The position numbers and the translations under genes were made by a program. The notes below the pieces were generated by a model. The model was not told where the DNA came from. It saw only the letters and a list, made by a program, of their open reading frames with translations, and searched no databases. Of a stretch of 64,000 nucleotides of DNA, positions 1-64,000 are shown piece after piece; within the stretch, counting starts at the first letter, position 1, and the number at the start of each line of letters is the position of its first letter. Source of the DNA: Alphaproteobacteria bacterium (GTDB lineage Bacteria > Pseudomonadota > Alphaproteobacteria > RF32 > CAG-239); assembly GCA_017626035.1 (NCBI GenBank), contig JAGAJR010000018.1, forward strand, positions 36,329-100,328, written 5' to 3'.

Positions 1-306
1 AATCCATACCGCTGAAACTGGTCAGCATACTTTTGAATTCATTAATGCTTTTAGAAACGGCGTCCAAGGAGGTAGACATTGTTTTCAGCTCGGTTGTCAG
101 AACTTTGTTGTTTTCCATAAAGTTATTGGTTACCGTCAGCGAAGCTTCCAAAGAAACAATGCTGTAAGCACTCATGCCGTATCCGGAATAAGATTGCGAC
201 TTCAGACCGGTAATGGACTGGAAATTGTATAAATCAAAAGTTTCCTTGTTCCTGATGGTCTGGTTCATCATATTGATGTAGGTTGCGTAAGTAGGAATTC
301 TAGTCA
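1..306 (-). CDS. flgL: Flagellar hook-associated protein 3 (FlgL), N-terminal part; the gene runs off the window start
   Basis: The minus-strand translation from the ATG at 306 reads MTRIPTYATYINMMNQTIRNKETFDLYNFQSITGLKSQ..., a flagellin-like N-terminal helical domain. It lies directly downstream of flgK in the same operon. Confidence 0.55.
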
Positions 307-317
307 TAACAAACCTC

Positions 318-2507
318 CTAAAGGATATTCAGCAGCATATCCAGCATTTCTTTGTTAGCGGTAAATGTTTGGGCACAAGCCGCATAGCTTTGCTGAAAGA
401 TAATAAGTTGAGCCAGTTCCTCATCCATATCAACCCCGCTGAGCTTAGCCTCTTTCAGGGAAATGGAATTGGTAAGCTCTGACTGGTAGTTGAAAGAAGA
501 TTCTGTTTCGTTGCATTGAGAAGCCAGATTGCCGACAAAAGTAGACGCATAGTTAGATAAGGTCGTCTGGGTTGAAGACAGCGTTCCGGCCTGAGAAAAA
601 GCTTGGGATGTCGCAAACGCTTCGGCCAAATCGTTGGCAATGTTGTTTGCGGCAGGGTTAAGCTGATATTCTCCGGAATTAGGGTTAAATTCAGGGGAAC
701 CGGCAGAAATCAGGCTTGGCGAAGTCAATAAATCATCCCGAACGCGAATAGAACCGGCGGTATCTGCATTAGACGGGTGCATACCGATTCTTTCCAAAAA
801 TCCGGTAGTTTGCGTCGCTCCGGCATTAAGAGCTTCGTTGATTTCCAATTGTTCTCCGGAAGTGTTGTTGATTTGTAAAACATAACCGCTGCCGTTAGGA
901 ACCAGAGAAGCTTTCAACTGCCCGTTAAGGTCATTGTTATTGTTGATTTTGTTGACAATGTCCTGAAGGCTGTCATTCGGATAGACGTTAATGGAACCCA
1001 AATTCGGATTATTGGCCGTTCCGAATTCCAGAGTAATTCTTTCCCGAACGCCGAGGTTAGCGTTTTTACTCAAAACTTTTGAATCATAAACGGCTTCGTT
1101 GGCGGTAGAGATAAAGAAATCGTTTAATCCGAAGAAATTTGAAAAACCTTCCATTGTTCGGTCAAAAGCACCGTCTCCGTTGACGTCAAAACGGACGGTA
1201 ACGTCTTTTTGTTCGCTTCCCGGAGTAGAATAAGCTTCATCCATAACCGAGAAGGAATAATTGCTGTCTCCGGTTTCAATAACCAGATTGCCGTCAGCGT
1301 TGATTTGGGCGTATGCTTGCGGCAGATTGGCCCCGTCAGGAGATTGCAGCCAGTCGTTAATTCTGGAGATGGTGTCGGTAACGCTTTCGCCCTCGGCAGG
1401 CATTCCCAAATTGCCGAGCAGGGTCGTTGTCGCAACCTGTTTTCCGTCAGCATCAAAGATTGTAAAACGGACATCACCGCCTTCAATTTGAATCTTTTGA
1501 ACATCCGGATTAATAAAGTCGCGGGTTCCGGTCAGAGATGACGGTGCGTTCGGATAAGAAGTTCCGCGGTTGTGAACTTGGTTTATTGAGTCTTTCAATA
1601 CCGAGGCTAATTCGTTTAACTGAGATTGCAAAGCAGTCAGGGAAGTGTCGCGGACTTCGATTAATCCTTTGATTTCACCGTTTTTAATGCGGTTGGTTAT
1701 ATCTTCTCCGTCCACATAAATTCCCCCGATTCCGCCGCCGGCATAAGATGTTGTCGGGCTGGCCTGAGCCACGGCACTGTGGGAAAGATAGTGCGGATAA
1801 CGGTCAAGAAGAGTAACGCCGTTGGTTGTTTGGATAACGATTTCTCCGTTTTCTCTGGTAAAATAAGAAAGGTCAATCAATCCGCTCAGGTTTCTTAAGG
1901 CCTCATCTCTCTGGTCTTCCAAATCGGCAACGCCTTCGTAGTTAAGAACCTTATATTTTACGATTTGATCGTTCAGTCTTTGAATGTCATCAAGATAGCC
2001 GTTGACTTGCTCGCAGGCTTCCGAAATATTTAAATCGGCATCGCCGCGGAGTTTTTGAATTTCCTGCGTCAGGGAGTTTAATCTGGAGGCAACGGTGTTA
2101 GCGTTGTTCAGCAAAGAATATCTGGCAGCAGAAGAGGTAACGTCGGAAGCAAACGTTTCAAAAGCAGACTGTAAGTCGGCAACATTGGCAGAAAGAGAAT
2201 TATTTCCCTGCGGTGTTCCGAGCAGAATTTCCGCTTTGCCCAAATATTGGCTTTGAGCGTTCAGGCTGCCTGTGGTGCAGTTGGAAGCCAGAAAGCTTTT
2301 AAGCAGGCCTTCGTTGACGTTGCGGGTAATGTCGCCGAGGGTAACGCCGGCATTTTGTCCGGCCAGAACGACGTTTTTCTGTTGTGCGACTTTACGGGTA
2401 TAACCGACGGTGTCCACATTGGCGATATTGCGTCCCACAATATCCATCTGAGACTGCGAAACTTTCATTCCCGTAAGGGCTGTTTGAATACCTGATAACA
2501 TTGCCAT
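318..2507 (-). CDS. flgK: Flagellar hook-associated protein 1 (FlgK)
   Basis: A 729-aa protein. The N-terminus MAMLSGIQTALTGMKVSQSQMDIVGRNIANVDTVGYTRK is the flagellar hook-filament junction signature. The C-terminal helical region ends LSGVDMDEELAQLIIFQQSYAACAQ. Confidence 0.85.
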   Translation of the reverse strand: MAMLSGIQTALTGMKVSQSQMDIVGRNIANVDTVGYTRKVAQQKNVVLAGQNAGVTLGDITRNVNEGLLKSFLASNCTTGSLNAQSQYLGKAEILLGTPQGNNSLSANVADLQSAFETFASDVTSSAARYSLLNNANTVASRLNSLTQEIQKLRGDADLNISEACEQVNGYLDDIQRLNDQIVKYKVLNYEGVADLEDQRDEALRNLSGLIDLSYFTRENGEIVIQTTNGVTLLDRYPHYLSHSAVAQASPTTSYAGGGIGGIYVDGEDITNRIKNGEIKGLIEVRDTSLTALQSQLNELASVLKDSINQVHNRGTSYPNAPSSLTGTRDFINPDVQKIQIEGGDVRFTIFDADGKQVATTTLLGNLGMPAEGESVTDTISRINDWLQSPDGANLPQAYAQINADGNLVIETGDSNYSFSVMDEAYSTPGSEQKDVTVRFDVNGDGAFDRTMEGFSNFFGLNDFFISTANEAVYDSKVLSKNANLGVRERITLEFGTANNPNLGSINVYPNDSLQDIVNKINNNNDLNGQLKASLVPNGSGYVLQINNTSGEQLEINEALNAGATQTTGFLERIGMHPSNADTAGSIRVRDDLLTSPSLISAGSPEFNPNSGEYQLNPAANNIANDLAEAFATSQAFSQAGTLSSTQTTLSNYASTFVGNLASQCNETESSFNYQSELTNSISLKEAKLSGVDMDEELAQLIIFQQSYAACAQTFTANKEMLDMLLNIL

Positions 2508-2518
2508 TGTAAAAACTC

Positions 2519-2980
2519 CTATAAAGTTCTGTTTATTGCGATTGCGTTTTTACTGTTATCCAAAGGTGAATACTTACCTTGGGAGCCATAAGATGTCGAA
2601 TTGGCATTATTGGTAATTTTGGCAATTCGGACAATTGAATCCATGACGGATTTGCTGGTTTCCATTCGGGTTTTCAGCAAAGTGTCATTTTCCTTGAGCA
2701 GGGTGTCAAGCTTGAGAGAAAGCTCTTTGACGTTATTTCTTTCCGTCTCTTCCAGAGCTTTCAGAACCTCCTGGTTCTTAATAAAATAAGCGACCAGATT
2801 GCGATATGCCGTAACGATTTTTGTTTTTTGTTCGTAAAGAGCGGTAACGGCATCCGTATCATAATTTCTGAGAGCTTCGTTTTCGATACTCAGAAGGTCG
2901 GAAAAACTGTTGATTATTTCTTTATAATCGGCAATTTTTCTGTTGAAATCTTCATTTTGAATTTGAGCTGTATTTTCCAT
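2519..2980 (-). CDS. FlgN-like flagellar export chaperone (tentative)
   Basis: A 153-aa helical protein lying between the rod-binding gene and flgK, the usual flgN position. The C-terminal ..YGSQGKYS.. resembles the FlgN tail. Confidence 0.4.
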   Translation of the reverse strand: MENTAQIQNEDFNRKIADYKEIINSFSDLLSIENEALRNYDTDAVTALYEQKTKIVTAYRNLVAYFIKNQEVLKALEETERNNVKELSLKLDTLLKENDTLLKTRMETSKSVMDSIVRIAKITNNANSTSYGSQGKYSPLDNSKNAIAINRTL

Positions 2981-2981
2981 A

Positions 2982-3347
2982 TTACACCTCTTTTCCGCTG
3001 GTTGGGATATTGCCTTGGGAAAAAGCTTCCTGCATATCCAAAATTGATTTCATGACATAGTCGGCAACTCCGACGGTTCCTGTTTTGGCCATGGCTTTTC
3101 CGTATTCGTTAATCAGCATGGAACGATAAATTTTTTCGGCATGGCCGCCGCCGAACATTCCGTCGGTGGAAATTCCTTCAAACATGGTTTCCATCATTCT
3201 GGAGAGGAAAAATGCTTCAAAGTCCTGAGCGGCTTCTTCGGCTTTTCCGGAAGCCTGCGTGTTTTTCAACATCCCCAGCATCGCTTTTTGTTTTTCAAAA
3301 GCGGCGGAAGCTTGGTCGAAGAATATGTTTGTTCCGGTCAACGTCAT
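2982..3347 (-). CDS. Flagellar rod-binding protein (FlgJ N-domain / CheL-like)
   Basis: A 121-aa protein with the motif DFEAFFLSRMMETMF, typical of the Rod_binding domain. It sits immediately downstream of flgI with a 1-nt gap, as in alphaproteobacteria. Confidence 0.6.
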   Translation of the reverse strand: MTLTGTNIFFDQASAAFEKQKAMLGMLKNTQASGKAEEAAQDFEAFFLSRMMETMFEGISTDGMFGGGHAEKIYRSMLINEYGKAMAKTGTVGVADYVMKSILDMQEAFSQGNIPTSGKEV

Positions 3348-3348
3348 T

Positions 3349-4473
3349 TTAGATTACCTCGATGTCTGCCTGCAGAGCCCCGCTGGCTTTGATGGCCTGC
3401 AAAATACTGATTAAATCCCTCGGCGTAACACCCAGAGCGTTCAGCCCGTCTACCAGTTCCTGAAGGTTAACGCCTGTTTCCAAAACAGCCAGACGGCTTT
3501 GAATATCTTCATTAATGTCAATGGCGGTGGTTGTTTCGACAACGGTTTCTCCGTTTGAAAACGGCAATGGCTGGGATACGAAAGGAACTTCCGAAATTTT
3601 AATTGTCAGGTTGCCTTGGGCAATGGCCAGTTTATTAATTTTGACGTCTTTGCCGATGACAACAATGCCGGAGCTTTCGTCAATAACAACTTTTGCCAGT
3701 TGATCCGGCTGAACACGGAGCTGTTCGATTTTGGTCATCAAATCAACAATTTTTCCTTCATAACTGCTCGGAACGTCAACCGAAATAGTTGTCGGATCAA
3801 GTGCTTGAGCCGTATCAATACCGAGCAGGGCGTTGATAGCGTCGGATACTCTGCGGGCGGTCGTAAAGTCAGGGTTGCGTAAGGCCAACCGGATTGTTTT
3901 CATGCTTTCCAAAGAAAAGTCCACTTCATTTTCGATAATGGCTCCGTTCGGAATGCGTCCCGAAGTCGGAACACCTTTGGTAACGGATTGGGTTGCCCCG
4001 CGGGCAGAAACCGCACCGGAAGCGACTTGTCCCTGAGCCACGGCATAAACTTCTCCGTTGGCAGCAACCAGCGGCGTGGCAATCAACGTTCCACCCTGAA
4101 GATTTTTGGCATCGCCGAGAGCACTGACCATGACGTCGATTCGGCTTCCTTGTCTTCCAAACGGCGGCAGGCTGGCCGTAACCATAACGGCGGCAACGTT
4201 CTTAGACTTAAGCTGTCCGTCTCTGGAGTTGATGCCGACCTGATCCAAAAGGGAGATAAGGCTTTCTTTGGCAAAATTAATGGATTTAATGTTATCGCCG
4301 GTGCCGTTCAGACCGACAACCAAACCGTAACCGACCAGTTGGTTTTCCCTGATGCCTTCAAAATCGGCAATATCTTTTATTCTGGAACTGGAAACGGCTT
4401 CCGTCGAATAAAAAGACATTAACAGTGTAATCACTGTAAAAATGGCGGTTTTCTTAAGGTTTAAGACTTTCAT
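3349..4473 (-). CDS. flgI: Flagellar P-ring protein FlgI
   Basis: A 374-aa protein with a signal peptide. Conserved FlgI blocks VGYGLVVGLNGTGD and GGTLIATPLVAANGEVYAVAQG are present. Confidence 0.9.
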   Translation of the reverse strand: MKVLNLKKTAIFTVITLLMSFYSTEAVSSSRIKDIADFEGIRENQLVGYGLVVGLNGTGDNIKSINFAKESLISLLDQVGINSRDGQLKSKNVAAVMVTASLPPFGRQGSRIDVMVSALGDAKNLQGGTLIATPLVAANGEVYAVAQGQVASGAVSARGATQSVTKGVPTSGRIPNGAIIENEVDFSLESMKTIRLALRNPDFTTARRVSDAINALLGIDTAQALDPTTISVDVPSSYEGKIVDLMTKIEQLRVQPDQLAKVVIDESSGIVVIGKDVKINKLAIAQGNLTIKISEVPFVSQPLPFSNGETVVETTTAIDINEDIQSRLAVLETGVNLQELVDGLNALGVTPRDLISILQAIKASGALQADIEVI

Positions 4474-4539
4474 AACAACATAATCCCATAAATTGGCAAT
4501 TAAACTTAAGGGATTATATGCAAACAGCGTGCCAAAAAA

Positions 4540-5418
4540 TCAGAGACGGGACATAACCTGCTGAATATGATTTAAAAGAATCTGAATTTTTTCAGTTTTC
4601 TTGGCATCATAATGAGAAACAAGCCAGCAGCGGTGTTCCAAATGCAGGTCAATATCAATCGGAATAAGGTCCTTTTCAATTTTTCCGTAATTAATCGGAT
4701 GAACGCCTATTCCCAAACCTTCTTTATTAAACTGTATAAGCAGGTTGGATGAATTAATCTGAGCCACGACATGTTCCGAATGGTCGATGATTTCTTTCCA
4801 TTCCGGCCAGATTGCCGTATATTCTTTTCTGTCGCAAATGTAGTGGTTTCTTTTCAAATCATCCAGATTCTTAGGGATTCCGTAACGGGAAATATATTCG
4901 GGCGAAGCAAAAAGTCCGAATTTTATCATAAATTCGTTAAATATAACCGGTTCGGAAGGTTTCGGCTTGCTGTAAACAATGGCAATGTCAGCTTCTCTGG
5001 TACTGAAATTCGGCATTTCGTTGGAACAAATCACATCCAGGTTAACATCGGGATATTGATGATGGAAGTCAACCAGATGTTGAATTAAACAAGTTCCTAT
5101 ACCGTCAGTTGTCCACAGCTTAATTTTGCCGGAAATGCTGTGTGCTTTTGTCGAATAATTTTGAACATCATACAACAAAGCAAGCAGCCTTTGGGCATAT
5201 TCGTCAATGGCGAGGCCTTCTTCTGTCGGCACCACACCGTGGGAAGCATTGGAAAAAAGCTTCATCCCGGTTTCCTTCTCCAATTTGTGAATGGCGACGG
5301 AAACATTCGATTGTTTGGTAAAAGTTTTTTCGGCAGTTTTGGTATAACTTCCCGTTTTAATTGTATTGTTTAAATAGAGTAAACCTCTAAGGGTTGCAAT
5401 ATGTTTGTTTATATCCAT
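4540..5418 (-). CDS. LysR-family transcriptional regulator
   Basis: A 292-aa protein. It has an N-terminal HTH (TGSYTKTAEKTFTKQSNVSVAIHKLEKETGMKLF) followed by a LysR substrate-binding domain. Confidence 0.75.
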   Translation of the reverse strand: MDINKHIATLRGLLYLNNTIKTGSYTKTAEKTFTKQSNVSVAIHKLEKETGMKLFSNASHGVVPTEEGLAIDEYAQRLLALLYDVQNYSTKAHSISGKIKLWTTDGIGTCLIQHLVDFHHQYPDVNLDVICSNEMPNFSTREADIAIVYSKPKPSEPVIFNEFMIKFGLFASPEYISRYGIPKNLDDLKRNHYICDRKEYTAIWPEWKEIIDHSEHVVAQINSSNLLIQFNKEGLGIGVHPINYGKIEKDLIPIDIDLHLEHRCWLVSHYDAKKTEKIQILLNHIQQVMSRL

Positions 5419-5525
5419 AATATATACCAGCTATATAAAATTAGCTCCTTCTAATATAAGAATTTAAAAGAGATACTGGTAATAGTATTCCACGCAAAGG
5501 TTACTATTACCTTAAAAGGACCCGG

Positions 5526-6113
5526 ATGACGGAAAATGCAATAAACATAGCGGTTGCTCAAACTCTGGATGATCTGATGAAAGTTATGGTTATCCGGGGA
5601 GCCGTGTTTGTCGGCGAACAGCATCACCGCTATAATCTGGAGTTTGGGGAAGGAGAACTGACCAGAACGCATTTATTGGCTCAGGAAGGAAATGAACCGA
5701 TAGGAACAATGCGTATCTTAAAAGAAAACAAAGATGCCAAGTTTGAACGGTTGGCAATTCTGGCTTCGCACCGGGGTAAAAACGTATCGGAGAAAATAAT
5801 CGAAAAAGGATATGAAATCTGCCGGGAGAGCGGAATAGAACAGGTTTGTCTGTTTTGCAAACCGCACCTGTTGGGTTTCTGGGAAAAGCAGGGATATAAA
5901 AAAGTCGGAGGAAATAAGGCCTTGAAAGTTGAAAATATGCTTCTTCTGCCGATTGTTTTGAATCTGCGTCCCGATCTGGGCGAAAAGGAAGCCGGATATT
6001 ATGATAAAATACCGGACATCCTGTTGAAAGAAAAAGGAGAGTGGGTGGAGTATCAGCCGGATGCTCTGGCCATTATCCTGAATAAGAAAAAAGAATATTT
6101 GTCGGGAAAATGA
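5526..6113 (+). CDS. GNAT-family N-acetyltransferase
   Basis: A 195-aa protein. The acetyl-CoA-binding-like region RLAILASHRGKNVSEKIIEKGYEICRESG is present. Confidence 0.55.
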   Translation: MTENAINIAVAQTLDDLMKVMVIRGAVFVGEQHHRYNLEFGEGELTRTHLLAQEGNEPIGTMRILKENKDAKFERLAILASHRGKNVSEKIIEKGYEICRESGIEQVCLFCKPHLLGFWEKQGYKKVGGNKALKVENMLLLPIVLNLRPDLGEKEAGYYDKIPDILLKEKGEWVEYQPDALAIILNKKKEYLSGK

Positions 6114-6158
6114 TTTTATAAAAAACGGCTCTTTTTCATTTTAAGCAAGGAGAAAAAT

Positions 6159-6356
6159 ATGAAAACCGATATCCGAAAAGAAAATGAATATTTTTTCAGG
6201 GAAGAATATCTTCAGGATATAAAAAACACTAATGATTTGTTTGAAAAACTGGCGTTGGAACTCCGTAAAAGAGGCTATAAGGAAACGCATTATCTTTTGC
6301 AGGTAACACATTATTCCTTTTGTCAGGAAATATTTTCCGAAATAAAAAATAAATAA
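6159..6356 (+). CDS. Small hypothetical protein (65 aa)
   Basis: A strong RBS (AAGGAG) sits 8 nt upstream of the ATG. The gene lies in an AT-rich gap upstream of the helicase-like gene. No recognisable domain. Confidence 0.35.
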   Translation: MKTDIRKENEYFFREEYLQDIKNTNDLFEKLALELRKRGYKETHYLLQVTHYSFCQEIFSEIKNK

Positions 6357-6458
6357 AGCAAAACTGTTGAAAATATGGAACTTAAACTTTCTAAACCGGA
6401 GAAAATAAGCTATATAATCTATATAAGTAATATTTAATATAAAACTCTGGATACCGGA

Positions 6459-7712
6459 ATGAACTTGAGAGTTGCTCCCGGTGCGGCGGAAAAGCTGGCA
6501 CAATTGAAAGCGGGAGCTTTGTTTGTTAAAGAGGAAACGAAAAAAATAGCTTTAGCACTTGATTTGGTTAAATCTAAACAAAGTGAAATAGATTTTATTG
6601 TCTGGATTGCTCCGGCAGCTTTTTGGGCCAGAAAGACGTATTGGGAAAACATAAGAAAAAAAGCCGGATGTTTCCGTAATAAAATTTGCAGCTATTCCGT
6701 TGAAAGCATTTCCATTTCGGATAATAAATATTTGCAGCTTTACAATCTGATTGACAAATACCGGACATTTTGTGTGATAGATGACAGCATTACCATCAAG
6801 AATACCGAGGCTGGCAGAACCAAAAGATTGTTGGCTGTCCGTCATAAATTTAAATACCGTTTGATTTTAAGCTCTTTGCCTTTGGCTCAAGGATTGATAG
6901 ATTTATATTCCCAGTTGGAATTTTTGGATTCAAAAATTTTGCGAATGAATGAGAGCCAGTTTTCCAATATGTTTCTGCCTTTTTACGAAGATTGTTACAA
7001 AACCTGGAGAAGATGGTCGCGGCCGGAAGATGAAAAACTTTTGGTGCAAATGATGCGTCCGTATGTTCTGACTTGCGATATGGCTCAAAACCGGCATTTT
7101 AAATACATTGACAATGATTTTGAACTGACGGACGTAGAACGCCGCAGCTATAAATATGAAAAGGATTTTTTCCTGAAAAACAGAACTCAGGTGGCTTTTA
7201 TGGAGGTCGTCCAGAGCTTTCAAAGAATGTATACCCTGAGCTATAATAAAATTCAGGCTCTGCTTATTTTATTGAAAAATATCACGGAGAGAAAAGAAAA
7301 GGTCATCATTTATATCAGATTTCTGGATGAAATAATTTTCTTTAAGGAAAGCGGTTTCCTGAACGGTTTTGATTTTGTCGAATGCACGGGAAAGTCAAAT
7401 AAACGGCAGGCTGTTTCGGCTTTCACAAGCGGCACGGATATTATGTTTTGTACTTATGGCGTAAACCAGCAGGATTTGGATTTGTCTTTGTGCCGGAATA
7501 TCATCTTTTTCTCTCAAACGTTTGACTATAAGAGCAAGGCACAGGTTTTGGGCAGCTTTAGCGGCGGAAAATTCAAACAGGACATTAATATTTATAATTT
7601 TTGGGTCAAAACCGGTTTAGAGATGATTATCCGGGATAATCTGACCCGCAAGGCAAATGTCTTGTCGCATGTCTGCCGGATTATTTCTCAAAAGGAGATA
7701 AACAGACTGTGA
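6459..7712 (+). CDS. SNF2-family helicase-like protein, N-terminally truncated or degenerate
   Basis: A 417-aa protein. An SNF2 motif III-like block (RLILSSLPLAQGLIDLYSQLEFLD) and a helicase-C region (ECTGKSNKRQAVSAFTSG...) are present. There is no Walker A. The DEAH position reads VIDDSITIKN. The stop overlaps the start of the next gene (ATGA). Confidence 0.5.
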   Translation: MNLRVAPGAAEKLAQLKAGALFVKEETKKIALALDLVKSKQSEIDFIVWIAPAAFWARKTYWENIRKKAGCFRNKICSYSVESISISDNKYLQLYNLIDKYRTFCVIDDSITIKNTEAGRTKRLLAVRHKFKYRLILSSLPLAQGLIDLYSQLEFLDSKILRMNESQFSNMFLPFYEDCYKTWRRWSRPEDEKLLVQMMRPYVLTCDMAQNRHFKYIDNDFELTDVERRSYKYEKDFFLKNRTQVAFMEVVQSFQRMYTLSYNKIQALLILLKNITERKEKVIIYIRFLDEIIFFKESGFLNGFDFVECTGKSNKRQAVSAFTSGTDIMFCTYGVNQQDLDLSLCRNIIFFSQTFDYKSKAQVLGSFSGGKFKQDINIYNFWVKTGLEMIIRDNLTRKANVLSHVCRIISQKEINRL

Positions 7713-9013
7713 AGAAATATTTGGATATAAACGTCTATGAGGCTGTGCAGGAACGTTTGAAATTTGTTTTTGAAAATTTTGAAAACATCTATGTTTCTTT
7801 TTCCGGCGGCAAAGATAGCGGGCTTTTGTTGAACTTGGTCTTGGATTATAAACGCCGCCATGGGATTAAGCGTAAAATCGGCGTCTTTCATCAGGATTTT
7901 GAAGCCCAGTATCAAACAACAACGGATTATGTTACCCGGATGTTTGAGAATAACCTGAATGATATAGAACCTTATTGGGTCTGCCTGCCGATGGGCTCCC
8001 GTTGTGCAGTCAGCAATTATCAAATGTATTGGTATCCGTGGGATAAGACGGAAAAAACTTCCTGGGTTCGTCCGATGCCGGCATTTTCTTATATCATTAA
8101 CGAAGAAAACAATCCGTTTGATTTTTATAAATATAAGATGACGCAGGAAGATTTGTATGCCGAGTTTGGTAAATGGTATGCCCGCACGCATGAAGGCAAA
8201 ACGATTTGCCTTTTGGGGATTCGGGCGGATGAATCGCTGAACCGTTACCGGGCGTATGCCAATGAGCGGAAAAGGATGGTTAAAGAGTCCAAGTGGACGG
8301 CCGAAAAAGGCAAAAATTTCTATAACGGCTATCCGCTTTATGATTGGACAACCAAAGATGTTTGGGTGGCAAACGGGAAATATGACTTTGATTACAATAA
8401 AATTTATGATCTGTTTTATAAAGCCGGATTGTCGATTAATCAAATGCGTGTGGCCAGCCCGTATCACGAGAGTGCCAAAGAAAGTCTGAACCTGTATCGG
8501 GTTTTGGAACCGGCAACCTGGATAAAAGTGGTAAGCCGAGTGCAGGGAGCAAACTTCGGAGCGATTTACGGAAATTCCAAAGCTCTGGGAGCCAGAAAAT
8601 TCACGCTGCCGGAAGGCCATACCTGGAGGTCTTATGTAAAATTTCTTTTGGCGACTTTGCCTGAAGAAATGCGGAAAAATTATATCAGCAAATTCAAAAC
8701 CTCAATTCGTTTCTGGTGGAAAAAAGGCGGCGTTGTCAGTGAAGAGGCGATTAAAGAACTGGAAAACTGCAATTATTCCATCATCCGCAACGGAAAAAGC
8801 AATTATCACAGCAGCAAGGATCAGGTACGTTTTTTGGGAACGCCGGATGATACGGACGATATTAAATCCACCATAGATATTCCGTCATGGAAACGTATGG
8901 CGATTTGTATTCTGAAGAATGACCATTTGTGCAAATATATGGGTTTTACCCAAACACAAAAACAAAGTTCCCGGCAAAAAGAACTTATCGAAAAATACCG
9001 AAAAATGTTATAA
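7709..9013 (+). CDS. PAPS-reductase-like PP-loop protein with DUF3440-like C-terminus (IbrA/YbdN-like)
   Basis: A 434-aa protein. It carries the PP-loop SFSGGKDSG. The N-terminus MKKYLDINVYEAVQERLKFVFENFENIYVSFSGGKDS is typical of the IbrA/YbdN family. Confidence 0.7.
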   Translation: MKKYLDINVYEAVQERLKFVFENFENIYVSFSGGKDSGLLLNLVLDYKRRHGIKRKIGVFHQDFEAQYQTTTDYVTRMFENNLNDIEPYWVCLPMGSRCAVSNYQMYWYPWDKTEKTSWVRPMPAFSYIINEENNPFDFYKYKMTQEDLYAEFGKWYARTHEGKTICLLGIRADESLNRYRAYANERKRMVKESKWTAEKGKNFYNGYPLYDWTTKDVWVANGKYDFDYNKIYDLFYKAGLSINQMRVASPYHESAKESLNLYRVLEPATWIKVVSRVQGANFGAIYGNSKALGARKFTLPEGHTWRSYVKFLLATLPEEMRKNYISKFKTSIRFWWKKGGVVSEEAIKELENCNYSIIRNGKSNYHSSKDQVRFLGTPDDTDDIKSTIDIPSWKRMAICILKNDHLCKYMGFTQTQKQSSRQKELIEKYRKML

Positions 9014-9024
9014 GGAAAACACTA

Positions 9025-9537
9025 ATGAACAAATTTGTCAGTCCGGTTTATAATGTGCAGGCCATTCCCGTCGAAAAAATACGGGCCAATAACTATAATC
9101 CGAACAAAGTCGCTCCGCCGGAGATGAAACTGTTGGAGATTTCTATTTGGGAAGATGGTTATACTCAGCCGATAGTTTGTTATTATGACAAAGAGAAAGA
9201 CGAATATATCGTTGTCGACGGTTTTCACCGTTATACGGTTATGCTGACCAGCGACCGGATTTATGAGCGGGAAGGCGGAAAAATGCCGGTGGTGGTGATT
9301 GATAAGGAACTGGGAGAACGCATGGCCTCTACCATACGCCACAACCGGGCTCGGGGCAGCCATAGCGTCGACTTGATGAGCAATATCGTGTCTGAACTTC
9401 TGGAGATGGGAAAAAGCGATGCCTGGATTTGCCGCAATATCGGAATGTCTGCGGATGAATTGTTGCGTTTAAAACAGTTGACAGGATTGGCTTCTCTGTT
9501 TAAGGATGAGGAGTTTTCCCGCAGTTGGGAAGCCTGA
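9025..9537 (+). CDS. ParB-like nuclease domain protein (IbrB/YbdM-like)
   Basis: The start was chosen at the ATG at 9025, which has an AAGGA RBS. ParB N-domain motifs IPVEKIRANNYNPN and VVDGFHRYTV...TIRHNRARGSH are present. Confidence 0.7.
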   Translation: MNKFVSPVYNVQAIPVEKIRANNYNPNKVAPPEMKLLEISIWEDGYTQPIVCYYDKEKDEYIVVDGFHRYTVMLTSDRIYEREGGKMPVVVIDKELGERMASTIRHNRARGSHSVDLMSNIVSELLEMGKSDAWICRNIGMSADELLRLKQLTGLASLFKDEEFSRSWEA

Positions 9538-10319
9538 AAGGATTATCTTTGCGAAATAAGATATTGATATATTGTGATTACGGTTGTTCGGATATTACCA
9601 ACCTGCACAAGGAACTGGAACGCTGTTTTCAAGACAAAGGCATTAAAATTTCCGAAGTTGACGCTTCGGGAATTATTAAGGAAAACGCCTTAAATGAGGA
9701 AGTCTTGGCCTTTTTTATGCCGGGCGGAGCTTCCACGCCGTATCGGCAGAAACTCAAAGAATACGGAAACGATAAAATTGCGGAATATGTAAAAAACGGC
9801 GGTGTCTATTTTGGTATTTGTGCCGGAGCGTATTATGCCTGCGATAAAATAAACTTTGAAATGGATGTCCCCGAACTCCGGTTGGAGAGAACCGGAATGA
9901 ACTTGATAAATGCCGCGGCGGTGGGAACTTTGTATAAAGAACTTGGAATAGCTCCTTATTCTCCGGACACGTCTTCTGCCGCGGTGGTTGATATTCGTTG
10001 TGAAGACGATGGAGCCGTTTGTGCCGCTTATTATCACGGAGGCCCGTATTTTGACATATCTGAAGATAAAGAATGCGAGGTTTTGGGAACTTATGAAAAT
10101 GTAAAAAATCATCCTCCGGCAATTATTGCTAAAAAATACGGAAAGGGGATGGTTTTAGCCTCGGGAGTGCATCTTGAAGACAGCGGGGAACGTCTGGGAG
10201 CCGCCATTCACAAACTGAAAAAGGATAGGGACAACGCCTTGGCAATCGCCGAACAATTAAAAAAGCGGGAAATTTCCAGACAGATTCTGTTTAATAAAAT
10301 GATGAACCGTATCCGGTAA
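9525..10319 (+). CDS. BPL_N / class-I glutamine-amidotransferase-like protein
   Basis: A 264-aa protein. It has a GATase1-like nucleophile elbow VYFGICAGAYYA. The TTG start overlaps the end of the ParB-like gene by 13 nt. Confidence 0.5.
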   Translation: MGSLKGLSLRNKILIYCDYGCSDITNLHKELERCFQDKGIKISEVDASGIIKENALNEEVLAFFMPGGASTPYRQKLKEYGNDKIAEYVKNGGVYFGICAGAYYACDKINFEMDVPELRLERTGMNLINAAAVGTLYKELGIAPYSPDTSSAAVVDIRCEDDGAVCAAYYHGGPYFDISEDKECEVLGTYENVKNHPPAIIAKKYGKGMVLASGVHLEDSGERLGAAIHKLKKDRDNALAIAEQLKKREISRQILFNKMMNRIR

Positions 10320-10380
10320 ATTGATTTTTTCTTCGGAATGATTATATCTGAGGCGGACAAAACTCGGAAAGGAAAAAATC

Positions 10381-10569
10381 ATGAACGAAGATTTAAATGA
10401 AGTCGTATGCCGTTGTTGGAACGTAACGGCCGGAGATATCAAAAAAGCCGTGGATAACGGAGCACAAAGTTATGAAAGCGTCCGGGACATAACCCGTGCT
10501 TCGACGGGGTGCGGCTGTTGCGAAGGAAGAGTTCGCGAGTTGGTGGAAAAATTTTTACATCCCGAATAA
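10381..10569 (+). CDS. Bfd-like (2Fe-2S)-binding protein
   Basis: A 62-aa protein with the four-Cys pattern CRC...CGCC typical of the BFD-like [2Fe-2S] domain. Confidence 0.6.
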   Translation: MNEDLNEVVCRCWNVTAGDIKKAVDNGAQSYESVRDITRASTGCGCCEGRVRELVEKFLHPE

Positions 10570-10575
10570 CCGATA

Positions 10576-10609
10576 AAATCCCCGGAAGAAAAACGGGGAT
10601 TTTTTTTGT
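10576..10609 (+). terminator. Rho-independent terminator closing the cassette
   Basis: A hairpin (AAATCCCCGGAAGAAAAACGGGGATTT) followed by a T7 tract. Confidence 0.7.
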
Positions 10610-10665
10610 TGTTTTTCATTGCAAAAAGAGATAACTTCTCCCCGAATTATATAAGGGAGAAAGAA

Positions 10666-11574
10666 ATGAAGTTATCGTCGGTTTTGATGTCTGTTTTTAT
10701 TGTTGCCTGTTGGGGGCTGAACGCGTCAATAGGAAAAATGGGCGTAATGGAAGTTCCGCCGCTGGCTTTTTTGACTATTCGTTTTATTTTTGCCGGACTG
10801 TTGTTTTTGCCGTTTGCCAAGCTTGACAAATCCCAGTTGAAAATGCTGTTTTTGATTGCTTTGCTGCTGAATGTCGGGCATATGGGCTGCATTTTTGTTG
10901 CCCTAAAATTTCTGACGGCGTCTTCCGCATCGGTGTTGCAGCAATGCGAAGTGCCCATTGCTGCGATTGTGGCCTGCATTTTTGCCGGAGAAAAAATGAA
11001 CGTTCAGCAAATTATGGGAATCATCATTGCTTTTCTGGGAATTTTATGTATTTTCGGGATTCCGGAAATTAATATGGTCGGATTGGTTGCCGCTTTGTTT
11101 TCCGGTTTGTTTTGGGCATTTGCCCAACTGGCGTTCAAACGGGCTAAGAAAATGGATTCATACAGCTTTCTGGCATATACCTCTCTTTTCTCGGTTCCGT
11201 TTTTGGGAGCGGCTTCTTATTTTCTGGAAGACAATCATTATATAGCTTTGTTGCAAGCCGCCGATTACAAATTTTATCTCTCCATGTCATATCAGGTGTT
11301 GGTTTTAGGTGTGGTTATGATGTTGTGGCAGCGGGTTGTTGCCGAAAACGGCATAAATAAGGCCATTCCGTTTACACTTTTGCACATTGTGTTCGGCATT
11401 ATGGGGGGAATGATATTCTTCGGCGACACTCTGAATGTTTATATTGTCAGCGGGGCGTTGCTGATTGTCGGCGGCGTGGCTCTGACCATTTTGCCGCAAA
11501 TTGACATTAAAAAAATATGGTATCGGCTGTTTCCGCACCATAAGCCGCAGAAGAATGAAAGCCTGCCTTTATGA
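10666..11574 (+). CDS. EamA/DMT-family transporter
   Basis: The start was chosen at the ATG at 10666, which has an AAGGGAGAAAG RBS. The protein has about 10 predicted TM segments and EamA-like repeats. Confidence 0.65.
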   Translation: MKLSSVLMSVFIVACWGLNASIGKMGVMEVPPLAFLTIRFIFAGLLFLPFAKLDKSQLKMLFLIALLLNVGHMGCIFVALKFLTASSASVLQQCEVPIAAIVACIFAGEKMNVQQIMGIIIAFLGILCIFGIPEINMVGLVAALFSGLFWAFAQLAFKRAKKMDSYSFLAYTSLFSVPFLGAASYFLEDNHYIALLQAADYKFYLSMSYQVLVLGVVMMLWQRVVAENGINKAIPFTLLHIVFGIMGGMIFFGDTLNVYIVSGALLIVGGVALTILPQIDIKKIWYRLFPHHKPQKNESLPL

Positions 11575-13400
11575 TTGATATTAACGACATAACCGTTCGC
11601 ATTGGCTCTAAAGTTTTGTTGTCTGGAGCATCTGCCCATATTTCCGACGGACAGAAAGTCGGATTGATAGGGGCAAACGGCTGTGGCAAATCTACGTTGT
11701 TTCGGGTTTTGCGGGGAGAATTGGAAACCGAGACCGGAACGGTGGTTTTTCCGAGCCGGCATAAAGTCGTTTTTGTGGAGCAGGAAATGAAAGACGTTTC
11801 CGTTCCGATATTGGAATTTGTCTTAAATAAGGATGAAGAAAGAAGCCGCTTGTTACAAAGTTTGGAGAAGGCTTCGGAAGAAGAACTGGCCGAAATCCAT
11901 GAACGGCTGCGAATAATCGGAGCGTCTTCGGCAGAAGCCAGAGCTGCGGAAATTTTGGTGGGACTTGGTTTTTCTCCTGAAGATTTTTCCCGCCCGATAA
12001 AAGAATTTTCCGGCGGGTGGAGAATGCGTCTGAGTTTGGCTGCGGCATTATTTCAGCCGTCTGATGTTTTGCTTCTCGACGAACCGACCAATCACTTGGA
12101 TTTGGAAGCCGGGATTTGGTTGGAAAATCATTTGCAAAAATATCGGGGGACATTGCTTCTTATCAGCCATGACCGGAATATACTGAACAGTTTGTGTGAT
12201 TATATCATTCATTTTGACAATCAAACCTTGGTAACCTATTCCGGAAACTATGATAATTTTGAAAAGACCCGGGCTTTGCAGCGGGAAGTTTTGTCCCGGC
12301 AGGCCAAAAAGCAGGAAATGCACCGTAAACATCTTCAGTCTTTTGTCGACCGTTTTCGTTACAAAGCCACCAAAGCCAAACAAGCCCAAAGCCGTTTAAA
12401 AATGTTGGAAAAAATGGAAATGCTTTCTCCGGTTAAAGATGATGTTTCAACGCATTTTGAATTTCCGGAACCGGAAAAACTTTCTCCTCCGTTCGTCAGC
12501 ATTGAAAACGGCGTAGTCGGATATGGAGATAAACCGGTGCTGAAAAAACTTTCCTTCCGGATTGTTGACAATGACCGGATAGCTTTGTTGGGAGCCAACG
12601 GCAACGGTAAATCGACTTTGGCGAAACTATTGTCCGGACGGCTGCCTCTGATGAGCGGAGAAATAAGAAAAACGCCGAAATTAAAAGTCGGATATTTTGC
12701 CCAGTATCAGACGGAAGAGCTTCCCGAGGAACAAACCGCCGCGGAGTATATGTCTTCTTTGATGCCGGAAGCCAATGAAACCAAAGTCCGTTCGCATTTG
12801 GCAAGGTTTGGCCTGGGACAGGAAAAAGCCCTGACGGTTATCGGCAGTTTGTCGGGAGGAGAAAAGGCTCGTCTCTTGTTTGCCGCGATTACGACGGAAG
12901 CCCCGGCGTTGTTGATTTTGGACGAACCGACCAACCATTTGGATATTGATGCCAGAGATGCTTTGGTTGAAGCGGTAAACGCCTATGGCGGCTCAGTTAT
13001 TCTGATTACGCACGATATTCGCCTGATAGAATTGATAGCCGATGACCTGTGGTTGGTTAAGAACGGTCTGTGCCGTCCGTATGACGGAGATTTGGACGAC
13101 TATAAAAAGCTGCTTCTGGAGGAGAAGAAACCGACAGAAAAAATAAAGGAAGAAAAACCTACGGAGCGGAAAGAAAATACTTATAACCTCAAAAAACAGC
13201 TCAGTTCTCAGATTCGTAAGCTGGAAACCGAAATAGACAAACTACAGAAACGAAAAAATGCTTTGGAACAACTTTTTTCGGAACAATTGTCAATGGAAGA
13301 CATCGTTAAAAATAATAAGGAATTAAAGCAAATTCAGGAACTTCTGGAACAACGGGAAAATGAGTGGCTGGAACTTTCCGGACAATTGGAAAATTTGTAG
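11571..13400 (+). CDS. ABC-F family ATPase (Uup/EttA-like)
   Basis: A 609-aa protein with two ABC cassettes. Each has Walker A (GANGCGKST / GANGNGKST) and the LSGG signature, followed by a C-terminal coiled coil. Confidence 0.85.
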   Translation: MIDINDITVRIGSKVLLSGASAHISDGQKVGLIGANGCGKSTLFRVLRGELETETGTVVFPSRHKVVFVEQEMKDVSVPILEFVLNKDEERSRLLQSLEKASEEELAEIHERLRIIGASSAEARAAEILVGLGFSPEDFSRPIKEFSGGWRMRLSLAAALFQPSDVLLLDEPTNHLDLEAGIWLENHLQKYRGTLLLISHDRNILNSLCDYIIHFDNQTLVTYSGNYDNFEKTRALQREVLSRQAKKQEMHRKHLQSFVDRFRYKATKAKQAQSRLKMLEKMEMLSPVKDDVSTHFEFPEPEKLSPPFVSIENGVVGYGDKPVLKKLSFRIVDNDRIALLGANGNGKSTLAKLLSGRLPLMSGEIRKTPKLKVGYFAQYQTEELPEEQTAAEYMSSLMPEANETKVRSHLARFGLGQEKALTVIGSLSGGEKARLLFAAITTEAPALLILDEPTNHLDIDARDALVEAVNAYGGSVILITHDIRLIELIADDLWLVKNGLCRPYDGDLDDYKKLLLEEKKPTEKIKEEKPTERKENTYNLKKQLSSQIRKLETEIDKLQKRKNALEQLFSEQLSMEDIVKNNKELKQIQELLEQRENEWLELSGQLENL

Positions 13401-13436
13401 TTTTTATAAATTCCACTATTTTTGTCTAGATATGTG

Positions 13437-13465
13437 TTGCAAGGATAGAAAATATATGCTATTAT
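13437..13465 (+). promoter_or_regulatory. Sigma70-like promoter for the LRR effector gene
   Basis: The elements are TTGCAA, a 17-nt spacer and TATTAT. A GAGGA RBS precedes the ATG at 13487. Confidence 0.5.
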
Positions 13466-13486
13466 CCCGGCACTATATGAGGATAA

Positions 13487-16132
13487 ATGATGAAAATCGC
13501 TGATTTCAAAGAATATATGGCAGCCATCCGCAGCCTTTATTCCGGTTCTTCTGCGGAAGAACTGGATGCACTTTTGCACGATTTGAAATCTGCGTCAATC
13601 CAAAGGGAAAATACCAAAAAGAAACTTCAGGCGGAACTTAAAAAAATCAGATACCGGATTAACCTGTTACGAGAAAGAATTAAACAGGCACAAGGGATTG
13701 AGGATAAAATTGAAGCCAGCCGTGAAATAAAAGAATATCAGCAGTTAAAAAAGGAATTTATACTTAAAAATAAGGAACTTGAAGGCGTCCCCCGTTTTGA
13801 AATGTTGTCACCTTATGCCAAAACGGCAGCTTGTACGGATTTTTTGTTGAAAAAATATCTGACAAAAGAGATTGTCAAAAACAACCCGCTCGGGTTTAAG
13901 AAAAATCAGAGAGGAGATATTGTTGTTGATATTAAACAGCTTCAAAATTCCCATTTATATCAGGAAGCGGCTCATATAAGAGACTATGTTTCGTCTTATA
14001 TTAACCTGTATCCGCATCGGGTTTTGGGAGCAGGATATTTTAACGGAAAACTGTCGGAAATGAAAAGCTGGACTGAACTTCTGGAGGCGGCGGACAGGCA
14101 TTTTGACGAAATCAACCGTAAGGAAAAAGAAAACAAAGATAAAGAAAAAAAGGTTGCCGAAAGCCGGGACGGAATAGAAAGCGTAGAAATTTATGCCTCG
14201 GAAAATCTTCAGGCCGTAAGGCTTCTGAGCGAAAATGCCTTAAAGTATGAAGGCCGGGAAATGGGGCATTGTGTCGGCAGTTATTACAATCGTGTAAAAA
14301 ACGGCACATCTCAAATTTATTCCTTGCGGGATTATAATGAGGAGGGAGAGCTGGTTCCTCACGTAACGATTGAGGTTGTTGGCGACAGAGTGGTTCAGAT
14401 AAAGGGACGGTCCGACAAAATGGCTGCTCCCCGTTATATAAAGGCGGCTCGGAATTTGGTTATGAAACTTTCCGGAATAAAAACTTTGGAAAAGTTGAAA
14501 AATACGCAAAACATTCCATCATCGGAGCTTGAAAATATCGGGTTTATAAAAGATAAAAACAATAAGATTCAAGATATTTTATCGCTTAAGAAAGATGAAA
14601 TTGAATTATATAATTTAACGATAAACGGAGAAGATTTAAATTATCTGAATTTGGAAAGATTGAAAGTAACCGAACTGTATTTAACGGGTGTTCTTTCTCA
14701 GTCTGTCTTGGATAATCTGGCAAAATTAAAATCTCTGCAATCAATCAGTTTGGGAAAGGTAAAATCCGTCGAAGGGAAGAGTTTGGATTTCGGAGGATTG
14801 TCAGAAATAAAACATTTAACTTTGTCTTCTTGCGATTTGTCGTCTGTCAAAAAAATATGTCTTCCTGAAAATTTGCAGGATTTATATTTAGGGAAGGTCA
14901 AGAGCGGATTGGATATCGTTTATTCCAAGAATCTGAAAAGCTTGAATATAAGCCTATCCTCTGCCGCTGATATTAAATATTTTGAAGAAAAAATATCTTC
15001 CCCGATATTGAAAATATATGTGCAGGATATGGATATCCGGGAGAATTTGTCTTTTGCCAAAACGAGTTTGCTGGTATTTGAAAATTGCCGGATTGAGGAA
15101 GGAAAGCATATTTTCGTATCGGAAAATTTGCAAAATTTGGAAGTGGAAGAATCTCCGGGGCTGTTGGAGTCGATAGTTTTTGAAAACCAAAACAACATAA
15201 AGGTTCTAAAATCAGATGACGGGAGTGTTTTCAACAGCAATGTGATTTCTCCGAATTTATCATCTTTTGTTGTCGGCAATGTTGAACTTGATGAGAAAAC
15301 CGCCGCACAAATATCTGAAATGTCAGAGTTGCGGGTATTGGGTTTGAACGAAGTTTCCTATCATGCCAAGCAGCCGTGGATTATTCCCGAAAGTACGGAA
15401 TGGATTACTTTTAGCGGGGTTGATTTTGACGGTATTTTGTCCGGAGAAAAATGTTCAAATCTGCAAAAAGTTGTATTGATTGGATGTGATTTGCAGAATG
15501 CGGATGTGAGGTTAAACACCGTTTTGAAGCAATCAACTTTAAATCTGGTGCAGAGCAAAGTCGGTATTGAATTTGACTTTGATATGTTCAAAGGTGTAAC
15601 CGAATTGAATGTTGGCAGCCAGGATTTATCGGCAAGAAGCAAAGAATTGAAGTTTCCGGAGACAGTGGAAACTCTGTTGTTAGGCGGTTGGCTTCCCGAT
15701 AAAATGACGGAATTGGACTTGACTCCGTATAAAAAATTGCGGACAATCAATATGGGAATGATGAGCGGCAGAAATGTGGAAAAGATAATTTTTCCTGAGA
15801 ATCTGGTCGATTTTACATTTGATGAAATTGGCTGGCTCAAGTCATTGACTGAGTTGGATTTAAGCCGTTGTCACAAAATGACGGATTGGAATGAAACCTT
15901 GCTTAATCAGTTTACATTGATTAAACTTCCGGAAACAATAAAAAAGATGCCATGGAAACAAATGGCGTTTAATGATAATGTTCGGATTGAACTGCATGCA
16001 AATACGCCGCAGGAAGTTGTGGAAGAATTTAAATCCCATTTGGGGAATAAAGTTATTATCGGCAAAAAGCAACAGGAAAAAGGGAAGATAAATCTTTTGC
16101 CGATGTTGTTCGACAAATGTCAGGAATTTTAG
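13487..16132 (+). CDS. Large LRR-containing effector-like protein with a conserved N-terminal domain (H-C motif)
   Basis: An 881-aa AT-rich gene. The N-terminal domain contains EGREMGHCVGSYYNRV...IYSLRD...PHVTIEV. The C-terminal ~500 aa are leucine-rich repeat-like (LxxLxLxxC/N). Confidence 0.65.
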   Translation: MMKIADFKEYMAAIRSLYSGSSAEELDALLHDLKSASIQRENTKKKLQAELKKIRYRINLLRERIKQAQGIEDKIEASREIKEYQQLKKEFILKNKELEGVPRFEMLSPYAKTAACTDFLLKKYLTKEIVKNNPLGFKKNQRGDIVVDIKQLQNSHLYQEAAHIRDYVSSYINLYPHRVLGAGYFNGKLSEMKSWTELLEAADRHFDEINRKEKENKDKEKKVAESRDGIESVEIYASENLQAVRLLSENALKYEGREMGHCVGSYYNRVKNGTSQIYSLRDYNEEGELVPHVTIEVVGDRVVQIKGRSDKMAAPRYIKAARNLVMKLSGIKTLEKLKNTQNIPSSELENIGFIKDKNNKIQDILSLKKDEIELYNLTINGEDLNYLNLERLKVTELYLTGVLSQSVLDNLAKLKSLQSISLGKVKSVEGKSLDFGGLSEIKHLTLSSCDLSSVKKICLPENLQDLYLGKVKSGLDIVYSKNLKSLNISLSSAADIKYFEEKISSPILKIYVQDMDIRENLSFAKTSLLVFENCRIEEGKHIFVSENLQNLEVEESPGLLESIVFENQNNIKVLKSDDGSVFNSNVISPNLSSFVVGNVELDEKTAAQISEMSELRVLGLNEVSYHAKQPWIIPESTEWITFSGVDFDGILSGEKCSNLQKVVLIGCDLQNADVRLNTVLKQSTLNLVQSKVGIEFDFDMFKGVTELNVGSQDLSARSKELKFPETVETLLLGGWLPDKMTELDLTPYKKLRTINMGMMSGRNVEKIIFPENLVDFTFDEIGWLKSLTELDLSRCHKMTDWNETLLNQFTLIKLPETIKKMPWKQMAFNDNVRIELHANTPQEVVEEFKSHLGNKVIIGKKQQEKGKINLLPMLFDKCQEF

Positions 16133-16178
16133 AAAAGTTTGAAATTAAGAATTTTGTATTTATTAACAATTTAAACAA

Positions 16179-17087
16179 ATGCGTATGGGTGTATCAGTAT
16201 CTGCCGTTAAAAATTTAATGGTTACCCTAGGGGTAAAAGCAGACGAGTTGTTTTCCGCGGAGGAGTTCAAAACTTTTTTGACCGAAACCGTTGCAAAACA
16301 AGGGCTCGTCATCAGTGATGTTTTCGATGAGAAGGCACAAAAACTTTTCATTGAAGAGTGGTTCAAAAGCAATCCGGCCGCCCTGGAAAAACTGTTTTCT
16401 GCACAGTCTCAGGAAACCTTTGTCTTCAATTGGGTCAAAACACATCCGGACTGTTTTGGCAAACTGTTTCCCACAGAGGCGGAACGGCTGAAAAAAACGG
16501 AAGAGTTTGTGGCTGACATGGCGAAAAGTATGGCCTCCTCAGAGCAAAAAATAACTGCCGAAAAACAGCCTGATGCTGAAAAGACGGTGGCCGCACCTCC
16601 TGTTCAGACGGTTTCCGCCGATGAAGGACAAGAAGCTCTCAGGGATGTTGCTTCGGCGGCATCTTCTCAGGAAACTTCCGTTGAAGAAAAACAGGAAACT
16701 CCCGTCGAGGAAAAACTGGAGTTCGTCAGGGACGGAAATTATCAGTTTGTCCGTCAAAACGGTTTGGTTATCGGAGTTGTTATTGACGCCGGAACACGAA
16801 AGTTTATCGTCATGCACGATTATGACCAGGACAACCTGTCCAAGGAAGAGGCACGTAAAAGGGCTGAACGCCGTCCGACAGTCAAAGGTAAACACTGGCG
16901 TCTGTTAACGGATGATGATTGCCGGGCAATGTGCAGCTCTCTGAGATCCGGAGGCGGTAAGGGACAAAATGCCTTGGCTTCGCTGATGAAAAAGCTCGGC
17001 GGCAATTTCTGTCATCAGGAGCACTTGACCTCCGACTATCACGGTCCGCAAAGGTATAAAGTCAAATATGCCGTGGATCTGGATTGA
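16179..17087 (+). CDS. Hypothetical protein (302 aa), acidic central region
   Basis: A long ORF with consistent coding potential. No recognisable domain. It follows the LRR gene. Confidence 0.45.
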   Translation: MRMGVSVSAVKNLMVTLGVKADELFSAEEFKTFLTETVAKQGLVISDVFDEKAQKLFIEEWFKSNPAALEKLFSAQSQETFVFNWVKTHPDCFGKLFPTEAERLKKTEEFVADMAKSMASSEQKITAEKQPDAEKTVAAPPVQTVSADEGQEALRDVASAASSQETSVEEKQETPVEEKLEFVRDGNYQFVRQNGLVIGVVIDAGTRKFIVMHDYDQDNLSKEEARKRAERRPTVKGKHWRLLTDDDCRAMCSSLRSGGGKGQNALASLMKKLGGNFCHQEHLTSDYHGPQRYKVKYAVDLD

Positions 17088-17105
17088 GACTTTAATCTCC
17101 GACGC

Positions 17106-17152
17106 AAAAAAAGAACTCTCTTGTCATAACAAGGCAAGAGAGTTCTTTTTGT
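17106..17152. terminator. Bidirectional intrinsic terminator
   Basis: The perfect 12-bp stem AGAACTCTCTTG/CAAGAGAGTTCT is flanked by an A-tract and a T-tract. It lies between convergent genes. Confidence 0.7.
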
Positions 17153-17162
17153 ATAAAATATT

Positions 17163-17612
17163 TCAGACGGCCTGTTTTTTAATTTTTTTTCCGAAGATTC
17201 GCTCTTTTTCCATGACTAATTTTGCATTGCGGTCAAAAACATTGGTATCGCCATGGGCAACGGCATCTTCGTAGTAAGCGATTTTGAAATTAATTTTTTC
17301 CATGTGCTGTTGAAGCTTTTCCATTTCTTTTTTCAACTTTTCCTTTTGTCTTTTGAACATATCCAGACGCTGCTGTAAAGTTGCGTTTCCTTCCTGGCAC
17401 CAGTCGATATATTGCTTGATGTCTTTAATCTGCAGGCCGGTTCCTTTCAGACATTCGACAATGGCCAGCCATTCCAAATCGGCATCCGAGAACACTCTCA
17501 GACCGGAGGATGTTTTACGGACAAAGGGAAGAAGCCCTTCTTTGTCATAATATCTTAAAGTATGTGCGGTCAGCCCCATTTTCTCGGCCGCCTGGCCAAT
17601 TGAATATCCCAT
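17163..17612 (-). CDS. MerR-family transcriptional regulator
   Basis: A 149-aa protein. It has an N-terminal MerR HTH (YSIGQAAEKMGLTAHTLRYYDKEGLL) and a C-terminal coiled coil. Confidence 0.8.
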   Translation of the reverse strand: MGYSIGQAAEKMGLTAHTLRYYDKEGLLPFVRKTSSGLRVFSDADLEWLAIVECLKGTGLQIKDIKQYIDWCQEGNATLQQRLDMFKRQKEKLKKEMEKLQQHMEKINFKIAYYEDAVAHGDTNVFDRNAKLVMEKERIFGKKIKKQAV

Positions 17613-17681
17613 AGTTGTCTCCTGAGTTGTTTGATAAATAAGACGCTAATCAAAAATTATCAGGATGTCAATAAAAAAGTC

Positions 17682-17712
17682 TTGACTTAAAGTTAACTCT
17701 AAATTGTATGCT
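17682..17712 (+). promoter_or_regulatory. MerR-type promoter with a 19-bp spacer and palindromic operator
   Basis: TTGACT at 17682-17687, then a 19-nt spacer containing the perfect palindrome AGTTAACT, then TATGCT at 17707-17712. It is divergent from the MerR gene. Confidence 0.55.
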
Positions 17713-17756
17713 TATAAAAAACGATTCGAAAACGATATGTCAAAGGAGCTGTTTCT

Positions 17757-19283
17757 ATGGTAACTTGTGCCGTTATGACTTCCCTGATGGGATGTATGGT
17801 AACAACTTATTTGTTTTTCCGTTACACAATGTGTATGGGGCTGGGAATCACAGCCAAAACGATTTTGTTCGGAATATTTGTCCTGATGGGATGTATTCCG
17901 CTTCTGATACCTTACAAGTTGGAAAATATTCTGGGAGCGTTTTATCCCATATACCGCTATGCAATGTATTTTATTTTCATTGCCTGCATTATTTTGTTCG
18001 CGGTTACTTTAGTGTCGGATGCTTTTCTCTTTCTGCTGAGCTATACAAAAATTGCTTTAAAATCAAAATTCTTTTGGTGTTTCGGCATGAATTACGTCAA
18101 CATTGCCATAGCGTTGCTTTGTGCAGCCTATGCGTTGTATGAAGGCACCAAAATCCCGGATATCAAAGAAGTTAAGATTGTTTCGGCCAAGGTTTCTCAA
18201 GAACAGACAATTGCTTTGTTAAGCGATATTCATCTTCATCGGGCAATCTTTCCGCATAAAATCAAAGAAATTGTGGAGAAGACAAATTCAGCCGAGCCGG
18301 ATGCCGTCATATTGGCCGGAGATATTATTGACGATGACGTAGACAAGATTGCGGATATGACTTCTTTGTTAAAAGGGCTGAAAGCTAAAAAGGGCATTTA
18401 TTTTGTTACCGGAAACCACGAATTTTATACCGGTTATCACGAAACAGTCAAAGCACTTAAAAATCTGGGCTTCACTTTCTTGGAAAATAACAGTGAAACT
18501 TTGGGCGGAAATGTATATGTGGCCGGAATTCCTGATTTGTTTTCATCTAAAGGGTATGGAACGGACATAGATTTAAACCAAGCCTTTTCTTCAGCTCCGG
18601 AAGGCAGTTATCGCTTGTTGGTTCCTCACACGCCGGCGGATTTCGGAAAGGACAATATTTTTGATTTGGAAGTTTCCGGGCATACGCACGGAGGACAAAT
18701 TTTTCCGTTTCATCTCTTAGCCAAACTTCGCAATAAATATTTGGCTGGATTATATACAATGGATGAGGAAACAAATATTTATGTTTCCAGAGGAGCGGGA
18801 CAATGGGGACCGCAAATGCGTTTTCTGGCTCCTTCGGAAATTACTTTGATTAAACTCAAACCGCAGCAAGGAAAAAAACAAGTGAAAAAAGCACAAATTG
18901 ATACGATTTTTAATCAGGGGGAAATCAACCCTTACGGAAAGTTCTTTACCGGCCAAACCTATCTGCAAAGATTGAGTGCCTATGATGATGTTTGGCATTC
19001 TTCCGTTGCCAATGTAACTTTTGAACCGGGAGCCAGAACCAATTGGCATCGCCACAGCGGCGGCCAGATTTTATTGGTTTTAGGCGGAGAAGGACGGTAT
19101 CAGGAGAGGGGAAAAGAAATCCGGATTTTGAAAAAAGGAGATGTTGTGCGTATTCCTGTTGATGTTGATCACTGGCACGGAGCCGCCCCGAACAGTTGGT
19201 TTACACATATCTCCATTGAAACCAACGGAGAAAATAATAAAACCGATTGGCTTGAACCTGTAACCGACGAAGAATATAAATAA
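17757..19283 (+). CDS. Membrane-anchored metallophosphoesterase fused to a C-terminal cupin domain
   Basis: A 508-aa protein. It has N-terminal TM helices, then calcineurin-like motifs (LSDIHL, AGDIIDD, GNHEF, GHTHGG), then a cupin block (NWHRHSGGQILLVLGGEG...DHWHGA). Confidence 0.65.
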   Translation: MVTCAVMTSLMGCMVTTYLFFRYTMCMGLGITAKTILFGIFVLMGCIPLLIPYKLENILGAFYPIYRYAMYFIFIACIILFAVTLVSDAFLFLLSYTKIALKSKFFWCFGMNYVNIAIALLCAAYALYEGTKIPDIKEVKIVSAKVSQEQTIALLSDIHLHRAIFPHKIKEIVEKTNSAEPDAVILAGDIIDDDVDKIADMTSLLKGLKAKKGIYFVTGNHEFYTGYHETVKALKNLGFTFLENNSETLGGNVYVAGIPDLFSSKGYGTDIDLNQAFSSAPEGSYRLLVPHTPADFGKDNIFDLEVSGHTHGGQIFPFHLLAKLRNKYLAGLYTMDEETNIYVSRGAGQWGPQMRFLAPSEITLIKLKPQQGKKQVKKAQIDTIFNQGEINPYGKFFTGQTYLQRLSAYDDVWHSSVANVTFEPGARTNWHRHSGGQILLVLGGEGRYQERGKEIRILKKGDVVRIPVDVDHWHGAAPNSWFTHISIETNGENNKTDWLEPVTDEEYK

Positions 19284-19292
19284 GAGGATAAA

Positions 19293-19832
19293 ATGGCTAA
19301 AAAAATATTGGTATTGTCGGGAAGCTTCCGCAAACACGGAAATTCCGATTTGTTATGCGATGAGTTTGTCCGCGGAGCAACAGAAAGCGGTAATGATGTT
19401 GAAAAGATTTTCATCAATGACCGGAAAATAAATTTCTGCAGAGGGTGCGGAGTATGCAACACAACGCACAAATGCGTGCAGAAAGATGATATGGAAGAAA
19501 TCTTGAACAAAATGGTTGCGGCCGATGTGATTGTTATGGCAACTCCGGTTTATTTCTATACCATGAACGGACAGATGAAAACGCTGATTGACCGCACTGT
19601 CCCGAGATATGAGGAAATCAGCGGCAAAGATTTTTATTTTATTGTTGCTGCTGCGGACGGAAATAAGGCTAATATGCAAAAAACAATTGAAGGCTTCCGC
19701 GGTTTTACGGATGATTGTCTGCCCGGTGCAAAAGAAAAAGGGATTGTCTACGGAGTAGGTGCTTGGCAGATTGGAGATATTAAAGGCTCTCCGGCCATGA
19801 AAGAAGCCTATGAAATGGGTAAAAACGCCTGA
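19293..19832 (+). CDS. NADPH-dependent FMN reductase / iron-sulfur flavoprotein-like
   Basis: A 179-aa flavodoxin-like fold (ILVLSGSFRKHGNS) with a Cys cluster (CRGCGVCNTTHKC). Confidence 0.65.
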   Translation: MAKKILVLSGSFRKHGNSDLLCDEFVRGATESGNDVEKIFINDRKINFCRGCGVCNTTHKCVQKDDMEEILNKMVAADVIVMATPVYFYTMNGQMKTLIDRTVPRYEEISGKDFYFIVAAADGNKANMQKTIEGFRGFTDDCLPGAKEKGIVYGVGAWQIGDIKGSPAMKEAYEMGKNA

Positions 19833-19835
19833 ATG

Positions 19836-19867
19836 AAAAATCCCCTCAAATGAGGGGATTTTTTTTA
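19836..19867. terminator. Bidirectional intrinsic terminator
   Basis: The hairpin ATCCCCTCAAATGAGGGGAT is followed by a T8 tract. Confidence 0.7.
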
Positions 19868-21052
19868 ATTGGCAGAAGATAACCATTTGTCCAGGAGCAA
19901 GGCTGCCGATTGTCCGGAAGCAATGGCCTCAACAATGGTGGAACCGCCGTTTTTGCAATCTCCGGCATAAATAATTCGTTCATCGTCAATTTTTTCGTCT
20001 GCCCGACTGCCTATGGCGGTAATAATCAAGGAAAAGCCCGGAAGTTTTATCGAGGAGTTTGGCAAAGGTGTCAGTTTACCGTCAACAAAATGGTTTTTAT
20101 GAATAATCAGGGACAATAATCCGTTTTCCTGTTCCACTTTTTCCGGACTGCTCATCGGATAAATGTTAACTTGACGGTTCAGAAGTTCCAGACATTCGAG
20201 GTTTGAAATTCTCATATCGGGAAGTCTGCGGCGAACAAACATTTCCACTTGTTCCGCTCCGCTTATCTGGGCGGTAAAGGCACAGTCGGCAGCCACGTTT
20301 CCACCACCGATAACGGCTACTTTTCCCGTTGTTTGATATTTTTCCGGCCGGCGGAGATATTCCATATAAGGCAGACAGAGATCTTCCCCCGGAATATTCA
20401 GTTTAACGCAGTGAGGCTCTCCGGTGGCGACAATCACCCCGTTAAAACCTTCTTTCAATAAATCGAGCGGATTATCAATTTTGGTATTTGGTTTAAGCGT
20501 AATGGTGTTTGCATCGGCAATAAAAGACCAGTCTTTTTCAATAACCTCATGCGGAAGCCTTTCGTCGGGAATCATATTTAAGGCCCCGCCGATTGTATCC
20601 GAAGCTTCAAAAACGGTAATGGCATATCCTTTTGAACTTAAGCCGGCAGCGGCGGCCATACCGGCAGGACCGGCTCCGATAACGGCAATGCTTTTCCCGT
20701 TAGGCGAAAGGTTTTTTTTCTCCTTTTTTTTCTCCCGATAATTTTCTAAAATAGTCGCTTGAACTTTGGGAATATTAACGGCAAAATCAATTTTGCTGCG
20801 GGTGCAGGCTTTCATACAAAACTTGTCGGGACAGATAAGGCCGCAGGTTTGCCCCATGGGGTTAGTTCGGGTAATGGTTTCAACCGCTTCGGAAAAATTT
20901 CCTTGTTTGGCAAAGTTTATAAATTCCTGCGGATTGCAGTTGACCGGGCAAGCACTCATACACGGACGGGTTTTGCAGTTCAGACAACGTTCCAGTTCCG
21001 CCTTCATTTGGATTTTGCTCAAGTATAAGGATTTTTTTTTAGTCATAATCAA
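19865..21052 (-). CDS. Glutamate synthase small-subunit-like NAD(P)H oxidoreductase (GltD/PreT family)
   Basis: A 395-aa protein. It has N-terminal Fe-S Cys motifs (CLNCKTRPCMSACP), two dinucleotide-binding GxGxxG motifs (VIGAGPAG; VIGGGNVA) and the characteristic C-terminal YAGDC. Confidence 0.75.
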   Translation of the reverse strand: MIMTKKKSLYLSKIQMKAELERCLNCKTRPCMSACPVNCNPQEFINFAKQGNFSEAVETITRTNPMGQTCGLICPDKFCMKACTRSKIDFAVNIPKVQATILENYREKKKEKKNLSPNGKSIAVIGAGPAGMAAAAGLSSKGYAITVFEASDTIGGALNMIPDERLPHEVIEKDWSFIADANTITLKPNTKIDNPLDLLKEGFNGVIVATGEPHCVKLNIPGEDLCLPYMEYLRRPEKYQTTGKVAVIGGGNVAADCAFTAQISGAEQVEMFVRRRLPDMRISNLECLELLNRQVNIYPMSSPEKVEQENGLLSLIIHKNHFVDGKLTPLPNSSIKLPGFSLIITAIGSRADEKIDDERIIYAGDCKNGGSTIVEAIASGQSAALLLDKWLSSAN

Positions 21053-21185
21053 GCCTTTGTTGTTTTATATAAAAATAAACGTTAGCGATAGGTTTAAGTC
21101 AATAGTTTTAACCGAGTTATCCGATTTTTTGCCTTTTACAAGTTCAAATTTTATAGTAAAATAACTAGTTGTAGGGAGACACAAA

Positions 21186-21677
21186 ATGAAAGAAACACAA
21201 GCTTTTTATTATAAATTCAAAAAGAACTGGTTTTGGATGGGGATGAATATTTTGCTTTTGGCATTAATGTTGTGCTGCTGTATCAAATATCCGTCCTGTT
21301 TGTATTGGCGTCAAACCAAAGTGTTAATCGGAACATTGGTGTTTTCGTTTGTTGCCTGGGGACTAAAATATTGGTGCCGGCACAGAGTTGCCCTGCTGGA
21401 TGAAAACGGCATAAAAATCGATCACTGCAGTCCTTTGCCGTGGAAGGATATTAAAAATGCGGAATATAAAACGGCAAAATGCTGTTTCCAAAAACTTCCG
21501 GTAATTATCCTGAATCCGAAAAAGAACATTAAATATCATTATAATTTTATGCAAAAACGTTGTGCCAAAATGGATTTTACGGCGTTTTCCATTCCTTTAT
21601 ACGCCATGACACCTGAAGACGGGGAAAAAATCGCCGCCTTAATCGGAAAAAAAGTAAAATTTATCAATAAAAAATAA
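21186..21677 (+). CDS. Hypothetical membrane protein (163 aa)
   Basis: Two TM helices and a Cys-rich segment. No recognisable domain. Confidence 0.35.
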   Translation: MKETQAFYYKFKKNWFWMGMNILLLALMLCCCIKYPSCLYWRQTKVLIGTLVFSFVAWGLKYWCRHRVALLDENGIKIDHCSPLPWKDIKNAEYKTAKCCFQKLPVIILNPKKNIKYHYNFMQKRCAKMDFTAFSIPLYAMTPEDGEKIAALIGKKVKFINKK

Positions 21678-21802
21678 AAGGTTTTTAATTGTTTTTTTGC
21701 GGAGTTGAGATTAAACTTCCTCTGTCAAAGAAAGTAAAAACTTTGAATTTTTATGTTTCTTTGGTGAAAAGTTATAATAAATAATTTCACTGAGGGGAAA
21801 TA

Positions 21803-22885
21803 ATGAAAATATTAGTCGGAATGAGCGGAGGCGTAGATTCCTCCGTAACGGCGTGTATTCTGAAGGAAGCAGGCCACGAAGTTATTGGTGCCACAATGTC
21901 TGTTTGGGATAAGGGGCGGGCATATAATATTTTATCACATAAAGACGCGTGTTTTTCGCCGCATGAAGAACGGGATATTGAAGAAGCGGAAGCCGTATGC
22001 CGGAAGTTAGGACTTGAATACCACGTTATAGATTGTACAAAACAGTATCAGAAACTTGTTCTGTCGAATTTTAAACAGGAATATTTATCGGGAAGGACAC
22101 CCAATCCCTGTGTCTGGTGTAATTCAATGATTAAATTTGAGGCTCTGCCGAAAAGTGCGGCAGAGAAGGGAATTGTTTTTGATAAATTTGCCACCGGACA
22201 TTATGCTCGTTTATTATATAATGAAGATAACAAAAGATGGCAGCTCCGTCGGGCTGTCGATGAACGTAAGGATCAAACCTATTTTCTATATCGTCTGAAG
22301 CAGGAACAGTTGGAAAAAATTATGCTCCCTTTGGGAGAATATAGCAAAAATGACGTTCGTGAAATTGCCCGAAGGCATGGTTTGAAAGTGAGTGATAAGC
22401 CGGATAGTCAGGATTTCTATTCCGGAAATATCAATGATATTTTGCAAACGCCGCCGCAGCCGGGAAATTTTGTAGATACGCACGGAAAAATATTGGGACA
22501 CCATCAGGGAATTTGGAATTTCACCGTGGGACAGCGAAAAGGACTTGGAATTAGTGCCGAGCGGCCATTGTATGTTATCAGCCTGAATAAGAAAACGAAT
22601 GAGGTTGTACTGGGATATGACGAAGAATGTTATAAACAGTCGCTGACGGCCAAAAATCTTTCTTGGCTTTCGGTTCCTTGTTTTGAAAAAACAGAGGATA
22701 TATACGTTAAACTTCGTTCTTCACAACATCCTGTTGCTGCAGAAGTGAATGTCTTTTCCGAAGATGGTGCCGAAGTTGTGTTTAGAGAAAAACAAAAAGC
22801 AGTGGCTTTCGGACAATCTGTTGTTTTTTATAATAAAGATGGATTGGTACTTGGCGGTGGCATTATTGATAGTTCAGCCGATTAG
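21803..22885 (+). CDS. mnmA: tRNA-specific 2-thiouridylase MnmA
   Basis: A 360-aa protein. The PP-loop VGMSGGVDSS is at the N-terminus. Conserved MnmA blocks NPCVWCN and DQTYFLY are present. Confidence 0.9.
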   Translation: MKILVGMSGGVDSSVTACILKEAGHEVIGATMSVWDKGRAYNILSHKDACFSPHEERDIEEAEAVCRKLGLEYHVIDCTKQYQKLVLSNFKQEYLSGRTPNPCVWCNSMIKFEALPKSAAEKGIVFDKFATGHYARLLYNEDNKRWQLRRAVDERKDQTYFLYRLKQEQLEKIMLPLGEYSKNDVREIARRHGLKVSDKPDSQDFYSGNINDILQTPPQPGNFVDTHGKILGHHQGIWNFTVGQRKGLGISAERPLYVISLNKKTNEVVLGYDEECYKQSLTAKNLSWLSVPCFEKTEDIYVKLRSSQHPVAAEVNVFSEDGAEVVFREKQKAVAFGQSVVFYNKDGLVLGGGIIDSSAD

Positions 22886-22887
22886 CT

Positions 22888-23877
22888 ATGAATGGGGAAG
22901 AAATACTTAAACTGCTGGAGGATGAAAAAAATGAAGCTGAACTTTTTAGACAAGCGGATTTGGTTCGAAAGCAGTATGTCGGAGATGAAGTTCATCTTCG
23001 GGGATTAATAGAATTTTCGAATATCTGTCGAAATAATTGTATGTATTGCGGGATTAGAAAGGATAATAAGAAACTTTCCCGTTTCCGAATTGAACCGGAT
23101 GAATTGGTAAAAACAGTTCAAAAGGCGGTTAATTTGGGATTCCGGACAATTGTGATGCAATCGGGAGAAGATATGTACTATACCCGGGATAAGTTATGCC
23201 GGATTATCGCTGCGATTAAAAAGTTTGATGTCGCCGTTACGTTGAGTGTCGGAGAAAGAACTTTTGCCGATTATAAGGCTTTTCGGGAAGTCGGAGCTGA
23301 CCGCTATCTGATGAGAATAGAAACAACGGATAAAGATTTATATCACCGTCTAAATCCGAAAATGAGTTGGGATTATAGATATGAGTGTCTGCTGATGTTG
23401 AAAGAATTAGGCTATGAACTCGGATCCGGAATTATGGTCGGTTTGCCGGGACAGTCATTGAAATCAATAGCCGAAGATTTGTTATTTTTGAAAAGATTGG
23501 ATGTTGACATGGCTGGTATTGGCCCATTCATTCCTCATCAGGAAACCCCTTTGGCAAACAGTTGCGGAGGAAGTCTTCACTTGGCTTTACGAACAATGGC
23601 AATCATGCGTTTGTTGCTGCCTGACATTAATATTCCCGCCACAACGGCAATGGAAAGTCTGCACCCGAAAGGAAGAATATTGGCATTGCAAAGCGGTGCA
23701 AATGTTGTCATGCCGAATATAACGGAAGGCGAATATCGGAGACTGTACCAGTTGTATCCGGGAAAAATCTGTATAAATGAGACCCCCGTGCAGTGTCGAA
23801 GTTGTATAGGATTAAAAATTATGAGTATTGGGCGTAAAATAGGTATGGGATACGGTAGTCGAAAAAAGGTTCTTTAA
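22888..23877 (+). CDS. Radical SAM enzyme, HydE/BioB/PylB family (HydE-like)
   Basis: A 329-aa protein with the CX3CX2C motif CRNNCMYCGIRKDN. The block GADRYLMRIETTDKDLYHRLNP resembles HydE. The start lies 2 nt after the mnmA stop. Confidence 0.65.
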   Translation: MNGEEILKLLEDEKNEAELFRQADLVRKQYVGDEVHLRGLIEFSNICRNNCMYCGIRKDNKKLSRFRIEPDELVKTVQKAVNLGFRTIVMQSGEDMYYTRDKLCRIIAAIKKFDVAVTLSVGERTFADYKAFREVGADRYLMRIETTDKDLYHRLNPKMSWDYRYECLLMLKELGYELGSGIMVGLPGQSLKSIAEDLLFLKRLDVDMAGIGPFIPHQETPLANSCGGSLHLALRTMAIMRLLLPDINIPATTAMESLHPKGRILALQSGANVVMPNITEGEYRRLYQLYPGKICINETPVQCRSCIGLKIMSIGRKIGMGYGSRKKVL

Positions 23878-23883
23878 ACACTC

Positions 23884-23912
23884 AAAAGCCCTGTTTTTGT
23901 AACAGGGCTTTT
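23884..23912. terminator. Bidirectional intrinsic terminator
   Basis: The AAAAGCCCTGTT/AACAGGGCTTTT hairpin lies between convergent genes. Confidence 0.65.
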
Positions 23913-23933
23913 GAATTTCAGCAAGACATGAAA

Positions 23934-24518
23934 TTACGGCTTCATGACAAATTCAGCGGCTTTACGCAGGCTGCAGGGAAGAAGCGGGCAGGAAATGATG
24001 TTTTCCGTGTCGGCATTGGTTGACGACGTATCCGGTTCTTCAATGAGTTTTTCAACTATAATTTGATATTTTTTGTATCGGCATATGGCTACAATGCGTT
24101 TTTTCTGCCGTGGACATAAAAATACTCTGAATGTTTTGGCCGGACGGTAAATGAAAGCATCTTTCTCCGAAAAATAGATGGCATCTGTTCCGATTTCTCC
24201 CCAGAAGTAACCTTTCTCGTCTTTTATCGCAAAAACCGTCGTGATAAATTTCTTGGTTAACGGATGAAACAAATCAAGAAGTTTCACTTGGGAAATGTCT
24301 CCGCAAACAGCCCCTCCGGAGGAAAAGGCTTTTTGAAGGACATACCAGCTTAACAAAGGCTGCGGGGCAAAAAGAGGATTTTCCGTTGTTCCGTAATCAC
24401 TTACCATACAAGCTGTTTCGGAAGAATTTGTTGTTTCCGAACCTGTCGGCTCTTGTTCTTTCTGTGCGGTTCTTTCCTTTCCGGTAAAGAATTCCGCAAT
24501 TTTTTTAAGAAGTTTCAT
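23934..24518 (-). CDS. Hypothetical protein (194 aa)
   Basis: An ORF with no recognisable domain, at the edge of an AT-rich islet. Confidence 0.35.
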   Translation of the reverse strand: MKLLKKIAEFFTGKERTAQKEQEPTGSETTNSSETACMVSDYGTTENPLFAPQPLLSWYVLQKAFSSGGAVCGDISQVKLLDLFHPLTKKFITTVFAIKDEKGYFWGEIGTDAIYFSEKDAFIYRPAKTFRVFLCPRQKKRIVAICRYKKYQIIVEKLIEEPDTSSTNADTENIISCPLLPCSLRKAAEFVMKP

Positions 24519-24661
24519 AAAATATGTAGAATTATAGGATTATTTTGAAATAAAATAGACAAAAGTATTGTAAGTGTCAAATTAAATTTAAACCGTAAAT
24601 ATAAACAAAATCCCCGTCGAAACGAATGTCGCTTCAAACGGGGAAATTTTGTGATTAGTTG

Positions 24662-25090
24662 CTATACAAATTTTATTGTATATGGCTTAGAGTGCTTAAT
24701 CATCAGTACAAAAATGGGGATTAAGCTGAGAATTGTAATGGCTCGAAGGCCTTGCACTAAACCAGTATCCGGGCAAGTAACCAAATACCAATAAAGAGTA
24801 AGCAGAACCCAGTTTGCAGCCCTTGCCGAAAAATGTTTCAAGTTTACCCTGTGGTCTTTTCTAAACTTTTTCCAGACTTGGAAAAAACGTATGGTTTCCA
24901 ACAAAGCGACAAGTGCCGAGCACGCAAGGATTAAGGCCATTGGAAACTTTGGGGATAAGCCAAAAGTATTCCATAGAATTCCAAATAAGAATAAACAACC
25001 ACATCCTGTTTTCAACAGTGAAATCAAAGATTTCTTTGCTTTCTTTTTCATAATCGTAATTTTTTTATGTGTTTTACAAAATTTATCCAT
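24662..25090 (-). CDS. Hypothetical small membrane protein
   Basis: Four predicted TM helices in AT-rich DNA. Confidence 0.35.
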   Translation of the reverse strand: MDKFCKTHKKITIMKKKAKKSLISLLKTGCGCLFLFGILWNTFGLSPKFPMALILACSALVALLETIRFFQVWKKFRKDHRVNLKHFSARAANWVLLTLYWYLVTCPDTGLVQGLRAITILSLIPIFVLMIKHSKPYTIKFV

Positions 25091-25238
25091 AATCGCTATA
25101 AATCAGGCCTAAAAAATATCATATTTTATAAACCCCGTCAATATCAATTTGGACTATTTTGTCTAAAAACATTGTGCCTTATAAAGTTTACATACAAAAA
25201 ATTGTTGTTTTTCCGCTGCAACTTTATATTTAGAAATT

Positions 25239-25832
25239 TTATTTAGTAATCCCCAATTTTTGCACAAAATGCTGAGAATATTCTTTTGCGGTCATTTTTT
25301 GAAAAGGGTATTCAAAATTGTAATATTCACGATTATTTTCCAATTCATTTTCTCGGGTTTTTGCCCATCCGCTTTGAAAATATTTATCTCCAACTCCAGA
25401 AGATACAATACCTCTGCTTTCAGAAAGATAGCTTCGTAACGCAGGTATAAAATTCTCTTCTCCGAATTTTACGATTAGGTATTTTCCTTCACTGTCCTGA
25501 ATACGAATTCCTTTAGATAAGAATTCAGAGAGTTTTTTTTCTAAAAATTCTGTTTCTTCGTTAATATTTAGGCGAGGTTTGGAAGATGTAAAACCTTGTA
25601 TTATTCTTTTTAAACTTCCGACACCGACATTTTCATAGGTTTTCACAGGAATAAACTTAATATCATTATTCGTTACAATGACTTTCCCTATATAATAATC
25701 ATCTCCTTTTTGATCCCCATTCAAATATTGATATTTTGCATAGCTGACAATATGAAATGTCGTTAATACATTCATTTTTGATGCACCCAATACGATGCTT
25801 ACTAAAAATAATATTAAAAATTTTTTCATCAT
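25239..25832 (-). CDS. Hypothetical secreted protein (197 aa)
   Basis: It has an N-terminal signal peptide MMKKFLILFLVSIVLGA and an RBS. Confidence 0.4.
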   Translation of the reverse strand: MMKKFLILFLVSIVLGASKMNVLTTFHIVSYAKYQYLNGDQKGDDYYIGKVIVTNNDIKFIPVKTYENVGVGSLKRIIQGFTSSKPRLNINEETEFLEKKLSEFLSKGIRIQDSEGKYLIVKFGEENFIPALRSYLSESRGIVSSGVGDKYFQSGWAKTRENELENNREYYNFEYPFQKMTAKEYSQHFVQKLGITK

Positions 25833-25887
25833 TATTTTTTACCATCTGATTATTCTGTTGTTTACGTCTGCCTCTCAAACATTTTTG

Positions 25888-26343
25888 TTATAAGGAATTC
25901 CAAAGAATTGTTACATCCGTTGAGTAAATATATTTTTTCTCATTATTATTGAAAAATAATTGAATATTCATTGGAAAGTTTAAATTTCCTTGTTCATCAT
26001 TAGGTGCAACGAAGTAATCGCTATTAATGATACCAAAAAATTTCTTTTTTTCTAACATAGATTCATTGCATAAAAGATTTTCAATGTTAAATAGATATAT
26101 ATTAAGATTTATTATATGATACTTAGCTTTAATCCATTCCATATCCCAAAAACATTCATTAAAAGCATCCCAATTCTTTCCAAAATAGCTCGGAAATTGT
26201 AACGTTTTAGAGAATTTATTAAACAAATCTTCTTTTGTAGAAATATTTTTGCAATCAATTTTTATCAACTTTGCATCCAAAGATTGTGAAATTTCTTTAT
26301 CATCGGATATAAAATTTATTCTGGTTGAATATTGCATTATCAT
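25888..26343 (-). CDS. Barstar-like immunity protein
   Basis: The block KEDLFNKFSKTLQFPSYFGKNWDAFNECFWD matches the barstar core (..LPEYYGENLDALWDCLTG..). Confidence 0.5.
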   Translation of the reverse strand: MIMQYSTRINFISDDKEISQSLDAKLIKIDCKNISTKEDLFNKFSKTLQFPSYFGKNWDAFNECFWDMEWIKAKYHIINLNIYLFNIENLLCNESMLEKKKFFGIINSDYFVAPNDEQGNLNFPMNIQLFFNNNEKKYIYSTDVTILWNSL

Positions 26344-26392
26344 AGCTCTTTTTTAGGTCGGTAGGTGTAAATATATATAAGCATTATCTACA

Positions 26393-26758
26393 TTAGCTTT
26401 GCCTTTTCAATTTATTAAATTCCTCTTCATTTATACAAAATACCAAATGATAGTAAAGATTTTGAGCCTCTTGAAGAATATTAATTAAATAATTTAAAGA
26501 GATATTATAGCTCTCTTTTACTAATTCGGAATAAGAAGAATATTTTTCAGTATTTATATACCAGTTGTCATATGTATATGAAATTTTATCATTATTAATT
26601 GCAAGTACATCACCGCCTAGAATAGCAATATTGTTATCTTTACAAAAACTTAAAAGAGTAATGGTGTCGGGATAGCTAAAAGCATCTCCGGAAACACCAA
26701 TTGGATTCAAACTGATGGCTTTAGATTGTATGACATAGGGTATAAAATTATTCTGCAT
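26393..26758 (-). CDS. Hypothetical protein, immunity-protein-like (121 aa)
   Basis: A small acidic protein directly upstream of the barstar-like gene, in the same AT-rich islet. Confidence 0.3.
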   Translation of the reverse strand: MQNNFIPYVIQSKAISLNPIGVSGDAFSYPDTITLLSFCKDNNIAILGGDVLAINNDKISYTYDNWYINTEKYSSYSELVKESYNISLNYLINILQEAQNLYYHLVFCINEEEFNKLKRQS

Positions 26759-27021
26759 TACAATTATTCCTTAGACACAGATAAGCAGAGATTTACATCC
26801 TAATAAATTTCTGTATTCTATCACTTTATCAAAAGTTTATCATAATACAGAAGCTGGTCAACAATTAATGTAAGGCTTTATGATGCAAAAGTTCGCGAAA
26901 TCCGTATGTGTAAACTCTCCTTCCTTAGGAGAGAATAACTTTTGTGCGACAGGTTTCAGCACTATAAAAAGGTATTTAAAAACAAAAGAACAACTCATTA
27001 AATGAGTTGTTCTTTTTTAAT

Positions 27022-27097
27022 TGGTGAGCGCGTCGGGATTCGAACCCGAGACCCTTTGATTAAAAGTCAAATGCTCTACCGACTGAGCTACGCACCC
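27022..27097 (-). tRNA. tRNA-Lys (anticodon UUU), CCA encoded
   Basis: The reverse complement reads GGGTGCGTAGCTCAGTCGGTAGAGCATTTGACTTTTAATCAAAGGGTCTCGGGTTCGAATCCCGACGCGCTCACCA. It has a cloverleaf with a TTT anticodon and a GGTTCGAATCC T-arm. Confidence 0.85.
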
Positions 27098-27255
27098 TTA
27101 CGCAACGAAGGAATGTATATAGTATAAAAAAGGCATAGTCAATAAAAAAAATAAAAAAAGTTAAAAAAATTGAAAATGTAGTTTATTTGTTAATAATTAT
27201 ATGTTAGCATCCTCTTAAATTTCAATAATAAACGACTGAAACAGAGGTTTATAAG

Positions 27256-27573
27256 ATGGTTAAGGATATTAATTCAGAGCAGGAAGGCAAATACGATATT
27301 TTACAAAATGCGGCCGGAGAGATTCTCATTATTATCAAATATCGTGAGGGCGGCCCTGAAAATCCGCGTTTGGTTTATGATGGTGGCGAGCAGGCTCTTT
27401 TGTATAGAAGCCGTGAAAGTGCCGTTATGTTGGATGCCATTAATGTAAATGCCCGCAAGCCGTTGAAATCGGTTGATGAAATCCTGATGGTCGAGATTGA
27501 GGATGACGAAGTTGCCCGCGAATATACCGTTCCTGTTCGCATTGTTAAGAGTCTTCAGGCTTTGGCACAATAG
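27256..27573 (+). CDS. Hypothetical protein (105 aa)
   Basis: An ORF between tRNA-Lys and the nuoL-like gene. No recognisable domain. Confidence 0.35.
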   Translation: MVKDINSEQEGKYDILQNAAGEILIIIKYREGGPENPRLVYDGGEQALLYRSRESAVMLDAINVNARKPLKSVDEILMVEIEDDEVAREYTVPVRIVKSLQALAQ

Positions 27574-27675
27574 TTACTTATACACAATCCGGGTATGGTT
27601 TACGACAATAAGGGCTTTAAAAGCCCTTATTTTTTGTTATATTGGCAGAAATAAAAGCTTAAGGACGAAAACACA

Positions 27676-29334
27676 ATGATATCTGACATTTTTCTTTATC
27701 TGATTATTGCCGGTTTGGGGTCCGAAATTATTGCCAAGGACAGGTTTGAAAGATTCCTGACATTTATTTTGTTTGGAATGCTTGTGTTTTTGGGAATGAA
27801 TTTTTTCGAGTCATGGCAGGCCGGAGTAACGGATAAGTTTACTTACCATTGGATAACCTCAAGGTATAATAAGGCGGATATCAATATTTTTTCTTCGGCT
27901 GAAAATTATGCTCTTATTTTTCCGTTTTTTATCATATCGGCATTATTGGTATTGGATAATCTTTTTTATCCGCTTGAACCGAAAAAAAGCAGTTTCAGCG
28001 GTTTAATCGTCTTAAATCTGGCCTGTCTGATATTGCTGATTTGCAGCCGGAATTTTATTCAGCTGCTGATTGGGGCTTGTGCGATAGATGTTTTGGGGTT
28101 TTATGTTACCGATGATATGGAAGCCAAAAAGAAATATACCTTTTATAATACAATAGCGGATTTGGGCTTGTTTATGGTATTTGCGGTTTTGTGGGGATAT
28201 TTGGGCAGTATGGAAATAAGCCGACTGTCGGATTTTCACAAACTCGGGGCTCATCGGGATTTGATAGCGATTCTGTTAATTGCTTGCGTGATGATAAAGT
28301 CTGGAATGTTTATGTTCCAAAATCAGTTTTTGGACTTTCAAGGCTTAAGCTTTAACCGCCTGAATATGATTTCATTTGTTTCCACGCCTGTCGTTGGAAT
28401 TATTATCCTCTGCAAAACCTACCCTTTGCTGGAGATTTCCCGTTATTCCGTTCCTCTGATTCAGATTATTGCCGGAGCTTCCGTTTTTTGGGGCGTATGC
28501 GGAGCTTTGTTGATTGATAATATCAAGGAAAAAGCTTTGTATTTGAATATGATGTTATACGGAACAATTTACGGACTTTTGTCTGTCGGGTTGATAGAAA
28601 GCACTTTGTTGTCCGAATTGTTGGTCGGCGGTTTTTTATTGGTATCTTGCCTGATGTTGGTCGTTATTTCATCGTCAAATGAAAATTATGTTTCGAGAAT
28701 GGGCGGGTTTATCCGGTCTTTGAAATGGACGTTTTTTGTAACTTTAGCGGTCATACTCGCCGTATTCCAGGTTTTGATAAAAAACACAACACCCGAAAAC
28801 CACTATTGGATGTGGGGATATGCGGCTGCTCTGACTCTGAGCCTGAGCTACGTTCTGCCTCAGATTTATTTTGGAAAAAGCAATGCGGACGAAAGGGTTT
28901 TCGCTATGTTAAAAAATGCTTTCGTATCCTATTGGGGGCCGGTTTTATTGATTGCCGCCGTTTGGGTTTATCGGCAGAACTTGTGGAATAAGACATTATA
29001 TGCCCTTTGTGCGGCCTTTGCCCTGTTATTGATTTTGAGGCCTCTTCGCCGTTTGGGAGCCGCTTATGACAGTGAGCAGATACAGGAAACAGATTTTTTT
29101 GAAAGTCTGTATAATATTATGCTGATTGCCCCGATAAAAATATTGGGAAGAGTGTTGTGGCTGACGATTGATTTCCTGATTATAGAAAAAACGCTTATCA
29201 ATACGTTGGGAAAAATAATGAATCTTTTAATCCAAGCCGTGCAGAAAATAAACAGCGGTTCAGTGTGGAACAATATCGCGTTTATTCTTCTGGGCTGGGG
29301 AATTATCATCTGTTATTTTTATTTCCGAGGATAG
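27676..29334 (+). CDS. NADH-quinone oxidoreductase subunit L-like antiporter-type membrane protein (highly diverged)
   Basis: A 552-aa polytopic membrane protein. The region LLIGACAIDVLGFYVTDDMEAKKKY..ADLGLFMVFAVLW aligns to the NuoL TM5-6 block ([23 protein letters not shown]...). It is positioned as nuoL in the nuoLMN-birA-rnj arrangement. Confidence 0.55.
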   Translation: MISDIFLYLIIAGLGSEIIAKDRFERFLTFILFGMLVFLGMNFFESWQAGVTDKFTYHWITSRYNKADINIFSSAENYALIFPFFIISALLVLDNLFYPLEPKKSSFSGLIVLNLACLILLICSRNFIQLLIGACAIDVLGFYVTDDMEAKKKYTFYNTIADLGLFMVFAVLWGYLGSMEISRLSDFHKLGAHRDLIAILLIACVMIKSGMFMFQNQFLDFQGLSFNRLNMISFVSTPVVGIIILCKTYPLLEISRYSVPLIQIIAGASVFWGVCGALLIDNIKEKALYLNMMLYGTIYGLLSVGLIESTLLSELLVGGFLLVSCLMLVVISSSNENYVSRMGGFIRSLKWTFFVTLAVILAVFQVLIKNTTPENHYWMWGYAAALTLSLSYVLPQIYFGKSNADERVFAMLKNAFVSYWGPVLLIAAVWVYRQNLWNKTLYALCAAFALLLILRPLRRLGAAYDSEQIQETDFFESLYNIMLIAPIKILGRVLWLTIDFLIIEKTLINTLGKIMNLLIQAVQKINSGSVWNNIAFILLGWGIIICYFYFRG

Positions 29335-29337
29335 AAA

Positions 29338-30771
29338 ATGGGAACATCGGCAGCATTTTTATCAATGATTATTACCGTTCCGTTTATCGGGCTTTTGTTT
29401 GCCCTGACGGCTAAAGATGATGAAAAGCACTTGGGACGAAACGCGTTTCAGGTTAGTTTTTTCACGGTTACGGTAAATTTGTTTTTAGTCTGGAGAATAT
29501 TTACGCTTCTGGATTTGAAAAAAACGGGGTTGCAACTGGTTGAGAAATATCATTGGCTTGAAAATCCGGGAATTGACATTGTTTTTGGCGTGGATGTGTT
29601 TTCCATGCTGCTGATTTTAGGTGTCCACATTGCTCTTTTGGTGGGGATGACGGGTGTCCGCCATCATCAGGAACATCAAAAATCCCTGATGGTGTTTTCG
29701 CTGTTGTTTTTAAGTATGATGACCGGTTATCTGGTTTCGGCGGATGTCTTTTCTTTTTATATCTTTTTTGAAGCAATGCTGCTGCCGTTGTTTATGCTGG
29801 TCGGTATGTTCGGAGAAATTAAAAGGCAGCCGGTCATCTTTCGTTTTTTGATTTATAACCTTATGGGAGCGGCCTTATTATTTGTAGCCTTGCTGATTCT
29901 GTTTGATTCAAATAACGTGAATATTGCTCTGAATTCGATTCATAAGGTCAAATTGAGCAAAAATATGGAATTTGCCATCTGGGCGGCGATTTTTATCGCT
30001 TTCCTGTCCAGAATTCCTGTTTGGCCGTTTCACTATTGGATTTCGGCGATTAGTTCCAATATCAAAAATCCGTTGGTGTTTATTGTCGCCAATATTGTTC
30101 CGCTGACGGGAGTTTACGGCTTTATCCGTTTTTGGCCGAAAACGGTTCCTGAATCTGTTCAATACTATATGCTGGCTTTAGAAATTATTTGCGTTATTTC
30201 CATGTTGTTTATCGCCCTCATCGGATTGATTAACAAGGATATCCAGTATAAAATATTTTCTTATATGACGGTTTATTACATTTTTTATTTGCTGAGTGCG
30301 TTTGTTCCGGTCAGCACAATCCAATTGAATATCGGTTTTTCGCTCTTTTCGTATCTGATAGTGGTTTCGGCGATTGTGATGATGAATTCTTATCTGGAAA
30401 TCCAACAGGGCTTGCTTGAAATATCTCCGGGCGGCATCCTTTGCTCGGTGCCGAGAACGTCTTTTGTGATGTCTTTTCTGATTTTGGCGGGGGTAGGGCT
30501 TCCGTTGTCTTCCATGTTTAATAATAACTTTGTTTTGCTGGCACATTTGTTCGGGCATAATCTCAGAATGAGTATGGTAGTTATGTTTTCCCTCGTTTTG
30601 GTTTCATGTATGCTCCTGCAGGAATTGTTCAATATGAAAGATATTTCCAAGGTTTGTCAGGAGAAATCCTGTTGTGAGGATATATCTGTCCGAATGTTTG
30701 GGTTTATGTCCGCCGTGATTTTAGTTTTGATATTGTCCTTGATGAACCCGTTGTGGTTTCTCGGCAGTTAG
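29338..30771 (+). CDS. NADH-quinone oxidoreductase subunit M-like membrane protein (diverged)
   Basis: A 477-aa protein. FSFYIFFEAMLLPLFMLVGMFG matches the NuoM FFFFWEMMLVPMYFLI block, and IFIAFLSRIPVWPFHYW matches FFIAFAVKMPVVPLHGW. Confidence 0.6.
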   Translation: MGTSAAFLSMIITVPFIGLLFALTAKDDEKHLGRNAFQVSFFTVTVNLFLVWRIFTLLDLKKTGLQLVEKYHWLENPGIDIVFGVDVFSMLLILGVHIALLVGMTGVRHHQEHQKSLMVFSLLFLSMMTGYLVSADVFSFYIFFEAMLLPLFMLVGMFGEIKRQPVIFRFLIYNLMGAALLFVALLILFDSNNVNIALNSIHKVKLSKNMEFAIWAAIFIAFLSRIPVWPFHYWISAISSNIKNPLVFIVANIVPLTGVYGFIRFWPKTVPESVQYYMLALEIICVISMLFIALIGLINKDIQYKIFSYMTVYYIFYLLSAFVPVSTIQLNIGFSLFSYLIVVSAIVMMNSYLEIQQGLLEISPGGILCSVPRTSFVMSFLILAGVGLPLSSMFNNNFVLLAHLFGHNLRMSMVVMFSLVLVSCMLLQELFNMKDISKVCQEKSCCEDISVRMFGFMSAVILVLILSLMNPLWFLGS

Positions 30772-30779
30772 GAGGTTAA

Positions 30780-32201
30780 ATGTTTCAGACCTATATCAGC
30801 CTTTTTCCCGAGTTTCTTTTGTTGTTAGGCTTGTTAACGCTGTTGTTTACAAATAAATTTCGTTCGGCCAAAACACCCAAGACTTTTTTTACCGTCAGTA
30901 AAATATACATTACCCTGTGCCTGCTGTTTACAATAGTTTTTTATAATCGCAACGGTTTTCCCGGATATTTGGAAAATAACGGATTTACAACCTTGTTTAA
31001 GACGGTTGTTTATCTGCTTTCTCTGGCCTGGTTTTATCTTTCCTGCAAATGGTTTTTGATAAAAAACCGCTCCAGTCTGAGTTTTTACACGCTGGGCATA
31101 ACCAGTTTGCTGTTGCTGAGTTTTGCTGTTTCCGCCGAGAATTTGCTGGTGCTGTTTGCGGCAATGGAATTGGGCTTCTTGTTGAACTTCTTTTTAATCC
31201 GCATGGAAGATACGCATGAGATGTCATGTGTGGCCAAACGCTATTTGATAACCGCCTTGTTTTTTGCGGCAATGTTTGCACTGGGGATTTTTATTTTCTT
31301 TCAGGATGCGGGAACATTGAGTTATGCGGGAATTGATGAGTTTTTGAATAAAGAAAAAAATATTTCTCTGCGGCATTATATTGCCTCGGCGTTAGTGCTT
31401 TCTTCCGTGTTATACATGATTGGTTTGGCTCCGTTTCATTTCTGGATACAGGAAACGGCCGGAAAAGCCATTCTTCCGGTCAGCGGCTACCTGATGTTGA
31501 TACCGGTATTTGCATATTTTGCGATTTTTGTGGATTTGACGATAAATGTTTTTTATGCGGTTTATCCGTTGTTCAAACCGGTATTAAGTTGCTTTGCGGT
31601 ATTGTCGATATTTATCGGGGCATTGGGAGCCAACGGCGAACAAAATATGCGAAAGCTGTTTGCTTGCAGCGGAACTTATCATATCGGTATAGTGTTTCTC
31701 TGTTTGTTAGGGTTTAATGACGCCAGCCTGTTGGGAAGCTTTGTATATTTGGTAACTTATACTTTGTCGGCAATGGGGATTTACACGGCGTTTTACGGTT
31801 TTAAGCGAAAAGGCGAATATCTGAGGACTTTGCCGGAAATCAGCGGCATTTCGGAGATGAAACCGTTTATTTCCGCGGCTTGCCTGGTCTTTATGATTTC
31901 GCTTATCGGGACGCCGCCGTTATTAGGCTTTTTGGGAAAATTATCGGTTATGAATAATTTGGTTATTTTAGGAAATTACTGGGGAATATTGCTTATTTCT
32001 CTGGCACTTCTGATGTTGGCGGCAGCATATTTAAGAGTCATCAAAGTAATGTATTTTGATGTCAGAACAGGTGTCTTTGACCGGGCAGACAAGGGGATAT
32101 ACATCTGCCTGCTGATTAACATTATTTTGGTGCTTATTTCGATTTTGAACCCGAAATATCTGATGTCGGACGTTGAAAGAATATTGGTTACCGTATTTTG
32201 A
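30780..32201 (+). CDS. NADH-quinone oxidoreductase subunit N-like membrane protein (diverged)
   Basis: A 473-aa protein with about 14 TM helices. It lies immediately upstream of birA, as nuoN does in alphaproteobacteria. Confidence 0.55.
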   Translation: MFQTYISLFPEFLLLLGLLTLLFTNKFRSAKTPKTFFTVSKIYITLCLLFTIVFYNRNGFPGYLENNGFTTLFKTVVYLLSLAWFYLSCKWFLIKNRSSLSFYTLGITSLLLLSFAVSAENLLVLFAAMELGFLLNFFLIRMEDTHEMSCVAKRYLITALFFAAMFALGIFIFFQDAGTLSYAGIDEFLNKEKNISLRHYIASALVLSSVLYMIGLAPFHFWIQETAGKAILPVSGYLMLIPVFAYFAIFVDLTINVFYAVYPLFKPVLSCFAVLSIFIGALGANGEQNMRKLFACSGTYHIGIVFLCLLGFNDASLLGSFVYLVTYTLSAMGIYTAFYGFKRKGEYLRTLPEISGISEMKPFISAACLVFMISLIGTPPLLGFLGKLSVMNNLVILGNYWGILLISLALLMLAAAYLRVIKVMYFDVRTGVFDRADKGIYICLLINIILVLISILNPKYLMSDVERILVTVF

Positions 32202-32941
32202 GGATGATAATGAAAGAGATAAACGGTTGGAACCTGCTTGAATATGAAGAAACGGGAAGCACTAATGACGAGGCTAAAAAACTCAGCTTGAATCCCGCGT
32301 ATAAAAAGTATATAGTAACGGCACTCCGGCAAACCGGCGGACGGGGAAGAAGAGGGCGGAACTGGGTAGGCCTGGAAGGCAACCTGTTTATGTCTCTGGC
32401 AATGGAAACCCGATTACGCGACTGGGGAGCGATAAATTTCATAACCGGTTTAAGCCTTTTGCAAACCATAAAGAGTTATTCCGCTCAAGCCGATGTCCGG
32501 TTGAAGTGGCCGAACGACGTTCTGGTAAACGATTGCAAAATTTCCGGCATATTGTTGGAAAAGGGCGAAGGAGATTACTTGATAATCGGTGTGGGAGTGA
32601 ATATTAAAAAGGCTCCGGAAGTGGCTGCCGCTTATAGCACGACAAGTCTGAAATCCGCAGGAATAGAAACAGACAGGACGGAGTTTTTGAGAAGATATGT
32701 GTCCCGTTTTGATGAAAACATAAATCGGTGGCGGGAACAAGGATTTGTGCCTGTTCGTGATGAATGGCTGAAATATGCAAAAAATTTGGGCGGAACAATT
32801 GCCGTTCATACGGAGCGGGAAGATAAAGAAGGAATTTTTTTCGGAGTTGACGACAATGCGGCTCTGCTGCTGCAAACTCCGTCCGGTATTGAAAAAATTT
32901 ATGCCGGAGATGTATTTTATGTAGGAAAAGAAAATGAGTGA
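32198..32941 (+). CDS. birA: Biotin--[acetyl-CoA-carboxylase] ligase BirA (catalytic domain only)
   Basis: A 247-aa protein. The BPL motif GRGRRGRNW is present, followed by WPNDVLVNDCKISGILLE. Confidence 0.8.
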   Translation: MRMIMKEINGWNLLEYEETGSTNDEAKKLSLNPAYKKYIVTALRQTGGRGRRGRNWVGLEGNLFMSLAMETRLRDWGAINFITGLSLLQTIKSYSAQADVRLKWPNDVLVNDCKISGILLEKGEGDYLIIGVGVNIKKAPEVAAAYSTTSLKSAGIETDRTEFLRRYVSRFDENINRWREQGFVPVRDEWLKYAKNLGGTIAVHTEREDKEGIFFGVDDNAALLLQTPSGIEKIYAGDVFYVGKENE

Positions 32942-34601
32942 TTTTGATAGAAGCGGAATATATTTTCTGCCTTTGGGCGGGGCTGACGAAATCGGAATGA
33001 ACCTTTATGTTTATGCCGTAGACGGGAAATTAATCGTCGTTGACGCCGGATACGGTTTTTTGAATGATGATTATCCGGGAATGGATTTGGGTTTTGCCGA
33101 TGTGTCGTTTTTAAAGAATTATACGGATGATATTGAGGCTTTGTTTATAACCCATGCCCATGAGGATCATTTCGGAGCCATAGCCCAGATATGGCCGGAA
33201 TTGAAATGTCCGGTCTATGCGACGGATTTTACCAAAGGCCTGATAGAGGAACGCCTGAAGGAATACCATCTGGACGGAGAAGTCCCCGTGCATTCGGTCA
33301 GCGGAAACAAAATTATCCGCCTGCAGAATTTTGAGGTGGAATATGTTTCAATTGTCCACTCTGTTCCGGAAACAAGTGCCCTGATTATCCGTACCCGTTT
33401 CGGCAATGTGGTGCATGCGACGGATTGGCGGTTTGACGACAGCCAACTGCCGTTGATACAAACGGATTATCAGGCATTGGAAAAAGCAGCCAAAGACGGT
33501 GTGGAAATGTTTGTCTGCGATTCAACAAATGTCTTGGTTGATGAAAAACTTCCGAGCGAAAATGATGTTCGCCAAAGCCTGATAAAATTGATTCCGACTT
33601 TTGAAAACGGGTTGATTACCACTTGTTTTGCCTCCAATTTGATGCGGCTGGAGAGTCTGATATTGGCGGCTGTCGAAGCTCAGCGAACACCGGTTTTGGT
33701 AGGGCGGACTTTGCTCCAGAATATGCGGATTGCCAAAGAGTGCGGCTATTTTAAAAATTTGCCGAATGTTCTGGATATTCAGGAGGCCAAGGAAATACCG
33801 TCGGACAAGGTGCTGTATATTTGTACCGGTTCGCAGGGAAATTACCGCAGTGCCCTGACTAATATTGTTAATGGCGAAAACAAAGATATTAAATTGGGCA
33901 AAGGCGATGCCATCATCTTTTCTTCCAAGATTATTCCCGGAAATGAAGATAAAATCGAGCGAATGCAGGAAAAATTGATTGCTCAGGGTGTTGAGGTAAT
34001 TACGGAGGAAGATTATCTGGTGCATACGTCAGGCCACGCCACCAAAGAGGAATTGAAGCGGATGTATGATCTGCTTAAACCGAAAGTCGTCTTGCCGGTG
34101 CACGGAGATAAAAAGTTCATCAGAGAACATCAACGCTTTGCTCAAGCGTGCGGCATTCAACAAGTGGCAACGGCCAAAAACGGCGATGTTATGCTGTTGG
34201 AAAACGGACATATCAGTTGTTTGGAAGAAGTGCCGACGGATATTCTCGGCGTTGACCGCAAACAGATTACTTCGCTTAATTCGCAGCTGGTGAAAAACCG
34301 CCGCCGCTTGATGTATAATTGCAGCCTGTTTATCAGCACGGTATTTGATGAAAATTGGAACTTGGAAGATTTGCAGATTTCGTCAATAGATATTTTGGAA
34401 GAACCGGCATTTTTGGAACTTGCGGAGGAAATCAAAGCCGACGTGATAAAAGATATTCGGGAACACGTGGAAAAATTGAATTATAAAGTTCCGGCAATTA
34501 CAGACTATATTCGCGGTAAAATCAGAAAGCGTATTTACAATGAAACGGGAATAAAACCGGTGGTGTTTATGCACTTTTTCAAACGCCCGAAACCGGAATA
34601 A
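32934..34601 (+). CDS. rnj: Ribonuclease J (metallo-beta-lactamase / beta-CASP)
   Basis: A 555-aa protein. It has the MBL motif ITHAHEDHFGA and beta-CASP blocks. It sits in the nuoN-birA-rnj synteny typical of alphaproteobacteria. Confidence 0.85.
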   Translation: MSDFDRSGIYFLPLGGADEIGMNLYVYAVDGKLIVVDAGYGFLNDDYPGMDLGFADVSFLKNYTDDIEALFITHAHEDHFGAIAQIWPELKCPVYATDFTKGLIEERLKEYHLDGEVPVHSVSGNKIIRLQNFEVEYVSIVHSVPETSALIIRTRFGNVVHATDWRFDDSQLPLIQTDYQALEKAAKDGVEMFVCDSTNVLVDEKLPSENDVRQSLIKLIPTFENGLITTCFASNLMRLESLILAAVEAQRTPVLVGRTLLQNMRIAKECGYFKNLPNVLDIQEAKEIPSDKVLYICTGSQGNYRSALTNIVNGENKDIKLGKGDAIIFSSKIIPGNEDKIERMQEKLIAQGVEVITEEDYLVHTSGHATKEELKRMYDLLKPKVVLPVHGDKKFIREHQRFAQACGIQQVATAKNGDVMLLENGHISCLEEVPTDILGVDRKQITSLNSQLVKNRRRLMYNCSLFISTVFDENWNLEDLQISSIDILEEPAFLELAEEIKADVIKDIREHVEKLNYKVPAITDYIRGKIRKRIYNETGIKPVVFMHFFKRPKPE

Positions 34602-34636
34602 TTTAAGACAAAGCCCCTTTTTGAGGGGCTTAAACT

Positions 34637-34915
34637 TTATTCTTTAGGCTTAGAAAGAAATCCCGCGTAAACACGAAGTTGATAATAATTCGCCAGTTTT
34701 TGAATAAGTTTCCAGTTGACGGCTTCCCGCCCGATTTCCACATTGTCCAACTCTCTCTGCTTAATATGTAAATCCATACAGACAACGGAAGAGTTTATTT
34801 TCCGTTTTTGACGGATACGAAATAAGTGCATCCCTAAAGACCGTTGAATGGCTTTACGGATAGATTTGTTTTCCGATTGGTAAAAGAAATTGTTTTTAAT
34901 TTTATGTTCAGTCAT
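34637..34915 (-). CDS. XRE-family helix-turn-helix protein (copy 1, 92 aa)
   Basis: HTH_3-like region IRKAIQRSLGMHLFRIRQKRKINSSVVCMDLHIKQRELDNVEIGRE. An AAGGAG RBS lies 9 nt upstream. The protein is about 90 percent identical to the copy at 53682-53963. Confidence 0.55.
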   Translation of the reverse strand: MTEHKIKNNFFYQSENKSIRKAIQRSLGMHLFRIRQKRKINSSVVCMDLHIKQRELDNVEIGREAVNWKLIQKLANYYQLRVYAGFLSKPKE

Positions 34916-34940
34916 CTTTTCAAACTCCTTATTTTGTTTA

Positions 34941-35136
34941 ACTTAAACAAAACCCTGCCTTGTGAAGGCAGGGGGAGTTCAGAACTGTAGTAGAACAGTC
35001 TGGGTTATTCGAGCATAGCCTTATGTCCCCAGCTCCCCGTAAAGGAGTTGTTCTTTTTTCTACTAGGAGCTCTGACACTCCGCAGTCCACCTCTGAACTG
35101 CAAAAAAGATGATAAAGCAAATAGATTAATTTGCAA
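34941..35136 (-). promoter_or_regulatory. Conserved promoter + ~160-nt leader RNA ending in an intrinsic terminator (attenuator) immediately upstream of the XRE gene, copy 1
   Basis: Minus-strand promoter elements are TTGCAA (35131-35136) and TATCAT (35109-35114). The terminator hairpin CCCTGCCTTCACAAGGCAGGG (34953-34973) is followed by UUUUGUUUAAGUU. No separate promoter lies between the terminator and the RBS. Confidence 0.4.
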
Positions 35137-35319
35137 TTAAAATTCTAAGCCACAATCTTATAAGCGGCACATAGATACTAACAGGATGTCAAGGTGCTCA
35201 CTCTCCACAGCTAACTTTCGCCCGTGGTCGCCGACCACCCAACGGGGAGTTAAAGCACATACTCAACACCGCCAACTAATGCCCGTGCCGGCTCGGCACC
35301 GCCGACCACCCGCCGGCAC

Positions 35320-35754
35320 CTAGACGAACTCGTCAACTTCTTCAATGATTTCGTTTTTCTCGTAAAAATGCTTAAGATAAGAGTGCCCGGTGCGGTCGTC
35401 ATCATCTTCTTTGATGATGGATTGATTATTGCCGTAAACGTCAACCTGGCTAGGGGTGCGGCGTTTTTCGGGAGCGGCCGGAGTTTCATATACGCCGCTG
35501 GCCGTCAGGGCTTCAATGGCACTGGGAATATAGGTTGCTCCCGACAGAAGTTTGCCTTCATCGGGTTTATCCCGTTTGTCAAAGGCTTGCGGGTTATTTT
35601 CATTGCTGCCGCGATTCTCATCACGGACAAAAACATTGTTTGTGGTGTCAATATTTTCAACAAAAGGGTGCTCTTCCACCCCGGCAACATAACGTTCGGA
35701 TCTCTTTGCCGGAGCTGAAGTATTTGATACTTTTCTGGTAGCTGAAATACTCAT
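35320..35754 (-). CDS. Hypothetical protein (144 aa), acidic C-terminus
   Basis: An ORF abutting the right end of repeat copy 1. No recognisable domain. Confidence 0.35.
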   Translation of the reverse strand: MSISATRKVSNTSAPAKRSERYVAGVEEHPFVENIDTTNNVFVRDENRGSNENNPQAFDKRDKPDEGKLLSGATYIPSAIEALTASGVYETPAAPEKRRTPSQVDVYGNNQSIIKEDDDDRTGHSYLKHFYEKNEIIEEVDEFV

Positions 35755-35918
35755 TGCAATTCTCCAATGACAATATAATTACATCCTGTAACCTATAATC
35801 TCTTATTATTATGTTAGCATAAGAAAACTTTAAAAGCTATAATTATCTGATTTTGTGGAAAATTGTAACAAAAAAGCCACAAATGACTTTGTGGCTTTGG
35901 GAATAAGGTGTTTGTCCG

Positions 35919-36191
35919 TTAAAATTTAAGATCTTCTTCGGTAACTTCCTCATTTTCTTCTTTTTTGGCTTCTTCGGCCTTGCGGGCAGCGGCTTGTTCT
36001 CTGGCTGCCTTTTGCTGTTCTTTGACTTCGTTGATTTTGTTTTCAACTTCAACTTTTTTCTTTTTGGCTTCATCGACGGCCAGTTTGAGCTTTTCTTCCG
36101 CAACGGCTTTCAGTTCCGGAAGTTTTCCGGCACCGAAAATAGCGGCAACGATAACAACGACGAGGAACCAGCCCCAAAATCCTGAAAACAT
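35919..36191 (-). CDS. TatA/TatB-family twin-arginine translocase subunit-like protein
   Basis: A 90-aa protein. It has an N-terminal TM helix followed by the FGAGKLPEL motif, then a K/E-rich amphipathic tail. Confidence 0.45.
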   Translation of the reverse strand: MFSGFWGWFLVVVIVAAIFGAGKLPELKAVAEEKLKLAVDEAKKKKVEVENKINEVKEQQKAAREQAAARKAEEAKKEENEEVTEEDLKF

Positions 36192-36203
36192 GTTTTAATC
36201 TCC

Positions 36204-37274
36204 TTATTTGTTTTTCAGCTGATGCAAAACTTCTGTCGCATCATAGGTTTCAATGTATTTTTCCGCCTTTCCGGCCAAACGGTCATATTCAGCCTCCATT
36301 TTAGAAAAATCAGTTGTATATTTACTTGTATTGTTAATGATGTTTTTTATTTTTGCAAATCTAATCATCGATTTATCCGAAAGAACCCGGGCATGAGTGC
36401 AAACTTCCTGCATTTCGGCCGCATCTCCCAGACAATAACAGACGGCATCGCAGCCGGCGGCGAGAGAGGCCTGAGCTTTTTCGCCGATAGAGCCTTTTAA
36501 GGCCTTCATGTCAATCCCATCAGAAATCAGAAAACCTTCGAAACCGATAATACCCCGAATAATCGTCTGAATGGCCTTTGCCGATTGCGTAACCGGAAAT
36601 TCCGGATCAACTTCGGGAATGACAATATGGGCAGTCATTCCGGCCGGAGCGTCCTTTAATTGTTGAAACGGATAAAAGTCTTTTTCCAAATCTTTAAGCG
36701 AATAGTTCAAAACCGGAAGATTAAGGTGAGGGTCGACAGATGCTCTGCCGTGTCCCGGAATATGTTTAATGCACGGACAAATGCCGTTGCGGATGTATTC
36801 TTCAACCATTGTTTGGCCGAGCAGGGCGGTTTTCTTTTCATCGCTGCTGAAACAACGGCTGAGTAAGGCTGCCGTTGTGTTGGGAAAAGCAATGTCCAAA
36901 ACCGGAGCATAATTCCAGTTAATGCCGAGTTCTTTTAAATCCCGGCTGATAAGAGCCGCATGACAGCGGGAAGCGTTAACGGCGTCTTGCTCATCAAGAG
37001 AACCCAAATTTTTTTGCGAGAGATATGACCTGAATTCCGGTTCAACCAACCGGCGGACTCTTCCGCCTTCCTGATCCACGGCGATTAAAACGTCATCTCT
37101 GCCGATAACTTCTTTAATGGAAGAGATTAATTTTTTAAGTTGATTTTTATCTCGAATATTTGTGCCAAAAAGCGTAACTCCGATAGGATTGTAGCGGGAA
37201 AATAAATGTTTTTCGCTATCGTTCAATTCGGTTGAAGAGCAGGAGAGCATGGCGGCGAGAATTGGTTTTTCCAT
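36204..37274 (-). CDS. nagZ: Beta-N-acetylhexosaminidase NagZ (GH3)
   Basis: A 356-aa protein with the GH3 N-terminal blocks LIAVDQEGGRVRRL and KHIPGHGRASVDPH. Confidence 0.8.
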   Translation of the reverse strand: MEKPILAAMLSCSSTELNDSEKHLFSRYNPIGVTLFGTNIRDKNQLKKLISSIKEVIGRDDVLIAVDQEGGRVRRLVEPEFRSYLSQKNLGSLDEQDAVNASRCHAALISRDLKELGINWNYAPVLDIAFPNTTAALLSRCFSSDEKKTALLGQTMVEEYIRNGICPCIKHIPGHGRASVDPHLNLPVLNYSLKDLEKDFYPFQQLKDAPAGMTAHIVIPEVDPEFPVTQSAKAIQTIIRGIIGFEGFLISDGIDMKALKGSIGEKAQASLAAGCDAVCYCLGDAAEMQEVCTHARVLSDKSMIRFAKIKNIINNTSKYTTDFSKMEAEYDRLAGKAEKYIETYDATEVLHQLKNK

Positions 37275-37283
37275 AAAAGCCTC

Positions 37284-37946
37284 TTATACCAAAAAAGAAA
37301 TCAAAAATTTAGAAAAGCGAATGACATACATTCCGAAGAGATTGAGATTTACGCCGAAGCTTCTGCCGATTTCAGGAAGAATAAATGCCAGCAGGACAAG
37401 AGCGGCAAGTCCGATTCGGTCAGCATTGACATAACGGACAGCCCAAGGCTTGTCCAGCCAGCCGAACAGGATTTTGGAGCCGTCCAGAGGCGGAATAGGC
37501 AAAGCGTTGAATACGGCAAGAAAGACATTGAAAACAATCATGTTTAAGAAAAACAAACCGATAACCGCCTGAAGAAACGGATGGGAGATATATGGGGTTA
37601 AATGAAGCAAAACGGCAGAAACGGCGGCAAGCAAAAGATTCATGATAATTCCGGCCGCAGAAACCAAAATAACGTCTCTTTTCGGGTTTCTTAAAGCCTG
37701 AAAATTGACCGGAACAGGTTTTGCCCAGCCGAAAATAAAACCCGCCTTGGAAAAAATTAACAAGGCAGGCAAAATAATCGTGCCGAAATAATCAACATGT
37801 TTAATCGGGTTAAGAGATAATCTCCCCTGTCTTTTGGCCGTGTCGTCCCCTAACAGAAACGCCATGTACCCGTGAGCAATTTCATGTAGTAAAATTGCAA
37901 TCAGAACAGGAATGAAATTAACAATTAACCCGATAAACATATCCAT
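37284..37946 (-). CDS. Site-2 protease-family zinc metalloprotease (M50-like)
   Basis: A 220-aa polytopic protein with the HEIAH zinc motif in the first TM helix. Confidence 0.7.
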   Translation of the reverse strand: MDMFIGLIVNFIPVLIAILLHEIAHGYMAFLLGDDTAKRQGRLSLNPIKHVDYFGTIILPALLIFSKAGFIFGWAKPVPVNFQALRNPKRDVILVSAAGIIMNLLLAAVSAVLLHLTPYISHPFLQAVIGLFFLNMIVFNVFLAVFNALPIPPLDGSKILFGWLDKPWAVRYVNADRIGLAALVLLAFILPEIGRSFGVNLNLFGMYVIRFSKFLISFLV

Positions 37947-37947
37947 G

Positions 37948-38964
37948 TTATTTCTTCTTTACGATGCAGGAACCACCCAGAGCCTTAATGTCTTTACATA
38001 AACTGTCGGCACCGGCTCTGTCTCTGAAAGCACCGGCTTTAAGGCGGTAAAAGATACCGTCAAAGCCCAAGTCGGCTTCTTCAATTTCATGCGGTTGGTT
38101 TTTCAAAACGCCGTATTTCTTCGACAGGCTTTCCCAAGACTTGTTGACGGCGGCTTTGTTTTGAGACGACATCAACTGAACTTGCCATGAACCGACAGGA
38201 ATGTCTTTAAGTACGACGGCCGGTTTCGGAGCTTCTTTCGGAGTTTCTTGTTTAACTTCCTTTACCGGTGCCGGTTCTGGTTCCTTGACAGGTTCGGCTT
38301 TGGCTTCTTTGACAGGTTCAGGTTTCGGAGCCTCGGCAACAACTTCTTTGGAAATTTCGGCGATGCTGACAACTTTTTCGGCCGGTTCTTCTTTAACGGC
38401 AACAGCCTCTTTCACTTCAACGATTTGCTTGGCTTCGGTGATGACTTCATCCTTTTGGGCTTCGGCAATAATCTTGTCAATGGTCGGATTATCCTGAACG
38501 GCCGGAGCAGGAGCAGGCAACGGAGCCGGAATTTCAAATTCAGAAACCAGCGGCTGCTGTTGAGCCTGAATAACCGGCATTTTCGGAGCTTCAGGAGGAG
38601 GCAGGAGATTTTCGACAACCGGTTCGCCGCCGGATTTCTTTTCGATAATATCATAGACGGACTTGTCCTGATTTAAGATTTCCATACCGCCCGGTTCACT
38701 CGGCTGAACTTTAATGGCTGTCTGCGGTTTGCGAATAACCGGAATTTCAACATTGGTGTTCTGGGCATATTGAGGAGAAAGGACAAACCAACCGACAATA
38801 CCGGCCAAAGCCACACCGGACACCGCACCGATAAACACGCTTTTGGAGCGTTTCATTTCATTGCGTTTTTCTTCAAAAGCGGATGTGTCCTGAGTAGAAA
38901 TTTTCTGACGAAACTCATTTAAAAAATCATCATTTCTATTATCGTCTGGAAATTCTTGAAACAT
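37948..38964 (-). CDS. SPOR-domain protein with a Pro/Glu/Lys/Ala-rich linker
   Basis: It has an N-terminal TM helix, a low-complexity PEPVKEAKAEPVKEPEP linker and a C-terminal SPOR-like domain (SWQVQLMSSQNKAAVNKSW..YRLKAGAF). Confidence 0.55.
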   Translation of the reverse strand: MFQEFPDDNRNDDFLNEFRQKISTQDTSAFEEKRNEMKRSKSVFIGAVSGVALAGIVGWFVLSPQYAQNTNVEIPVIRKPQTAIKVQPSEPGGMEILNQDKSVYDIIEKKSGGEPVVENLLPPPEAPKMPVIQAQQQPLVSEFEIPAPLPAPAPAVQDNPTIDKIIAEAQKDEVITEAKQIVEVKEAVAVKEEPAEKVVSIAEISKEVVAEAPKPEPVKEAKAEPVKEPEPAPVKEVKQETPKEAPKPAVVLKDIPVGSWQVQLMSSQNKAAVNKSWESLSKKYGVLKNQPHEIEEADLGFDGIFYRLKAGAFRDRAGADSLCKDIKALGGSCIVKKK

Positions 38965-39048
38965 ATTAATCTCCTGTATATTAAAATATTTTTATCTTAC
39001 TATAAGCAATAAAACTTTATAATCCTTTAACAAAAGCCTTCCAACGCC

Positions 39049-40239
39049 TTAAAATCTGGTGTGCGGATCAAAAAGGCGGCGGTGTTCTTCAACGGCGGTC
39101 ATATCCGTCATTCCGGCAATATGTTCGCAGACCAGATTATAAAGTTCTTCTTCGGAAGAAAATTTTTCAATAATCGGACGATATTCCATCGGCAGAAGCT
39201 TGTAGTCCGAGACATAAGCCTGAAACAATTCCTCAACGATTCTGGTAGATTTCATATCCATCCGTGCAACATTGGTATGAGTGTAAAAATATTTTTTCAA
39301 AAATCCTCTGAGCAGTTTGATTCTTTCTGCCATTTCCGGAGAAAAATCGACAATAAATGATTTTTGCCGACGGGTGTCGTCCGGATGAGAAATTTTGAAC
39401 TTCAAAAGATTTTCCCGAGTGTTTTTGAGAATGTCAAAAATCATCTGGGCAATGGTGTTTCGGGTAATGGCATAAATCCGAAGATTATCGTCCGCATCGG
39501 GATGTTCTTTTTCAAATTTGCAGAGGATTTCATCAATAAAAGGCAGTTGTCGGAGCTGTTCAATCGTAAAGAAACCCGCCCGGAACCCGTCGTCAATATC
39601 GTGGTTGTTGTAGGCGATGTCATCGGCTGCGGCTCCGACTTGTCCTTCAAGGGACGGATAGTTTTTCAGATCCAAATCAAACTTTTTGTTAAATTCTCGC
39701 AGATAAGAATTGGAAACTTTTTTAATCGGCCCGTTGTGTTTGACGGTTCCTTCCAAGGTTTCCCAAGTCAGATTCAAACCGTTAAATTCCGGATAGTGAA
39801 CTTCCAGCTTGGTCATAATTTTAAGAGATTGGATATTATGGTCAAACCCACCGTATTTTTTCATGGAATTTTGCAGGCCGCGTTCTCCGGCGTGCCCGAA
39901 AGGAGAATGACCCAAATCATGGGCGAGGGCAATGGCTTCCCCGAGTTCTTCGTTAAGACAAAGGCTTTTGCAAATGGTGCGGGTAATCTGTGCGACTTCA
40001 ATGCTGTGCGTCAGACGGGTGCGGTAGTTTTTGCCCTCGTGATAAGCAAACACCTGTGTTTTTCCGTCAAGCTTGCGAAAGGCTGAAGAATGGATTAAGC
40101 GGTCCCGGTCGCGTTGAAAAGGGGAACGGATGATGTTGGTAAAGTCTGGATAAAGGCGTCCGTGGCTTTGTTCGGGATGAACGGCGTATTTTGCAAGTTC
40201 CATATTTTTAGCTTTCAATAATTTTATTTTCAGATACAA
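39049..40239 (-). CDS. dgt: dGTP triphosphohydrolase-like HD-domain protein
   Basis: A 396-aa protein with HD-domain motifs RLTHSIEVAQI and LAHDLGHSPFGHAGE. Confidence 0.85.
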   Translation of the reverse strand: MYLKIKLLKAKNMELAKYAVHPEQSHGRLYPDFTNIIRSPFQRDRDRLIHSSAFRKLDGKTQVFAYHEGKNYRTRLTHSIEVAQITRTICKSLCLNEELGEAIALAHDLGHSPFGHAGERGLQNSMKKYGGFDHNIQSLKIMTKLEVHYPEFNGLNLTWETLEGTVKHNGPIKKVSNSYLREFNKKFDLDLKNYPSLEGQVGAAADDIAYNNHDIDDGFRAGFFTIEQLRQLPFIDEILCKFEKEHPDADDNLRIYAITRNTIAQMIFDILKNTRENLLKFKISHPDDTRRQKSFIVDFSPEMAERIKLLRGFLKKYFYTHTNVARMDMKSTRIVEELFQAYVSDYKLLPMEYRPIIEKFSSEEELYNLVCEHIAGMTDMTAVEEHRRLFDPHTRF

Positions 40240-40268
40240 TACATTAAATTTAACAATAAAGGTATAAA

Positions 40269-41060
40269 ATGAAAATAGCGACTTATAATGTAAATTCCGT
40301 TAACGCCCGTATGGAAAATTTGACGGACTGGCTGCAAAAATCCAATCCCGATGTTGTTTTGCTGCAGGAGATTAAAACGGAATTTAATTCTTTTCCGTTT
40401 TTTGACTTTCAGCTTCTGGGATATGATGCCAAAATTCTGGGGCAAAAAAGTTATAACGGAGTTGCCGTTTTAAGCCGCCATAAAATGACGCTTGTCCATG
40501 AGGGGCTGCCGGGTTTTGCGGACGAAAATTCAAGATATTTGGAAGTCATGGTCGATGTAAAAGGCGAAAAATTTCGGGTCGCGTCAATATATATGCCGAA
40601 CGGAAACCCGCCGTATAACAATCCCGATGATAATTCAAAGTTTGAGTATAAGCTGAAATGGATGGAAGCTTTTTATAATCATGTCGCAGAATTGGTAAAA
40701 ACGCGTGAGCCGATTGTTCTCGGCGGCGATTTTAATGTGATTATGACGGATAATGACGTTTACGACAAAAGCCTGTTCATTAACAATGCTCTGTTTCGGG
40801 AAGAGGTAAAACAACGCTTGAAAGCGGTCGAGTATCTGGGTTTTTATGACGCTTATCGGGCGTTGCACCCCGAAACGACGGGATATACTTATTGGGATTA
40901 TGCCGGCAATGCTTTGCAGCTGGATTTCGGTATGCGGATAGATTATCTGTTTATGTCCCCGGTTGCCGCAGACAGATTGTTGTCCTGCGAGGTGGATAAA
41001 ACGCCGAGACAAGGGAACAAGCCATCGGATCATACGGCTTTGGTTGTGGAATTGAGATAA
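40269..41060 (+). CDS. xthA: Exodeoxyribonuclease III
   Basis: A 263-aa protein. MKIATYNVNSVNAR at the N-terminus, with a catalytic SDH near the C-terminus. Confidence 0.9.
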   Translation: MKIATYNVNSVNARMENLTDWLQKSNPDVVLLQEIKTEFNSFPFFDFQLLGYDAKILGQKSYNGVAVLSRHKMTLVHEGLPGFADENSRYLEVMVDVKGEKFRVASIYMPNGNPPYNNPDDNSKFEYKLKWMEAFYNHVAELVKTREPIVLGGDFNVIMTDNDVYDKSLFINNALFREEVKQRLKAVEYLGFYDAYRALHPETTGYTYWDYAGNALQLDFGMRIDYLFMSPVAADRLLSCEVDKTPRQGNKPSDHTALVVELR

Positions 41061-41061
41061 A

Positions 41062-43173
41062 ATGAAAAAGAACAAAGTAAAAAAGCAAGGCTTGCTTCCG
41101 GAAAACTGCCTTTTGGAAGTGAACGGCGAGAGCGGTTTCGGAGATTTGACGGCAGTAACGTCTGACCGGGGCGACAATCCTCAGAATTACAAAATCTATG
41201 TGCTGGAAAACAAAAAGATTAAACCGGCATTGCAGCAGGGCGACAAGTTTCTGGCCAAGCTGATTTTCAAACGCGGAGCCTGGTGGGCAAAACCGATTGC
41301 CCGAACTTCCGTCTCCGGCGGACAGACAGAAAAAATCTATGGTGTGATTGAAAAGCGGGACGGAAAATATTTTCTCAAATCAACGGAAAAAAATGCCCGT
41401 ATGGATTATCTGCTGGATAATGTCGGCAAAACCAAAGAGGGGGATTTTGTCAGCGTTATGCTGAGCGGAGAGAGAAAATTTAAAGAAGCCCGTATTCTCA
41501 AAAGTTTCGGCCCGTTCAACTTAAGCAAGGCCGCATCTGTCTTAGTCTTGGAAAAATATGATATTCCGGATGTCTTTTCCGACAAGGTGCTGAAAGAGGC
41601 GGAACATTCTCCGGACTTTAACCGCCGGGAACGGGAAGATATTACCGCACTTCCTTTGGTAACGATAGACGGGGATGATTCTAAAGATTTTGACGATGCC
41701 GTCTATGCCGAAAAAACGGAAACCGGATTTAATCTGGTCGTGGCGATTGCCGATGTGGCGTTTTATGTGCCTTATTTCAGCGAATTAGACAGGGAAGCGT
41801 ATAAACGCGGCAATTCGGTTTATCTGCCGAATATGGTTATTCCGATGCTGCCGGAAAAATTATCCAATGATTTATGCTCTCTGCGTCCGAAAGTGGAAAG
41901 GGCTTGCCTGGCGTGCTTTATGAAAATAGACAAGGACGGAAATCTGAAAAGTTATGATTTTAAACGGGCGGTGATGAAGTCGGCGGCTCGTCTGACTTAT
42001 CGCGAAGTTCAGGAAGCCATTGACGGAAAATTCAACAATAATACCGTCGGTCTGTTCAAGGCGGTTATCCAACCTCTGTATGAAGCTTATTTTGCTTTGG
42101 ACAAAGCTCGGAAAAAACGCGGTTCTCTTGAGATTGAACCGAACGAAATTACCGTGAAACTGGATAAAAACGGCAATGTGAAGTCTGTGGAGAAAGCGGA
42201 AGATTTTACCAGCTGCCGGATTATCGAAGAATTTATGATTGCGGCCAATGTCGCTGCCGCCAAAGCTTTGAAAAAGAGCAAACTTCCGGTAATGTATCGG
42301 GTGCATGAAAAGCCTTTGGAGGAAAAATTAAAAGAGTTGGAGCCGCTGCTGTTTGATTTGCATTTGAAACTTCCGGATTATCCGGCTTTGAAACCGGAGC
42401 ATTTGAATAAAGTTTTGGAACTTTGTCGGGCTAAGGAATACGGAGCCGGAATCAGCGATTTGATTTTGCGTTTGCAGTGCCAGGCAAAATATACACCGCA
42501 TAATGTCGGCCATTTCGGATTGGCGTTGACGGATTATGTTCATTTTACCTCGCCGATACGACGTTATTCCGACCTGTTGATACACCGGGCGTTGATAAAA
42601 GCTTATAACATGCCTGAACCGGGAGCCTTGGATGACGGAGCAACGGAAAAGCTGTTTGAAGACATCGGCGAACATTTGTGTGTAACCGAAAGAAGAGCCG
42701 TCAATGCCGAAAGAGATATGGTTGCCCGTTTTCTGTCTTCTTATTTGGAACCGTCCGTCGGCGGAGATTTTGATGTGAAAATCAGCGGTCTGACAACCGC
42801 CGGCGTTTTTGTTCAGGTGGAAAGCCTCGGAGCGGAAGGGCTGATTCCGATGCGGTCGCTTCCGGATGACGATTATGTTTTGGAAGCCGGAGGCAGCCGG
42901 ATGAAAGGAGCGGTAAACGGACGCTGTTTTATCTTCGGAGATAAAATTAAAGCTCGTCTGCTTGAAGCTTCGCCAATAACTGGTGGATTAATTTTTAAAT
43001 TTGTGGATGAAACCGAAGGCGTCGATTATTATGAAAAAGGCGTTGGTCGGATGTTTTCTGCTCGCAAGCCGCAGAAACGGAAAATGCCGAAGCCGGAACG
43101 CAAGAAAAAGCTTAAAGAAAAAAATAAACAAAAGAAAAACAAAGAGAAAAAGACAAAGACCAAGAAAAAATGA
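41062..43173 (+). CDS. rnr: Ribonuclease R
   Basis: A 703-aa protein with an RNB domain (HFGLALTDYVHFTSPIRRYSDLLIHR), an S1 domain and a Lys-rich C-terminal tail. Confidence 0.9.
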   Translation: MKKNKVKKQGLLPENCLLEVNGESGFGDLTAVTSDRGDNPQNYKIYVLENKKIKPALQQGDKFLAKLIFKRGAWWAKPIARTSVSGGQTEKIYGVIEKRDGKYFLKSTEKNARMDYLLDNVGKTKEGDFVSVMLSGERKFKEARILKSFGPFNLSKAASVLVLEKYDIPDVFSDKVLKEAEHSPDFNRREREDITALPLVTIDGDDSKDFDDAVYAEKTETGFNLVVAIADVAFYVPYFSELDREAYKRGNSVYLPNMVIPMLPEKLSNDLCSLRPKVERACLACFMKIDKDGNLKSYDFKRAVMKSAARLTYREVQEAIDGKFNNNTVGLFKAVIQPLYEAYFALDKARKKRGSLEIEPNEITVKLDKNGNVKSVEKAEDFTSCRIIEEFMIAANVAAAKALKKSKLPVMYRVHEKPLEEKLKELEPLLFDLHLKLPDYPALKPEHLNKVLELCRAKEYGAGISDLILRLQCQAKYTPHNVGHFGLALTDYVHFTSPIRRYSDLLIHRALIKAYNMPEPGALDDGATEKLFEDIGEHLCVTERRAVNAERDMVARFLSSYLEPSVGGDFDVKISGLTTAGVFVQVESLGAEGLIPMRSLPDDDYVLEAGGSRMKGAVNGRCFIFGDKIKARLLEASPITGGLIFKFVDETEGVDYYEKGVGRMFSARKPQKRKMPKPERKKKLKEKNKQKKNKEKKTKTKKK

Positions 43174-44273
43174 AATTAACCGGATACATATTTTTATCAA
43201 TGTTGTTTTTCACGTTTTCCGCTCATGCCGGAGACGGTGCCGTACTGCACCGGATTTATCAAACGGTGGCGGATGAGTATATTGAACCGGTTGCGGTGGG
43301 AGATTTTGCCCCTCTGTGCTTAAAAGGGCTGGGAAAAATGGATAAGAAGCTGCGGATTGCGGATGACGGCAGCCGCGTTTCGGTTTATTACGGAACAACG
43401 TTTGTCAAAGGAGTTCTCAAACCGGAAGACAAAAAGGATATTGACGCTTGGGTAAAGTTGAGCCTGGATGTGATGTCTGCCGCCCGCAAAGCTTCTCCGG
43501 AAATAAATCGCCGTGATTTTGAAATGGTCGATTATATGATGGTTGAGGGTTTTCCGGCACTGGATGCTGACTCCAAATATTATCCTGATTTGGACATAAC
43601 CGGAGAGAAAAACAAAAAAACGAAACGTTATTTTTATGACCGGATGATAGATGATGTTTTATACATTAAAGCCGGAGCCATTAATCAGTATACAGGCAAA
43701 AACCTTGAAGACAGCTTGAAAAAAAATAAGGAAATCTCAGGACTGATTTTGGATTTGCGGGGCAGCCCGGGAGGAATGTTGAGTGAAGCCGTAAAAATTG
43801 CGGGCTTGTTTTTGGATGAAGGGATTATCGTTTCCACTCAGGGTAGGAGCGGCGACAGCATTAAATTTTACAATGCCGAAGAGGGAGATATTTTGGAAGG
43901 CCGTCCGATTGTGATTTTGATTGACGGGCAGACGGCATCTTCGGCGGAAGTTATCGCTTCCAGCCTTAAAGAGCAGGGGCGGGCCAAGGTTGTCGGAACT
44001 CGGAGTTTTGGCAAGGGAACGGTGCAGACCCTGAAAAAATTCGACAATGACAGTGAAGCAGCTTTGACCAACGCCTATTTTTATACGCCGTCCGGTTATA
44101 AAATTGACAAGACCGGCGTTTATCCGGATTTGTGCACGGCCGGAATGTTGGAAACCACACCGTTGGAAAAGATTCTGCCCAGATTGGGAATTTATGAAAC
44201 TTGCGAACGCGAAAACCGTGAAAATATGAACATAGATGTTGATGCGGCGGTGGCTTTAATTCAAGAAAAATAA
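43170..44273 (+). CDS. S41-family C-terminal processing peptidase-like protein
   Basis: A 367-aa protein with a signal peptide. S41 catalytic blocks LDLRGSPGG and GTRSFGKGTVQ are present. Confidence 0.7.
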   Translation: MKLTGYIFLSMLFFTFSAHAGDGAVLHRIYQTVADEYIEPVAVGDFAPLCLKGLGKMDKKLRIADDGSRVSVYYGTTFVKGVLKPEDKKDIDAWVKLSLDVMSAARKASPEINRRDFEMVDYMMVEGFPALDADSKYYPDLDITGEKNKKTKRYFYDRMIDDVLYIKAGAINQYTGKNLEDSLKKNKEISGLILDLRGSPGGMLSEAVKIAGLFLDEGIIVSTQGRSGDSIKFYNAEEGDILEGRPIVILIDGQTASSAEVIASSLKEQGRAKVVGTRSFGKGTVQTLKKFDNDSEAALTNAYFYTPSGYKIDKTGVYPDLCTAGMLETTPLEKILPRLGIYETCERENRENMNIDVDAAVALIQEK

Positions 44274-44333
44274 GTTTAAAAAGCAAAGAGCCCGGGTCAT
44301 TTGTTGACCGGGGCTCATTTTTTTGCCGAGAGT

Positions 44334-44675
44334 TTAATCGCTTTCTTTCACCCAGTAGTACATTCGGCGGCAGATGAGTGCGACAATGCCGACGATGAAA
44401 ATACGGAAGATCATCCAACCGCCATGTGCGGGAAGGTCTTCAATCTGGATGCCGGAGCAGATTTCCGTCAGCATAATCGATCCAAAGTAGCCGGCAATGT
44501 AAAACATTCCTACTGATAAGAATAGGGCCTGCCATGCCACTTTTTTGAGTTGCTTCATGATGAAGTTCCCGGCGGCTGCGGCATAAGGTTCGCAGAAGCG
44601 AAGGAACTGCTTGATGATAGCTACGATGTTGGATACGAGTTCATTTTTGCTGGTTTTGTTTACGATTGCATTCAT
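44334..44675 (-). CDS. Hypothetical membrane protein (113 aa)
   Basis: Two C-terminal TM helices. It lies between a terminator and an AT-rich gap. Confidence 0.35.
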   Translation of the reverse strand: MNAIVNKTSKNELVSNIVAIIKQFLRFCEPYAAAAGNFIMKQLKKVAWQALFLSVGMFYIAGYFGSIMLTEICSGIQIEDLPAHGGWMIFRIFIVGIVALICRRMYYWVKESD

Positions 44676-44952
44676 TGTTATTGAGTTTTAATTGTTTGAC
44701 ATACTTGCAAAAGATACTGTACCGGAAGAGAAAACTCTCTTTTTTTACATTTAATGGGCACAATAATCTTTGAAACTAAAATGAATCATATCATAAAAAG
44801 ATAATTACTGCAATGGACAAAATTATGAAAAATTTGTAACAAGATGCAAAATATTGAATAATTGCTGTTAAAATATGGTTGACAATCGGCTGAAAAAATG
44901 TATATTACGCCTAAATGTTTAAATAATAACCTAAATTAAAGAGTATAAAAAA

Positions 44953-45120
44953 ATGGCAAAAGCAGTAAAAGTTAAAGTAAAATTGGAAAGTACAGCCGGT
45001 ACGGGAACATTTTATCTTGCTGAAAAGAATCCTAGAACTCATCCGGAAAAATTGTCTTTGAAAAAATATGACAAGAAATCTAAAAAACACGAAGAGTTCG
45101 TAGAAAAGAAATTGAAGTAA
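44953..45120 (+). CDS. rpmG: 50S ribosomal protein L33
   Basis: This ORF is not in the ORF track because it is shorter than 60 aa. Translated by hand it reads MAKAVKVKVKLESTAGTGTFYLAEKNPRTHPEKLSLKKYDKKSKKHEEFVEKKLK, which matches the L33 consensus. An intrinsic terminator follows at about 45148-45176. Confidence 0.85.
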   Translation: MAKAVKVKVKLESTAGTGTFYLAEKNPRTHPEKLSLKKYDKKSKKHEEFVEKKLK

Positions 45121-45246
45121 CAGATTCTTCTCAAGTGCACGATTTACAAAGGTACCGGTTTTCGGTACCTTTTTTGTTTGCTTTGTCCCGCCGTTCAGGC
45201 AATGCGGAAAGTTATGTTGAAGCCGGCACGCCTTTCGGGCAGGATT

Positions 45247-46191
45247 TTAACTGTCGAGAATTTTAGCCTTTTCGTATTCTTTATGCAGTTTTTCGATTTG
45301 AACATCGGTATATCGCTGGGTGGTGGTTAGGGACGCATGCCCCAGCAGTTCCTGAATGGAACGCAAGTCGGTCCCTTCGGCTAACAGGTGGGTGGCAAAA
45401 GAATGCCGCAGAGCGTGAGGCGTTAAGTTGTCAGGGAGGCCTAAATACGCTCGGATTTTTTGCATCTGCCTTTGAATAATTCGTGGACTTAAACGCTCTC
45501 CTCGTGCCCCTAAAAACAAAGCATCACCATTTTTCAAATGATAAGGGCATTCGTTAAGGTAAGCATTGATGTTTTCGATAATGACCGGCAATAAAGGCAC
45601 AATTCTTGTTTTATTACCTTTTCCTTTGATTCGCACGAAGTCGTTATTGGTAATATCGCCGATATTTAAGGAAAGGGCTTCGGAAATACGCAGGCCGCAC
45701 CCGTATAAAAGGGTAAAAATGGCTTTATCCCGAAGTCCCTGCCACGAATTTTTTTCCCAAAACTCGGATTCTTTCAAAAATTTGAATGTGTCGTCCACGT
45801 CCATGGCTTTGGGCAGGACTTTCGGCCGCCGCGGCGATGAAATAATCGAAATGGCGGAGTTTTTAACAATATCGTTGCGATCCAGCCATTTAAAAAAGTT
45901 TTTAACGGCGGAAATTCCTCTGGCAATGGAAGATTTCTCAAGATATCTGCCTGCCCGGTAACTGAGATAGCCGCGAAAATCCCGAACGTCAATTTTTCCC
46001 AAATCGGCAACGGAAATTTTTTCATCATTAAAGAAACCGAAAAACTCGGACAAATCCCGAAAATACGCATCCAGCGTGTGTTCGGAATAACGCCGTTCGT
46101 TTTTGAGCCAGTCTTGCCATTGGTGAATTAAATTTTTTACGTCCGCCCCGGCAATATATTTAATCTCTGTTTTCATACCCCCAGAATACAA
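45247..46191 (-). CDS. Tyrosine recombinase XerC/XerD family
   Basis: A 314-aa protein. The catalytic region LRHSFATHLLAEGTDLRSIQELLGHASLTTTQRYT carries the RHRY-type residues. Confidence 0.8.
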   Translation of the reverse strand: MYSGGMKTEIKYIAGADVKNLIHQWQDWLKNERRYSEHTLDAYFRDLSEFFGFFNDEKISVADLGKIDVRDFRGYLSYRAGRYLEKSSIARGISAVKNFFKWLDRNDIVKNSAISIISSPRRPKVLPKAMDVDDTFKFLKESEFWEKNSWQGLRDKAIFTLLYGCGLRISEALSLNIGDITNNDFVRIKGKGNKTRIVPLLPVIIENINAYLNECPYHLKNGDALFLGARGERLSPRIIQRQMQKIRAYLGLPDNLTPHALRHSFATHLLAEGTDLRSIQELLGHASLTTTQRYTDVQIEKLHKEYEKAKILDS

Positions 46192-46299
46192 CAGGCTTGT
46201 TTAAATTTTGGTATATAATCTGTGAGTTATTTTCCTAAGGGGTTTGTCCTTTGTTTGTTTGGCTGTTATGATAAGCGGGTCTGAAAAAGAGAGGATTTT

Positions 46300-48477
46300 G
46301 TGAGTAATATTGTCGGAGTAATGCTGCCTTTGCCGTTTAACGAACCCTTTGACTATAAAGTTGAGGGAGATGTTTCCTTAGGCTCGATTGTCAGAGTTCC
46401 TTGGGGACGGGAAGAGCAAATCGGCGTTGTTTGGAAGCTTGGAAAATCCGCGGATATTGCCGAAAACAAAATAAAGCCGATACTGGAAAAATATAATTAT
46501 CCTCCTTTGTCCAAAGAATTAATGAAATTTGTGTCGTGGGTCGCTTCCTATAATCTGGCTTTTACGGGGTTGGTGTTGAAAATGGTAATCAGCGTCAAAA
46601 CCGTTTTTGAAGATCCGAAGATGACGGCGTTGTATACTTTGTCGGGAAAAACGCTGGCGGAAGCAAAACTGAAAAATTCCGATGCCCGCTGGCGGGTAAT
46701 GGACTTGTTGAAACATTATCCTTATACCCGTCAGGAAATCGCCAAGGGGGCGGGAGTCGGGCAGTCTGTTATTAAGACCATGATTGACGCCGGTGTTTTG
46801 AAACCGATATTTATTGAGAATAAACGGGAATTTCTGGAGCCGGTCGGAACATATCACAAAGTGGATTTGACGGGAGAACAGCAGGCGGCGGCAGATGTTT
46901 TGGTATCTAAAATCGGCGGCGGCTTTTCGGTAACGCTTTTGGACGGGGTTACCGGTTCCGGAAAAACGGAAGTCTATTTTGAAGCGGTTGCCGAGGCTTT
47001 GAGCCAAAATAAACAAGTGTTGATTCTGGTGCCGGAAATTGCTTTGACCACCCAGTGGCTGACTCGATTTGAAAAACGTTTTGGCGTCAAGCCGGCCAAA
47101 TGGCATTCCGGTCTCGGTGTTAAAGAAAGAACAGACACTTGGAAGGCCGTTATTGAAGGCAGGGTTAAAGTTTTGGTCGGAGCCCGTTCGGCGTTGTTTC
47201 TGCCTTATTCTGATTTGGGATTGGTGGTTATTGACGAAAGCCACGACCATTCTTTTAAACAGGAAGACGTTGTGAATTATCAGGGACGGGATATGGCAAT
47301 CGTGCGGGCGAAGTTTGAAAACTTTCCTCTGATTCTTTCAACGGCAACGCCTGATTTGGAAACCGTCTGCAATGTGGAGGAAGGAAAATACGATGTGGTA
47401 AAGCTGGCCTCCCGTTTTGCCGCGGCGGAGTTGCCCGAAATAAAGATTATCGACCTGAAAAAGGACAAGCCGAAAAAGGAAAGCTGGGGCGTAACTTGGC
47501 TGAGCCCGTCTTTGGTTGAGGCTTTAAAACAAAACTTGGAAAAATGCGAACAGTCTATGCTGTTTCTTAACCGAAGGGGATATGCCCCGTTAACAATCTG
47601 CCGCGATTGCGGACACCGTATCCAATGTCCGAACTGCACGGCGTGGATGACGGAGCATCGCAAGTCAAAATCTTTAATCTGTCACCATTGCGGCCACACG
47701 ATACCGATTCCCAAAGTTTGTCCCGAATGTGGTTCCGAAGACGGGCTGACCGCTTGCGGTCCGGGAGTGGAACGGATTGCCGAAGAAGTGAAAAAACGTT
47801 TTCCCGATGCCCGGATTGAAATCATTTCCAGCGATATTACCGCTTCGCTGAATGAAGTTTCTGCCGTGATTCGTAAAATGGAACAAGGCGAGGTCGATAT
47901 TTTAATCGGAACGCAGATTTTGGCCAAAGGACATCACTTTCCGAGCTTAACGCTGGTCGGAATTGTCGATGCCGATTTAGGTTTGATGGGCAGCGACTTG
48001 CGGGCTTCGGAGCAGACGTTTCAGTTGTTGTCTCAGGTTTCGGGAAGAGCCGGCCGCGGCGAGAAAAAAGGCACGGTGTATCTGCAAACGCTTTATCCGG
48101 AAAACGCGGTTTTAAAAGCTCTTTTGGAAAATGACCGGGAGCAGTTTCTCAAACTTGAGAAGAAAACCAGAAAAATGTTAAAAATGCCGCCGTTCGGAAA
48201 ACTGGCTGCGGTCATTGTTTCCGGAACCAATCAGGAAGCTGCGGAAAAAACGGCGGTTTGGCTGGGACAAACCGCACCGAACAACGAATATGTCTCGACC
48301 TTGGGACCGGCACCGGCACCGATTTATATGTTGCGGGGAAAATACCGTTTCCGGTTGTTGTTGAAAACGGCAAAAAATATCAAAATTCAAGAAGTTGTAA
48401 AAGAATGGATGAAAAAAGTAAATGTTCCGTCTTCAGTACGGGTGGAGGTGGATGTTGATCCTTACAGTTTTATGTAA
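46300..48477 (+). CDS. priA: Primosomal protein N' (PriA helicase)
   Basis: A 725-aa protein with Walker A GVTGSGKTEVY, a DESH box and a Cys4 zinc-binding region (CRDCGHRIQCPNC...CHHCG...CPECG). Confidence 0.9.
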   Translation: MSNIVGVMLPLPFNEPFDYKVEGDVSLGSIVRVPWGREEQIGVVWKLGKSADIAENKIKPILEKYNYPPLSKELMKFVSWVASYNLAFTGLVLKMVISVKTVFEDPKMTALYTLSGKTLAEAKLKNSDARWRVMDLLKHYPYTRQEIAKGAGVGQSVIKTMIDAGVLKPIFIENKREFLEPVGTYHKVDLTGEQQAAADVLVSKIGGGFSVTLLDGVTGSGKTEVYFEAVAEALSQNKQVLILVPEIALTTQWLTRFEKRFGVKPAKWHSGLGVKERTDTWKAVIEGRVKVLVGARSALFLPYSDLGLVVIDESHDHSFKQEDVVNYQGRDMAIVRAKFENFPLILSTATPDLETVCNVEEGKYDVVKLASRFAAAELPEIKIIDLKKDKPKKESWGVTWLSPSLVEALKQNLEKCEQSMLFLNRRGYAPLTICRDCGHRIQCPNCTAWMTEHRKSKSLICHHCGHTIPIPKVCPECGSEDGLTACGPGVERIAEEVKKRFPDARIEIISSDITASLNEVSAVIRKMEQGEVDILIGTQILAKGHHFPSLTLVGIVDADLGLMGSDLRASEQTFQLLSQVSGRAGRGEKKGTVYLQTLYPENAVLKALLENDREQFLKLEKKTRKMLKMPPFGKLAAVIVSGTNQEAAEKTAVWLGQTAPNNEYVSTLGPAPAPIYMLRGKYRFRLLLKTAKNIKIQEVVKEWMKKVNVPSSVRVEVDVDPYSFM

Positions 48478-48558
48478 AAGTTAGTATGTATTAATAAATT
48501 AGAAACCAATTGTTCTTTAATATGTGAAGCAGTCAGTTAATAAAAACAGAGTTTAAAA

Positions 48559-49113
48559 TTGAAAAAAATTTCAAAATCAAAAATAGTTTCGACTTATGCT
48601 TTGGCTTTGTATGAAGGAGCCGAAGAGAAAAAGTCCGTGGAAAAGGTTTTTGCCGATGTGGAGAAGCTTTTGTCTGCGGTTAAGGAAGATGCCAGTATCG
48701 TTAAATATCTGGCTAATCCGATTTGGGACGTTGAAGCTAAAAAAGCGGCGATTAAAGAAGTTGCATCCAAAGTTCATTTGTGCAAAGAGACAATGAATTG
48801 TATGGACGTTATTGCCGATAATAAGCGTTTTGCGGAATTTCAGCAGATTCTTGAAGGATTTGTCCGTCTGTATTATTTGAAGAATAATATTGTTGAGGTG
48901 GAGGTTCAGACAGTTAAAAAACTGGCGGCATCTCAGGATAAAAAACTGAAAGAAAATCTGGAAAAAGTTTTGAATAAAAAAGTTATGGTTAAGTATGATT
49001 TGAAGCCTGATTTGTTGGGCGGCTTAATTATAAAATTCGGTTCTTCGATGATTGATAATTCAATCAAAGGAAAATTAAATCGTTTAGAATTAATAATGAA
49101 AGGTGGACGCTAA
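48559..49113 (+). CDS. atpH: ATP synthase F1 delta subunit (OSCP)
   Basis: A 184-aa protein with a TTG start. The N-terminus is OSCP-like. It is followed by atpA with a 1-nt overlap. Confidence 0.75.
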
Positions 49114-50663
49114 TGTCTATGGTTGCCAGCGAAATATCTTCCATTATCAAGGAAAAAATCGCCAATTCCGACGTCAATGTCGACGTCTCGGAAGTTGGAC
49201 GCGTTTTGTCCGTCGGTGATGGTATTGCCCGTGTCTATGGCTTGGATAAAGTTCAGGCCAACGAAATGGTCGAGTTTGAATCCGGGGTTAAGGGAATGGC
49301 TCTTAACTTGGAAGAGGATAACGTCGGCGTGGTTATTTTTGGTTCCGACCAGGAAATCAAAGAAGGCGATGTTGTTAAACGGACGGATAAAATCGTGAGC
49401 GTTCCGGTCGGAAAAGAATTGCTTGGCCGTGTTGTTGATGCCTTGGGCGAACCGATTGACGGAAAAGGTCCGATAAAGGCAAAAGAATACAGCAACTCCG
49501 AAGTTAAGGCTCCGGGCATTATTCCGAGAAAGAGCGTTCATGAACCGGTACAAACCGGCTTGAAGATTATTGACTCCCTGATTCCTATCGGCCGCGGTCA
49601 GCGTGAGCTGATTATCGGCGACCGTCAGACCGGAAAAACGGCAATCATTCTGGATACGATTATTAACCAGAAGAGCGTCAACGATCAGGCAAAGTCTGAA
49701 AAAGACAAAATGTATTGTATTTACGTCGCTGTCGGACAAAAGCGTTCTACCGTGGCACAAGTGGTTAAAACCTTAAAAGACCACGGAGCAATGGATTATA
49801 CCATTGTTGTTGCCGCAACCGCTTCCGATCCGGCTCCGATGCAGTTTATCGCTCCGTATTCCGGATGTGCCATGGGCGAGTTCTTCAGAGACAACGGAAT
49901 GCATGCGACAATCTTTTATGACGACCTGTCCAAACAGGCAACGGCTTACAGACAAATGTCCCTGTTGCTCCGTCGTCCGCCTGGACGTGAAGCTTATCCG
50001 GGTGACGTGTTCTATCTGCACTCTCGTCTGCTGGAACGTGCCGCTAAGATGAATGACGCCGAAGGTGCCGGTTCTTTGACCGCTTTGCCGGTAATTGAAA
50101 CACAGGCCGGAGACGTTTCCGCATATATTCCGACCAACGTTATTTCCATTACCGACGGTCAGATATTCTTGGAGACCAGCTTGTTCTATCAGGGCGTCCG
50201 TCCTGCGGTTAACGTTGGTATCTCCGTATCCCGTGTGGGTTCCGCCGCTCAGATTAAGGCGATGAAACAAGTCGCCGGAAAAATCAAGCTGGAACTGGCA
50301 CAATATCGCGAAATGGCAGCCTTTGCCCAGTTTGCTTCGGATATGGACGTTTCGACCAAGAACCTTCTGGCTCGCGGCGAACGCTTGACCGAGCTGTTGA
50401 AACAGCCTGTTTATCATCCGATGCCGGTTGAGGACGAAGTTGTCAGTATCTTCTCCGGTGTAAGAGGTTTCTTGGATAAGATTCCGGTAAACAGAGTAAA
50501 AGAGTTTGAAAGCAAATCTCTGGCGGAGATTAAGGCAAACCACCCTGAATATCTGAAACAAATTCGTAAGGAAAAAGTAATTTCTGATGAGTTGGATGCA
50601 AAACTGACTGAATTTTATGAAAGCTTTTTAAGCGAATTTATTGGTGAAGAAAAAGCAGCATAA
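49113..50663 (+). CDS. atpA: ATP synthase F1 alpha subunit
   Basis: A 516-aa protein with Walker A GDRQTGKT and many conserved alpha-subunit blocks. Confidence 0.95.
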
Positions 50664-50672
50664 GGAAAGACG

Positions 50673-51596
50673 ATGGCAGGCTTAAAAGAGTTAAGAACTC
50701 GTATTGAGACGATAAAATCGACGCAGAAAATCACTTCGGCAATGAAGATGGTTGCTGCGTCCCGCCTTCGCCGTTCCCAAGGCTTGATAAGCAAATGTTC
50801 TTTTTATCACAACAATCTGATTTCTTGTGCCAACCGGGTAATTTATGAACTCCGGGAAGAGGAAAACAATACGGGAACAGCCGTCAGTTATCCAAAGCTG
50901 ATGACCGGAACGGGCAAAGATAAAACTTATCTTTTGCTGGTGTTCACGTCAGATCGTGGATTGTGCGGAAGCTACAATGCCAACGTGGCCAAAGTTGCAA
51001 TGGCCCGTATTGAAGAACTCCTGGCTCAGGACAAAGAGGTTAAAGTGGTCTGTGTCGGCAAAAAAGGGCGGGACATTATCAAACGCAAATATGCCGGACT
51101 GATTGTCAACACCATAGAAGGCGTGGCTAAGAAAGGGGCGAAGTATTACGAAGGAACGGATATCGCTTATCCGGTTCTTGAGGCGTATGAAAAAGGCGAA
51201 ATTGATGTCTGTGAAGTGGTTGTCAGCCATTTCCGTTCCGCAATCAACCGCGAAGTAAAATGTAAGCAGCTTTTGCCGATGAAAATGGAAAACTTTGACA
51301 ATAACAATCGTTTGAGTTTTCGAACAAATGTTGTCAGAGGGGCTTTTTATGAATATGAGCCGGGCAAGCTGGAACTTTTGTCGGGAATGCTGCCGCTGAT
51401 TTTCAGAGAGAGCGTTTTTCAGGCGATTGTCCATTCTCAGGCTTCGGAACACGGTGCCCGCATGACCTCAATGGACAATGCGACCCGCAACGCCAAAGAA
51501 ATGATATCCAAATTGACCTTAAAATATAACGGAATTCGGCAGTCCGCCATTACTACGGAGCTGATTGAAATTATTTCAGGTGCGGAAGCACTCTAA
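50673..51596 (+). CDS. atpG: ATP synthase F1 gamma subunit
   Basis: A 307-aa protein. The N-terminus is MAGLKELRTRIETIKSTQKITSAMKMVAASRLRR. Confidence 0.9.
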   Translation: MAGLKELRTRIETIKSTQKITSAMKMVAASRLRRSQGLISKCSFYHNNLISCANRVIYELREEENNTGTAVSYPKLMTGTGKDKTYLLLVFTSDRGLCGSYNANVAKVAMARIEELLAQDKEVKVVCVGKKGRDIIKRKYAGLIVNTIEGVAKKGAKYYEGTDIAYPVLEAYEKGEIDVCEVVVSHFRSAINREVKCKQLLPMKMENFDNNNRLSFRTNVVRGAFYEYEPGKLELLSGMLPLIFRESVFQAIVHSQASEHGARMTSMDNATRNAKEMISKLTLKYNGIRQSAITTELIEIISGAEAL

Positions 51597-51601
51597 GATA
51601 A

Positions 51602-53248
<1,647 letters not shown>

Positions 53249-53272
53249 GCCATTCAGAATAAAGGACAGACA

Positions 53273-53650
53273 ATGGAAAGAGGCATCATATTCAGAATAT
53301 CCCGTCCGTATAAAATCTATCGGACAATGCTGGCCCAAAAGATTGTTGTCCCGGGCGTTAACGGCGATTTGACCGTTTTACGCGACCGGGCACCAACCCT
53401 GATTTTGCTCCGTAACGGCATACTTCAGGTTTTGGATGCCGCCAATAATCCGATAGAACGTTATTATGTTAAAGGCGGAATAGCGGATATTGCCAGAAAC
53501 CGTTGTGCCGTCTCCACGGAAAAAGTTGTTGCCTGTGAAAATATGACATTGGAAAAGGCAACGGAAAAACGGGATGCCGCCATTCATCAGGAAGATAAAG
53601 ATTTCTACCAGATGATTATTAATGACATTACCGTTTTCGGGAATAAATAA
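53273..53650 (+). CDS. atpC: ATP synthase F1 epsilon subunit
   Basis: A 125-aa protein. IVVPGVNGDLTVLRDRAPTL aligns to the epsilon core (..VTGSEGELGIYPGHAPLL..). It is the last gene of the atp operon. Confidence 0.7.
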   Translation: MERGIIFRISRPYKIYRTMLAQKIVVPGVNGDLTVLRDRAPTLILLRNGILQVLDAANNPIERYYVKGGIADIARNRCAVSTEKVVACENMTLEKATEKRDAAIHQEDKDFYQMIINDITVFGNK

Positions 53651-53681
53651 AGTAAAGCCCCTCAGTTGAGGGGCTTAAATT

Positions 53682-53963
53682 TTACTTTTTAGGCTTAGAA
53701 AGAAATCCCGCGTAAACATGGAGTTGATAATAATTGGCCAGCTTTTGTATAAGTTTCCAGTTGACGGCTTCCCGTCCGATTTCCACATTGTCTAAATCTC
53801 TCTGCTTAATATGCAAATCCATACAAACAATGGAAGAGTTGATTTTCCGCTTTTGGCGGATACGAAATAAGTGCATACCCAAAGAACGTTGAATGGCTTT
53901 ACGGATAGATTTGTTTTCCGATTGATAGAAAAAATTAGTTTTAATTTTATGTTCAGTCATCAT
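53682..53963 (-). CDS. XRE-family helix-turn-helix protein (copy 2, 93 aa)
   Basis: It is about 90 percent identical to copy 1 and has the same AAGGAG RBS. One extra Met codon is present at the start. Confidence 0.55.
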   Translation of the reverse strand: MMTEHKIKTNFFYQSENKSIRKAIQRSLGMHLFRIRQKRKINSSIVCMDLHIKQRDLDNVEIGREAVNWKLIQKLANYYQLHVYAGFLSKPKK

Positions 53964-53986
53964 CTTTTCAAACTCCTTATTTGTTT

Positions 53987-54193
53987 TAGTTAAACAAAAC
54001 TCACCTTATTGAAAAATAAGGTGAGGGAGTTCGAAACTGCTTACGACAGTCTGCATTCTTCGACATATAAATATGCTTATACCTGCAGCTCCCCCATAAA
54101 GAGGAGTTGATATTCGTAAGAGGAGTTTCGACGCTCCGCAGTCCACCTCTGAACTGCAAGAAGGATGATAAAGCAAATAGATTAATTATTCAA
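53987..54193 (-). promoter_or_regulatory. Conserved promoter + leader RNA with covarying terminator hairpin, copy 2
   Basis: Minus-strand elements are TTGAAT (54188-54193), a 17-nt spacer and TATCAT (54165-54170). The terminator CTCACCTTAT-loop-ATAAGGTGAG (53999-54025) is followed by UUUUGUUUAACU. Confidence 0.4.
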
Positions 54194-54332
54194 GCCACAA
54201 ACTTTCGGTCTGCACATAGATACTAACAGGGAGTTAAGGCACTTACTCAACACCGACAACCGAGGCGATCAAACTGGCTCAGTTTGGCCCGTGGTCGCCG
54301 ACCACAAAGCCCCTCAATTGAGGGGCTTTTAA

Positions 54333-56600
54333 TTAAGCACAGTTTTTAGTTTTTTCCGGCATAAGTTCTTCCAGAACCTGTTTTTTCAGAGTTACGTTAT
54401 CGGCTTTACCGGTTGCAAAAACCGGAAGCTGGTCTTTATAGAGGATAACTCTTGGCAGATAGAGTTCGGACATTCCGTTGTTTTTGATGTAATTGTGCAA
54501 AACATCCTGTTCAACCTGACGATTATTGGTAACTAAAACAATCTGTTCGCCTTTACTTTCATGCGGAATGGCAACCACGCCATACTGGAATTCGGCTCCC
54601 ATCCATTCATAGGCATTGCAGACCATTTCCTGAACAGCGTTAAGAGATACCATTTCCCCGCCGATTTTAGCAAAACGTTTAATCCGGTCTTTAATGTAAA
54701 CAAATCCGATTTCATCAATTTCCACAACGTCTCCGGTATGATACCAACCGTCTTCCAGCGGGACTAAAACTCCCGGGTTGTCAGGCAGAATATATCCCAG
54801 CATAATGTTTGGCCCTTTAATGACGAGTTCGCCGCCTTTTTCAATACCGTCAACCGGTTCAATCCTATATTTAATGGCCGGCATCAGTTTTCCGATAGAG
54901 CCGAAACGGTTGAAAATACGATTGTTAGCGGTAATCACCGGAGAACATTCTGTTGATCCGTAACCTTCCATAACGCGGATACCTAAGCGTTCCATCCACA
55001 TATTGCGGGTGTCGGGTTTAACGGCCTCGGCACCGCCGAACATAAAGCGGACATTGTGGAAGTCAAACGGATGGGCAATTTTGGCATAACCGCGGAAGAA
55101 CGTGTCTGTTCCAAACATAATGGTTGCCCCGATTTCATACACAATCTCAGCCACAACACGATAATGGAGCGGAGAAGGGTAGAGGAAGAGTTTGGCTCCT
55201 TCCAACAGCGGAAACAGCGTTCCTGCGGTCAGCCCGAAACTATGGAACATCGGCAGGGCATTAAACAGCGTGTCTGTAATATTGATGGTTTCAATAGCTG
55301 AAATCTGCTTAATGTTGGAAATAATGTTGGCATGGCTGAGAACCACGGCTTTCGGAGCTCCTTCCGAACCGGAAGTAAACAGGATGACGGCTTTTTTGTT
55401 GCCGCCGTCTTTGTGCGGAACCCGTTTGATTTTATAACGCAGGAAAGCGTTGATTTTATCCCATAAGCCGATTTCTTTGCGGAGAGATTCCAAAAAGACG
55501 ATTTCCACGCCGTTGGCTTTAAGAACATCCACCACTTGTTCCATTTTGGCATTCTTGATAAAGGCCAGAGAAGTAATGACTTTCTTTACTTCGGCGGTGC
55601 GACACATGGAAGCCATGTTTTTTGCTCCGACGGAGAAGTTGAGCATAACCGGAACGCGTTCATAAGCCGATAACCCGAAGAAAGTGCAGACGGCGGCAAT
55701 TGTGTTCGGCAATAAAATGGCAACATGCTCTCCCGGCAGGGTTTTTCTCTTGAAATATTTTCCGAGAACAAAAGACTTAATGATAATGTCTTTGTAAGAA
55801 TTCGGCTGCCGCTGAATATCTTCCACAAAATGCGGGCGTTTCAACAATCCTTTTTTGGAATGAACTTTGGCTGTTTTCATTAATTGGGCAAACAGGGAGA
55901 TGTTCGGATTGTAATTAACTTCAAAACACATCTCGCGGAGAATTTGATAAACTTCGTTGCTGATGTGGTCTCTCTGGCGGCGGAGTTCGTCTTTTAATTT
56001 GAAAGCACGAGGTTTTCCGACGGTAATTTTTACCTTTGGCAGCGGACGGTGCGGAAGTTTTCCCTTGGTTTTGGAAAAATAACCGTATTGAGGGCCGTTA
56101 ATCCAAACCGGAATAAGCGGAGCATGGGATTTATCGGCCAACAAGCCCGGGGCTTCGTAAATTTTCATCAGGCCACCGTTTTCGGTCATGCGTCCTTCGG
56201 CAAAAATAACGCACAAACGTCCTTCTGAAACTTTGGAAATAAGGCTTTTCAAATCCCCCGGTTCAATCGGGTTAAACAGGATGACATCCGCAGTTTTCAT
56301 CAAAACGCGTATCCATCTCTTGCGATAAAGATGCCCGTTTAAGGCAAAAATCGGATTTCCGGGAAGAAAAGCAAACAATAAAACAGGGTCAAGATACGAA
56401 ACGTGGTTGGATACATAAACCCCTTTTTTGGGAAGATTTTTATCTTTAAATTCAATAGAACATCTTACTTTAAATAATCTGAAAATCAACCTCAAACAAA
56501 ATCGGACGAAGTCTCTCAAAATTAGTCTCCGGTAGTTACAAAATATAGGAAATTCTAAACAAATTATTAATATTTTGTAAAGAAATAAAATCCCGGGCAT
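54333..56600 (-). CDS. Bifunctional acyltransferase / acyl-ACP (acyl-CoA) synthetase, Aas-like
   Basis: A 755-aa protein. It has an N-terminal PlsC-type HX4D motif (VSNHVSYLD) followed by an AMP-binding domain (ILFTSGSEGAPKAV ... GWYHTGD). The start is uncertain. Confidence 0.75.
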   Translation of the reverse strand: MPGILFLYKILIICLEFPIFCNYRRLILRDFVRFCLRLIFRLFKVRCSIEFKDKNLPKKGVYVSNHVSYLDPVLLFAFLPGNPIFALNGHLYRKRWIRVLMKTADVILFNPIEPGDLKSLISKVSEGRLCVIFAEGRMTENGGLMKIYEAPGLLADKSHAPLIPVWINGPQYGYFSKTKGKLPHRPLPKVKITVGKPRAFKLKDELRRQRDHISNEVYQILREMCFEVNYNPNISLFAQLMKTAKVHSKKGLLKRPHFVEDIQRQPNSYKDIIIKSFVLGKYFKRKTLPGEHVAILLPNTIAAVCTFFGLSAYERVPVMLNFSVGAKNMASMCRTAEVKKVITSLAFIKNAKMEQVVDVLKANGVEIVFLESLRKEIGLWDKINAFLRYKIKRVPHKDGGNKKAVILFTSGSEGAPKAVVLSHANIISNIKQISAIETINITDTLFNALPMFHSFGLTAGTLFPLLEGAKLFLYPSPLHYRVVAEIVYEIGATIMFGTDTFFRGYAKIAHPFDFHNVRFMFGGAEAVKPDTRNMWMERLGIRVMEGYGSTECSPVITANNRIFNRFGSIGKLMPAIKYRIEPVDGIEKGGELVIKGPNIMLGYILPDNPGVLVPLEDGWYHTGDVVEIDEIGFVYIKDRIKRFAKIGGEMVSLNAVQEMVCNAYEWMGAEFQYGVVAIPHESKGEQIVLVTNNRQVEQDVLHNYIKNNGMSELYLPRVILYKDQLPVFATGKADNVTLKKQVLEELMPEKTKNCA

Positions 56601-56746
56601 GGGCGTATAAGCCGTAGAACAGGATAATAAATTGAATTATAGGAAAAATTTTCACTTTTCAAAAGGGGATAAAATCGGGTATTGTTATTTGAAAAGGAAT
56701 ATAACATAATACTTTCGGCGATAATATTTTGAAATATGAGGGTTTT

Positions 56747-57400
56747 ATGGAGAAAAAAGATTCAAAAACGGCTCTGCTTTACAGTGCATTCAAGGAATTT
56801 GCACAAAACGGCTTCTGGGGAGCAACAACCAGGGATATTGCCGGACGAGCCAATATTAACATTTCTTCCATTCTATATTATTTTGGCGGCAAAAAGGGAA
56901 TTTATACCGCCGCTTTGAAAAATATTGTCGAAACGGTTAATGCCAAAACCCAAAATCTGACTTTAAGATACGAAGAGGTAATAAAACATCCCGAAGATTA
57001 TCAGGGAGCCAGAGACTTATTGAAAGATTCCTTCAATCTTTTTTGTGAGTTGATTTGCGGGGAGGCACTTTCCAAAGATATGAAAACGGTGTTCTTGAGT
57101 GAATATTCCCGCCCGACGGAAGACTTTAATATTTTATACGACGGATTAATTCAGCCGTTTCATAAAAGAATGTCGAACTTAATGGTTCAGGCCGGCCGCG
57201 GAAAAATTACCCTGCAGGATGCTTATCTGTATACGTTTCCGATTTTCGCCCAGCTTTTTGTATTTAGTTCCCGCAAAGAGACGATCTGCAAATTTATGAA
57301 TTGGACGGAATATACACAGGAAGAAATTAAGCGTTTGCAGAGCTATATGCAAGGGCAGATAGAGGCTTTGCTAGACAGGAAGCCACCTGAAAATCTCTAA
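56747..57400 (+). CDS. TetR/AcrR-family transcriptional regulator
   Basis: The start was chosen at the ATG at 56747. The N-terminal HTH is ALLYSAFKEFAQNGFWGATTRDIAGRANINISSILYYFGGKKG. Confidence 0.7.
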   Translation: MEKKDSKTALLYSAFKEFAQNGFWGATTRDIAGRANINISSILYYFGGKKGIYTAALKNIVETVNAKTQNLTLRYEEVIKHPEDYQGARDLLKDSFNLFCELICGEALSKDMKTVFLSEYSRPTEDFNILYDGLIQPFHKRMSNLMVQAGRGKITLQDAYLYTFPIFAQLFVFSSRKETICKFMNWTEYTQEEIKRLQSYMQGQIEALLDRKPPENL

Positions 57401-57482
57401 TTCAATCAATTGATTGACATTCCTAAATTTTTGTATTATAAGCCTTTTTGTTCTTTGTATAAACAACAGAAAGACTATTTTA

Positions 57483-58736
57483 ATGAACAAATTTTTAACT
57501 TTAACCGCAATCGGAACCGTTATGCTTGCCGCAGGAAATGCTCAGGCTGCCGGTTTCTTGTTGCGTGAACAATCCGTTGCCGGAATGGGCAATGCTTTCG
57601 CCGGAGCTACTGCCGGAGCGGAAGATCCTTCTTACTCTTTTTACAATCCGGCCGGTTTGACCATGCATTACGGAACAAAATTATCCGCTAACGCAACAGC
57701 CATTGTCGGTAATGTTGAGGGATATGACGCAGTTGGGCCGAACGGGGCTTATACTTCTGAGATGAGCCACCCGGTTGATAAAGCCGTTTTGCCGTCAGTT
57801 GCCGTTTCTCACCAGATTAACAATCGCTTGTCCGCAGGCTTGTCTTTGAATGCTCCGTTCGGATTGATTACGGATTACAGCCAAAACTGGGCAGGTGCCA
57901 ACCATGGTACGGAATCAAAATTAAACACTTATGATTTGACGCCGATGCTGGCTTATCGTGCCACCTGCAATTTGTCATTTGGTGCCGGTCTGGTTGTCCA
58001 GTATGTCAGTGCAACTTTGAAAAACGGTGCTTTGTATCACATACATCCGGCTTATTATACCAATGCGAAACTTAAAGGGGATACGACCGATATCGGATAT
58101 ACCATTGGAGCTTTGTATGAATTGACGGACAACACCCGTTTTGGTATTTCTTACCGCAGTCAGATTAATCATAAATTAAAGGGCGATATTACATTTGCCA
58201 AACAAACAGGTGCTTTGGGTTTGGTAAATCAGGATATTTCCGCAAAATTGACAACACCGGCTCTGTTGAGTATGGGTGCTTATCATGACATTAACGACAA
58301 ATGGTCGGTTATGGCTGAAATCCAAAAAACTTATTGGTCTTCTTTTGATGACTTAACAATCAAAGGCAATAAAAAAGCCGTTATCAGCCAAACAAACGAA
58401 AGTTGGAAAGACGTGTGGTTCTATTCAATCGGTGCCAGCTATCGGGTTAATGACCAGTGGAAATTAAGAGCCGGTTTGGCATTTGACCAAACCCCGGTTA
58501 ATGATTATACCCGGACGCCTCGTATTCCGGATTCAGACCGTATTTGGTATTCCGGCGGTGTGGAATATAAATTTGATGACTCTTTGACCTTGAATGCCGG
58601 ATATACTTATATTCGTGCCGAACACAGCAAAGTCAACCTGCAGGCAACAGGCTGGGATGCTTCCCGCGGAGCTTTGTCTGCCAAATATAAGGGGAACATC
58701 CACTTATTTGGTTTGTCCGCCAACTATAATTTCTGA
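57483..58736 (+). CDS. fadL: Outer-membrane long-chain fatty acid transporter (FadL/OmpP1/TodX family)
   Basis: The start was chosen at the ATG at 57483. It has a signal peptide with an AQA cleavage site, then AGFLLREQSVAGMGNAFAGATA, which is the FadL N-terminal hatch signature. The C-terminal residue is Phe. Confidence 0.8.
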   Translation: MNKFLTLTAIGTVMLAAGNAQAAGFLLREQSVAGMGNAFAGATAGAEDPSYSFYNPAGLTMHYGTKLSANATAIVGNVEGYDAVGPNGAYTSEMSHPVDKAVLPSVAVSHQINNRLSAGLSLNAPFGLITDYSQNWAGANHGTESKLNTYDLTPMLAYRATCNLSFGAGLVVQYVSATLKNGALYHIHPAYYTNAKLKGDTTDIGYTIGALYELTDNTRFGISYRSQINHKLKGDITFAKQTGALGLVNQDISAKLTTPALLSMGAYHDINDKWSVMAEIQKTYWSSFDDLTIKGNKKAVISQTNESWKDVWFYSIGASYRVNDQWKLRAGLAFDQTPVNDYTRTPRIPDSDRIWYSGGVEYKFDDSLTLNAGYTYIRAEHSKVNLQATGWDASRGALSAKYKGNIHLFGLSANYNF

Positions 58737-58812
58737 TTTTATTCTCAGGAAAATCCCCCTCTTATCAGAAGAGGGGGTAAATGGCACTAATAAAAAAACG
58801 GATACTGAATTT

Positions 58813-59538
58813 TCAGTATCCGTTTTTTACTTCATTAAGATATAGTAAGCGAGATAACATATTTTTTAATAATTCAGTTTCATCACTTTCAGCCATATGA
58901 TTAGCAAGAGATCCGCATTTTCCCAAACAATATTTATTTTTATTATAAATATTGTCATAAAAACGAAAAACAGATTTTCTGGCTTCATCTAATGTCTTTA
59001 ACATGATTTTTTGTTCCTCAATTTCAAATCCGGTAATAATCTGTTCTTTTATGGCGGTGTAAAGACATTCGTTTTCGGTATCTTCTTTGAAACAGTTTTG
59101 GATAGTTTTATCGATTTCTTTTTTGATGTCTGCGGAGATTTGGGTTGGTGATTTTTCTTTGATAACGGGAAAAGCAGATTTAAAATGTGAAATTTTATTT
59201 TTTTGAGCATCTGTGCATCCGGCAATATAAGCGAGATTTTCATAGGTATTGTTATTTTTTTTGACATAAACATAAGCAATATCTTTTTCGCTGTTATTGA
59301 TAGAGAGTATATAATAATTATTTTCCGGAGATTTTTTGATGGAAGTTTCCTTGATTGTTTCCGAAAGGGCTTCTGATTGGTTACATAATTCACAGTAATT
59401 TATAATTTCAGAGTTTTCCGGCAAAGATAGAACAGCTTTTTGTGCGGCTTCGCGGTTGATGTAGAAGCAGACATCAGCAAAAACGGTTTTAGAGTTTACA
59501 AACAAACTCAAAATTAAAAAAAATAAAAATCTTTTCAT
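58813..59538 (-). CDS. Hypothetical secreted protein (241 aa)
   Basis: It has the signal peptide MKRFLFFLILSLFVNSKTVFA. The gene is AT-rich with no recognisable domain. Confidence 0.4.
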   Translation of the reverse strand: MKRFLFFLILSLFVNSKTVFADVCFYINREAAQKAVLSLPENSEIINYCELCNQSEALSETIKETSIKKSPENNYYILSINNSEKDIAYVYVKKNNNTYENLAYIAGCTDAQKNKISHFKSAFPVIKEKSPTQISADIKKEIDKTIQNCFKEDTENECLYTAIKEQIITGFEIEEQKIMLKTLDEARKSVFRFYDNIYNKNKYCLGKCGSLANHMAESDETELLKNMLSRLLYLNEVKNGY

Positions 59539-59571
59539 TATTTAGTTCCTATATTATTTTGCTGTTTTTTA

Positions 59572-62391
59572 TTAATTACTGAGTTTAGCTTTCAGATACT
59601 TGGCTGTATAGCTTTTAGGGGATTTTGCCACTTCTTCCGGCGTTCCTTGGGCAACGATTGTTCCGCCGCCGTCGCCGCCTTCAGGTCCCATGTCAATAAT
59701 ATAATCGGCGGTTTTAATGACGTCGAGATTATGTTCGATGACAATGACAGAGTTACCGTTATCTACCAATGTATGCAAAACTTTTAAAAGTTTGTTGATG
59801 TCTTCAAAATGTAATCCGGTTGTCGGCTCATCCAAAATATACAAAGTTTTTCCGGTTGCTTTTTTGGACAGTTCTTTTGAGAGTTTGATACGTTGGGCTT
59901 CCCCGCCGGAAAGGGTGGTAGCCTGTTGTCCGAGCTTGATATAGCCCAATCCGACTTTACGGAGCAGTTCCAAACGGTTTTTAATTGACGGAATAGCGTC
60001 AAAAAAGTGGTAAGCTTCGTCAACCGTCATATCCAAAACATCGGCAATGGATTTGTCTTTATATTTGACTTCCAGCGTTTCTCGGTTGAAACGTTTGCCT
60101 TTGCAGACATCGCATTCCACATAAACATCAGGCAAAAAGTGCATTTCTATTTTGGTAACGCCGTCGCCTTTGCAGGCTTCACAACGGCCGCCGGCAACGT
60201 TGAAAGAAAAACGTCCGGCATTATATCCGCGGGCTTTGGCTTCCGGAAGATTGGCAAACCAGTCGCGGATATAGGTAAACAGTCCGGTATAAGTAGCCGG
60301 ATTGGAACGAGGTGTTCTGCCGATAGGAGATTGGTCAATATCAATAATTTTATCAATATTTTCCACGCCGAGAAGTTCGTCATATTTTCCGGCCGGAACG
60401 CGGGAGCCGTTGAGTTCTTTGTTCAAGGCGTTGGAAAGGGTTTCTAATATCAAAGAGGATTTTCCTCCGCCGGAAACGCCGGTAATGCAAGTCATGGTTC
60501 CGAGCGGAATTTTAACCGTAACGTTTTTGAGGTTGTTGGTGCGGACTCCTTTCAGTCCGACAAATTTTCCGGTGCCTTTGCGGCGTTTTTCCGGAACCGG
60601 AATAACTTTTTCTCCGTTCAAATATTGAGCCGTAAGACTGTTTTTGTTTTTAAGGACTTCTTCAACCGTTCCCTTGGCCGTAACTTGCCCGCCCAATTCT
60701 CCGGCGGCGGGACCCATGTCAACCAGATAATCAGCGGCACGAATGGCGTCTTCGTCATGTTCGACCACAATAACGGTATTGCCGATGTCTCTCAATCGGG
60801 TCAGGGTTTCAAGCAGACGGTCGTTGTCTCTTTGGTGCAGTCCGATGGAAGGCTCGTCAAGAACATACATAACTCCGGTTAATCCGGAACCGATTTGCGA
60901 TGCCAGACGAATGCGTTGAGATTCTCCGCCGGACAATGTTCCCGATTGGCGGGAAAGGGACAGGTAATCCAAACCGACATTGTTGAGAAATGTCAGACGG
61001 TCGATAATTTCTTTGAGGATTTTGTGAGCGATTTCTGCCTTTTTCGGGGAAAGCTGCTCTTCCACTTTCATAAACCAGTCGCGGGCTTTGCTGATGGACA
61101 TTTCAGACGCTTCCATAATGTCTAAACCGCATATTTTAACGGCCAGTGTTTCCGGTTTAAGGCGTTTCCCGCCGCAGAACTCGCACGGGGCGGCAGATTG
61201 GTAGTGAGAAAATTCTTCCCGCACCCACGAAGATTCGGTTTCAAGAAAACGCCGTTCCATATTCGGAATAACGCCTTCAAAAGGTTTGTCTGTCATAAAA
61301 CGGGAATAAACCATCGGAACACAAACATTCCCCGAACCGTAAAGAATAACGTGTTTGGCTTCTTCCGAGAGGTCTTTCCATTTGGTGCTTGGCGGAATTC
61401 CCAAAAATTCGCAAAGGGAATTGATTGTCTGACTGTAAAATGCCGATTTTCCGGAGTTCCACGGGGCGATGGCTCCCTGGCTTAAAGAAAGGTTCGGGTT
61501 GGGAACAATCAAATCCGGATCCATATAAAGGCGGGCTCCGATACCGTCGCAGTGCGGGCAGGCTCCGTAAGGATTGTTAAAAGAAAACAGCCTCGGCTCA
61601 ATTTCTTCAATGGTAAAACCGGACACCGGACAAGCAAACTTGGAGGAAAAAGTCGTCCGTTTTTTGGAAGAAACGTCTTCAACATAAGCAATACCGTCGC
61701 CGAGTTTTAAGGCTGTTTCAAAAGACTGGGCCAAACGTTCGTCAATGCCTTCCTTAACGGCAATTCGGTCGACAACGACTTCAATATCGTGTTTTTGATT
61801 CTTATTAAGTTCAGGGAGTTCTTCAATACCGTAAACTTCTCCGTCGATGTTAAGTCGCTGGTAACCTTGTTTCTGAAGGGATTCAAATTCTTTTTTGAAC
61901 TCGCCTTTTTTACCCCGGGCAATCGGAGCCAAAAGCATAAGTTTTGTTCCGAAAGGCATTTCTTTTACTCGGTCGACCATCTGCGATACGGTTTGGGATT
62001 CAATCGGCAGTCCGGTGGCCGGAGAATAAGGTGTTCCCGCACGAGCCCACAGCAGACGCATATAGTCGTAAATTTCGGTAACCGTTCCGACGGTGGAACG
62101 CGGATTGTGCGAGGTGGTTTTTTGTTCAATGGATATGGCCGGAGAAAGGCCTTCAATGGAATCCACATCCGGTTTTTTCATCAGTTCAAGGAATTGGCGG
62201 GCATAAGAAGACAAACTTTCCACGTAACGCCTTTGCCCTTCGGCATAAATTGTATCAAAAGCCAAAGATGATTTTCCCGATCCTGAAAGTCCGGTGATGA
62301 CGGTCAGCTTGTCTTTGGGAATATTGATATCAACATTTTTTAAGTTGTGTTCTCTGGCACCTTTGATTTCGATGAATTTATTTTCAGGCAT
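59572..62391 (-). CDS. uvrA: Excinuclease ABC subunit A
   Basis: The start was chosen at [19 protein letters not shown]. There are two ABC cassettes with [14 protein letters not shown] and [10 protein letters not shown], plus zinc-finger Cys pairs. Confidence 0.95.
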
Positions 62392-62539
62392 TTTAATCTT
62401 CTCCTTCAGCGAAAATAATATAGTGAGGAGAAGGGGGAAAGGCAATAGAAATTTTAGATAAGGGACTCTGACAAAAAACTTGCTTTTTTTTCAAATAAGG
62501 CTAATATGCGGCGAAGTTAATTAACAATAATAGTTTTGA

Positions 62540-63658
62540 ATGGTAAATTTATATAAACAAATAATCCCTGTCGTGAGTTTGCTTGCTGCAGGGGCTGCTT
62601 ATGCCGGTGTCAATATAGCCGTTATCGCACCAAAGGAAGGCGAACATCAGAAATCGGGCTATGAACTGATTTCCGGCGTAACCACGGCAGTGGAGGAGAT
62701 TAATTCCCAAGGCGGCCTGAACGGGGAGAAAATTAACCTGATAACCGTCGATGACCAGTGCGATGATCGGTTGGCGGTGTCTACGGCACAGATGATGGCG
62801 GTAAATGCGAACAGAAAAGATAAAATGTCGCTGGTTATCGGTCCTTATTGCAGCAATTCATTTGATAATGTTGCCAATATTTATGCCAAAGCCAATATTT
62901 TTCAGATTGTGCCGATAGCTTTATCGGAAAGCGATGCCAAAGAAAGCCATAAAGGCTTGGTTAAAATGGTTGGTTATAAAGACAATCAGGCTAAGGATTT
63001 TTTCAAATATTACACTCAGGCGTTTGAAGGGCAGAAAGTGGCCATTATCTATGACAGCGGCATCCGCAGCATTGTCGACTTGGCGGCGTCGGTGCAGAGT
63101 GAGTTTCGCAAAGCCGGCGTGTCTTCACTGTTGAAAGCGTTTAACTTCAGAAATTATGCTGACAATTACGATGAAATGGTTGAGGACATTACCCGCAACA
63201 ATATCCATATCGCCTATATTCTGGGCAAGCCGAAAAATATCGCAAAGATTTCTAAAAAGCTGAAAAATGAAGAACGTGATTTTGTAATTTTCACCAATAA
63301 GTATCAGGCGGGGGATGATTTCAGCAAGACAATGGGCTCCGCCGCCGAAAATACTTACCTGATAGCTTTGCCGAGCCTCAAAGACAGTCCTGATTTTGCC
63401 GAAACGCTGGTTCAACTGCGTTTGCACGGTGTGGAATTGGAGGGATTGGCTGTTTACGGCTATTCTGCAGTCAAACTGTGGGAGGAAATTGTTAATAAAG
63501 CTGATTCTTTCAAGTATGACAAATTGGCCAAAGCTTTGGAGGAAGATAAGATTGAAACCGGTTGGGGAGAAGTGATGTTTACCAACGGGAATCCTCAAAA
63601 TTCAATTAATTACGGCATTTATAAATTCTCCGGCGGCGAATATACACAGGTCTATTGA
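62540..63658 (+). CDS. Periplasmic substrate-binding protein, LivJ/LivK-like (type 1 PBP)
   Basis: A 372-aa protein with a signal peptide. GLNGEKINLITVDDQCDDRLAVSTAQMMA resembles the branched-chain amino acid binding protein N-lobe. Confidence 0.6.
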   Translation: MVNLYKQIIPVVSLLAAGAAYAGVNIAVIAPKEGEHQKSGYELISGVTTAVEEINSQGGLNGEKINLITVDDQCDDRLAVSTAQMMAVNANRKDKMSLVIGPYCSNSFDNVANIYAKANIFQIVPIALSESDAKESHKGLVKMVGYKDNQAKDFFKYYTQAFEGQKVAIIYDSGIRSIVDLAASVQSEFRKAGVSSLLKAFNFRNYADNYDEMVEDITRNNIHIAYILGKPKNIAKISKKLKNEERDFVIFTNKYQAGDDFSKTMGSAAENTYLIALPSLKDSPDFAETLVQLRLHGVELEGLAVYGYSAVKLWEEIVNKADSFKYDKLAKALEEDKIETGWGEVMFTNGNPQNSINYGIYKFSGGEYTQVY

Positions 63659-63731
63659 TTTTCTGTTTTATTATCTTTTGTTTCAGATATAATCATTGCC
63701 AGTTTTAATTAATTTATAAGGTAAAATAACT

Positions 63732-64000
63732 ATGGTTGGAAGTATCAATAAAGTAATTCTGGTCGGCAATCTCGGTGCGGACCCTAAAGTAAGCAATACT
63801 CAAAACGGTTCCAAGATTGTCAATTTAAATATTGCAACCTCAGACAGCTGGAAAGATAAATTGTCCGGAGAAAGAAAAGAAAGAACGGAATGGCATCGCG
63901 TAGTTATTTTTAACCCGCAGCTGGCCGATGTTGCCGAGAGATATTTGAGAAAAGGTTCCAAAGTTTATCTGGAAGGACAGCTCCAAACCCGCAAATGGGA
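63732..64000 (+). CDS. ssb: Single-stranded DNA-binding protein (N-terminal OB fold; runs off the window end)
   Basis: The translation reads [43 protein letters not shown]...EWHRVVIFN. It is divergent from uvrA, as in many bacteria. Confidence 0.85.

Follow-up and report, generated by a model that had tools for sequence, protein, structure and literature searches.

A SNF2-like/IbrA/IbrB gene triad common in phages and stably maintained on chromosomes of uncultured gut Alphaproteobacteria

Genes for a compact SNF2-like protein, an IbrA/YbdN-type protein and an IbrB/YbdM-type protein constitute a three-gene unit that is common in phages and that uncultured gut Alphaproteobacteria keep stably in their chromosomes. 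The copy described here lies in a stretch of 64,000 nucleotides from an alphaproteobacterium (contig JAGAJR010000018.1), referred to as the window (Table 1), and would be a chromosomal, domesticated form of a module widespread in tailed phages. The explanation that we tentatively prefer is that the triad is a phage-derived, ATP-dependent module which modifies nucleic acids or has a regulatory role, and which has been domesticated in this lineage. Literature searches found no paper on the triad, and we know of no biochemical activity for any member of the IbrA or IbrB families.

Table 1. Features of the triad locus (positions within the window)
Feature	Positions	Strand	Basis and remarks
LysR regulator, divergent	4540-5418	-	Pfam; lineage-specific upstream neighbour
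GNAT acetyltransferase	5526-6113	+	Pfam; lineage-specific upstream neighbour
65-aa ORF between GNAT gene and leader	6159-6356	+	strong AAGGAG Shine-Dalgarno sequence
Non-coding leader, 102 nt	6357-6458	+	conserved, promoter-like; directly upstream of SNF2-like gene
SNF2-like protein, 417 aa	6459-7712	+	Pfam SNF2-rel_dom (5.7e-07); PHROGs phrog_62, DNA helicase (1.6e-24); PDB 1z63 profile match
IbrA/YbdN-type protein, 434 aa	7709-9013	+	GTG start; PAPS-reductase-family PP-loop (AANH; Pfam PAPS_reduct, 1.2e-11) and C-terminal DUF3440 (3.2e-79)
IbrB/YbdM-type ParB/Srx-fold protein, 170 aa	9025-9537	+	Pfam ParB_N (2e-05); PHROGs phrog_2159 (1.4e-79); YbdM similarity
BPL_N/class-I glutamine-amidotransferase-like gene	9549-10319	+	Pfam BPL_N (2.5e-35); neighbour, outside conserved module
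Bfd-like [2Fe-2S] protein, 62 aa	10381-10569	+	Pfam Fer2_BFD (3.9e-15); neighbour, outside conserved module
Intrinsic terminator	10576-10609	+	sequence and fold; ends the same-strand gene run

An earlier note on this DNA had proposed a five-gene cassette beginning at 6141, and the ORF listing does contain five same-strand ORFs (the fourth starting at 9525 or 9549). Its domain calls are borne out by Pfam, with ParB_N in IbrB just under the cut-off (25.0 bits against 26.3). The conserved unit, however, is three genes, not five, and it begins with the SNF2-like gene, before which lie the 65-aa ORF and the leader. Of 62 genome loci that carry a full-length SNF2-like relative, 61 show IbrA and IbrB close behind on the same strand; the remaining one is cut off by a contig end. 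All three genes also stand on one strand, in three different orders, in 59 viral contigs, and the triad is present in isolated phages (Streptococcus phage Pika, Lactobacillus phages CR28 and phiAQ113, and Flavobacterium phage FCL-2). The association of SNF2 with IbrAB suspected earlier, for which PADLOC has no system, recurs in every full-length relative examined and is the strongest part of the finding. Among viral loci retrieved with IbrA and having enough flanking DNA, IbrB is adjacent in all 46, and a SNF2-like gene in 14. Because about 70% of the sampled viral IbrAB loci, as well as IbrAB and YbdNM of E. coli, are devoid of a SNF2 partner, the role of SNF2 cannot be essential to the chemistry.

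The 4-nt overlap (GTGA, 7709-7712) between the SNF2-like and IbrA genes is real, is preceded by an AAGGAG Shine-Dalgarno sequence, and is also seen in the gene calls for relatives with as little as 45% identity. The short gap between IbrA and IbrB is likewise real, measuring 11 nt (9014-9024), with an AAGGA ribosome-binding site. The locus has flagellar genes (FlgI) on one side and an ABC-F gene on the other, and the defence-island setting first supposed finds no support; this synteny is kept in relatives of 56% identity, and the triad locus looks vertically inherited across a clade of 46 species-level genomes.

The SNF2-like protein had been taken for a truncated helicase. Its relatives are uniformly about 411-447 aa long, and an alignment of the family profile (positions 48-405) to a Sulfolobus SNF2 enzyme (PDB 1z63; 2.9e-23) takes in the entire two-lobe core; the protein is not truncated but a complete minimal two-lobe core. 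Its ATPase motifs are lost: in the window, KEETKK replaces GTGKT in Walker A, IDDS replaces DESI in motif II, SSLP replaces NGTP in motif III, and the arginines of motif VI are missing. A comparison of 69 loci found neither Walker A nor the motif VI arginines in any of the 46 gut-alphaproteobacterial copies, whereas every copy from phages, Opitutales and other sources retains both motifs intact. Even so, the gene is still under purifying selection, with dN/dS of about 0.05 compared with 0.012-0.028 for IbrA and IbrB, values that are approximate as dS is saturated (>1). Divergence of the SNF2-like protein relative to IbrA is 2.25-fold in the gut-alphaproteobacterial clade and 1.18-fold in Opitutales, in which the motifs are intact. 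Together with the retained FlgI/ABC-F synteny, the motif loss in the clade, the dN/dS values and this faster divergence speak for probable domestication. With an ATPase-dead subunit, the ancestral activity could be gone, and the operon could now do something different.

IbrA and IbrB were correctly identified in the earlier note, having 32% identity to E. coli YbdN (E 1e-70) and 46% to YbdM (E 8e-51), respectively. Over 119 sequences, the IbrA motifs SGGKDS and GxRxxESxxR and the IbrB motifs NxYNPN, DGxHR and NRARGxH are conserved; in the window the two IbrA motifs and DGxHR and NRARGxH of IbrB are intact, as are the PP-loop and ParB/Srx signature residues. The canonical PP-loop of IbrA indicates probable cleavage of ATP between the alpha and beta phosphates. 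The same 119 IbrA sequences contain no conserved cysteine, and the catalytic C-terminal cysteine of CysH and any Fe-S ligands are therefore missing. By fold, the solved structures nearest to IbrA are FAD synthase, CysD and APS/PAPS reductases; the DUF3440 part, which would hold the substrate-binding region, matched no solved fold. Since conserved cysteines are absent and these are the closest folds, the features of IbrA argue against sulfur chemistry of the Dnd, Ssp or CysH type. The proposed analogy to DndC, SspD and BrxP is supported neither by score (21.6 bits to the DndC equivalog, cut-off 290) nor by context, as Dnd, Ssp and BREX partner genes are absent at the locus.

In the preferred explanation, IbrB, whose ParB/Srx fold probably binds a nucleotide, would bring the complex to DNA. 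IbrA would then split ATP into AMP and PPi by its intact PP-loop and might adenylate an oxygen acceptor, which could belong to a nucleic acid or to a bound substrate, a reaction similar to those of FAD synthase and CysD but involving neither sulfur nor a thiol. This step would leave either a covalent mark or an activated intermediate. The sequence itself gives no pointer to a modified base, a target sequence or an effector. The SNF2 partner of phages and most bacteria would spend ATP to translocate on or distort DNA, making the target accessible; its counterpart in this gut-alphaproteobacterial lineage may have lost ATP hydrolysis and been retained as a structural or DNA-binding subunit. The biological output here is more likely to be regulatory or epigenetic than defensive. 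In E. coli, IbrAB is an activator of eib genes (Sandt et al., 2002, quoted in PMC6008420; the activation is also cited in PMC4541368) and ybdNM is tightly repressed, the repressor being CitR/YbdO (PMC9068703).

The same genetics can be accommodated by a less probable alternative, transcription control without covalent modification, in which IbrAB and the SNF2-like protein would act on RNA polymerase or nucleoid proteins in a RapA-like manner and activate silent genes. The label 'co-activator of prophage gene expression' implies this role, and activation of eib by ibrAB is the sole genetic phenotype on record in the sources cited (PMC6008420, PMC4541368). CitR repression of ybdNM in E. coli (PMC9068703) counts in its favour. 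An ATPase-dead SNF2 subunit could still serve as a binding adaptor, and in phages the genes open the early/replication region. Moreover, the window operon follows a strongly constrained leader, with 91% identity to locus L008 and 90% to locus L009, compared with 48-62% at four-fold degenerate sites of the flanking genes. The leader contains a -35-like TTGAAA (6367-6372), tandem ATAA(G/T)CTATATAA repeats and AT-rich palindromes; the 8-mer TGTTGAAA is found ahead of the SNF2-like gene in 13 of 47 gut-alphaproteobacterial loci, and the leader itself gave neither an RNA-structure signal (z -0.14) nor an Rfam match. However, the strictly conserved PP-loop of IbrA and DGxHR and NRARGxH motifs of IbrB point to enzymes rather than to plain DNA-binding regulators, and Pfam detected no helix-turn-helix or sigma-like domain. 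Phage triads also have recurrent neighbours, a GNAT acetyltransferase gene (21 loci) and a DPPW-motif protein weakly matching N6_N4 DNA methylase (12 loci), which suggest nucleic-acid chemistry.

Anti-phage or anti-plasmid defence, or superinfection exclusion, with components that sense or attack invading DNA, is unlikely. In its favour, the Dnd, Ssp, BREX, Dpd, Zorya and DISARM systems contain PP-loop, ParB-like and SNF2 domains, the genes are found in temperate phages and prophages, and 'PANGU-like' clusters of a nucleoid protein, a PAPS reductase and ParBc have been predicted, though not tested (2026 preprint, 10.64898/2026.04.06.716658). PADLOC nevertheless recognises no system at the locus and no IbrB model matches; its weak matches to DndC, BrxP and ZorD reflect domains shared with defence systems. 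Domain and family searches revealed no nuclease, toxin or membrane effector among the three genes, and in the window clade the motor subunit is without ATPase motifs. Gain and loss are normally patchy in defence islands, whereas this operon is syntenic and seemingly vertical across the 46 species-level genomes, under strong purifying selection. An early/replication location, as in Pika, and carriage by FCL-2, for which its authors report no integrase or lysogeny (PMC4541368), also stand against exclusion or defence. The evidence thus favours modification or regulation over defence.

The two downstream genes would acquire a function if, in this sub-lineage, IbrA adenylated a carbonyl group that is then aminated with ammonia from the GATase1-like protein, as in GMP synthetase, and if Bfd assisted in redox or iron-sulfur chemistry. 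The BPL_N-like Cys-His-Glu triad (C99, H216, E218) is invariant, and the gene lies at most 11 nt after ibrB or overlaps it, with no terminator between them and one after bfd. This five-gene reading is improbable: of the 61 genome loci and 59 viral triads, only three loci, all of at least 81% identity (L005, L008 and L009), have BPL_N and Bfd genes next to the triad, BPL_N homologs elsewhere (about 50% identity) are solitary among unrelated neighbours with no IbrAB or Bfd nearby, and IbrA groups with the PAPS-reductase/CysD/FAD-synthase branch, not with amidotransferase-coupled synthetases. In the preferred explanation, BPL_N/GATase1 and Bfd are passengers, co-transcribed with the triad in this sub-lineage alone. 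Least probable is a sulfur-assimilation auxiliary metabolic gene with IbrA as a genuine PAPS or APS reductase, as the PAPS_reduct match and annotations in phage papers (PMC11318856, PMC12323421) would have it, against which stand the missing cysteine, the ATP-cleaving PP-loop, a score of 20 bits to the NCBIfam PAPS reductase (cut-off 154) and the obligate pairing with a ParB-like protein (46/46 loci).

Several details concern the immediate neighbours. The 13-nt overlap noted earlier between IbrB and BPL_N (9525-9537) is probably a longest-ORF artefact: the longest ORF starts at TTG 9525, but homologs start with MRNKILIY, corresponding to TTG 9549 with AAAGGA upstream; with this start the product has 256 aa and the gap after IbrB is 11 nt. 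Upstream, only the three closest relatives (at least 81% identity) share the LysR, GNAT and 65-aa ORF genes. The window LysR shows no specific relationship to E. coli CitR/YbdO (E 0.003), and the window GNAT resembles the phage-triad GNAT family at the fold level only. The 65-aa ORF is lineage-specific (83-85% identical in L008 and L009, dN/dS about 0.055), has no match in Pfam, PHROGs or NCBIfam, and is unrelated to the small proteins heading phage operons. In the Bfd-like translation, the cysteines CxC...CxxC are visible. The terminator proposed after bfd is real by both sequence and fold, with a 10-bp stem, a 9-nt loop and a T-run (dG -19.2 kcal/mol, z -2.77); a consensus terminator scan passed over it because its loop limit was 8.

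The SNF2-like protein, IbrA and IbrB constitute a conserved three-gene unit (the triad). When one genome per species was scanned with the SNF2-like family alignment, 62 loci contained a full-length relative (29–87% identity; family length about 411–447 aa), and in 61 of these ibrA and ibrB lie directly downstream on the same strand; the single exception is a locus that stops within ibrA. The association of an SNF2-type protein with the IbrA/IbrB pair, proposed in an earlier note on this DNA, is thus real and strong. In the window, ORF calling gives seven co-oriented ORFs on the plus strand in the region 5526–10609 (see the table), and Pfam agrees with each domain name that the note had assigned. 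The neighboring genes encode FlgI, LysR, GNAT, EamA and ABC-F proteins.

Co-oriented ORFs at the triad locus (positions in the window)
Feature	Position	Strand	Remark
GNAT acetyltransferase	5526–6113	+	just upstream of triad
65-aa ORF	6159–6356	+	AAGGAG ribosome-binding site
SNF2-like protein, 417 aa	6459–7712	+	
IbrA-like protein, 434 aa	7709–9013	+	
IbrB-like protein, 170 aa	9025–9537	+	
BPL_N/GATase1-like protein	longest ORF 9525–10319; likely start TTG 9549	+	
Bfd-like protein, 62 aa	10381–10569	+	

The junctions claimed for these genes are largely correct. The SNF2-like gene and ibrA do overlap by 4 nt (GTGA, with AAGGAG ahead of it), and the gene calls show this overlap also in relatives of 87, 56 and 45% identity. 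The gap between ibrA and ibrB, given as 12 nt, is 11 nt, and ibrB lies directly downstream as a member of the pair. The 13-nt overlap of ibrB with the BPL_N-like gene becomes an 11-nt gap, because the start of the latter gene is most likely the TTG codon rather than 9525, as homologs begin at the equivalent MRNKILIY and AAAGGA precedes this codon. The terminator proposed after bfd is real (folding dG −19.2 kcal/mol, z −2.8); a consensus terminator scan missed it because its loop is 9 nt.

The SNF2-like protein had been described as a truncated helicase, which is not borne out, as it is full length and aligns with the entire SNF2 core of PDB 1z63. Its family profile finds 1z63 (2.9e-23; positions 48–405) and also Ino80, Swr1 and Snf2, and the two-lobe SNF2 core is recognized by PF00176 (29.3 bits; cut-off 24.9). 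Comparison of motif states across 69 SNF2-like loci separates the gut-alphaproteobacterial clade of the window's host from all others. Outside the clade, every copy keeps Walker A GxGKT, motif II DES(I/L), motif III NG(T/Q/E)P and motif VI (H/Y)R(I/V)(Y/F)RxGQ; these intact copies come from phages, Opitutales, Holosporaceae, Arcobacteraceae, Oscillospiraceae, Chitinophagaceae and a phage- or plasmid-like contig. Within the clade, neither a full GxGK(T/S) nor the motif VI arginine pair occurs in any of the 46 copies. The window motifs read KEETKK, IDDS, SSLP and LGSFSGGKF, and the catalytic motifs of an SNF2-family ATPase are therefore missing.

The gene is still maintained. Relative to L008 and L009, two of the closest relatives of the window locus, dN/dS is 0.05 for the SNF2-like protein and 0.012–0.028 for IbrA and IbrB, values which are approximate as dS is saturated. 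Divergence of the SNF2-like protein outpaces that of IbrA by a factor of 2.25 in the clade, compared with 1.18 in Opitutales, whose copies have intact motifs. The simplest reading of these alignments is that the clade's protein would have lost ATP hydrolysis and kept a non-catalytic role, such as binding or scaffolding. The clade thereby offers a natural experiment, in which the motor motifs have decayed and the gene and its two partners remain under strong purifying selection.

Conservation in IbrA and IbrB was measured over 119 diverse sequences. In IbrA, the PP-loop SGGKDS, D63, E65, Y68, T71, GxRxxESxxR, a YPxYDW block and several DUF3440 residues are conserved, and no cysteine is conserved across the 119 sequences; in IbrB, NxYNPN, DGxHR, NRARGxH and E145/R148/K150/Q151 are conserved. 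The window proteins retain every one of these residues. This shows which residues are invariant in each protein, and their pattern argues against sulfur or thiol chemistry. IbrB-type proteins are reportedly discussed in the work of Maindola et al. in 2014 on the ParB/Srx superfamily.

IbrA consists of a PAPS_reduct (PP-loop) domain (PF01507, 1.2e-11) followed by DUF3440 (PF11922, 3.2e-79), and its family comprises 367 clusters at 50% identity with E 1e-30 or better. A first AlphaFold (AF2) model was discarded (pLDDT 45.7), its alignment being shallow (21 sequences, 79–87% identical); a second, from 50 diverse sequences, reached pLDDT 88 and pTM 0.82. Below the closest solved folds (FAD synthase, APS/PAPS reductase and CysD), this model matches TilS, TtuA, and NAD and GMP synthetases, and the ranking agrees with that of a profile-sequence search. 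Each match covers about 160–180 residues, corresponding in length to the PP-loop domain, and no solved structure matched the DUF3440 part. FAD synthase, with its PAPS-reductase-like domain, and CysD, the small subunit of ATP sulfurylase, share only 15–18% identity with IbrA, which unlike them has the extra DUF3440 and a constant ParB-like partner. The model suggests that IbrA is most likely an adenylyl-transferase or ATP pyrophosphatase that cleaves ATP between the alpha and beta phosphates, with no thiol or Fe-S chemistry.

The triad is also widespread in phages. phrog_2302 matches IbrA (1.9e-112), phrog_2159 matches IbrB (1.4e-79) and phrog_62 matches the SNF2-like protein (1.6e-24), and the number of phage records with a tblastn match is 173 for the SNF2-like protein and 224 for IbrA. 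IbrA/IbrB-type pairs are present in hundreds of phage records, where they are routinely mislabeled as sulfur-metabolism or partition proteins. In Streptococcus phage Pika, the triad stands at the head of the replication region, behind the lysis genes, and is annotated as 'DNA helicase', 'PAPS reductase' and 'ParB-like partition protein'; in Flavobacterium phage FCL-2, for which its authors saw neither integrase nor lysogeny (PMC4541368), the order is helicase, ParB, IbrA. A scan of IMG/VR yielded 59 complete triads, always on one strand and in three gene orders. In an IbrA-anchored search, IbrB adjoins IbrA in all 46 viral loci with enough flanking DNA, whereas the SNF2-like gene is adjacent in only 14 of the 46; since, in addition, the pairs of Escherichia coli (ybdNM of K-12 and the pair of strain 536) have no SNF2-like gene beside them, IbrAB is, by gene neighborhoods, the obligate core, with the compact SNF2 protein marking a large subtype. 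The present analysis thereby sets out a three-gene subtype with a dedicated compact SNF2 partner.

Phage modules (Streptococcus phages Pika and CHPC877, Lactobacillus phages phiAQ113 and CR28, and Flavobacterium phage FCL-2) resemble the window locus in having the three families on one strand and an SNF2-like protein of the same compact size. Identity to the window proteins is 44–49% for IbrA in Streptococcus and Lactobacillus phages (28% in FCL-2), 56–64% for IbrB and 27–29% for the SNF2-like protein, which in phages keeps Walker A GTGKT, motif III NGTP and the motif VI arginines, all lost in the window copy. Unlike the phage modules, the window locus is chromosomal and outside any prophage, and it is without the leader protein of about 90 aa, GNAT, methylase-like protein and others that phage operons often add.

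These recurrent accessory genes were cataloged. A protein of about 90 aa heads the operon in 27 viral or other loci; the SNF2-like gene is preceded in 36 loci by an upstream protein of 213–430 aa, in part assigned to phrog_16123; 21 viral loci have a GNAT acetyltransferase inside or beside the triad (e.g., L111:7577–8035 and L125:7321–7776); and a DPPW-motif protein of about 220 aa, with a weak N6_N4 DNA methylase match, follows IbrB in 12 viral triads (L124:12061–12792, L128:12139–12801 and 10 others). In addition, IbrA is preceded in 12 loci by a member of another family, about 294 aa long, for which neither Pfam nor PHROG has a match. The small heading protein (about 85–110 aa; L004:7769–8017, L007:3825–4148, L063:6709–7008 and 24 others) often overlaps the next gene and occurs in phage, Opitutales and other intact-motif triads. 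Its Flavobacterium form is phrog_5809, and the three examples read all end in a C-terminal (D/E)(E/D)LK(Y/F/K) motif; the gut-alphaproteobacterial clade yielded no homolog. The 65-aa ORF of the window was rejected as a relative of it (hhalign probability <1%). Likewise, the window GNAT does not belong to the GNAT family of phage triads, the likeness (hhalign E 1.9e-07; BLASTP 22% identity) being that of the generic GNAT fold, and the presence of a GNAT beside both the window and viral triads may be coincidence or convergent recruitment. In the Melioribacteraceae MAG contig CAZOZP010000030.1 (loci L004 and L064), the triad lies amid many small ORFs, and the contig also encodes an ART-PolyVal/LPD22 protein of >2,200 aa and a Toprim-DnaB primase-helicase; this phage- or plasmid-like element has been assigned to a bacterial MAG by binning.

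Taken together, these features tentatively favor, with rather less than even confidence, a nucleic-acid-directed, ATP-dependent modifying or marking complex of phage origin. In such a complex, IbrB would be the subunit that binds DNA and nucleotide, IbrA would be the adenylating enzyme and the SNF2 partner would open access to DNA; in the clade, the phage-derived complex would have been domesticated with a non-hydrolyzing SNF2 subunit, its output probably being regulatory. This reading is favored because an enzyme and a ParB-fold protein are obligately paired, the SNF2 partner is dedicated and the catalytic signatures are strictly conserved, and because GNAT and methylase-like accessories recur in phages and the reportedly non-lysogenic FCL-2 carries the module. 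A similar logic, by analogy only, is found in the Dpd 7-deazaguanine system, where one cluster encodes a modifying enzyme, the ParB-like ATPase DpdB and SNF2-type helicases, and the ParB-like NTPase helps the modifying enzyme act on DNA (PMC12839542). Unlike Dpd, the window locus has neither a TGT-family DpdA nor DpdC, and its enzyme is a PP-loop protein. A more specific and more doubtful proposal is that the triad would be an undescribed, ATP-dependent and sulfur-free pathway of DNA (or RNA) modification through adenylation, with which many phages would modify their own genomes and which the clade would have captured and rewired, with an ATPase-dead SNF2 protein, as an epigenetic or regulatory system of the chromosome. 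Should DNA be what the module modifies, it would bear on phage–host conflict and on phage therapy candidates such as FCL-2 and dairy streptococcal phages, and would matter for the interpretation of epigenetic signals in gut metagenomes.

Pairs of the IbrA/IbrB type were named more than 20 years ago, and the module is already known but functionally uncharacterized, and the locus is not unique; what is new in the window is a chromosomal variant that looks vertically inherited, in which the ATPase motifs have decayed and two passengers are specific to the lineage. The identification with E. coli YbdN/YbdM, made in the earlier note, holds (YbdN 32%, E 1e-70; YbdM 46%, E 8e-51); every residue conserved throughout the family is common to the window and E. 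coli proteins, and the window pair has the same order as K-12 YbdN/YbdM and the pathogenicity-island IbrA/IbrB of, e.g., strain 536. Among 5,426 complete E. coli genomes, 5,421 have DNA like ybdNM; about 1,800 genomes carry a second, island-borne type of ibrA, and some plasmids carry IS-disrupted ibrA fragments (e.g., L174:5832–6134).

A module of pure transcriptional control, without modification of nucleic acid, is possible but somewhat unlikely. As cited in PMC6008420, ibrAB of E. coli ECOR-9 activates prophage eib genes, and mutation of citR (ybdO) strongly derepresses ybdNM (PMC9068703); nothing further was found in the literature on IbrAB experiments, and a full-text search returned no work on what the triad does or on the biochemistry of IbrA and IbrB. 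The present results provide a sharp, testable handle on the long-open question of IbrAB function. In K-12, the LysR gene citR is directly upstream of ybdN. The window LysR was rejected as a CitR/YbdO ortholog (E 0.003), and two other gut-alphaproteobacterial loci (L011, about 10114; L051, about 10145) have a LysR-type gene immediately downstream of ibrB; LysR proteins recur near IbrAB and are not orthologous to one another.

The leader of the window operon is itself conserved. The 102 nt from the end of the 65-aa ORF to the start codon of the SNF2-like gene (6357–6458) are 90–91% identical in L008 and L009, whereas four-fold degenerate sites of the flanking genes are only 48–62% identical. The leader contains a TGTTGAAAA box, tandem ATAA(G/T)CTATATAA repeats and AT-rich palindromes, and 13 of 47 clade loci have the 8-mer TGTTGAAA ahead of the SNF2-like gene. 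A search for a riboswitch or structured leader gave a folding z-score of −0.14 and no Rfam match at E up to 1, and a promoter consensus scan gave 16 hits against 13.5 ± 3.6 in shuffled sequence, which is no excess and speaks neither for nor against internal promoters. The leader is probably the operon's own promoter with operator sites, and because of this the triad transcript probably starts there and runs on through BPL_N and bfd to 10609, no terminator being detected on the way; read-through from the GNAT gene may also occur. The 65-aa ORF, which matches no family, is under purifying selection (dN/dS about 0.055) and is present only in the three closest relatives.

A defense system is unlikely. 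DndABCDE/SspABCD and BREX type 4 share with the triad a PP-loop enzyme of the PAPS-reductase family (DndC, SspD and BrxP), and Dnd includes a ParB-superfamily protein, DndB, comparable with IbrB. In PADLOC-DB v2.0, there is no match for IbrB, BPL_N or Bfd, and the SNF2-like protein and IbrA have weak, partial matches only. The defense-island context suggested earlier is unsupported by the flanks. The window's relatives are MAGs of uncultured gut Alphaproteobacteria (labeled 'Alphaproteobacteria bacterium', 'uncultured Azospirillum sp.', 'Proteobacteria bacterium CAG:495' and 'Candidatus Scatocola'), in many of which FlgI is upstream of the triad and in some of which ABC-F is downstream, as in the window. 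Retention of these flanks speaks for a stable place in the chromosome and against a mobile island.

A functional five-gene unit with an amination activity, corresponding to the cassette first proposed, is very unlikely. Both additional proteins are well-formed members of their families: the BPL_N-like protein matches PF09825 (2.5e-35) with C99 (in GICAG), H216 and E218 invariant in 11 sequences, and from its fold and Cys, His-x-Glu motif is a predicted class I glutamine amidotransferase-like protein, while the Bfd-like [2Fe-2S] ferredoxin matches PF04324 (3.9e-15) with C10, C12, C44 and C47 as the four cluster-binding cysteines. However, BPL_N and Bfd join the triad only in the three closest relatives (L005, L008 and L009; at least 81% identity), as do the LysR, GNAT, 65-aa ORF and EamA genes. 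BPL_N homologs at about 50% identity are solitary, next to DUF179 and an amino-acid permease, an ankyrin protein or adenosine deaminase, with neither IbrAB nor Bfd near them in the loci inspected. Because of this confinement and solitary occurrence, BPL_N and bfd are, by the comparison of loci, passengers of the window's sub-lineage, probably co-transcribed with the triad.

True sulfur metabolism is extremely improbable: the PP-loop of IbrA recalls PAPS reductases, but IbrA scores 20.1 bits against a cut-off of 154 for PAPS/APS reductase (CysH, NF002537) and has no conserved cysteine. The analogy with sulfur modification drawn in the earlier note fails similarly, as IbrA does not qualify as CysH, DndC, SspD or BrxP. 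For DndC, TIGR03183 gives 21.6 bits against a cut-off of 290.4 and the PADLOC profile one partial stretch (6.1e-07), the DndC cysteines being absent; the Dnd/Ssp partners cysteine desulfurase, DndD/E and SspB/C are not found at the locus. The BrxP match spans residues 22–44 only, a 23-residue PP-loop segment, and neither PglZ nor other BREX genes are nearby.

Downstream of the ABC-F gene, the window also contains an 881-aa ORF (13487–16132), the C-terminal half of which is repetitive and leucine-rich.

Follow-up and report, generated by a model that had tools for sequence, protein, structure and literature searches.

A leucine-rich-repeat protein with a PcfJ head and a conserved partner gene in uncultured gut and rumen Alphaproteobacteria

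Introduction

What kind of protein joins an enzymatic-looking head to a leucine-rich-repeat (LRR) scaffold in a gut alphaproteobacterium, and in which cell would it act? This question is raised by one gene in a 64,000-nucleotide stretch of DNA (the window, meaning the whole stretch that we analyzed). The original prediction read the gene as a candidate secreted effector of an intracellular bacterium, horizontally acquired and built from a novel enzymatic head with a His-Cys motif followed by LRRs. Our computational analysis of the locus and its relatives retains the overall architecture of the protein, assigns its head to an already known domain (PcfJ), and adds a conserved downstream partner gene that had been overlooked.

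Results

The PcfJ-LRR gene, its start, and its composition

The open reading frame behind the original prediction is real and extends for 881 aa from its first ATG. The second ATG, at 13490, is more likely the true start, as it is favored by an AGGA sequence and by the N termini of homologues (MKIA...). The resulting 880-aa form is identical to a database protein, P0001, which occurs on 10 rumen-metagenome contigs.

13437..13465, + strand: candidate sigma-70-like promoter, TTGCAA-17-TATTAT, with a TG extension (9 of 12 consensus matches; plausible only)
13480..13483, + strand: AGGA ribosome-binding site, 6 nt 5' of the ATG at 13490 (read from the sequence)
13487..16132, + strand: PcfJ-LRR gene (open reading frame, Pfam match, and identity to P0001)

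The promoter-like site is present as originally described, but "near-consensus" overstates it, given the mismatches and a count of 12 such sites in the region compared with 8.1 +/- 3.2 in shuffled sequence. Similarly, the low-GC run that had been cited was located at 14549-14584, but the gene as a whole shows no sharp drop in base composition. Its GC content is 0.382 compared with 0.431 +/- 0.034 for the 37 other open reading frames (z about -1.4), and its GC3 is 0.406 compared with 0.453 +/- 0.052 (z about -0.9). The largest GC deficit falls at codon position 2, indicating that the deviation reflects amino acid composition.

The head of the protein belongs to the PcfJ family

We divided the N-terminal 365 residues into a helical hairpin, a helical subdomain, and a conserved core.

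13487..13786, + strand: residues 1-100, long helical hairpin, coiled-coil-like and conserved in the subfamily (AF2 helices 23-67 and 71-100; alignments A1 and A3)
13787..14170, + strand: residues 101-228, helical subdomain with the subfamily motif HIxDYVxxY (H163, D166, and Y171; AF2 N-domain model and invariant columns)
14171..14581, + strand: residues 229-365, PcfJ core, in the order beta-beta, alpha-alpha, three beta strands, alpha (PF14284, conservation, secondary structure, and alignment A7)
14249-14251, + strand: conserved core residue E255
14267-14272, + strand: conserved core residues H261-C262
14327-14329, + strand: conserved core residue R281

A profile search of the kind that the original prediction had called for identified a known family, Pfam PcfJ (PF14284), at a score of 50 bits, where the cutoff is 25 (E = 3.7e-13). 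The match spans residues 198-319 and model positions 27-144 of 147, and no other family scored above threshold in the Pfam and NCBIfam scans of the window protein. PF14284 was matched by all 19 relatives as well. The head is therefore not novel, although the proposed layout of an enzymatic-looking head followed by a C-terminal LRR region was borne out. The core YEGREMGHCVGSYYNRVKNG...IYSLRD...PHVTIEVVGDRVVQIKGR is present in the protein and strongly conserved, and the full family signature, E-x(5)-HC-x(3)-Y ... SxR ... PHxTxE ... QxKG, is complete. Conserved core residues beyond those listed above are Y266, S279, P291-H292, T294, E296, Q304, K306, and G307.

Across 202 PcfJ domains, E255 and R281 are present in every one (202/202) and C262 in 201 (99.5%), compared with 87% for H261 and 85% for H292. 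In about 12% of domains, Asn or Ile takes the place of H261, and H261 and H292 often disappear jointly from domains that retain the Cys, Glu, and Arg. Thus, the conserved core of the original prediction stands, but a strict adjacent His-Cys dyad is unlikely to be an essential pair.

PcfJ is a large family of unassigned function, found typically on phages and conjugative plasmids and in polyvalent proteins. At 50% identity, an exhaustive HMM search gave about 8,300 clusters. The PcfJ core was found on at least 389 viral contigs, none of which carries the whole head; 38 viral PcfJ-like models were matched by Foldseek at E <= 1e-3. The founding member is PcfJ of the Enterococcus faecalis plasmid pCF10, and phage members include gp163 of Brochothrix phage A9 and a protein of Listeria phage LP-064. 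On Enterococcus plasmids, the PcfJ gene adjoins genes for an AcrIIA9-family protein and SSB; in E. faecalis it directly follows the AcrIIA9-family gene in a block that also holds a nuclease gene and a toxin-antitoxin pair. In pCF10, pcfJ has been classed with genes related to type IV secretion (PMC12855274). Our literature search for a functional study or an activity of PcfJ found none, its results being swamped by C. elegans pCFJ plasmids, and the family has no solved structure.

The window protein shares with this family the above-threshold HMM match and the complete signature. Canonical PcfJ domains are usually internal or C-terminal in their proteins, whereas the window protein places its domain in an N-terminal head with an added coiled coil and helical subdomain. 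It also differs in being chromosomally encoded, fused to LRRs, and always paired with a partner gene.

Modeled structure and possible chemistry of the head

The AF2 model of the N-terminal domain has a pLDDT of 92.6. Cys262 is the first residue (N-cap) of helix 262-271 in two models. Conserved residues alternate along the strands (279/281; 292/294/296; 304/306), which places them on one face of the sheet. In the model, E255, C262, R281, S279, T294, E296, Q304, Y266, and the usual H261 and H292 are predicted to line one face formed by two helices and a three-stranded sheet.

A Foldseek search of the head against the PDB gave no significant fold match, so its chemistry is a guess. MYST and GNAT acetyltransferases (Esa1, MOF, and KAT6A; SpeG and AtaT) were the sole PDB folds to recur among the weak matches, which were also the best (E = 0.07-0.5, with probability up to 0.85). 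The PcfJ core has a GNAT-like topology of one strand, two helices, three strands, and one helix, and its QIKG lies in the loop that leads from the fourth strand into the third helix, where GNATs have Q/RxxGxG/A. MYST enzymes employ a Cys and a Glu; in the PcfJ core, Cys, Glu, and loop motif follow a different order. In contrast to GNATs, the PcfJ Pfam domain stops at the third helix, so that the fifth strand, which forms the acetyl-CoA cleft, is not part of what is conserved. No sequence HMM relationship between PcfJ and MYST or GNAT proteins was found, PDB sequence-profile searches with the head returned nothing, and Pfam scans of 24 diverse PcfJ cores returned PcfJ alone.

Three other folds were considered and set aside. 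The order of two strands, two helices, and two strands had suggested a T-fold (QueF/FolE-like), but no T-fold protein was among the top 50 Foldseek matches. A PD-(D/E)xK nuclease (E296 ... QxK306) had no structural or HMM support. A papain/NlpC-P60-like fold was suggested by spacing and topology (C262 at a helix N-cap, H292, and Q304), but there were no Foldseek matches and His292 is dispensable in about 15% of domains; we retain it solely as an alternative chemistry.

The C-terminal region is a fast-evolving, acidic LRR solenoid

14582..16054, + strand: residues 366-856, irregular LRR solenoid of about 20 turns of ~22 residues, acidic (pI 4.99) and fast-evolving (Foldseek, periodicity, and HMM matches of relatives)

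The C-terminal ~500 residues are an LRR solenoid, as originally predicted, an assignment that rests on the structure model and on relatives. The top 50 Foldseek matches of the AF2 model in the PDB were all LRR proteins (E down to 7.6e-7, probability 1.00), including TLR8, FLS2, SHOC2, and InlA, with the circular LRR of CroV588 as the best. Hydrophobic residues recur every 22 positions, and there are 30 LxxLxL motifs where 20.8 +/- 3.8 would be expected. Among 19 family members, LRR_4 was matched by 11 (best E = 1.1e-7), LRR_EndoS by 7, and FNIP by 6. The window protein itself did not reach the Pfam threshold (LRR_8, 10.2 bits where 27 are required, E = 0.67), and phmmer against the PDB gave only a nonsignificant match to internalin H (E = 5.3).

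Within 90% clusters, variable columns are 2.3- to 3.4-fold more frequent in the LRR region than in the head. The LRR has a mean pairwise identity of 26% and the head one of 40%. The pI of the LRR is between 4.9 and 6.3 in 19 of 19 proteins. In other relatives, the PcfJ head is joined to WD40/beta-propeller or LRV/HEAT repeats. In CPR bacteria, a PcfJ-like domain precedes the variable region in targets of diversity-generating retroelements (DGRs; category g; PMC5758913). The fusion of the head to such varied scaffolds points to a swappable targeting module. The CPR targets likewise combine a PcfJ head with a hypervariable, ligand-binding C-terminal module, but the variability of PcfJ-LRR is ordinary divergence of LRR repeats rather than the work of a retroelement, and neither a reverse transcriptase nor a template repeat turned up near the locus.

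A conserved partner gene completes a two-gene operon

16179..17087, + strand: partner gene, 302 aa (same-strand open reading frame 39-110 nt 3' of the PcfJ-LRR gene in all complete loci; alignments A4 and A6)
16668..16720, + strand: 24-bp tandem repeat, 2.2 copies, in the partner's linker at a site of strain-to-strain indels
17108..17150, unstranded: bidirectional intrinsic terminator hairpin of A-run, stem, and T-run (-25.4 kcal/mol, z = -6.6, 0 of 200 shuffles as stable)

The partner was present in all 17 complete loci examined and in six independent contexts. There is no terminator between the two genes, and the hairpin at 17108..17150 ends both the two-gene unit and a convergent MerR gene. 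The PcfJ-LRR gene and its partner thus form an operon that runs from the promoter candidate at 13437 to this terminator.

The window partner is 34% identical to the partner of a related protein, P0002. Partners carry an N-terminal helix motif (V-AV--LM-TLGV), a length-polymorphic acidic linker, and a basic C-terminal domain of ~110 aa with the motif G--W(R/I/K)(V/I/L)(P/L)(S/T). The pI of this domain is 9.38 in the window partner and at least 8.7 in 12 of 15 partners, making its charge complementary to that of the acidic LRR. The partner is not of the acidic chaperone type. Its W(R/I)(V/I/L)P(S/T) motif is one that we take to be reminiscent of Lcl_C/DUF1566 (PF07603), a family that 1 of 15 partners matched below the cutoff (E = 0.0055). 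The C-terminal domain had no PDB or PHROG match, a PDB sequence-profile search with the partner returned nothing, and the single PHROG match, to a family of unassigned function, lies in the partner's N-terminal region. Mirror-tree partial correlations were 0.30 for the LRR with the partner and 0.27 for the head with the partner, so coevolution of the LRR and the partner was not singled out.

A conserved basic tail resembles type IV secretion signals

16055..16129, + strand: residues 857-881, basic tail, largely of low confidence (disordered; AF2 pLDDT, net charge +2)

Within the tail, pLDDT is below 50 at residues 862-869 and 877-881. Over 49 subfamily representatives, tail charge averages +3.2 compared with +0.76 for other window proteins (Mann-Whitney p = 3e-6, a value that overstates independence because the representatives are related). 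A charge of at least +2 is found in the tails of 84% of the representatives; for LRR windows the figure is 20%, and for other window proteins it is 37%. Type IV secretion substrates carry a short, positively charged C-terminal tail (PMC11098119), to which the tail of PcfJ-LRR appears analogous; it could equally bind nucleic acid or membrane. The conserved disordered tail thus adds an argument for a possible secreted-effector role. Neither a Sec signal peptide nor a transmembrane segment was found in the window protein, which fits the explanation that we favor below.

Substrates of VirB/VirD4 systems (Agrobacterium Vir effectors and Bartonella Beps) likewise come from Alphaproteobacteria and combine an enzymatic N-terminal domain, which in PcfJ-LRR is putative, with a positive C-terminal tail. 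Unlike these, the window protein has no BID domain and no Pfam match to a known effector family. Secretion-system genes, including those for a type IV system, were absent from the 64-kb window and from the 10 kb on either side of the locus in five other genomes; translocation of PcfJ-LRR is a prediction.

The locus is chromosomal and restricted to one lineage

Close relatives occur only in metagenome-assembled genomes (MAGs) of gut and rumen Alphaproteobacteria, with sources in the rumen of cattle and roe deer and in the mouse gut. The PcfJ-LRR gene together with its partner is specific to these uncultured Alphaproteobacteria. The locus is chromosomal and flanked by an ABC-F ATPase gene and the MerR gene, and the six genomic contexts are housekeeping neighborhoods with no mobile-element genes. 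Together with the modest GC deviation, these contexts leave recent horizontal transfer unsupported. The host region in the window encodes flagella and ordinary free-living housekeeping functions; the host is a flagellated, uncultured gut/rumen alphaproteobacterium and not, as originally proposed, one known to be intracellular.

A defense-island context was rejected for five of the six loci, and neither PcfJ-LRR nor its partner matched any PADLOC-DB family. As a separate observation, about 3 kb upstream the window holds a cluster resembling IbrA/IbrB together with an SNF2-like gene.

Discussion

We tentatively favor, as the best of several explanations though with somewhat less than even confidence, an LRR-guided thiol enzyme that is possibly translocated and acts with a cognate partner. 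PcfJ-LRR would be made in the cytoplasm as a modular protein of conserved 365-aa head, acidic LRR, and disordered basic tail. The LRR would bind a variable protein ligand and thereby bring the head to its target. The head would be a thiol-dependent enzyme with Cys262, at the helix N-cap, as its putative nucleophile, and acyl transfer or hydrolysis is its candidate chemistry. The basic tail would most likely be an export signal of the type IV secretion kind, leading to action in another cell. We infer that the partner binds PcfJ-LRR through its N-terminal helix and basic C-terminal domain and may be a cognate regulator, immunity factor, or adaptor.

Known systems offer partial parallels to this explanation. 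The IpaH, SspH, and SlrP proteins of Shigella and Salmonella combine LRR substrate recognition with a catalytic-cysteine NEL E3 ligase domain and lack a Sec signal. PcfJ-LRR may follow a common logic, with an LRR module, a putative cysteine-dependent enzymatic domain, and no Sec signal. However, its domain order is inverted, Pfam and NCBIfam find no NEL domain in it, its candidate export signal is a basic C-terminal tail rather than a type III N-terminal signal, and it has no sequence or fold kinship with these proteins. A polymorphic toxin/immunity pair has a trafficking domain at the N terminus of the toxin, a toxin domain at its C terminus, and an immunity gene directly behind it. PcfJ-LRR departs from this layout, with its enzymatic-looking domain N-terminal and its LRR C-terminal; an immunity role for its conserved downstream gene is putative.

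A less probable but still serious explanation is that the pair is an intracellular conflict module, for defense or counterdefense, in which the LRR senses an invader protein, the head modifies a cellular or phage target, and the partner regulates or neutralizes the head, with no export. The concentration of PcfJ in phages, conjugative plasmids, and polyvalent proteins, the company that it keeps in the E. faecalis plasmid block, and the use of PcfJ, P-loop NTPase, and nucleotidyltransferase domains as heads of DGR-diversified targets all favor this explanation, as do the fast evolution of the LRR and the IbrA/IbrB-like cluster with its SNF2-like neighbor. The exchangeable LRR, WD40, and HEAT sensors also recall NLR-like immune proteins, but PcfJ-LRR is without an NTPase switch domain. 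The lack of PADLOC matches for both proteins and the housekeeping rather than defense-island contexts weigh further against a conflict module, which would also leave the conserved basic tail unexplained.

It is rather unlikely that the head is instead a noncatalytic scaffold whose core binds nucleic acid or metal through Cys, His, and Glu ligands, serving a lineage-specific housekeeping or regulatory role with the partner. The joint loss of His261 and His292 does fit a single site, such as a metal site with Cys262 and Glu296, and a scaffold would suit both the failure of the head to match an enzyme fold and the chromosomal position of the locus in stable housekeeping neighborhoods of many species of one lineage. 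However, Cys262, Glu255, and Arg281 are invariant even where both His residues are missing, which argues against a simple His2-Cys metal site, and the roughly ten conserved polar residues that share one face, Ser, Thr, Gln, Tyr, and Arg among them, look more like an active site. The quick divergence of the LRR and the length polymorphism of the partner suit conflict better than housekeeping.

Least probable of all is the original reading, in which an intracellular or protist-associated bacterium recently gained, by horizontal transfer, a classical effector aimed at eukaryotes: the FNIP/IP22-type repeats of LRR relatives, typical of amoebae and giant viruses, the CroV588 match, the basic tail, and a rumen habitat that abounds in ciliates speak for it, but it is opposed by the flagella and free-living functions of the host region, GC and GC3 values off by about one standard deviation, the lack of nearby mobile-element genes in any context, and the vertically widespread occurrence of the family in gut Alphaproteobacteria MAGs from cattle and roe deer rumen and mouse gut.

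Returning to the LRR-guided thiol enzyme, a bolder extension, which we regard as improbable, is that PcfJ constitutes an unrecognized class of cysteine-dependent protein- or nucleic-acid-modifying enzymes delivered into new hosts by phages and conjugative plasmids. PcfJ would then have been domesticated in gut Alphaproteobacteria as a chromosomal effector for type IV secretion, its targets chosen through exchangeable, quickly evolving scaffolds (LRR or WD40) and its activity restrained by a coevolving, LRR-bound partner.

The PcfJ domain itself (PF14284) was already known; new here are the partner gene and the terminator-closed pair, the lineage restriction, and the conserved basic tail. With about 8,300 clusters, hundreds of phage contigs, and a place beside anti-CRISPR and SSB genes on Enterococcus plasmids, the PcfJ family gains in this locus a tractable handle, in the form of a well-modeled head with few invariant residues (E255, C262, and R281). 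The LRR is a built-in targeting domain that could potentially be used to find the substrate, and the conserved partner may be the natural regulator of PcfJ-LRR. If the tail is not an export signal, the locus would have the more modest value of a novel domain architecture and a conserved pair of genes in a known domain family; if it is, the locus would represent a family of candidate effectors in the uncultured Alphaproteobacteria of the gut and rumen, which are poorly known.

A two-gene unit of PcfJ-LRR gene and partner

The PcfJ-LRR gene encodes an N-terminal head of ~365 residues, including the PcfJ core (PF14284), and a C-terminal leucine-rich-repeat (LRR) solenoid. Its surroundings are as follows.

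11571-13400: ABC-F ATPase gene (Pfam label), preceding the PcfJ-LRR gene
13437-13465: promoter-like site, TTGCAA-17-TATTAT
13480-13483: AGGA, before the ATG at 13490
13487-16132 (+): PcfJ-LRR ORF, 881 aa in the ORF list
16179-17087 (+): partner ORF, 302 aa, directly after the PcfJ-LRR gene
16668-16720: 24-bp tandem repeat in the acidic linker of the partner
17108-17150: terminator hairpin with flanking A/T runs, ending the two-gene unit (-25.4 kcal/mol, z = -6.6)

A convergent MerR-family gene (Pfam label) lies beyond the partner ORF. We favor the second ATG, at 13490, as the likelier start because of the AGGA at 13480-13483 and the N termini of all homologues. The resulting 880-aa protein is 100% identical to database protein P0001, which is present on 10 rumen-metagenome contigs. 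The DNA run and peptide core quoted in the original prediction were both found in the gene and its product. The promoter it proposed exists and is TG extended, but it matches at only 9 of 12 positions, and the region holds 12 such sites versus 8.1 +/- 3.2 in shuffles.

The gene has a GC content of 0.382 versus 0.431 +/- 0.034 for the 37 other window ORFs, with GC3 at 0.406 versus 0.453 +/- 0.052. The deficit is greatest at codon position 2 (0.289 versus 0.351), and the low GC therefore stems from an amino-acid composition rich in K, N, I, L, and S. Several other window genes are as AT-rich or more so. Composition is poor evidence for recent horizontal transfer, and we found the suggested horizontal acquisition unsupported. 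A 197-aa ORF at 25239-25832 (-; GC, 0.303; GC3, 0.227; window mean GC, 0.43) is a far stronger compositional outlier than the PcfJ-LRR gene.

In 17 of 17 complete loci (the window's own, that of relative P0002, and 15 from a genome scan), an ORF of 172-302 aa on the same strand begins 39-110 nt past the PcfJ-LRR stop. This obligatory partner is a new point, unnoticed in the original prediction. No terminator was found between the PcfJ-LRR gene and the partner gene. The partner beside P0002 is 34% identical to that in the window (E = 3e-52). Common to the partners are the helix motif V-AV--LM-TLGV at the N terminus, a linker that varies, and, at the C terminus, a domain of ~110 aa that contains an invariant Trp. 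This domain is basic (pI >= 8.7) in 12 of 15 partners, complementing the acidic LRR (pI 4.9-6.3 in 19 of 19 proteins). Lcl_C/DUF1566 weakly matched 1 of the 15 partners (E = 0.0055), and PDB sequence profiles and PHROGs gave no match to the C-terminal domain. The linker is length polymorphic, giving proteins of 294-336 aa among strains at least 84% identical. Among proteins P0199-P0206, linker indels of 8, 13, and 21 residues separate strains 84-96% identical, while both end domains are nearly invariant. The hairpin is a strong bidirectional terminator separating the partner gene from the convergent MerR gene; a consensus scan overlooked it, probably because the scan seeks a short stem and this one has 18 bp.

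The head belongs to the PcfJ family

Pfam matched PcfJ to residues 198-319 (E = 3.7e-13; 50 bits versus a cutoff of 25). PHROGs returned two phage families of unknown function, and NCBIfam and PADLOC returned no match. An exhaustive HMM search using residues 1-369 of seven relatives recovered 8,291 clusters at E <= 1e-3. The head is not the new domain that had been proposed; it belongs to an already described family of unknown function. Only 55 clusters reached E <= 1e-30, about 50 of which share the entire 365-residue head in proteins of 700-1,050 aa. The restriction of this head subfamily to gut Alphaproteobacteria is a new point.

Across 202 PcfJ domain instances, the most conserved residues were Glu255 and Arg281 (both 100%), Cys262 (99.5%), Gly307 (99%), Tyr266 and Pro291 (both 98%), Thr294 (97%), Ser279 (96%), Gln304 (93%), Glu296 (92%), His261 (87%), and His292 (85%). 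Of the His-Cys pair originally singled out, Cys262 is invariant in practice, but the adjacent His261 varies. It tends to vanish jointly with His292 (e.g., as Asn/Val or Asn/Ile pairs), with the Cys, Glu, and Arg kept. Glu255, Cys262, and Arg281 form a new, sharpened list of candidate catalytic residues.

An AlphaFold2 (AF2) model of residues 101-369, built from 15 sequences, had a pLDDT of 92.6; the full-length model reached 78.5, with 85-94 in the head. The modeled core runs strand 230-236, strand 241-246, helix 249-259, helix 262-271, strand 276-282, strand 291-298, strand 301-306, and helix 315-329. Cys262 begins helix 262-271 and so occupies a position typical of nucleophilic cysteines. 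Conserved residues alternate along three strands (279/281, 292/294/296, and 304/306) and therefore should lie on one shared face. A thiol enzyme would be the most economical reading of the head. Foldseek found no PDB match to the head model at E <= 1e-3; MYST and GNAT acetyltransferases recurred among the weak top matches (E = 0.07-0.5; probability up to 0.85), a weak lead that the head may perform a similar acyl transfer. BFVD gave 38 matches at E <= 1e-3, the named ones all "PcfJ-like" or other uncharacterized phage proteins. Nothing further on the head came from PDB sequence profiles or from the consensus among weak Pfam matches.

Host, genomic context, and possible export

An NCBI protein recorded under "MAG: Alphaproteobacteria bacterium" has the same sequence as the window partner, and each of the 17 closest genomic relatives is a MAG of uncultured gut or rumen Alphaproteobacteria. 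Window genes for flagellar FlgK and FlgI, Mrp antiporter subunits, RNase J, an RNB-family exoribonuclease, PriA, and UvrA indicate the ordinary chromosome of a motile bacterium. The flagellar genes (within 318-4473, -) count against an obligate intracellular lifestyle, and the intracellular-bacterium part of the original prediction is unsupported. In six independent contexts, unrelated housekeeping genes flank the gene pair, and none contains an integrase, type IV secretion genes, or a defense island. About 3 kb upstream of the PcfJ-LRR gene, a four-gene cluster (6459-10319, +) encodes SNF2-related (417 aa), PAPS-reductase/DUF3440 (434 aa; weak DndC matches, 6e-7), ParB_N, and BPL_N/GATase-like proteins. 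Its PAPS-reductase and ParB pair resembles IbrA/IbrB, and the cluster may be of a DNA-modification or defense type.

Hydropathy revealed neither a Sec signal nor a transmembrane segment in the PcfJ-LRR protein or partner (19-residue maxima of 0.93 and 1.24 versus 2.37 for an EamA control). The last 25 residues of PcfJ-LRR relatives are unalignable yet nearly always basic. Their mean charge is +3.2 +/- 1.8, at least +2 in 84% of 49 representatives, compared with -0.5 (20% at +2 or more) in LRR windows and +0.76 (37%) for 46 other proteins of the window (Mann-Whitney p = 3e-6); in more distant PcfJ proteins the value falls in between, at +1.1. The tail has low pLDDT in the AF2 model. This conserved basic tail is a new point and a lead toward how the protein might be exported, perhaps by type IV secretion.

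PcfJ in phages, plasmids, and giant proteins

The PcfJ core occurs on at least 389 IMG/VR viral contigs, none of which carries the whole head. In a phage collection, PcfJ was found, annotated "hypothetical protein," in phages that include large Bacillus myoviruses. On Enterococcus faecalis plasmid pBE32_1 (NZ_CP110051.1, 7205-9243), a canonical PcfJ gene abuts, immediately downstream, a "Cas9 inhibitor AcrIIA9 family" gene. The surrounding block (SSB, thermonuclease, RelB/YafQ, and DpnD/PcfM) is leading-region-like and follows the relaxase region; this neighborhood hints at an anti-defense or establishment role for PcfJ. On pCF10, pcfJ is counted among type IV secretion-related genes (PMC12855274), and on pLG2 it is listed as adjoining the SSB gene. 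Searches of the literature recovered no functional study of PcfJ.

In some giant proteins, PcfJ is repeated two to four times or is accompanied by ART-PolyVal, Amidase_2, or Lar-like domains. P0099 (3332 aa), P0118 (2243 aa), P0150, P0174, and P0110 are giant PcfJ proteins with two to four domains each, and P0118 also bears a Lar-like restriction-alleviation motif.

A constant head on exchangeable scaffolds

The LRR call of the original prediction proved real. The LRR_8 match of the window protein itself fails (Pfam; E = 0.67), but among 19 relatives, LRR_4 matches 11 (best, 1.1e-7), LRR_EndoS 7, and FNIP 6. Hydrophobic autocorrelation is highest at a spacing of 22 residues, and LxxLxL occurs more often than expected (30 versus 20.8 +/- 3.8). 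The top 50 PDB matches of the full-length model in Foldseek are all LRR proteins, the best being the CroV588 circular LRR (E = 7.6e-7). The LRR evolves faster than the head. Within a 90% cluster, 17.1% of LRR columns vary versus 7.4% in the head (1.7% versus 0.5% in a second such cluster). Mean pairwise identity among relatives is 26% for the LRR versus 40% for the head.

In more distant proteins that share the whole ~365-aa head (P0133, P0140, P0148, and P0163), a WD40/beta-propeller-like C-terminal region takes the place of the LRR. PcfJ is joined to LRV/HEAT repeats in one protein, P0110, and a PcfJ-like domain stands ahead of the variable region in diversity-generating retroelement (DGR) targets of CPR bacteria (PMC5758913). 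The swappable LRR/WD40 scaffolds are a new point, and the theme that recurs is a constant head on a binding scaffold that can be exchanged. The original prediction was largely right in observation and partly right in interpretation, and its candidate effector is still one of the two principal readings of the PcfJ-LRR protein.

Follow-up and report, generated by a model that had tools for sequence, protein, structure and literature searches.

The window, by which we mean the whole 64-kb stretch of alphaproteobacterial DNA analysed here, poses the question of why a small putative regulator gene should occur in it twice, each time behind the same kind of promoter, leader and terminator, and of what that leader does for the gene behind it.

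Two modules in the window

A repeat search of the window and a pairwise alignment bore out the original prediction of two collinear ~680-bp segments lying 19 kb apart in unrelated contexts. The two modules, both on the minus strand (34611-35136, copy A; 53655-54193, copy B), are each ~700 bp in length, with GC-rich palindromes extending both upstream, and constitute direct repeats at an offset of 19,045-19,056 nt with a mean column identity of 84% over ~700 nt. Copy A lies after rnj, which codes for RNase J, and copy B after atpC, which codes for the epsilon subunit of ATP synthase. Both display the same order of parts, namely a sigma-70-type promoter, a leader RNA of ~160 nt, an intrinsic terminator, a GGAGUU ribosome-binding site and a gene coding for an HTH protein of 92 or 93 residues:

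34595-34894 and 53640-53939: repeat block of 300 nt, 88% identity
35015-35131 and 54071-54187: repeat block, 79% identity
35136-35215 and 54181-54260: repeat block, 71% identity
35140-35319, minus strand: copy A palindrome array (repeat families D4 and D5), with GTGCCGAGCCGGCAC, GTGGTCGGCGACCAC and a 36-nt unit present twice; GC-rich palindromes at 35224-35238 and 35285-35299
35109-35136, minus strand: copy A promoter from a consensus scan, -35 TTGCAA (35136-35131), 16-nt spacer, -10 TATCAT (35114-35109)
34944-35102, minus strand: copy A leader RNA, ~159 nt (covariance model R1, 155.2 bits, E = 3e-41)
35101-35082, minus strand: copy A P1 hairpin
35081-35078 and 34979-34974, minus strand: copy A P2, GGAG and AACUCC respectively
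35000-34996, minus strand: copy A GACUG
34943-34973, minus strand: copy A intrinsic terminator from a terminator scan, 9-bp stem CCCUGCCUU/AAGGCAGGG (34973-34953), then UUUUGUUUAA
34925-34930, minus strand: copy A Shine-Dalgarno (SD) AAGGAG, then UU; 12 nt separate it from the U-tract before it and 9 nt from the ATG
34637-34915, minus strand: copy A gene for a 92-aa small XRE-superfamily HTH protein (open reading frame list)
34611-34631: copy A 3' hairpin AAGCCCCUUUUUGAGGGGCUU, common to the convergent rnj gene; 3' limit of the duplicated unit
54195-54329, minus strand: copy B upstream region, terminator hairpin of an acyltransferase gene, then GC-rich palindromes (repeat family D3)
54291-54305 and 54270-54286, minus strand: copy B palindromes GTGGTCGGCGACCAC and CAAACTGAGCCAGTTTG respectively
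54165-54193, minus strand: copy B promoter, -35 TTGAAT, 17-nt spacer, -10 TATCAT
53991-54158, minus strand: copy B leader RNA, ~168 nt (covariance model R1, 141.7 bits)
53990-54025, minus strand: copy B intrinsic terminator, 11-bp stem CUCACCUUAUU/AAUAAGGUGAG, then UUUUGUUUAA
53973-53978, minus strand: copy B SD AAGGAG, 12 nt after the U-tract
53682-53963, minus strand: copy B gene for a 93-aa paralog with 95% amino-acid identity to that of copy A; second in-frame ATG at 53960
53655-53676: copy B 3' hairpin, common to the convergent atpC gene

The covariance model of the leader matches only these two sites in the window, the next best match scoring 14.7 bits, in agreement with the earlier statement that nothing else in it is repeated like this. 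The window thus holds exactly two copies, and related metagenome-assembled genomes (MAGs), in which it had been proposed to count them, carry at least 7-9 (at least nine in MAG7984 and at least seven in CAZFRT01). The hosts are uncultured gut Alphaproteobacteria filed under Rhodospirillales, and within a genome the modules occupy unrelated contexts scattered in the core genome. Contigs often end at a module. Several strains retain the atpC-linked copy at one and the same site; a near-identical genome has a different paralog in the opposite orientation at the atpC-acyltransferase locus, and the blocks of the leader differ between strains at the same locus. Sequence comparison suggests that the cassettes appear to be exchanged between strains, and that the hypervariable P2 and P3 helices of the leader are probably swapped as blocks, both between copies and between strains, at a much higher rate than that at which the flanking genes diverge.

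The palindromes upstream occur in the window only at the two modules, and the copy A array has a G+C content of 56% versus 42% for the window. In all the loci examined, their occurrences lie at most 450 nt from a module (24/24), and they are missing from about half of the module copies in related MAGs. They are an optional accessory of the module. With REP/BIME elements they share the character of short, GC-rich, imperfect palindromes forming mosaic intergenic arrays that adjoin gene ends. However, REP/BIME elements are dispersed, and the palindromes found here lie only next to modules, which does not bear out a reading of them as generic dispersed REP elements; further, each is a perfect palindrome of 13-17 bp, of the kind bound by dimeric HTH proteins, with such binding being putative here. 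They are hence candidate operators or REP-like hairpins. At copy B the hairpin that terminates the preceding acyltransferase gene (54306-54329) is near-identical to the one at 53655-53676.

The leader RNA and the gene behind it

The copy A leader comprises, in order, P1, P2, P3, an A-rich linker, P4, P5 (which has an AUAAG/CGAAUAA internal loop), GACUG and the terminator. That of copy B has the same architecture and differs in its P2 box (CGA versus CAG), in P3 (CUUACGA versus UAGUAGAA), in the type of P5 and in the terminator stem. Their minimum free energies are -71.5 kcal/mol (z = -5.35 relative to shuffles) for copy A and -70.5 kcal/mol (z = -7.07) for copy B. We then examined the pairing across 82 distinct copies among the matches listed, drawn from MAGs of gut Alphaproteobacteria and from metagenomes of the human gut. 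In these listed copies 98.7% of the cells are paired as against 84.0% upon shuffling, with the observed value reached in 0/500 shuffles, and sliding the partners lowers it to 36-61%. Compensatory double changes were recovered at 16 of the 32 pairs in this set, and at 35/47 once P1 and P3 are included. P3, with 38 distinct arms, forms on average 7.5 contiguous pairs with its own partner versus 2.6 with the partners of other copies. The outermost 4-5 bp of P2 are invariant, being an SD look-alike GGAGU paired with an anti-SD ACUCC (GGAG/CUCC in 82/82 listed copies). Alongside the covarying helices there are conserved junction nucleotides, a conserved ARN-rich single-stranded linker (AGAAAAAGAAC) and three anti-SD-like CUCC motifs. 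G-U pairs are frequent, with 40 G-U beside 41 A-U at one position of P2 and 75 U-G in P4; as these would be C-A mismatches on the opposite strand, their abundance fixes the strand of the RNA. The leader is a genuine structured RNA. Its length in the two copies, the strong covariation of its helices and the presence of the terminator in every full copy sustain the original prediction of a ~160-nt leader ending in an intrinsic terminator, and the comparative data, including the covarying helices, also favor the suggestion that it might itself be a small RNA.

A coding role for this region was considered and rejected: ORFs of 60 and 56 aa start upstream of the -10 element and lose their frame via 1- and 5-nt indels between the copies. 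The scan for known RNA families that had been recommended returned none for the leader, the sole match of the window to Rfam 15 (4227 families) at the gathering threshold being a tRNA-Lys. At permissive thresholds nothing in 34560-35340 rose above 24 bits versus a threshold of 90, with the matches looking like chance, and the core of the long variant likewise had no meaningful match in Rfam.

The proposed promoter pairs, TTGCAA or TTGAAT with a spacer of 16 or 17 nt and TATCAT, were both found, and 74 of the 79 distinct upstream regions have a TTGCNN-17-TAnnnT pattern at a constant distance from P1, even as the spacer sequence varies. In copy A the predicted transcription start lies ~7 nt downstream of the -10 element, at the foot of the P1 hairpin. 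At the other end, the terminator-like hairpins (34973-34953 and 54025-54000) are each followed by UUUUGUUU. The terminator stem differs in sequence between copies with its pairing kept, double changes being observed at 8/9 pairs and 97.8% of the cells being paired. GGAGUU serves as the SD in 69 of the 71 copies with enough downstream sequence, and most copies have the start codon 20-31 nt past the U-tract, one subfamily having it at 66-71 nt. In the window copies, the 12 nt between U-tract and SD leave no room for a promoter, as had been claimed of a terminator standing just before AAGGAG. Scanning all column pairs for compensated pairing, we found no conserved and covarying antiterminator: only the consensus helices stand out, the remaining signal being noise from G/U-rich columns and relatedness, and P2 and the terminator lie side by side and do not exclude each other.

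A small ORF preceded by an SD follows the RNA in 107/110 cases among the copies listed. That each module codes on the minus strand for a 92- or 93-residue protein was confirmed by the ORFs; its assignment to the XRE type did not hold for the window proteins by themselves, which match Pfam HTH_31 below the cutoff (E = 0.029, 15.1 bits versus 27) and have no match in NCBIfam, but did hold at the level of the family. Thus, paralogs encoded behind the same RNA pass the Pfam cutoffs for HTH_31 (32.8 > 27), HTH_3 (27.3 > 23) and HTH_26 (23.2 > 22), and 19 of 27 representatives match HTH_31 at E <= 0.01, with the copy A protein aligning with these paralogs. A family profile with the window protein as its first row (A5) matches DdrOC, C.BclI, ClgR, SinR and the 434 repressor, recovering solved XRE structures with E-values of 1e-10 to 1e-4 over profile positions ~16-88. 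On profile similarity, the ORFs behind the RNA are assigned to one divergent XRE-HTH superfamily. The copy A protein itself has only 7 clusters at >=85% identity among 5.8 billion sequences, and an AlphaFold2 model built with 9 close homologs was too poor for use (pLDDT 45.8). The same scaffold also occurs in divergent RNAs ahead of non-HTH genes (e.g. L045:970-1158, before a 618-aa kinase-like ORF), indicating that the scaffold is not XRE-specific.

Comparison with the Brt RNAs of Bartonella

The closest known system is that of the Brt1-9 RNAs and the Trp1-9 XRE regulators of Bartonella (Tu et al. 2016, PMC5387305; reviewed in PMC8070961), whose architecture and logic match those of the modules described here. 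The Brt RNAs are 194-203 nt long and highly expressed, and the XRE genes that lie 10-18 nt behind them are poorly transcribed; membership of the family was set by a BLAST similarity of >=74-79% among its copies, and it was called 'unique to Bartonella' (PMC5387305). Transcription of trp1 rose when the 3' stem-loop of Brt1 was deleted, and heme elicited a response from a reporter (PMC8070961). The Brt layout is found here as well: a multi-copy family within one genome, with a ~160-170-nt structured RNA standing a few nt before a small, promoterless XRE gene. Other common features are a TTGCNA-17-TATNAN promoter and an RNA of ~160-200 nt that has a 5' hairpin, a junction of several helices and, at its end, a 3' hairpin. 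In both, the long closing helix starts with GGGA/GGAG, ends with UCCC/CUCC and has hypervariable pairs in which changes are compensated; CUGA/GACUG and CAGU flank a second variable helix, and the 3' strand of the closing helix is complementary to the SD.

On the other hand, the present hosts are gut Alphaproteobacteria filed under Rhodospirillales, whereas Bartonella belongs to Hyphomicrobiales. There are two inner hairpins with AUAAG/CGAAUAA loops rather than the three hairpins of Brt, and a canonical terminator with a U-tract, which the Brt 3' hairpin lacks, and then a separate SD. The proteins are of 59-162 aa, mostly 73-116, versus 108-152 aa in Bartonella, and have only the generic HTH in common with them (hhalign against a Bartonella Trp: 84.6% probability, 15% identity). 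Further, the copies are scattered in core-genome contexts, while those of Brt form a cluster in a plastic region. Covariance models fail to demonstrate homology to Brt. Those of the present family (R1 and R2) score 5.7-7.5 bits on the Brt strand of the Brt loci, which is noise, and a model derived from 8 Brt copies (R3) scores 5.5-12.5 bits on the present RNAs (E = 0.02-3). Of the 21 best R3 matches, 12 coincide with the RNA in the correct strand and register, P2 through P2' corresponding to model positions 32-171, but wrong-strand matches score similarly (L037), so that this enrichment may reflect a generic long-helix architecture. Rfam cannot decide the relationship since Brt is absent from it.

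A literature search for a prior description of the leader family yielded only the Bartonella work. Fremin & Bhatt 2021 (PMC8040213) report HTH-XRE among the commonest neighbors of their 3161 unnamed candidate RNAs, and the leader motif may be one of these; six diagnostic strings of the leader were absent from the first 200 of its 408 supplementary files.

Proposed attenuation and its alternatives

We propose that the module is a transcription attenuator, possibly also a source of a stable small RNA, that gates a family of XRE regulators, a reading to which we assign a probability of roughly 0.7. Each module would act as an autonomous transcription unit, in which a strong sigma-70-type promoter is predicted to start the transcript at the foot of P1. 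The next ~140 nt would fold into a long bipartite closing helix (P2 and P3) around a three-way junction formed by the A-rich linker, P4 and P5, with the intrinsic terminator placed directly after this fold. By default most transcripts would stop there, giving a stable RNA of ~160 nt; its start and 3' end, and the ratio of terminated to read-through product, are predictions from the sequence. The XRE-family gene begins 21 nt past the terminator, and since it is without its own promoter it would be made only from read-through transcripts, making the leader an attenuator that sets the amount of regulator. The comparative data thus support the original prediction that the regulator depends on terminator read-through and belongs to a paralogous riboregulated family, with the linkage of small XRE-like genes in the 107/110 listed cases as part of that support; regulation of the read-through itself we infer. 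Termination and read-through would be rebalanced by a signal, perhaps a metabolite or a factor that binds at the conserved junction. Given that P2 pairs GGAGU with ACUCC and that the real SD is GGAGUU, the same fold could also set the accessibility of the SD in the read-through mRNA; this idea is not decisive because the SD is paired in just 25 of 49 minimum-free-energy folds of the full leader, about one half. The terminated RNA, with its ARN-rich linker and U-tail, may in addition act in trans.

A different emphasis, which we consider unlikely, is that the RNA is mainly the product of a free-standing, trans-acting sRNA gene, possibly Hfq-binding, with a leaky terminator that allows constitutive low expression of the XRE gene and no regulated switching. 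It would account for an RNA with a promoter of its own, a 5' hairpin, a strong terminator with a U-tail, the conserved linker and the CUCC motifs, as well as for the outcome of the antiterminator scan, and trans action of Brt1 on badA has been proposed (PMC5387305). However, the presence of the small HTH gene immediately downstream in 107/110 listed copies, at a short fixed spacing and without an intervening promoter, argues for a role in cis. The de-repression of trp1 in Bartonella upon removal of the 3' stem-loop (PMC8070961) speaks against it too, and the cis and trans roles are not mutually exclusive.

Quite doubtful, in our estimate, is an extension of the attenuator reading in which the three-way junction serves as aptamer for a riboswitch class not yet described, or as the place where a dedicated factor binds, and gates a paralogous XRE set, with P2 and P3 as copy-specific 'barcodes'. 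These might decide which leader RNAs cross-talk in trans, for example by terminated RNAs invading matching nascent leaders, or by CUCC motifs masking GGAGUU ribosome-binding sites. The modules resemble attenuating leaders and riboswitches in having a conserved structured 5' leader with an intrinsic terminator just upstream of the regulated ORF, conserved junction nucleotides, covarying helices and many copies per genome. The last is seen in some c-di-GMP riboswitches as well. They differ from them in that no mutually exclusive antiterminator emerged from the column-pair scan and in that the genes under control code for transcription factors, an uncommon target for riboswitches.

The suggestion that the module is a small mobile or addiction-type element spreading through the genome, its RNA and protein being a pair like a type III toxin-antitoxin, is very unlikely. 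In its favor one might cite the 7-9 or more copies per genome in unrelated contexts, the frequent contig ends, the inverted paralog at the atpC-acyltransferase locus, the variation of leader blocks among strains at one locus and the two near-identical palindromic hairpins flanking copy B. The order of promoter, RNA, terminator and protein is also that of ToxIN, whose protein is expressed by read-through of the terminator behind an abundant RNA. However, the ToxIN RNA is a tandem array of short repeats and its protein an endoribonuclease, whereas the leader is a single complex fold in which no tandem direct repeats were found, and the protein is an XRE DNA-binding domain, of neither nuclease nor other toxin type and without a partner ORF. 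The module has no transposase, integrase, terminal inverted repeat or target-site duplication; its core pattern has no match in the viral contigs of IMG/VR, and blastn no match among the plasmids of PLSDB. The constancy of the atpC-linked site in several strains also speaks against it.

That the complementary segments act as DNA, either as inverted repeats for a recombinase or an invertible promoter or as operators for the HTH protein, with no RNA helices involved, is extremely improbable. The P2 and P3 arms are indeed long inverted repeats ~75 bp apart that adjoin a gene for a DNA-binding protein, and the orientation of the cassette varies between strains, but the abundant, one-sided G-U pairs led us to reject a DNA-level inverted repeat or inverton, and covariation extends to every size class of helix, the 4-6-bp hairpins and the terminator among them. 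Nor are the arms protein-specific operators, as the same protein type occurs with many P2/P3 sequences. Finally, a single locus doubled by mis-assembly, a caveat attached to the original prediction for which nothing speaks except the repeat, is practically excluded, because ~16% of the positions differ between the copies, which also have indels and different helices and terminators, the flanks around each are unique and unrelated, and the atpC-linked arrangement is found independently in other assemblies.

The design of an abundant structured RNA attenuating an adjoining small XRE regulator was described as specific to Bartonella, where its signal is still unsettled. The same design is now seen in another alphaproteobacterial lineage, an uncultured one often met in human gut metagenomes, supported by strong covariation, dozens of natural sequence variants and a canonical terminator. 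This adds a well-supported candidate orphan structured RNA without an Rfam family, and suggests that cassettes of a leader RNA and an XRE gene are a more general alphaproteobacterial regulatory device. Comparison of the two families, in particular of the invariant helix of SD-mimic and anti-SD and of the conserved junction, can help find the mechanism and the ligand. The exchange of helices in blocks between copies would provide a natural experiment on the evolution of structured RNAs, and the barcode reading, if true, would make the family a combinatorial RNA-based regulatory network.

Two copies of the module in the window

A repeat search of the window recovered two collinear minus-strand repeats offset by ~19,050 nt. 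Copy A lies after rnj and copy B after atpC; the convergent neighbor of copy A thus encodes RNase J and that of copy B ATP synthase epsilon. When the two minus strands were aligned, mean column identity was 84% across ~700 nt, with long identical blocks alternating with short, wholly different ones. As the copies are ~16% divergent and have unique flanks, an assembly duplication of one locus is excluded, and the original prediction of two real segments, 19 kb apart in unlike contexts, stands. Consensus scans also located in each copy the proposed promoter and terminator before an AAGGAG motif, which lies 12 nt past the U-tract, with the ATG 9 nt further on.

Features of the two modules (copy A, then copy B; all minus strand)
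34595-34894 and 53640-53939: repeat block 1, 300 nt, 88%
35015-35131 and 54071-54187: repeat block 2, 79%
35136-35215 and 54181-54260: repeat block 3, 71%
35136..35109: copy A promoter, TTGCAA-16-TATCAT
54193..54165: copy B promoter, TTGAAT-17-TATCAT
34973..34953: copy A terminator hairpin, then UUUUGUUU
54025..54000: copy B terminator hairpin, then UUUUGUUU
34637-34915: copy A ORF, 92 aa
53682-53963: copy B ORF, 93 aa

There is no space for a second promoter between terminator and gene, in keeping with the earlier claim that none intervenes. A covariance model of the RNA family described below matches the window at exactly two sites (155.2 and 141.7 bits), which bears out that the module is repeated nowhere else in it. 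In both copies (34935-34952 and 53982-53999, minus) the U-tract UUUUGUUU is pairable with a conserved downstream A-rich tract AAACAAAA as a small AU hairpin immediately 5' of the Shine-Dalgarno sequence (SD); the pairing is retained in distant copies with its register shifted. Elsewhere in the window (51620-53248, plus), ATP synthase beta bears a ~70-residue lysine/alanine-rich N-terminal extension that is unusual for AtpD.

A structured and covarying leader RNA

Both leaders are more stable than shuffled controls (z = -5.35 for copy A and -7.07 for copy B), and the blocks that are unlike between them are complementary pairs within each leader: UCAGAGC...GUUCUGA versus UCGAAAC...GUUUCGA in one pair (helix P2), and UAGUAGAA...UUCUACUA versus CUUACGA...UCGUAAG in a second. 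Their terminator stems are wholly dissimilar. Species-representative genomes were scanned with the invariant 5' hairpin pattern and metagenomes with an independent core pattern, the latter giving at least 120 stretches, mostly from human gut among the matches listed. We thereby gathered at least 82 distinct full-length leader copies.

Consensus architecture of the leader (P1-P5, helices; primes, 3' strands)
P1: hairpin at the leader 5' end
P2: GGAG, 2-nt bulge and 8 bp, then a C-rich internal loop
P3: 7-10 bp, highly variable
A-rich linker: AGAAAAAGAAC, between P3 and P4
P4: ACUCCUU/GGGGAG
P5: internal loop AUAAG/CGAAUAA, tip variable
3' part: GACUG, P3', CAGUU, P2', AACUCC, with the terminator immediately after

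In a MAFFT alignment of 82 copies, pairing cells made up 98.7%, against 84.0% upon shuffling (0/500 as high) and 36-61% with slid partners, and both-sided changes occurred in 16 of the 32 pairs; in a model-based alignment that includes P1 and P3 they were seen in 35/47. Between a P3 arm and its own partner there are on average 7.5 contiguous pairs, but 2.6 when the partner is taken from another copy. G-U pairs are frequent and one-sided (one P2 pair, for instance, is G-U in 40 copies and A-U in 41, and P4 has 75 U-G); therefore the constraint acts on the ORF-sense RNA rather than on DNA. The leader is also non-coding, because the overlapping small ORFs begin 5' of the -10 box and their reading frame is not kept from one copy to the other. 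It is a structured RNA of the ORF-sense strand, and it had no match in Rfam. The literature searched, in the parts available to us, held no earlier account of this family, although PMC8040213 lists unnamed candidate RNAs that could include it.

Several variants were also observed among the comparison loci from other genomes and metagenome contigs (L-numbers). In a long variant (L001:2637-3000, L005:1-312, L008:1-337, L014:2664-3030 and L028:377-640), ~180 nt of unrelated sequence follows P4 in place of most of P5. This stretch includes a possible short antisense ORF besides two AT-rich hairpin/T-tract elements; the usual terminator and HTH gene come next, and Rfam has no similar family. Two divergent RNAs (L045:970-1158, plus, and L123:159-353, minus; 32-34 bits with the family model) differ in the core but have the promoter, P1, a closing helix of the GGAG type, the variable P3 and the terminator in common with the family. 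The first precedes a 618-aa kinase-like ORF rather than an HTH gene, and the second a coiled-coil-like ORF truncated at the contig end.

Gene linkage, distribution and mosaicism of the cassette

The promoter-leader-terminator-XRE unit recurs as described. In 74 of 79 distinct upstream regions TTGCNN occurs 17 nt ahead of TAnnnT, a hexamer lying 7-9 nt ahead of the first P1 base, with a spacer sequence varying by clade; from this fixed distance P1 is predicted to be the transcript 5' end. The preceding gene's terminator hairpin adjoins the promoter in many copies, so that the unit is insulated. A GC-rich hairpin with a U-tract closes every full copy, its stem showing double changes in 8/9 pairs (82 copies), and in 107 of the 110 copies with sufficient 3' sequence an SD comes next, with an ORF of 59-162 aa. 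This linkage agrees with the suggestion of a riboregulated, paralogous regulator family. The start codon is mostly 20-31 nt past the U-tract, or 66-71 nt in one subfamily with an extra hairpin. Among L062 (2163-2331 and 2420-2588, minus), L150 (downstream of 5911) and the L050/L011 subfamily, some loci have tandem leaders 88 nt apart that precede one HTH gene; in others the 66-71 nt separating the first terminator from the SD hold an additional hairpin or an element resembling a terminator. L106 has just the 3' half of the RNA, immediately after a gene end.

These ORFs are highly diverse, with identity to the window protein down to 11-27%, but constitute one alignable family with the pattern ...LG..L...R...//...(I/L)E.G...//...L..(F/Y)Y.K.IKIEL. 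The earlier assignment as XRE-type does not hold for the window proteins alone, which fall below the Pfam cutoff (HTH_31, E 0.029), have no match in NCBIfam and, in a search of 5.8 billion sequences, recover only seven homologous clusters, each ≥85% identical; an AlphaFold model built from this shallow alignment was unusable. It does hold at the family level: paralogs behind the same RNA exceed the HTH_3, HTH_31 or HTH_26 cutoffs, HTH_31 is matched by 19 of 27 representative proteins, and the family profile matches the XRE-fold structures of DdrOC, C.BclI, ClgR, SinR and the 434 repressor (E down to 1e-10). Sequence comparison thus identifies the window protein as an XRE-type HTH protein, visible only via its family.

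All true genome matches of the P1 pattern are gut Alphaproteobacteria MAGs. Alphaproteobacteria bacterium MAG7984 has 9 copies that match the pattern exactly and uncultured Azospirillum sp. CAZFRT01 has 7; the others are Candidatus Scatocola faecipullorum (placed under Rhodospirillales by NCBI) and several more. Further matches of this 18-base pattern were in unrelated phyla, without the remaining motif, and were rejected. The modules occupy unrelated core-genome contexts (flagellar/chemotaxis genes, pgm/ftsH, atpC and rnj) and were not found in IMG/VR or PLSDB. Some (L003, L004, L104 and L106; records WFLX01... and VIDP01...) are on very short contigs of assemblies of more than 1 million contigs, suggesting that the bacterium is a passenger in these large host-associated or metagenome-like assemblies.

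The window cassette at 53650-54335, which has atpC on one side and the acyl-ACP/phospholipid acyltransferase gene on the other, carries a type-1 HTH gene directed toward atpC. At this atpC-acyltransferase locus MAG7984, whose flanking proteins are 98% identical, has a different 73-aa paralog cassette in the opposite orientation (L025:2324-2913); near-identical genomes thus show replacement or inversion of the cassette at a single locus. In other strains the ORF DNA at this locus is 96-98% identical, whereas the P2 box, P3, P5 type and terminator differ blockwise; L006:404-560 and L007:413-571 (against window 53991-54158) carry the P5 and terminator of copy A. Hence the leaders are mosaics evolving far faster than their surroundings, by either neutral gene conversion or selected diversification. 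We observed 12 P2 box and 38 P3 arm types, their combination being unique to each copy within one genome. About 15 of 81 parsed copies, mostly on short-read metagenome contigs, have mismatched P2 or P3 halves (among them L063, L066, L075, L078, L079, L082, L094, L099, L130 and L147). In these ten contigs each half equals halves found in other copies. The mismatches could stem from chimeric assembly across the identical core of ~70 nt, or from natural recombination that broke the helices.

Separately, arrays of GC-rich perfect palindromes (e.g. GTGCCG-AGC-CGGCAC, GTGGTCG-G-CGACCAC, CAAACTG-AGC-CAGTTTG and CACCCG-G-CGGGTG) occur just 5' of the promoter in about half of the copies (window 35140-35319 and 54195-54305; L002, L006, L009, L019, L028, L041 and L046), and all 24 occurrences in the loci examined are ≤450 nt from a module. 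They look like candidate operators for dimeric HTH proteins, or REP-type hairpins. A nearby 36-nt unit, GTTRGC..GTTGAGTA.GTGC.TTAACTCCC.GTT, resembles a decayed P2 region.

Proposed attenuation and the parallel with Bartonella Brt/Trp

We infer that transcription starts at P1 and that most transcripts would end at the terminator as a stable ~160-nt RNA; read-through transcripts would yield the regulator, with a signal acting on the conserved junction tuning the balance. The outer GGAG/CUCC pairs of P2 are invariant in 82/82 copies while adjacent pairs vary freely, which suggests more than plain attenuation. The P2 5' strand GGAGU resembles the true SD (GGAGUU in 69/71 copies), and both AACUCC (P2 3' strand) and AACUCCUU (P4 5' strand) are perfect anti-SD sequences. 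In minimum free energy folds the P2 3' strand of the copy B read-through RNA pairs with the SD region over 11 bp, the SD of copy A is unpaired, and 25 of 49 copies have a paired SD; the leader fold may, as a hypothesis, also set SD accessibility. No covarying antiterminator was found among the leader copies. The A-rich (ARN-like) linker and U-tail would suit Hfq binding and a role in trans, as proposed for Brt1 (PMC5387305).

Bartonella henselae has nine highly expressed Brt RNAs of 194-203 nt with stable predicted structures, each 10-18 nt 5' of a poorly transcribed small XRE (Trp) gene; this family, with up to 34 copies in other species, was termed 'unique to the genus Bartonella' (Tu et al., PMC5387305). 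Deletion of the Brt1 3' stem-loop, a 'transcriptional attenuator', increased trp1 transcription, heme concentration affected a reporter, and Trp1 bound the badA promoter (PMC8070961). Brt is not in Rfam, and we derived a consensus fold from eight loci, one Brt/trp pair of plasmid pBGR3 and seven found via Trp homologs. It opens with a 5' hairpin and a closing helix GGGA...UCCC followed by covarying pairs. Beyond a C-rich internal loop comes a second helix, which covaries strongly and is flanked by CUGA and CAGU; a multi-helix junction is next, and the 3' hairpin precedes the SD. This overall plan is that of the window RNA; the promoters are also alike (TTATTGCCAA-N17-TATGA in Brt and TTAATTGCAAA-N17-TATCA in the gut family), and in both the closing-helix 3' strand is complementary to the SD. 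However, they differ in the junction core, in the U-tract (absent from the Brt 3' hairpin), in protein size and sequence, in host lineage and in genomic clustering. Gut-family models score Brt loci at noise level. The Brt model scores gut-family RNAs at 5.5-12.5 bits (E 0.02 to 3), and 12 of the 21 best matches that it has in 84 kb coincide with the RNA in the correct strand and register, but on L037 the wrong strand scores equally, so that generic long-helix architecture may explain the enrichment. We therefore treat the gut RNA as a distinct family working like Brt, to which it may be distantly related.

In conclusion, the earlier reading of these modules holds. They contain a new structured-RNA family that, together with small XRE regulators, forms a leader/attenuator cassette; it is widespread in human-gut Alphaproteobacteria and follows the same principle as Brt/Trp. 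Systems of this kind are known. What is new is the family and how broadly it occurs, along with the invariant SD-mimic helix and the exchange of blocks, all of which should help in working out how Brt functions.
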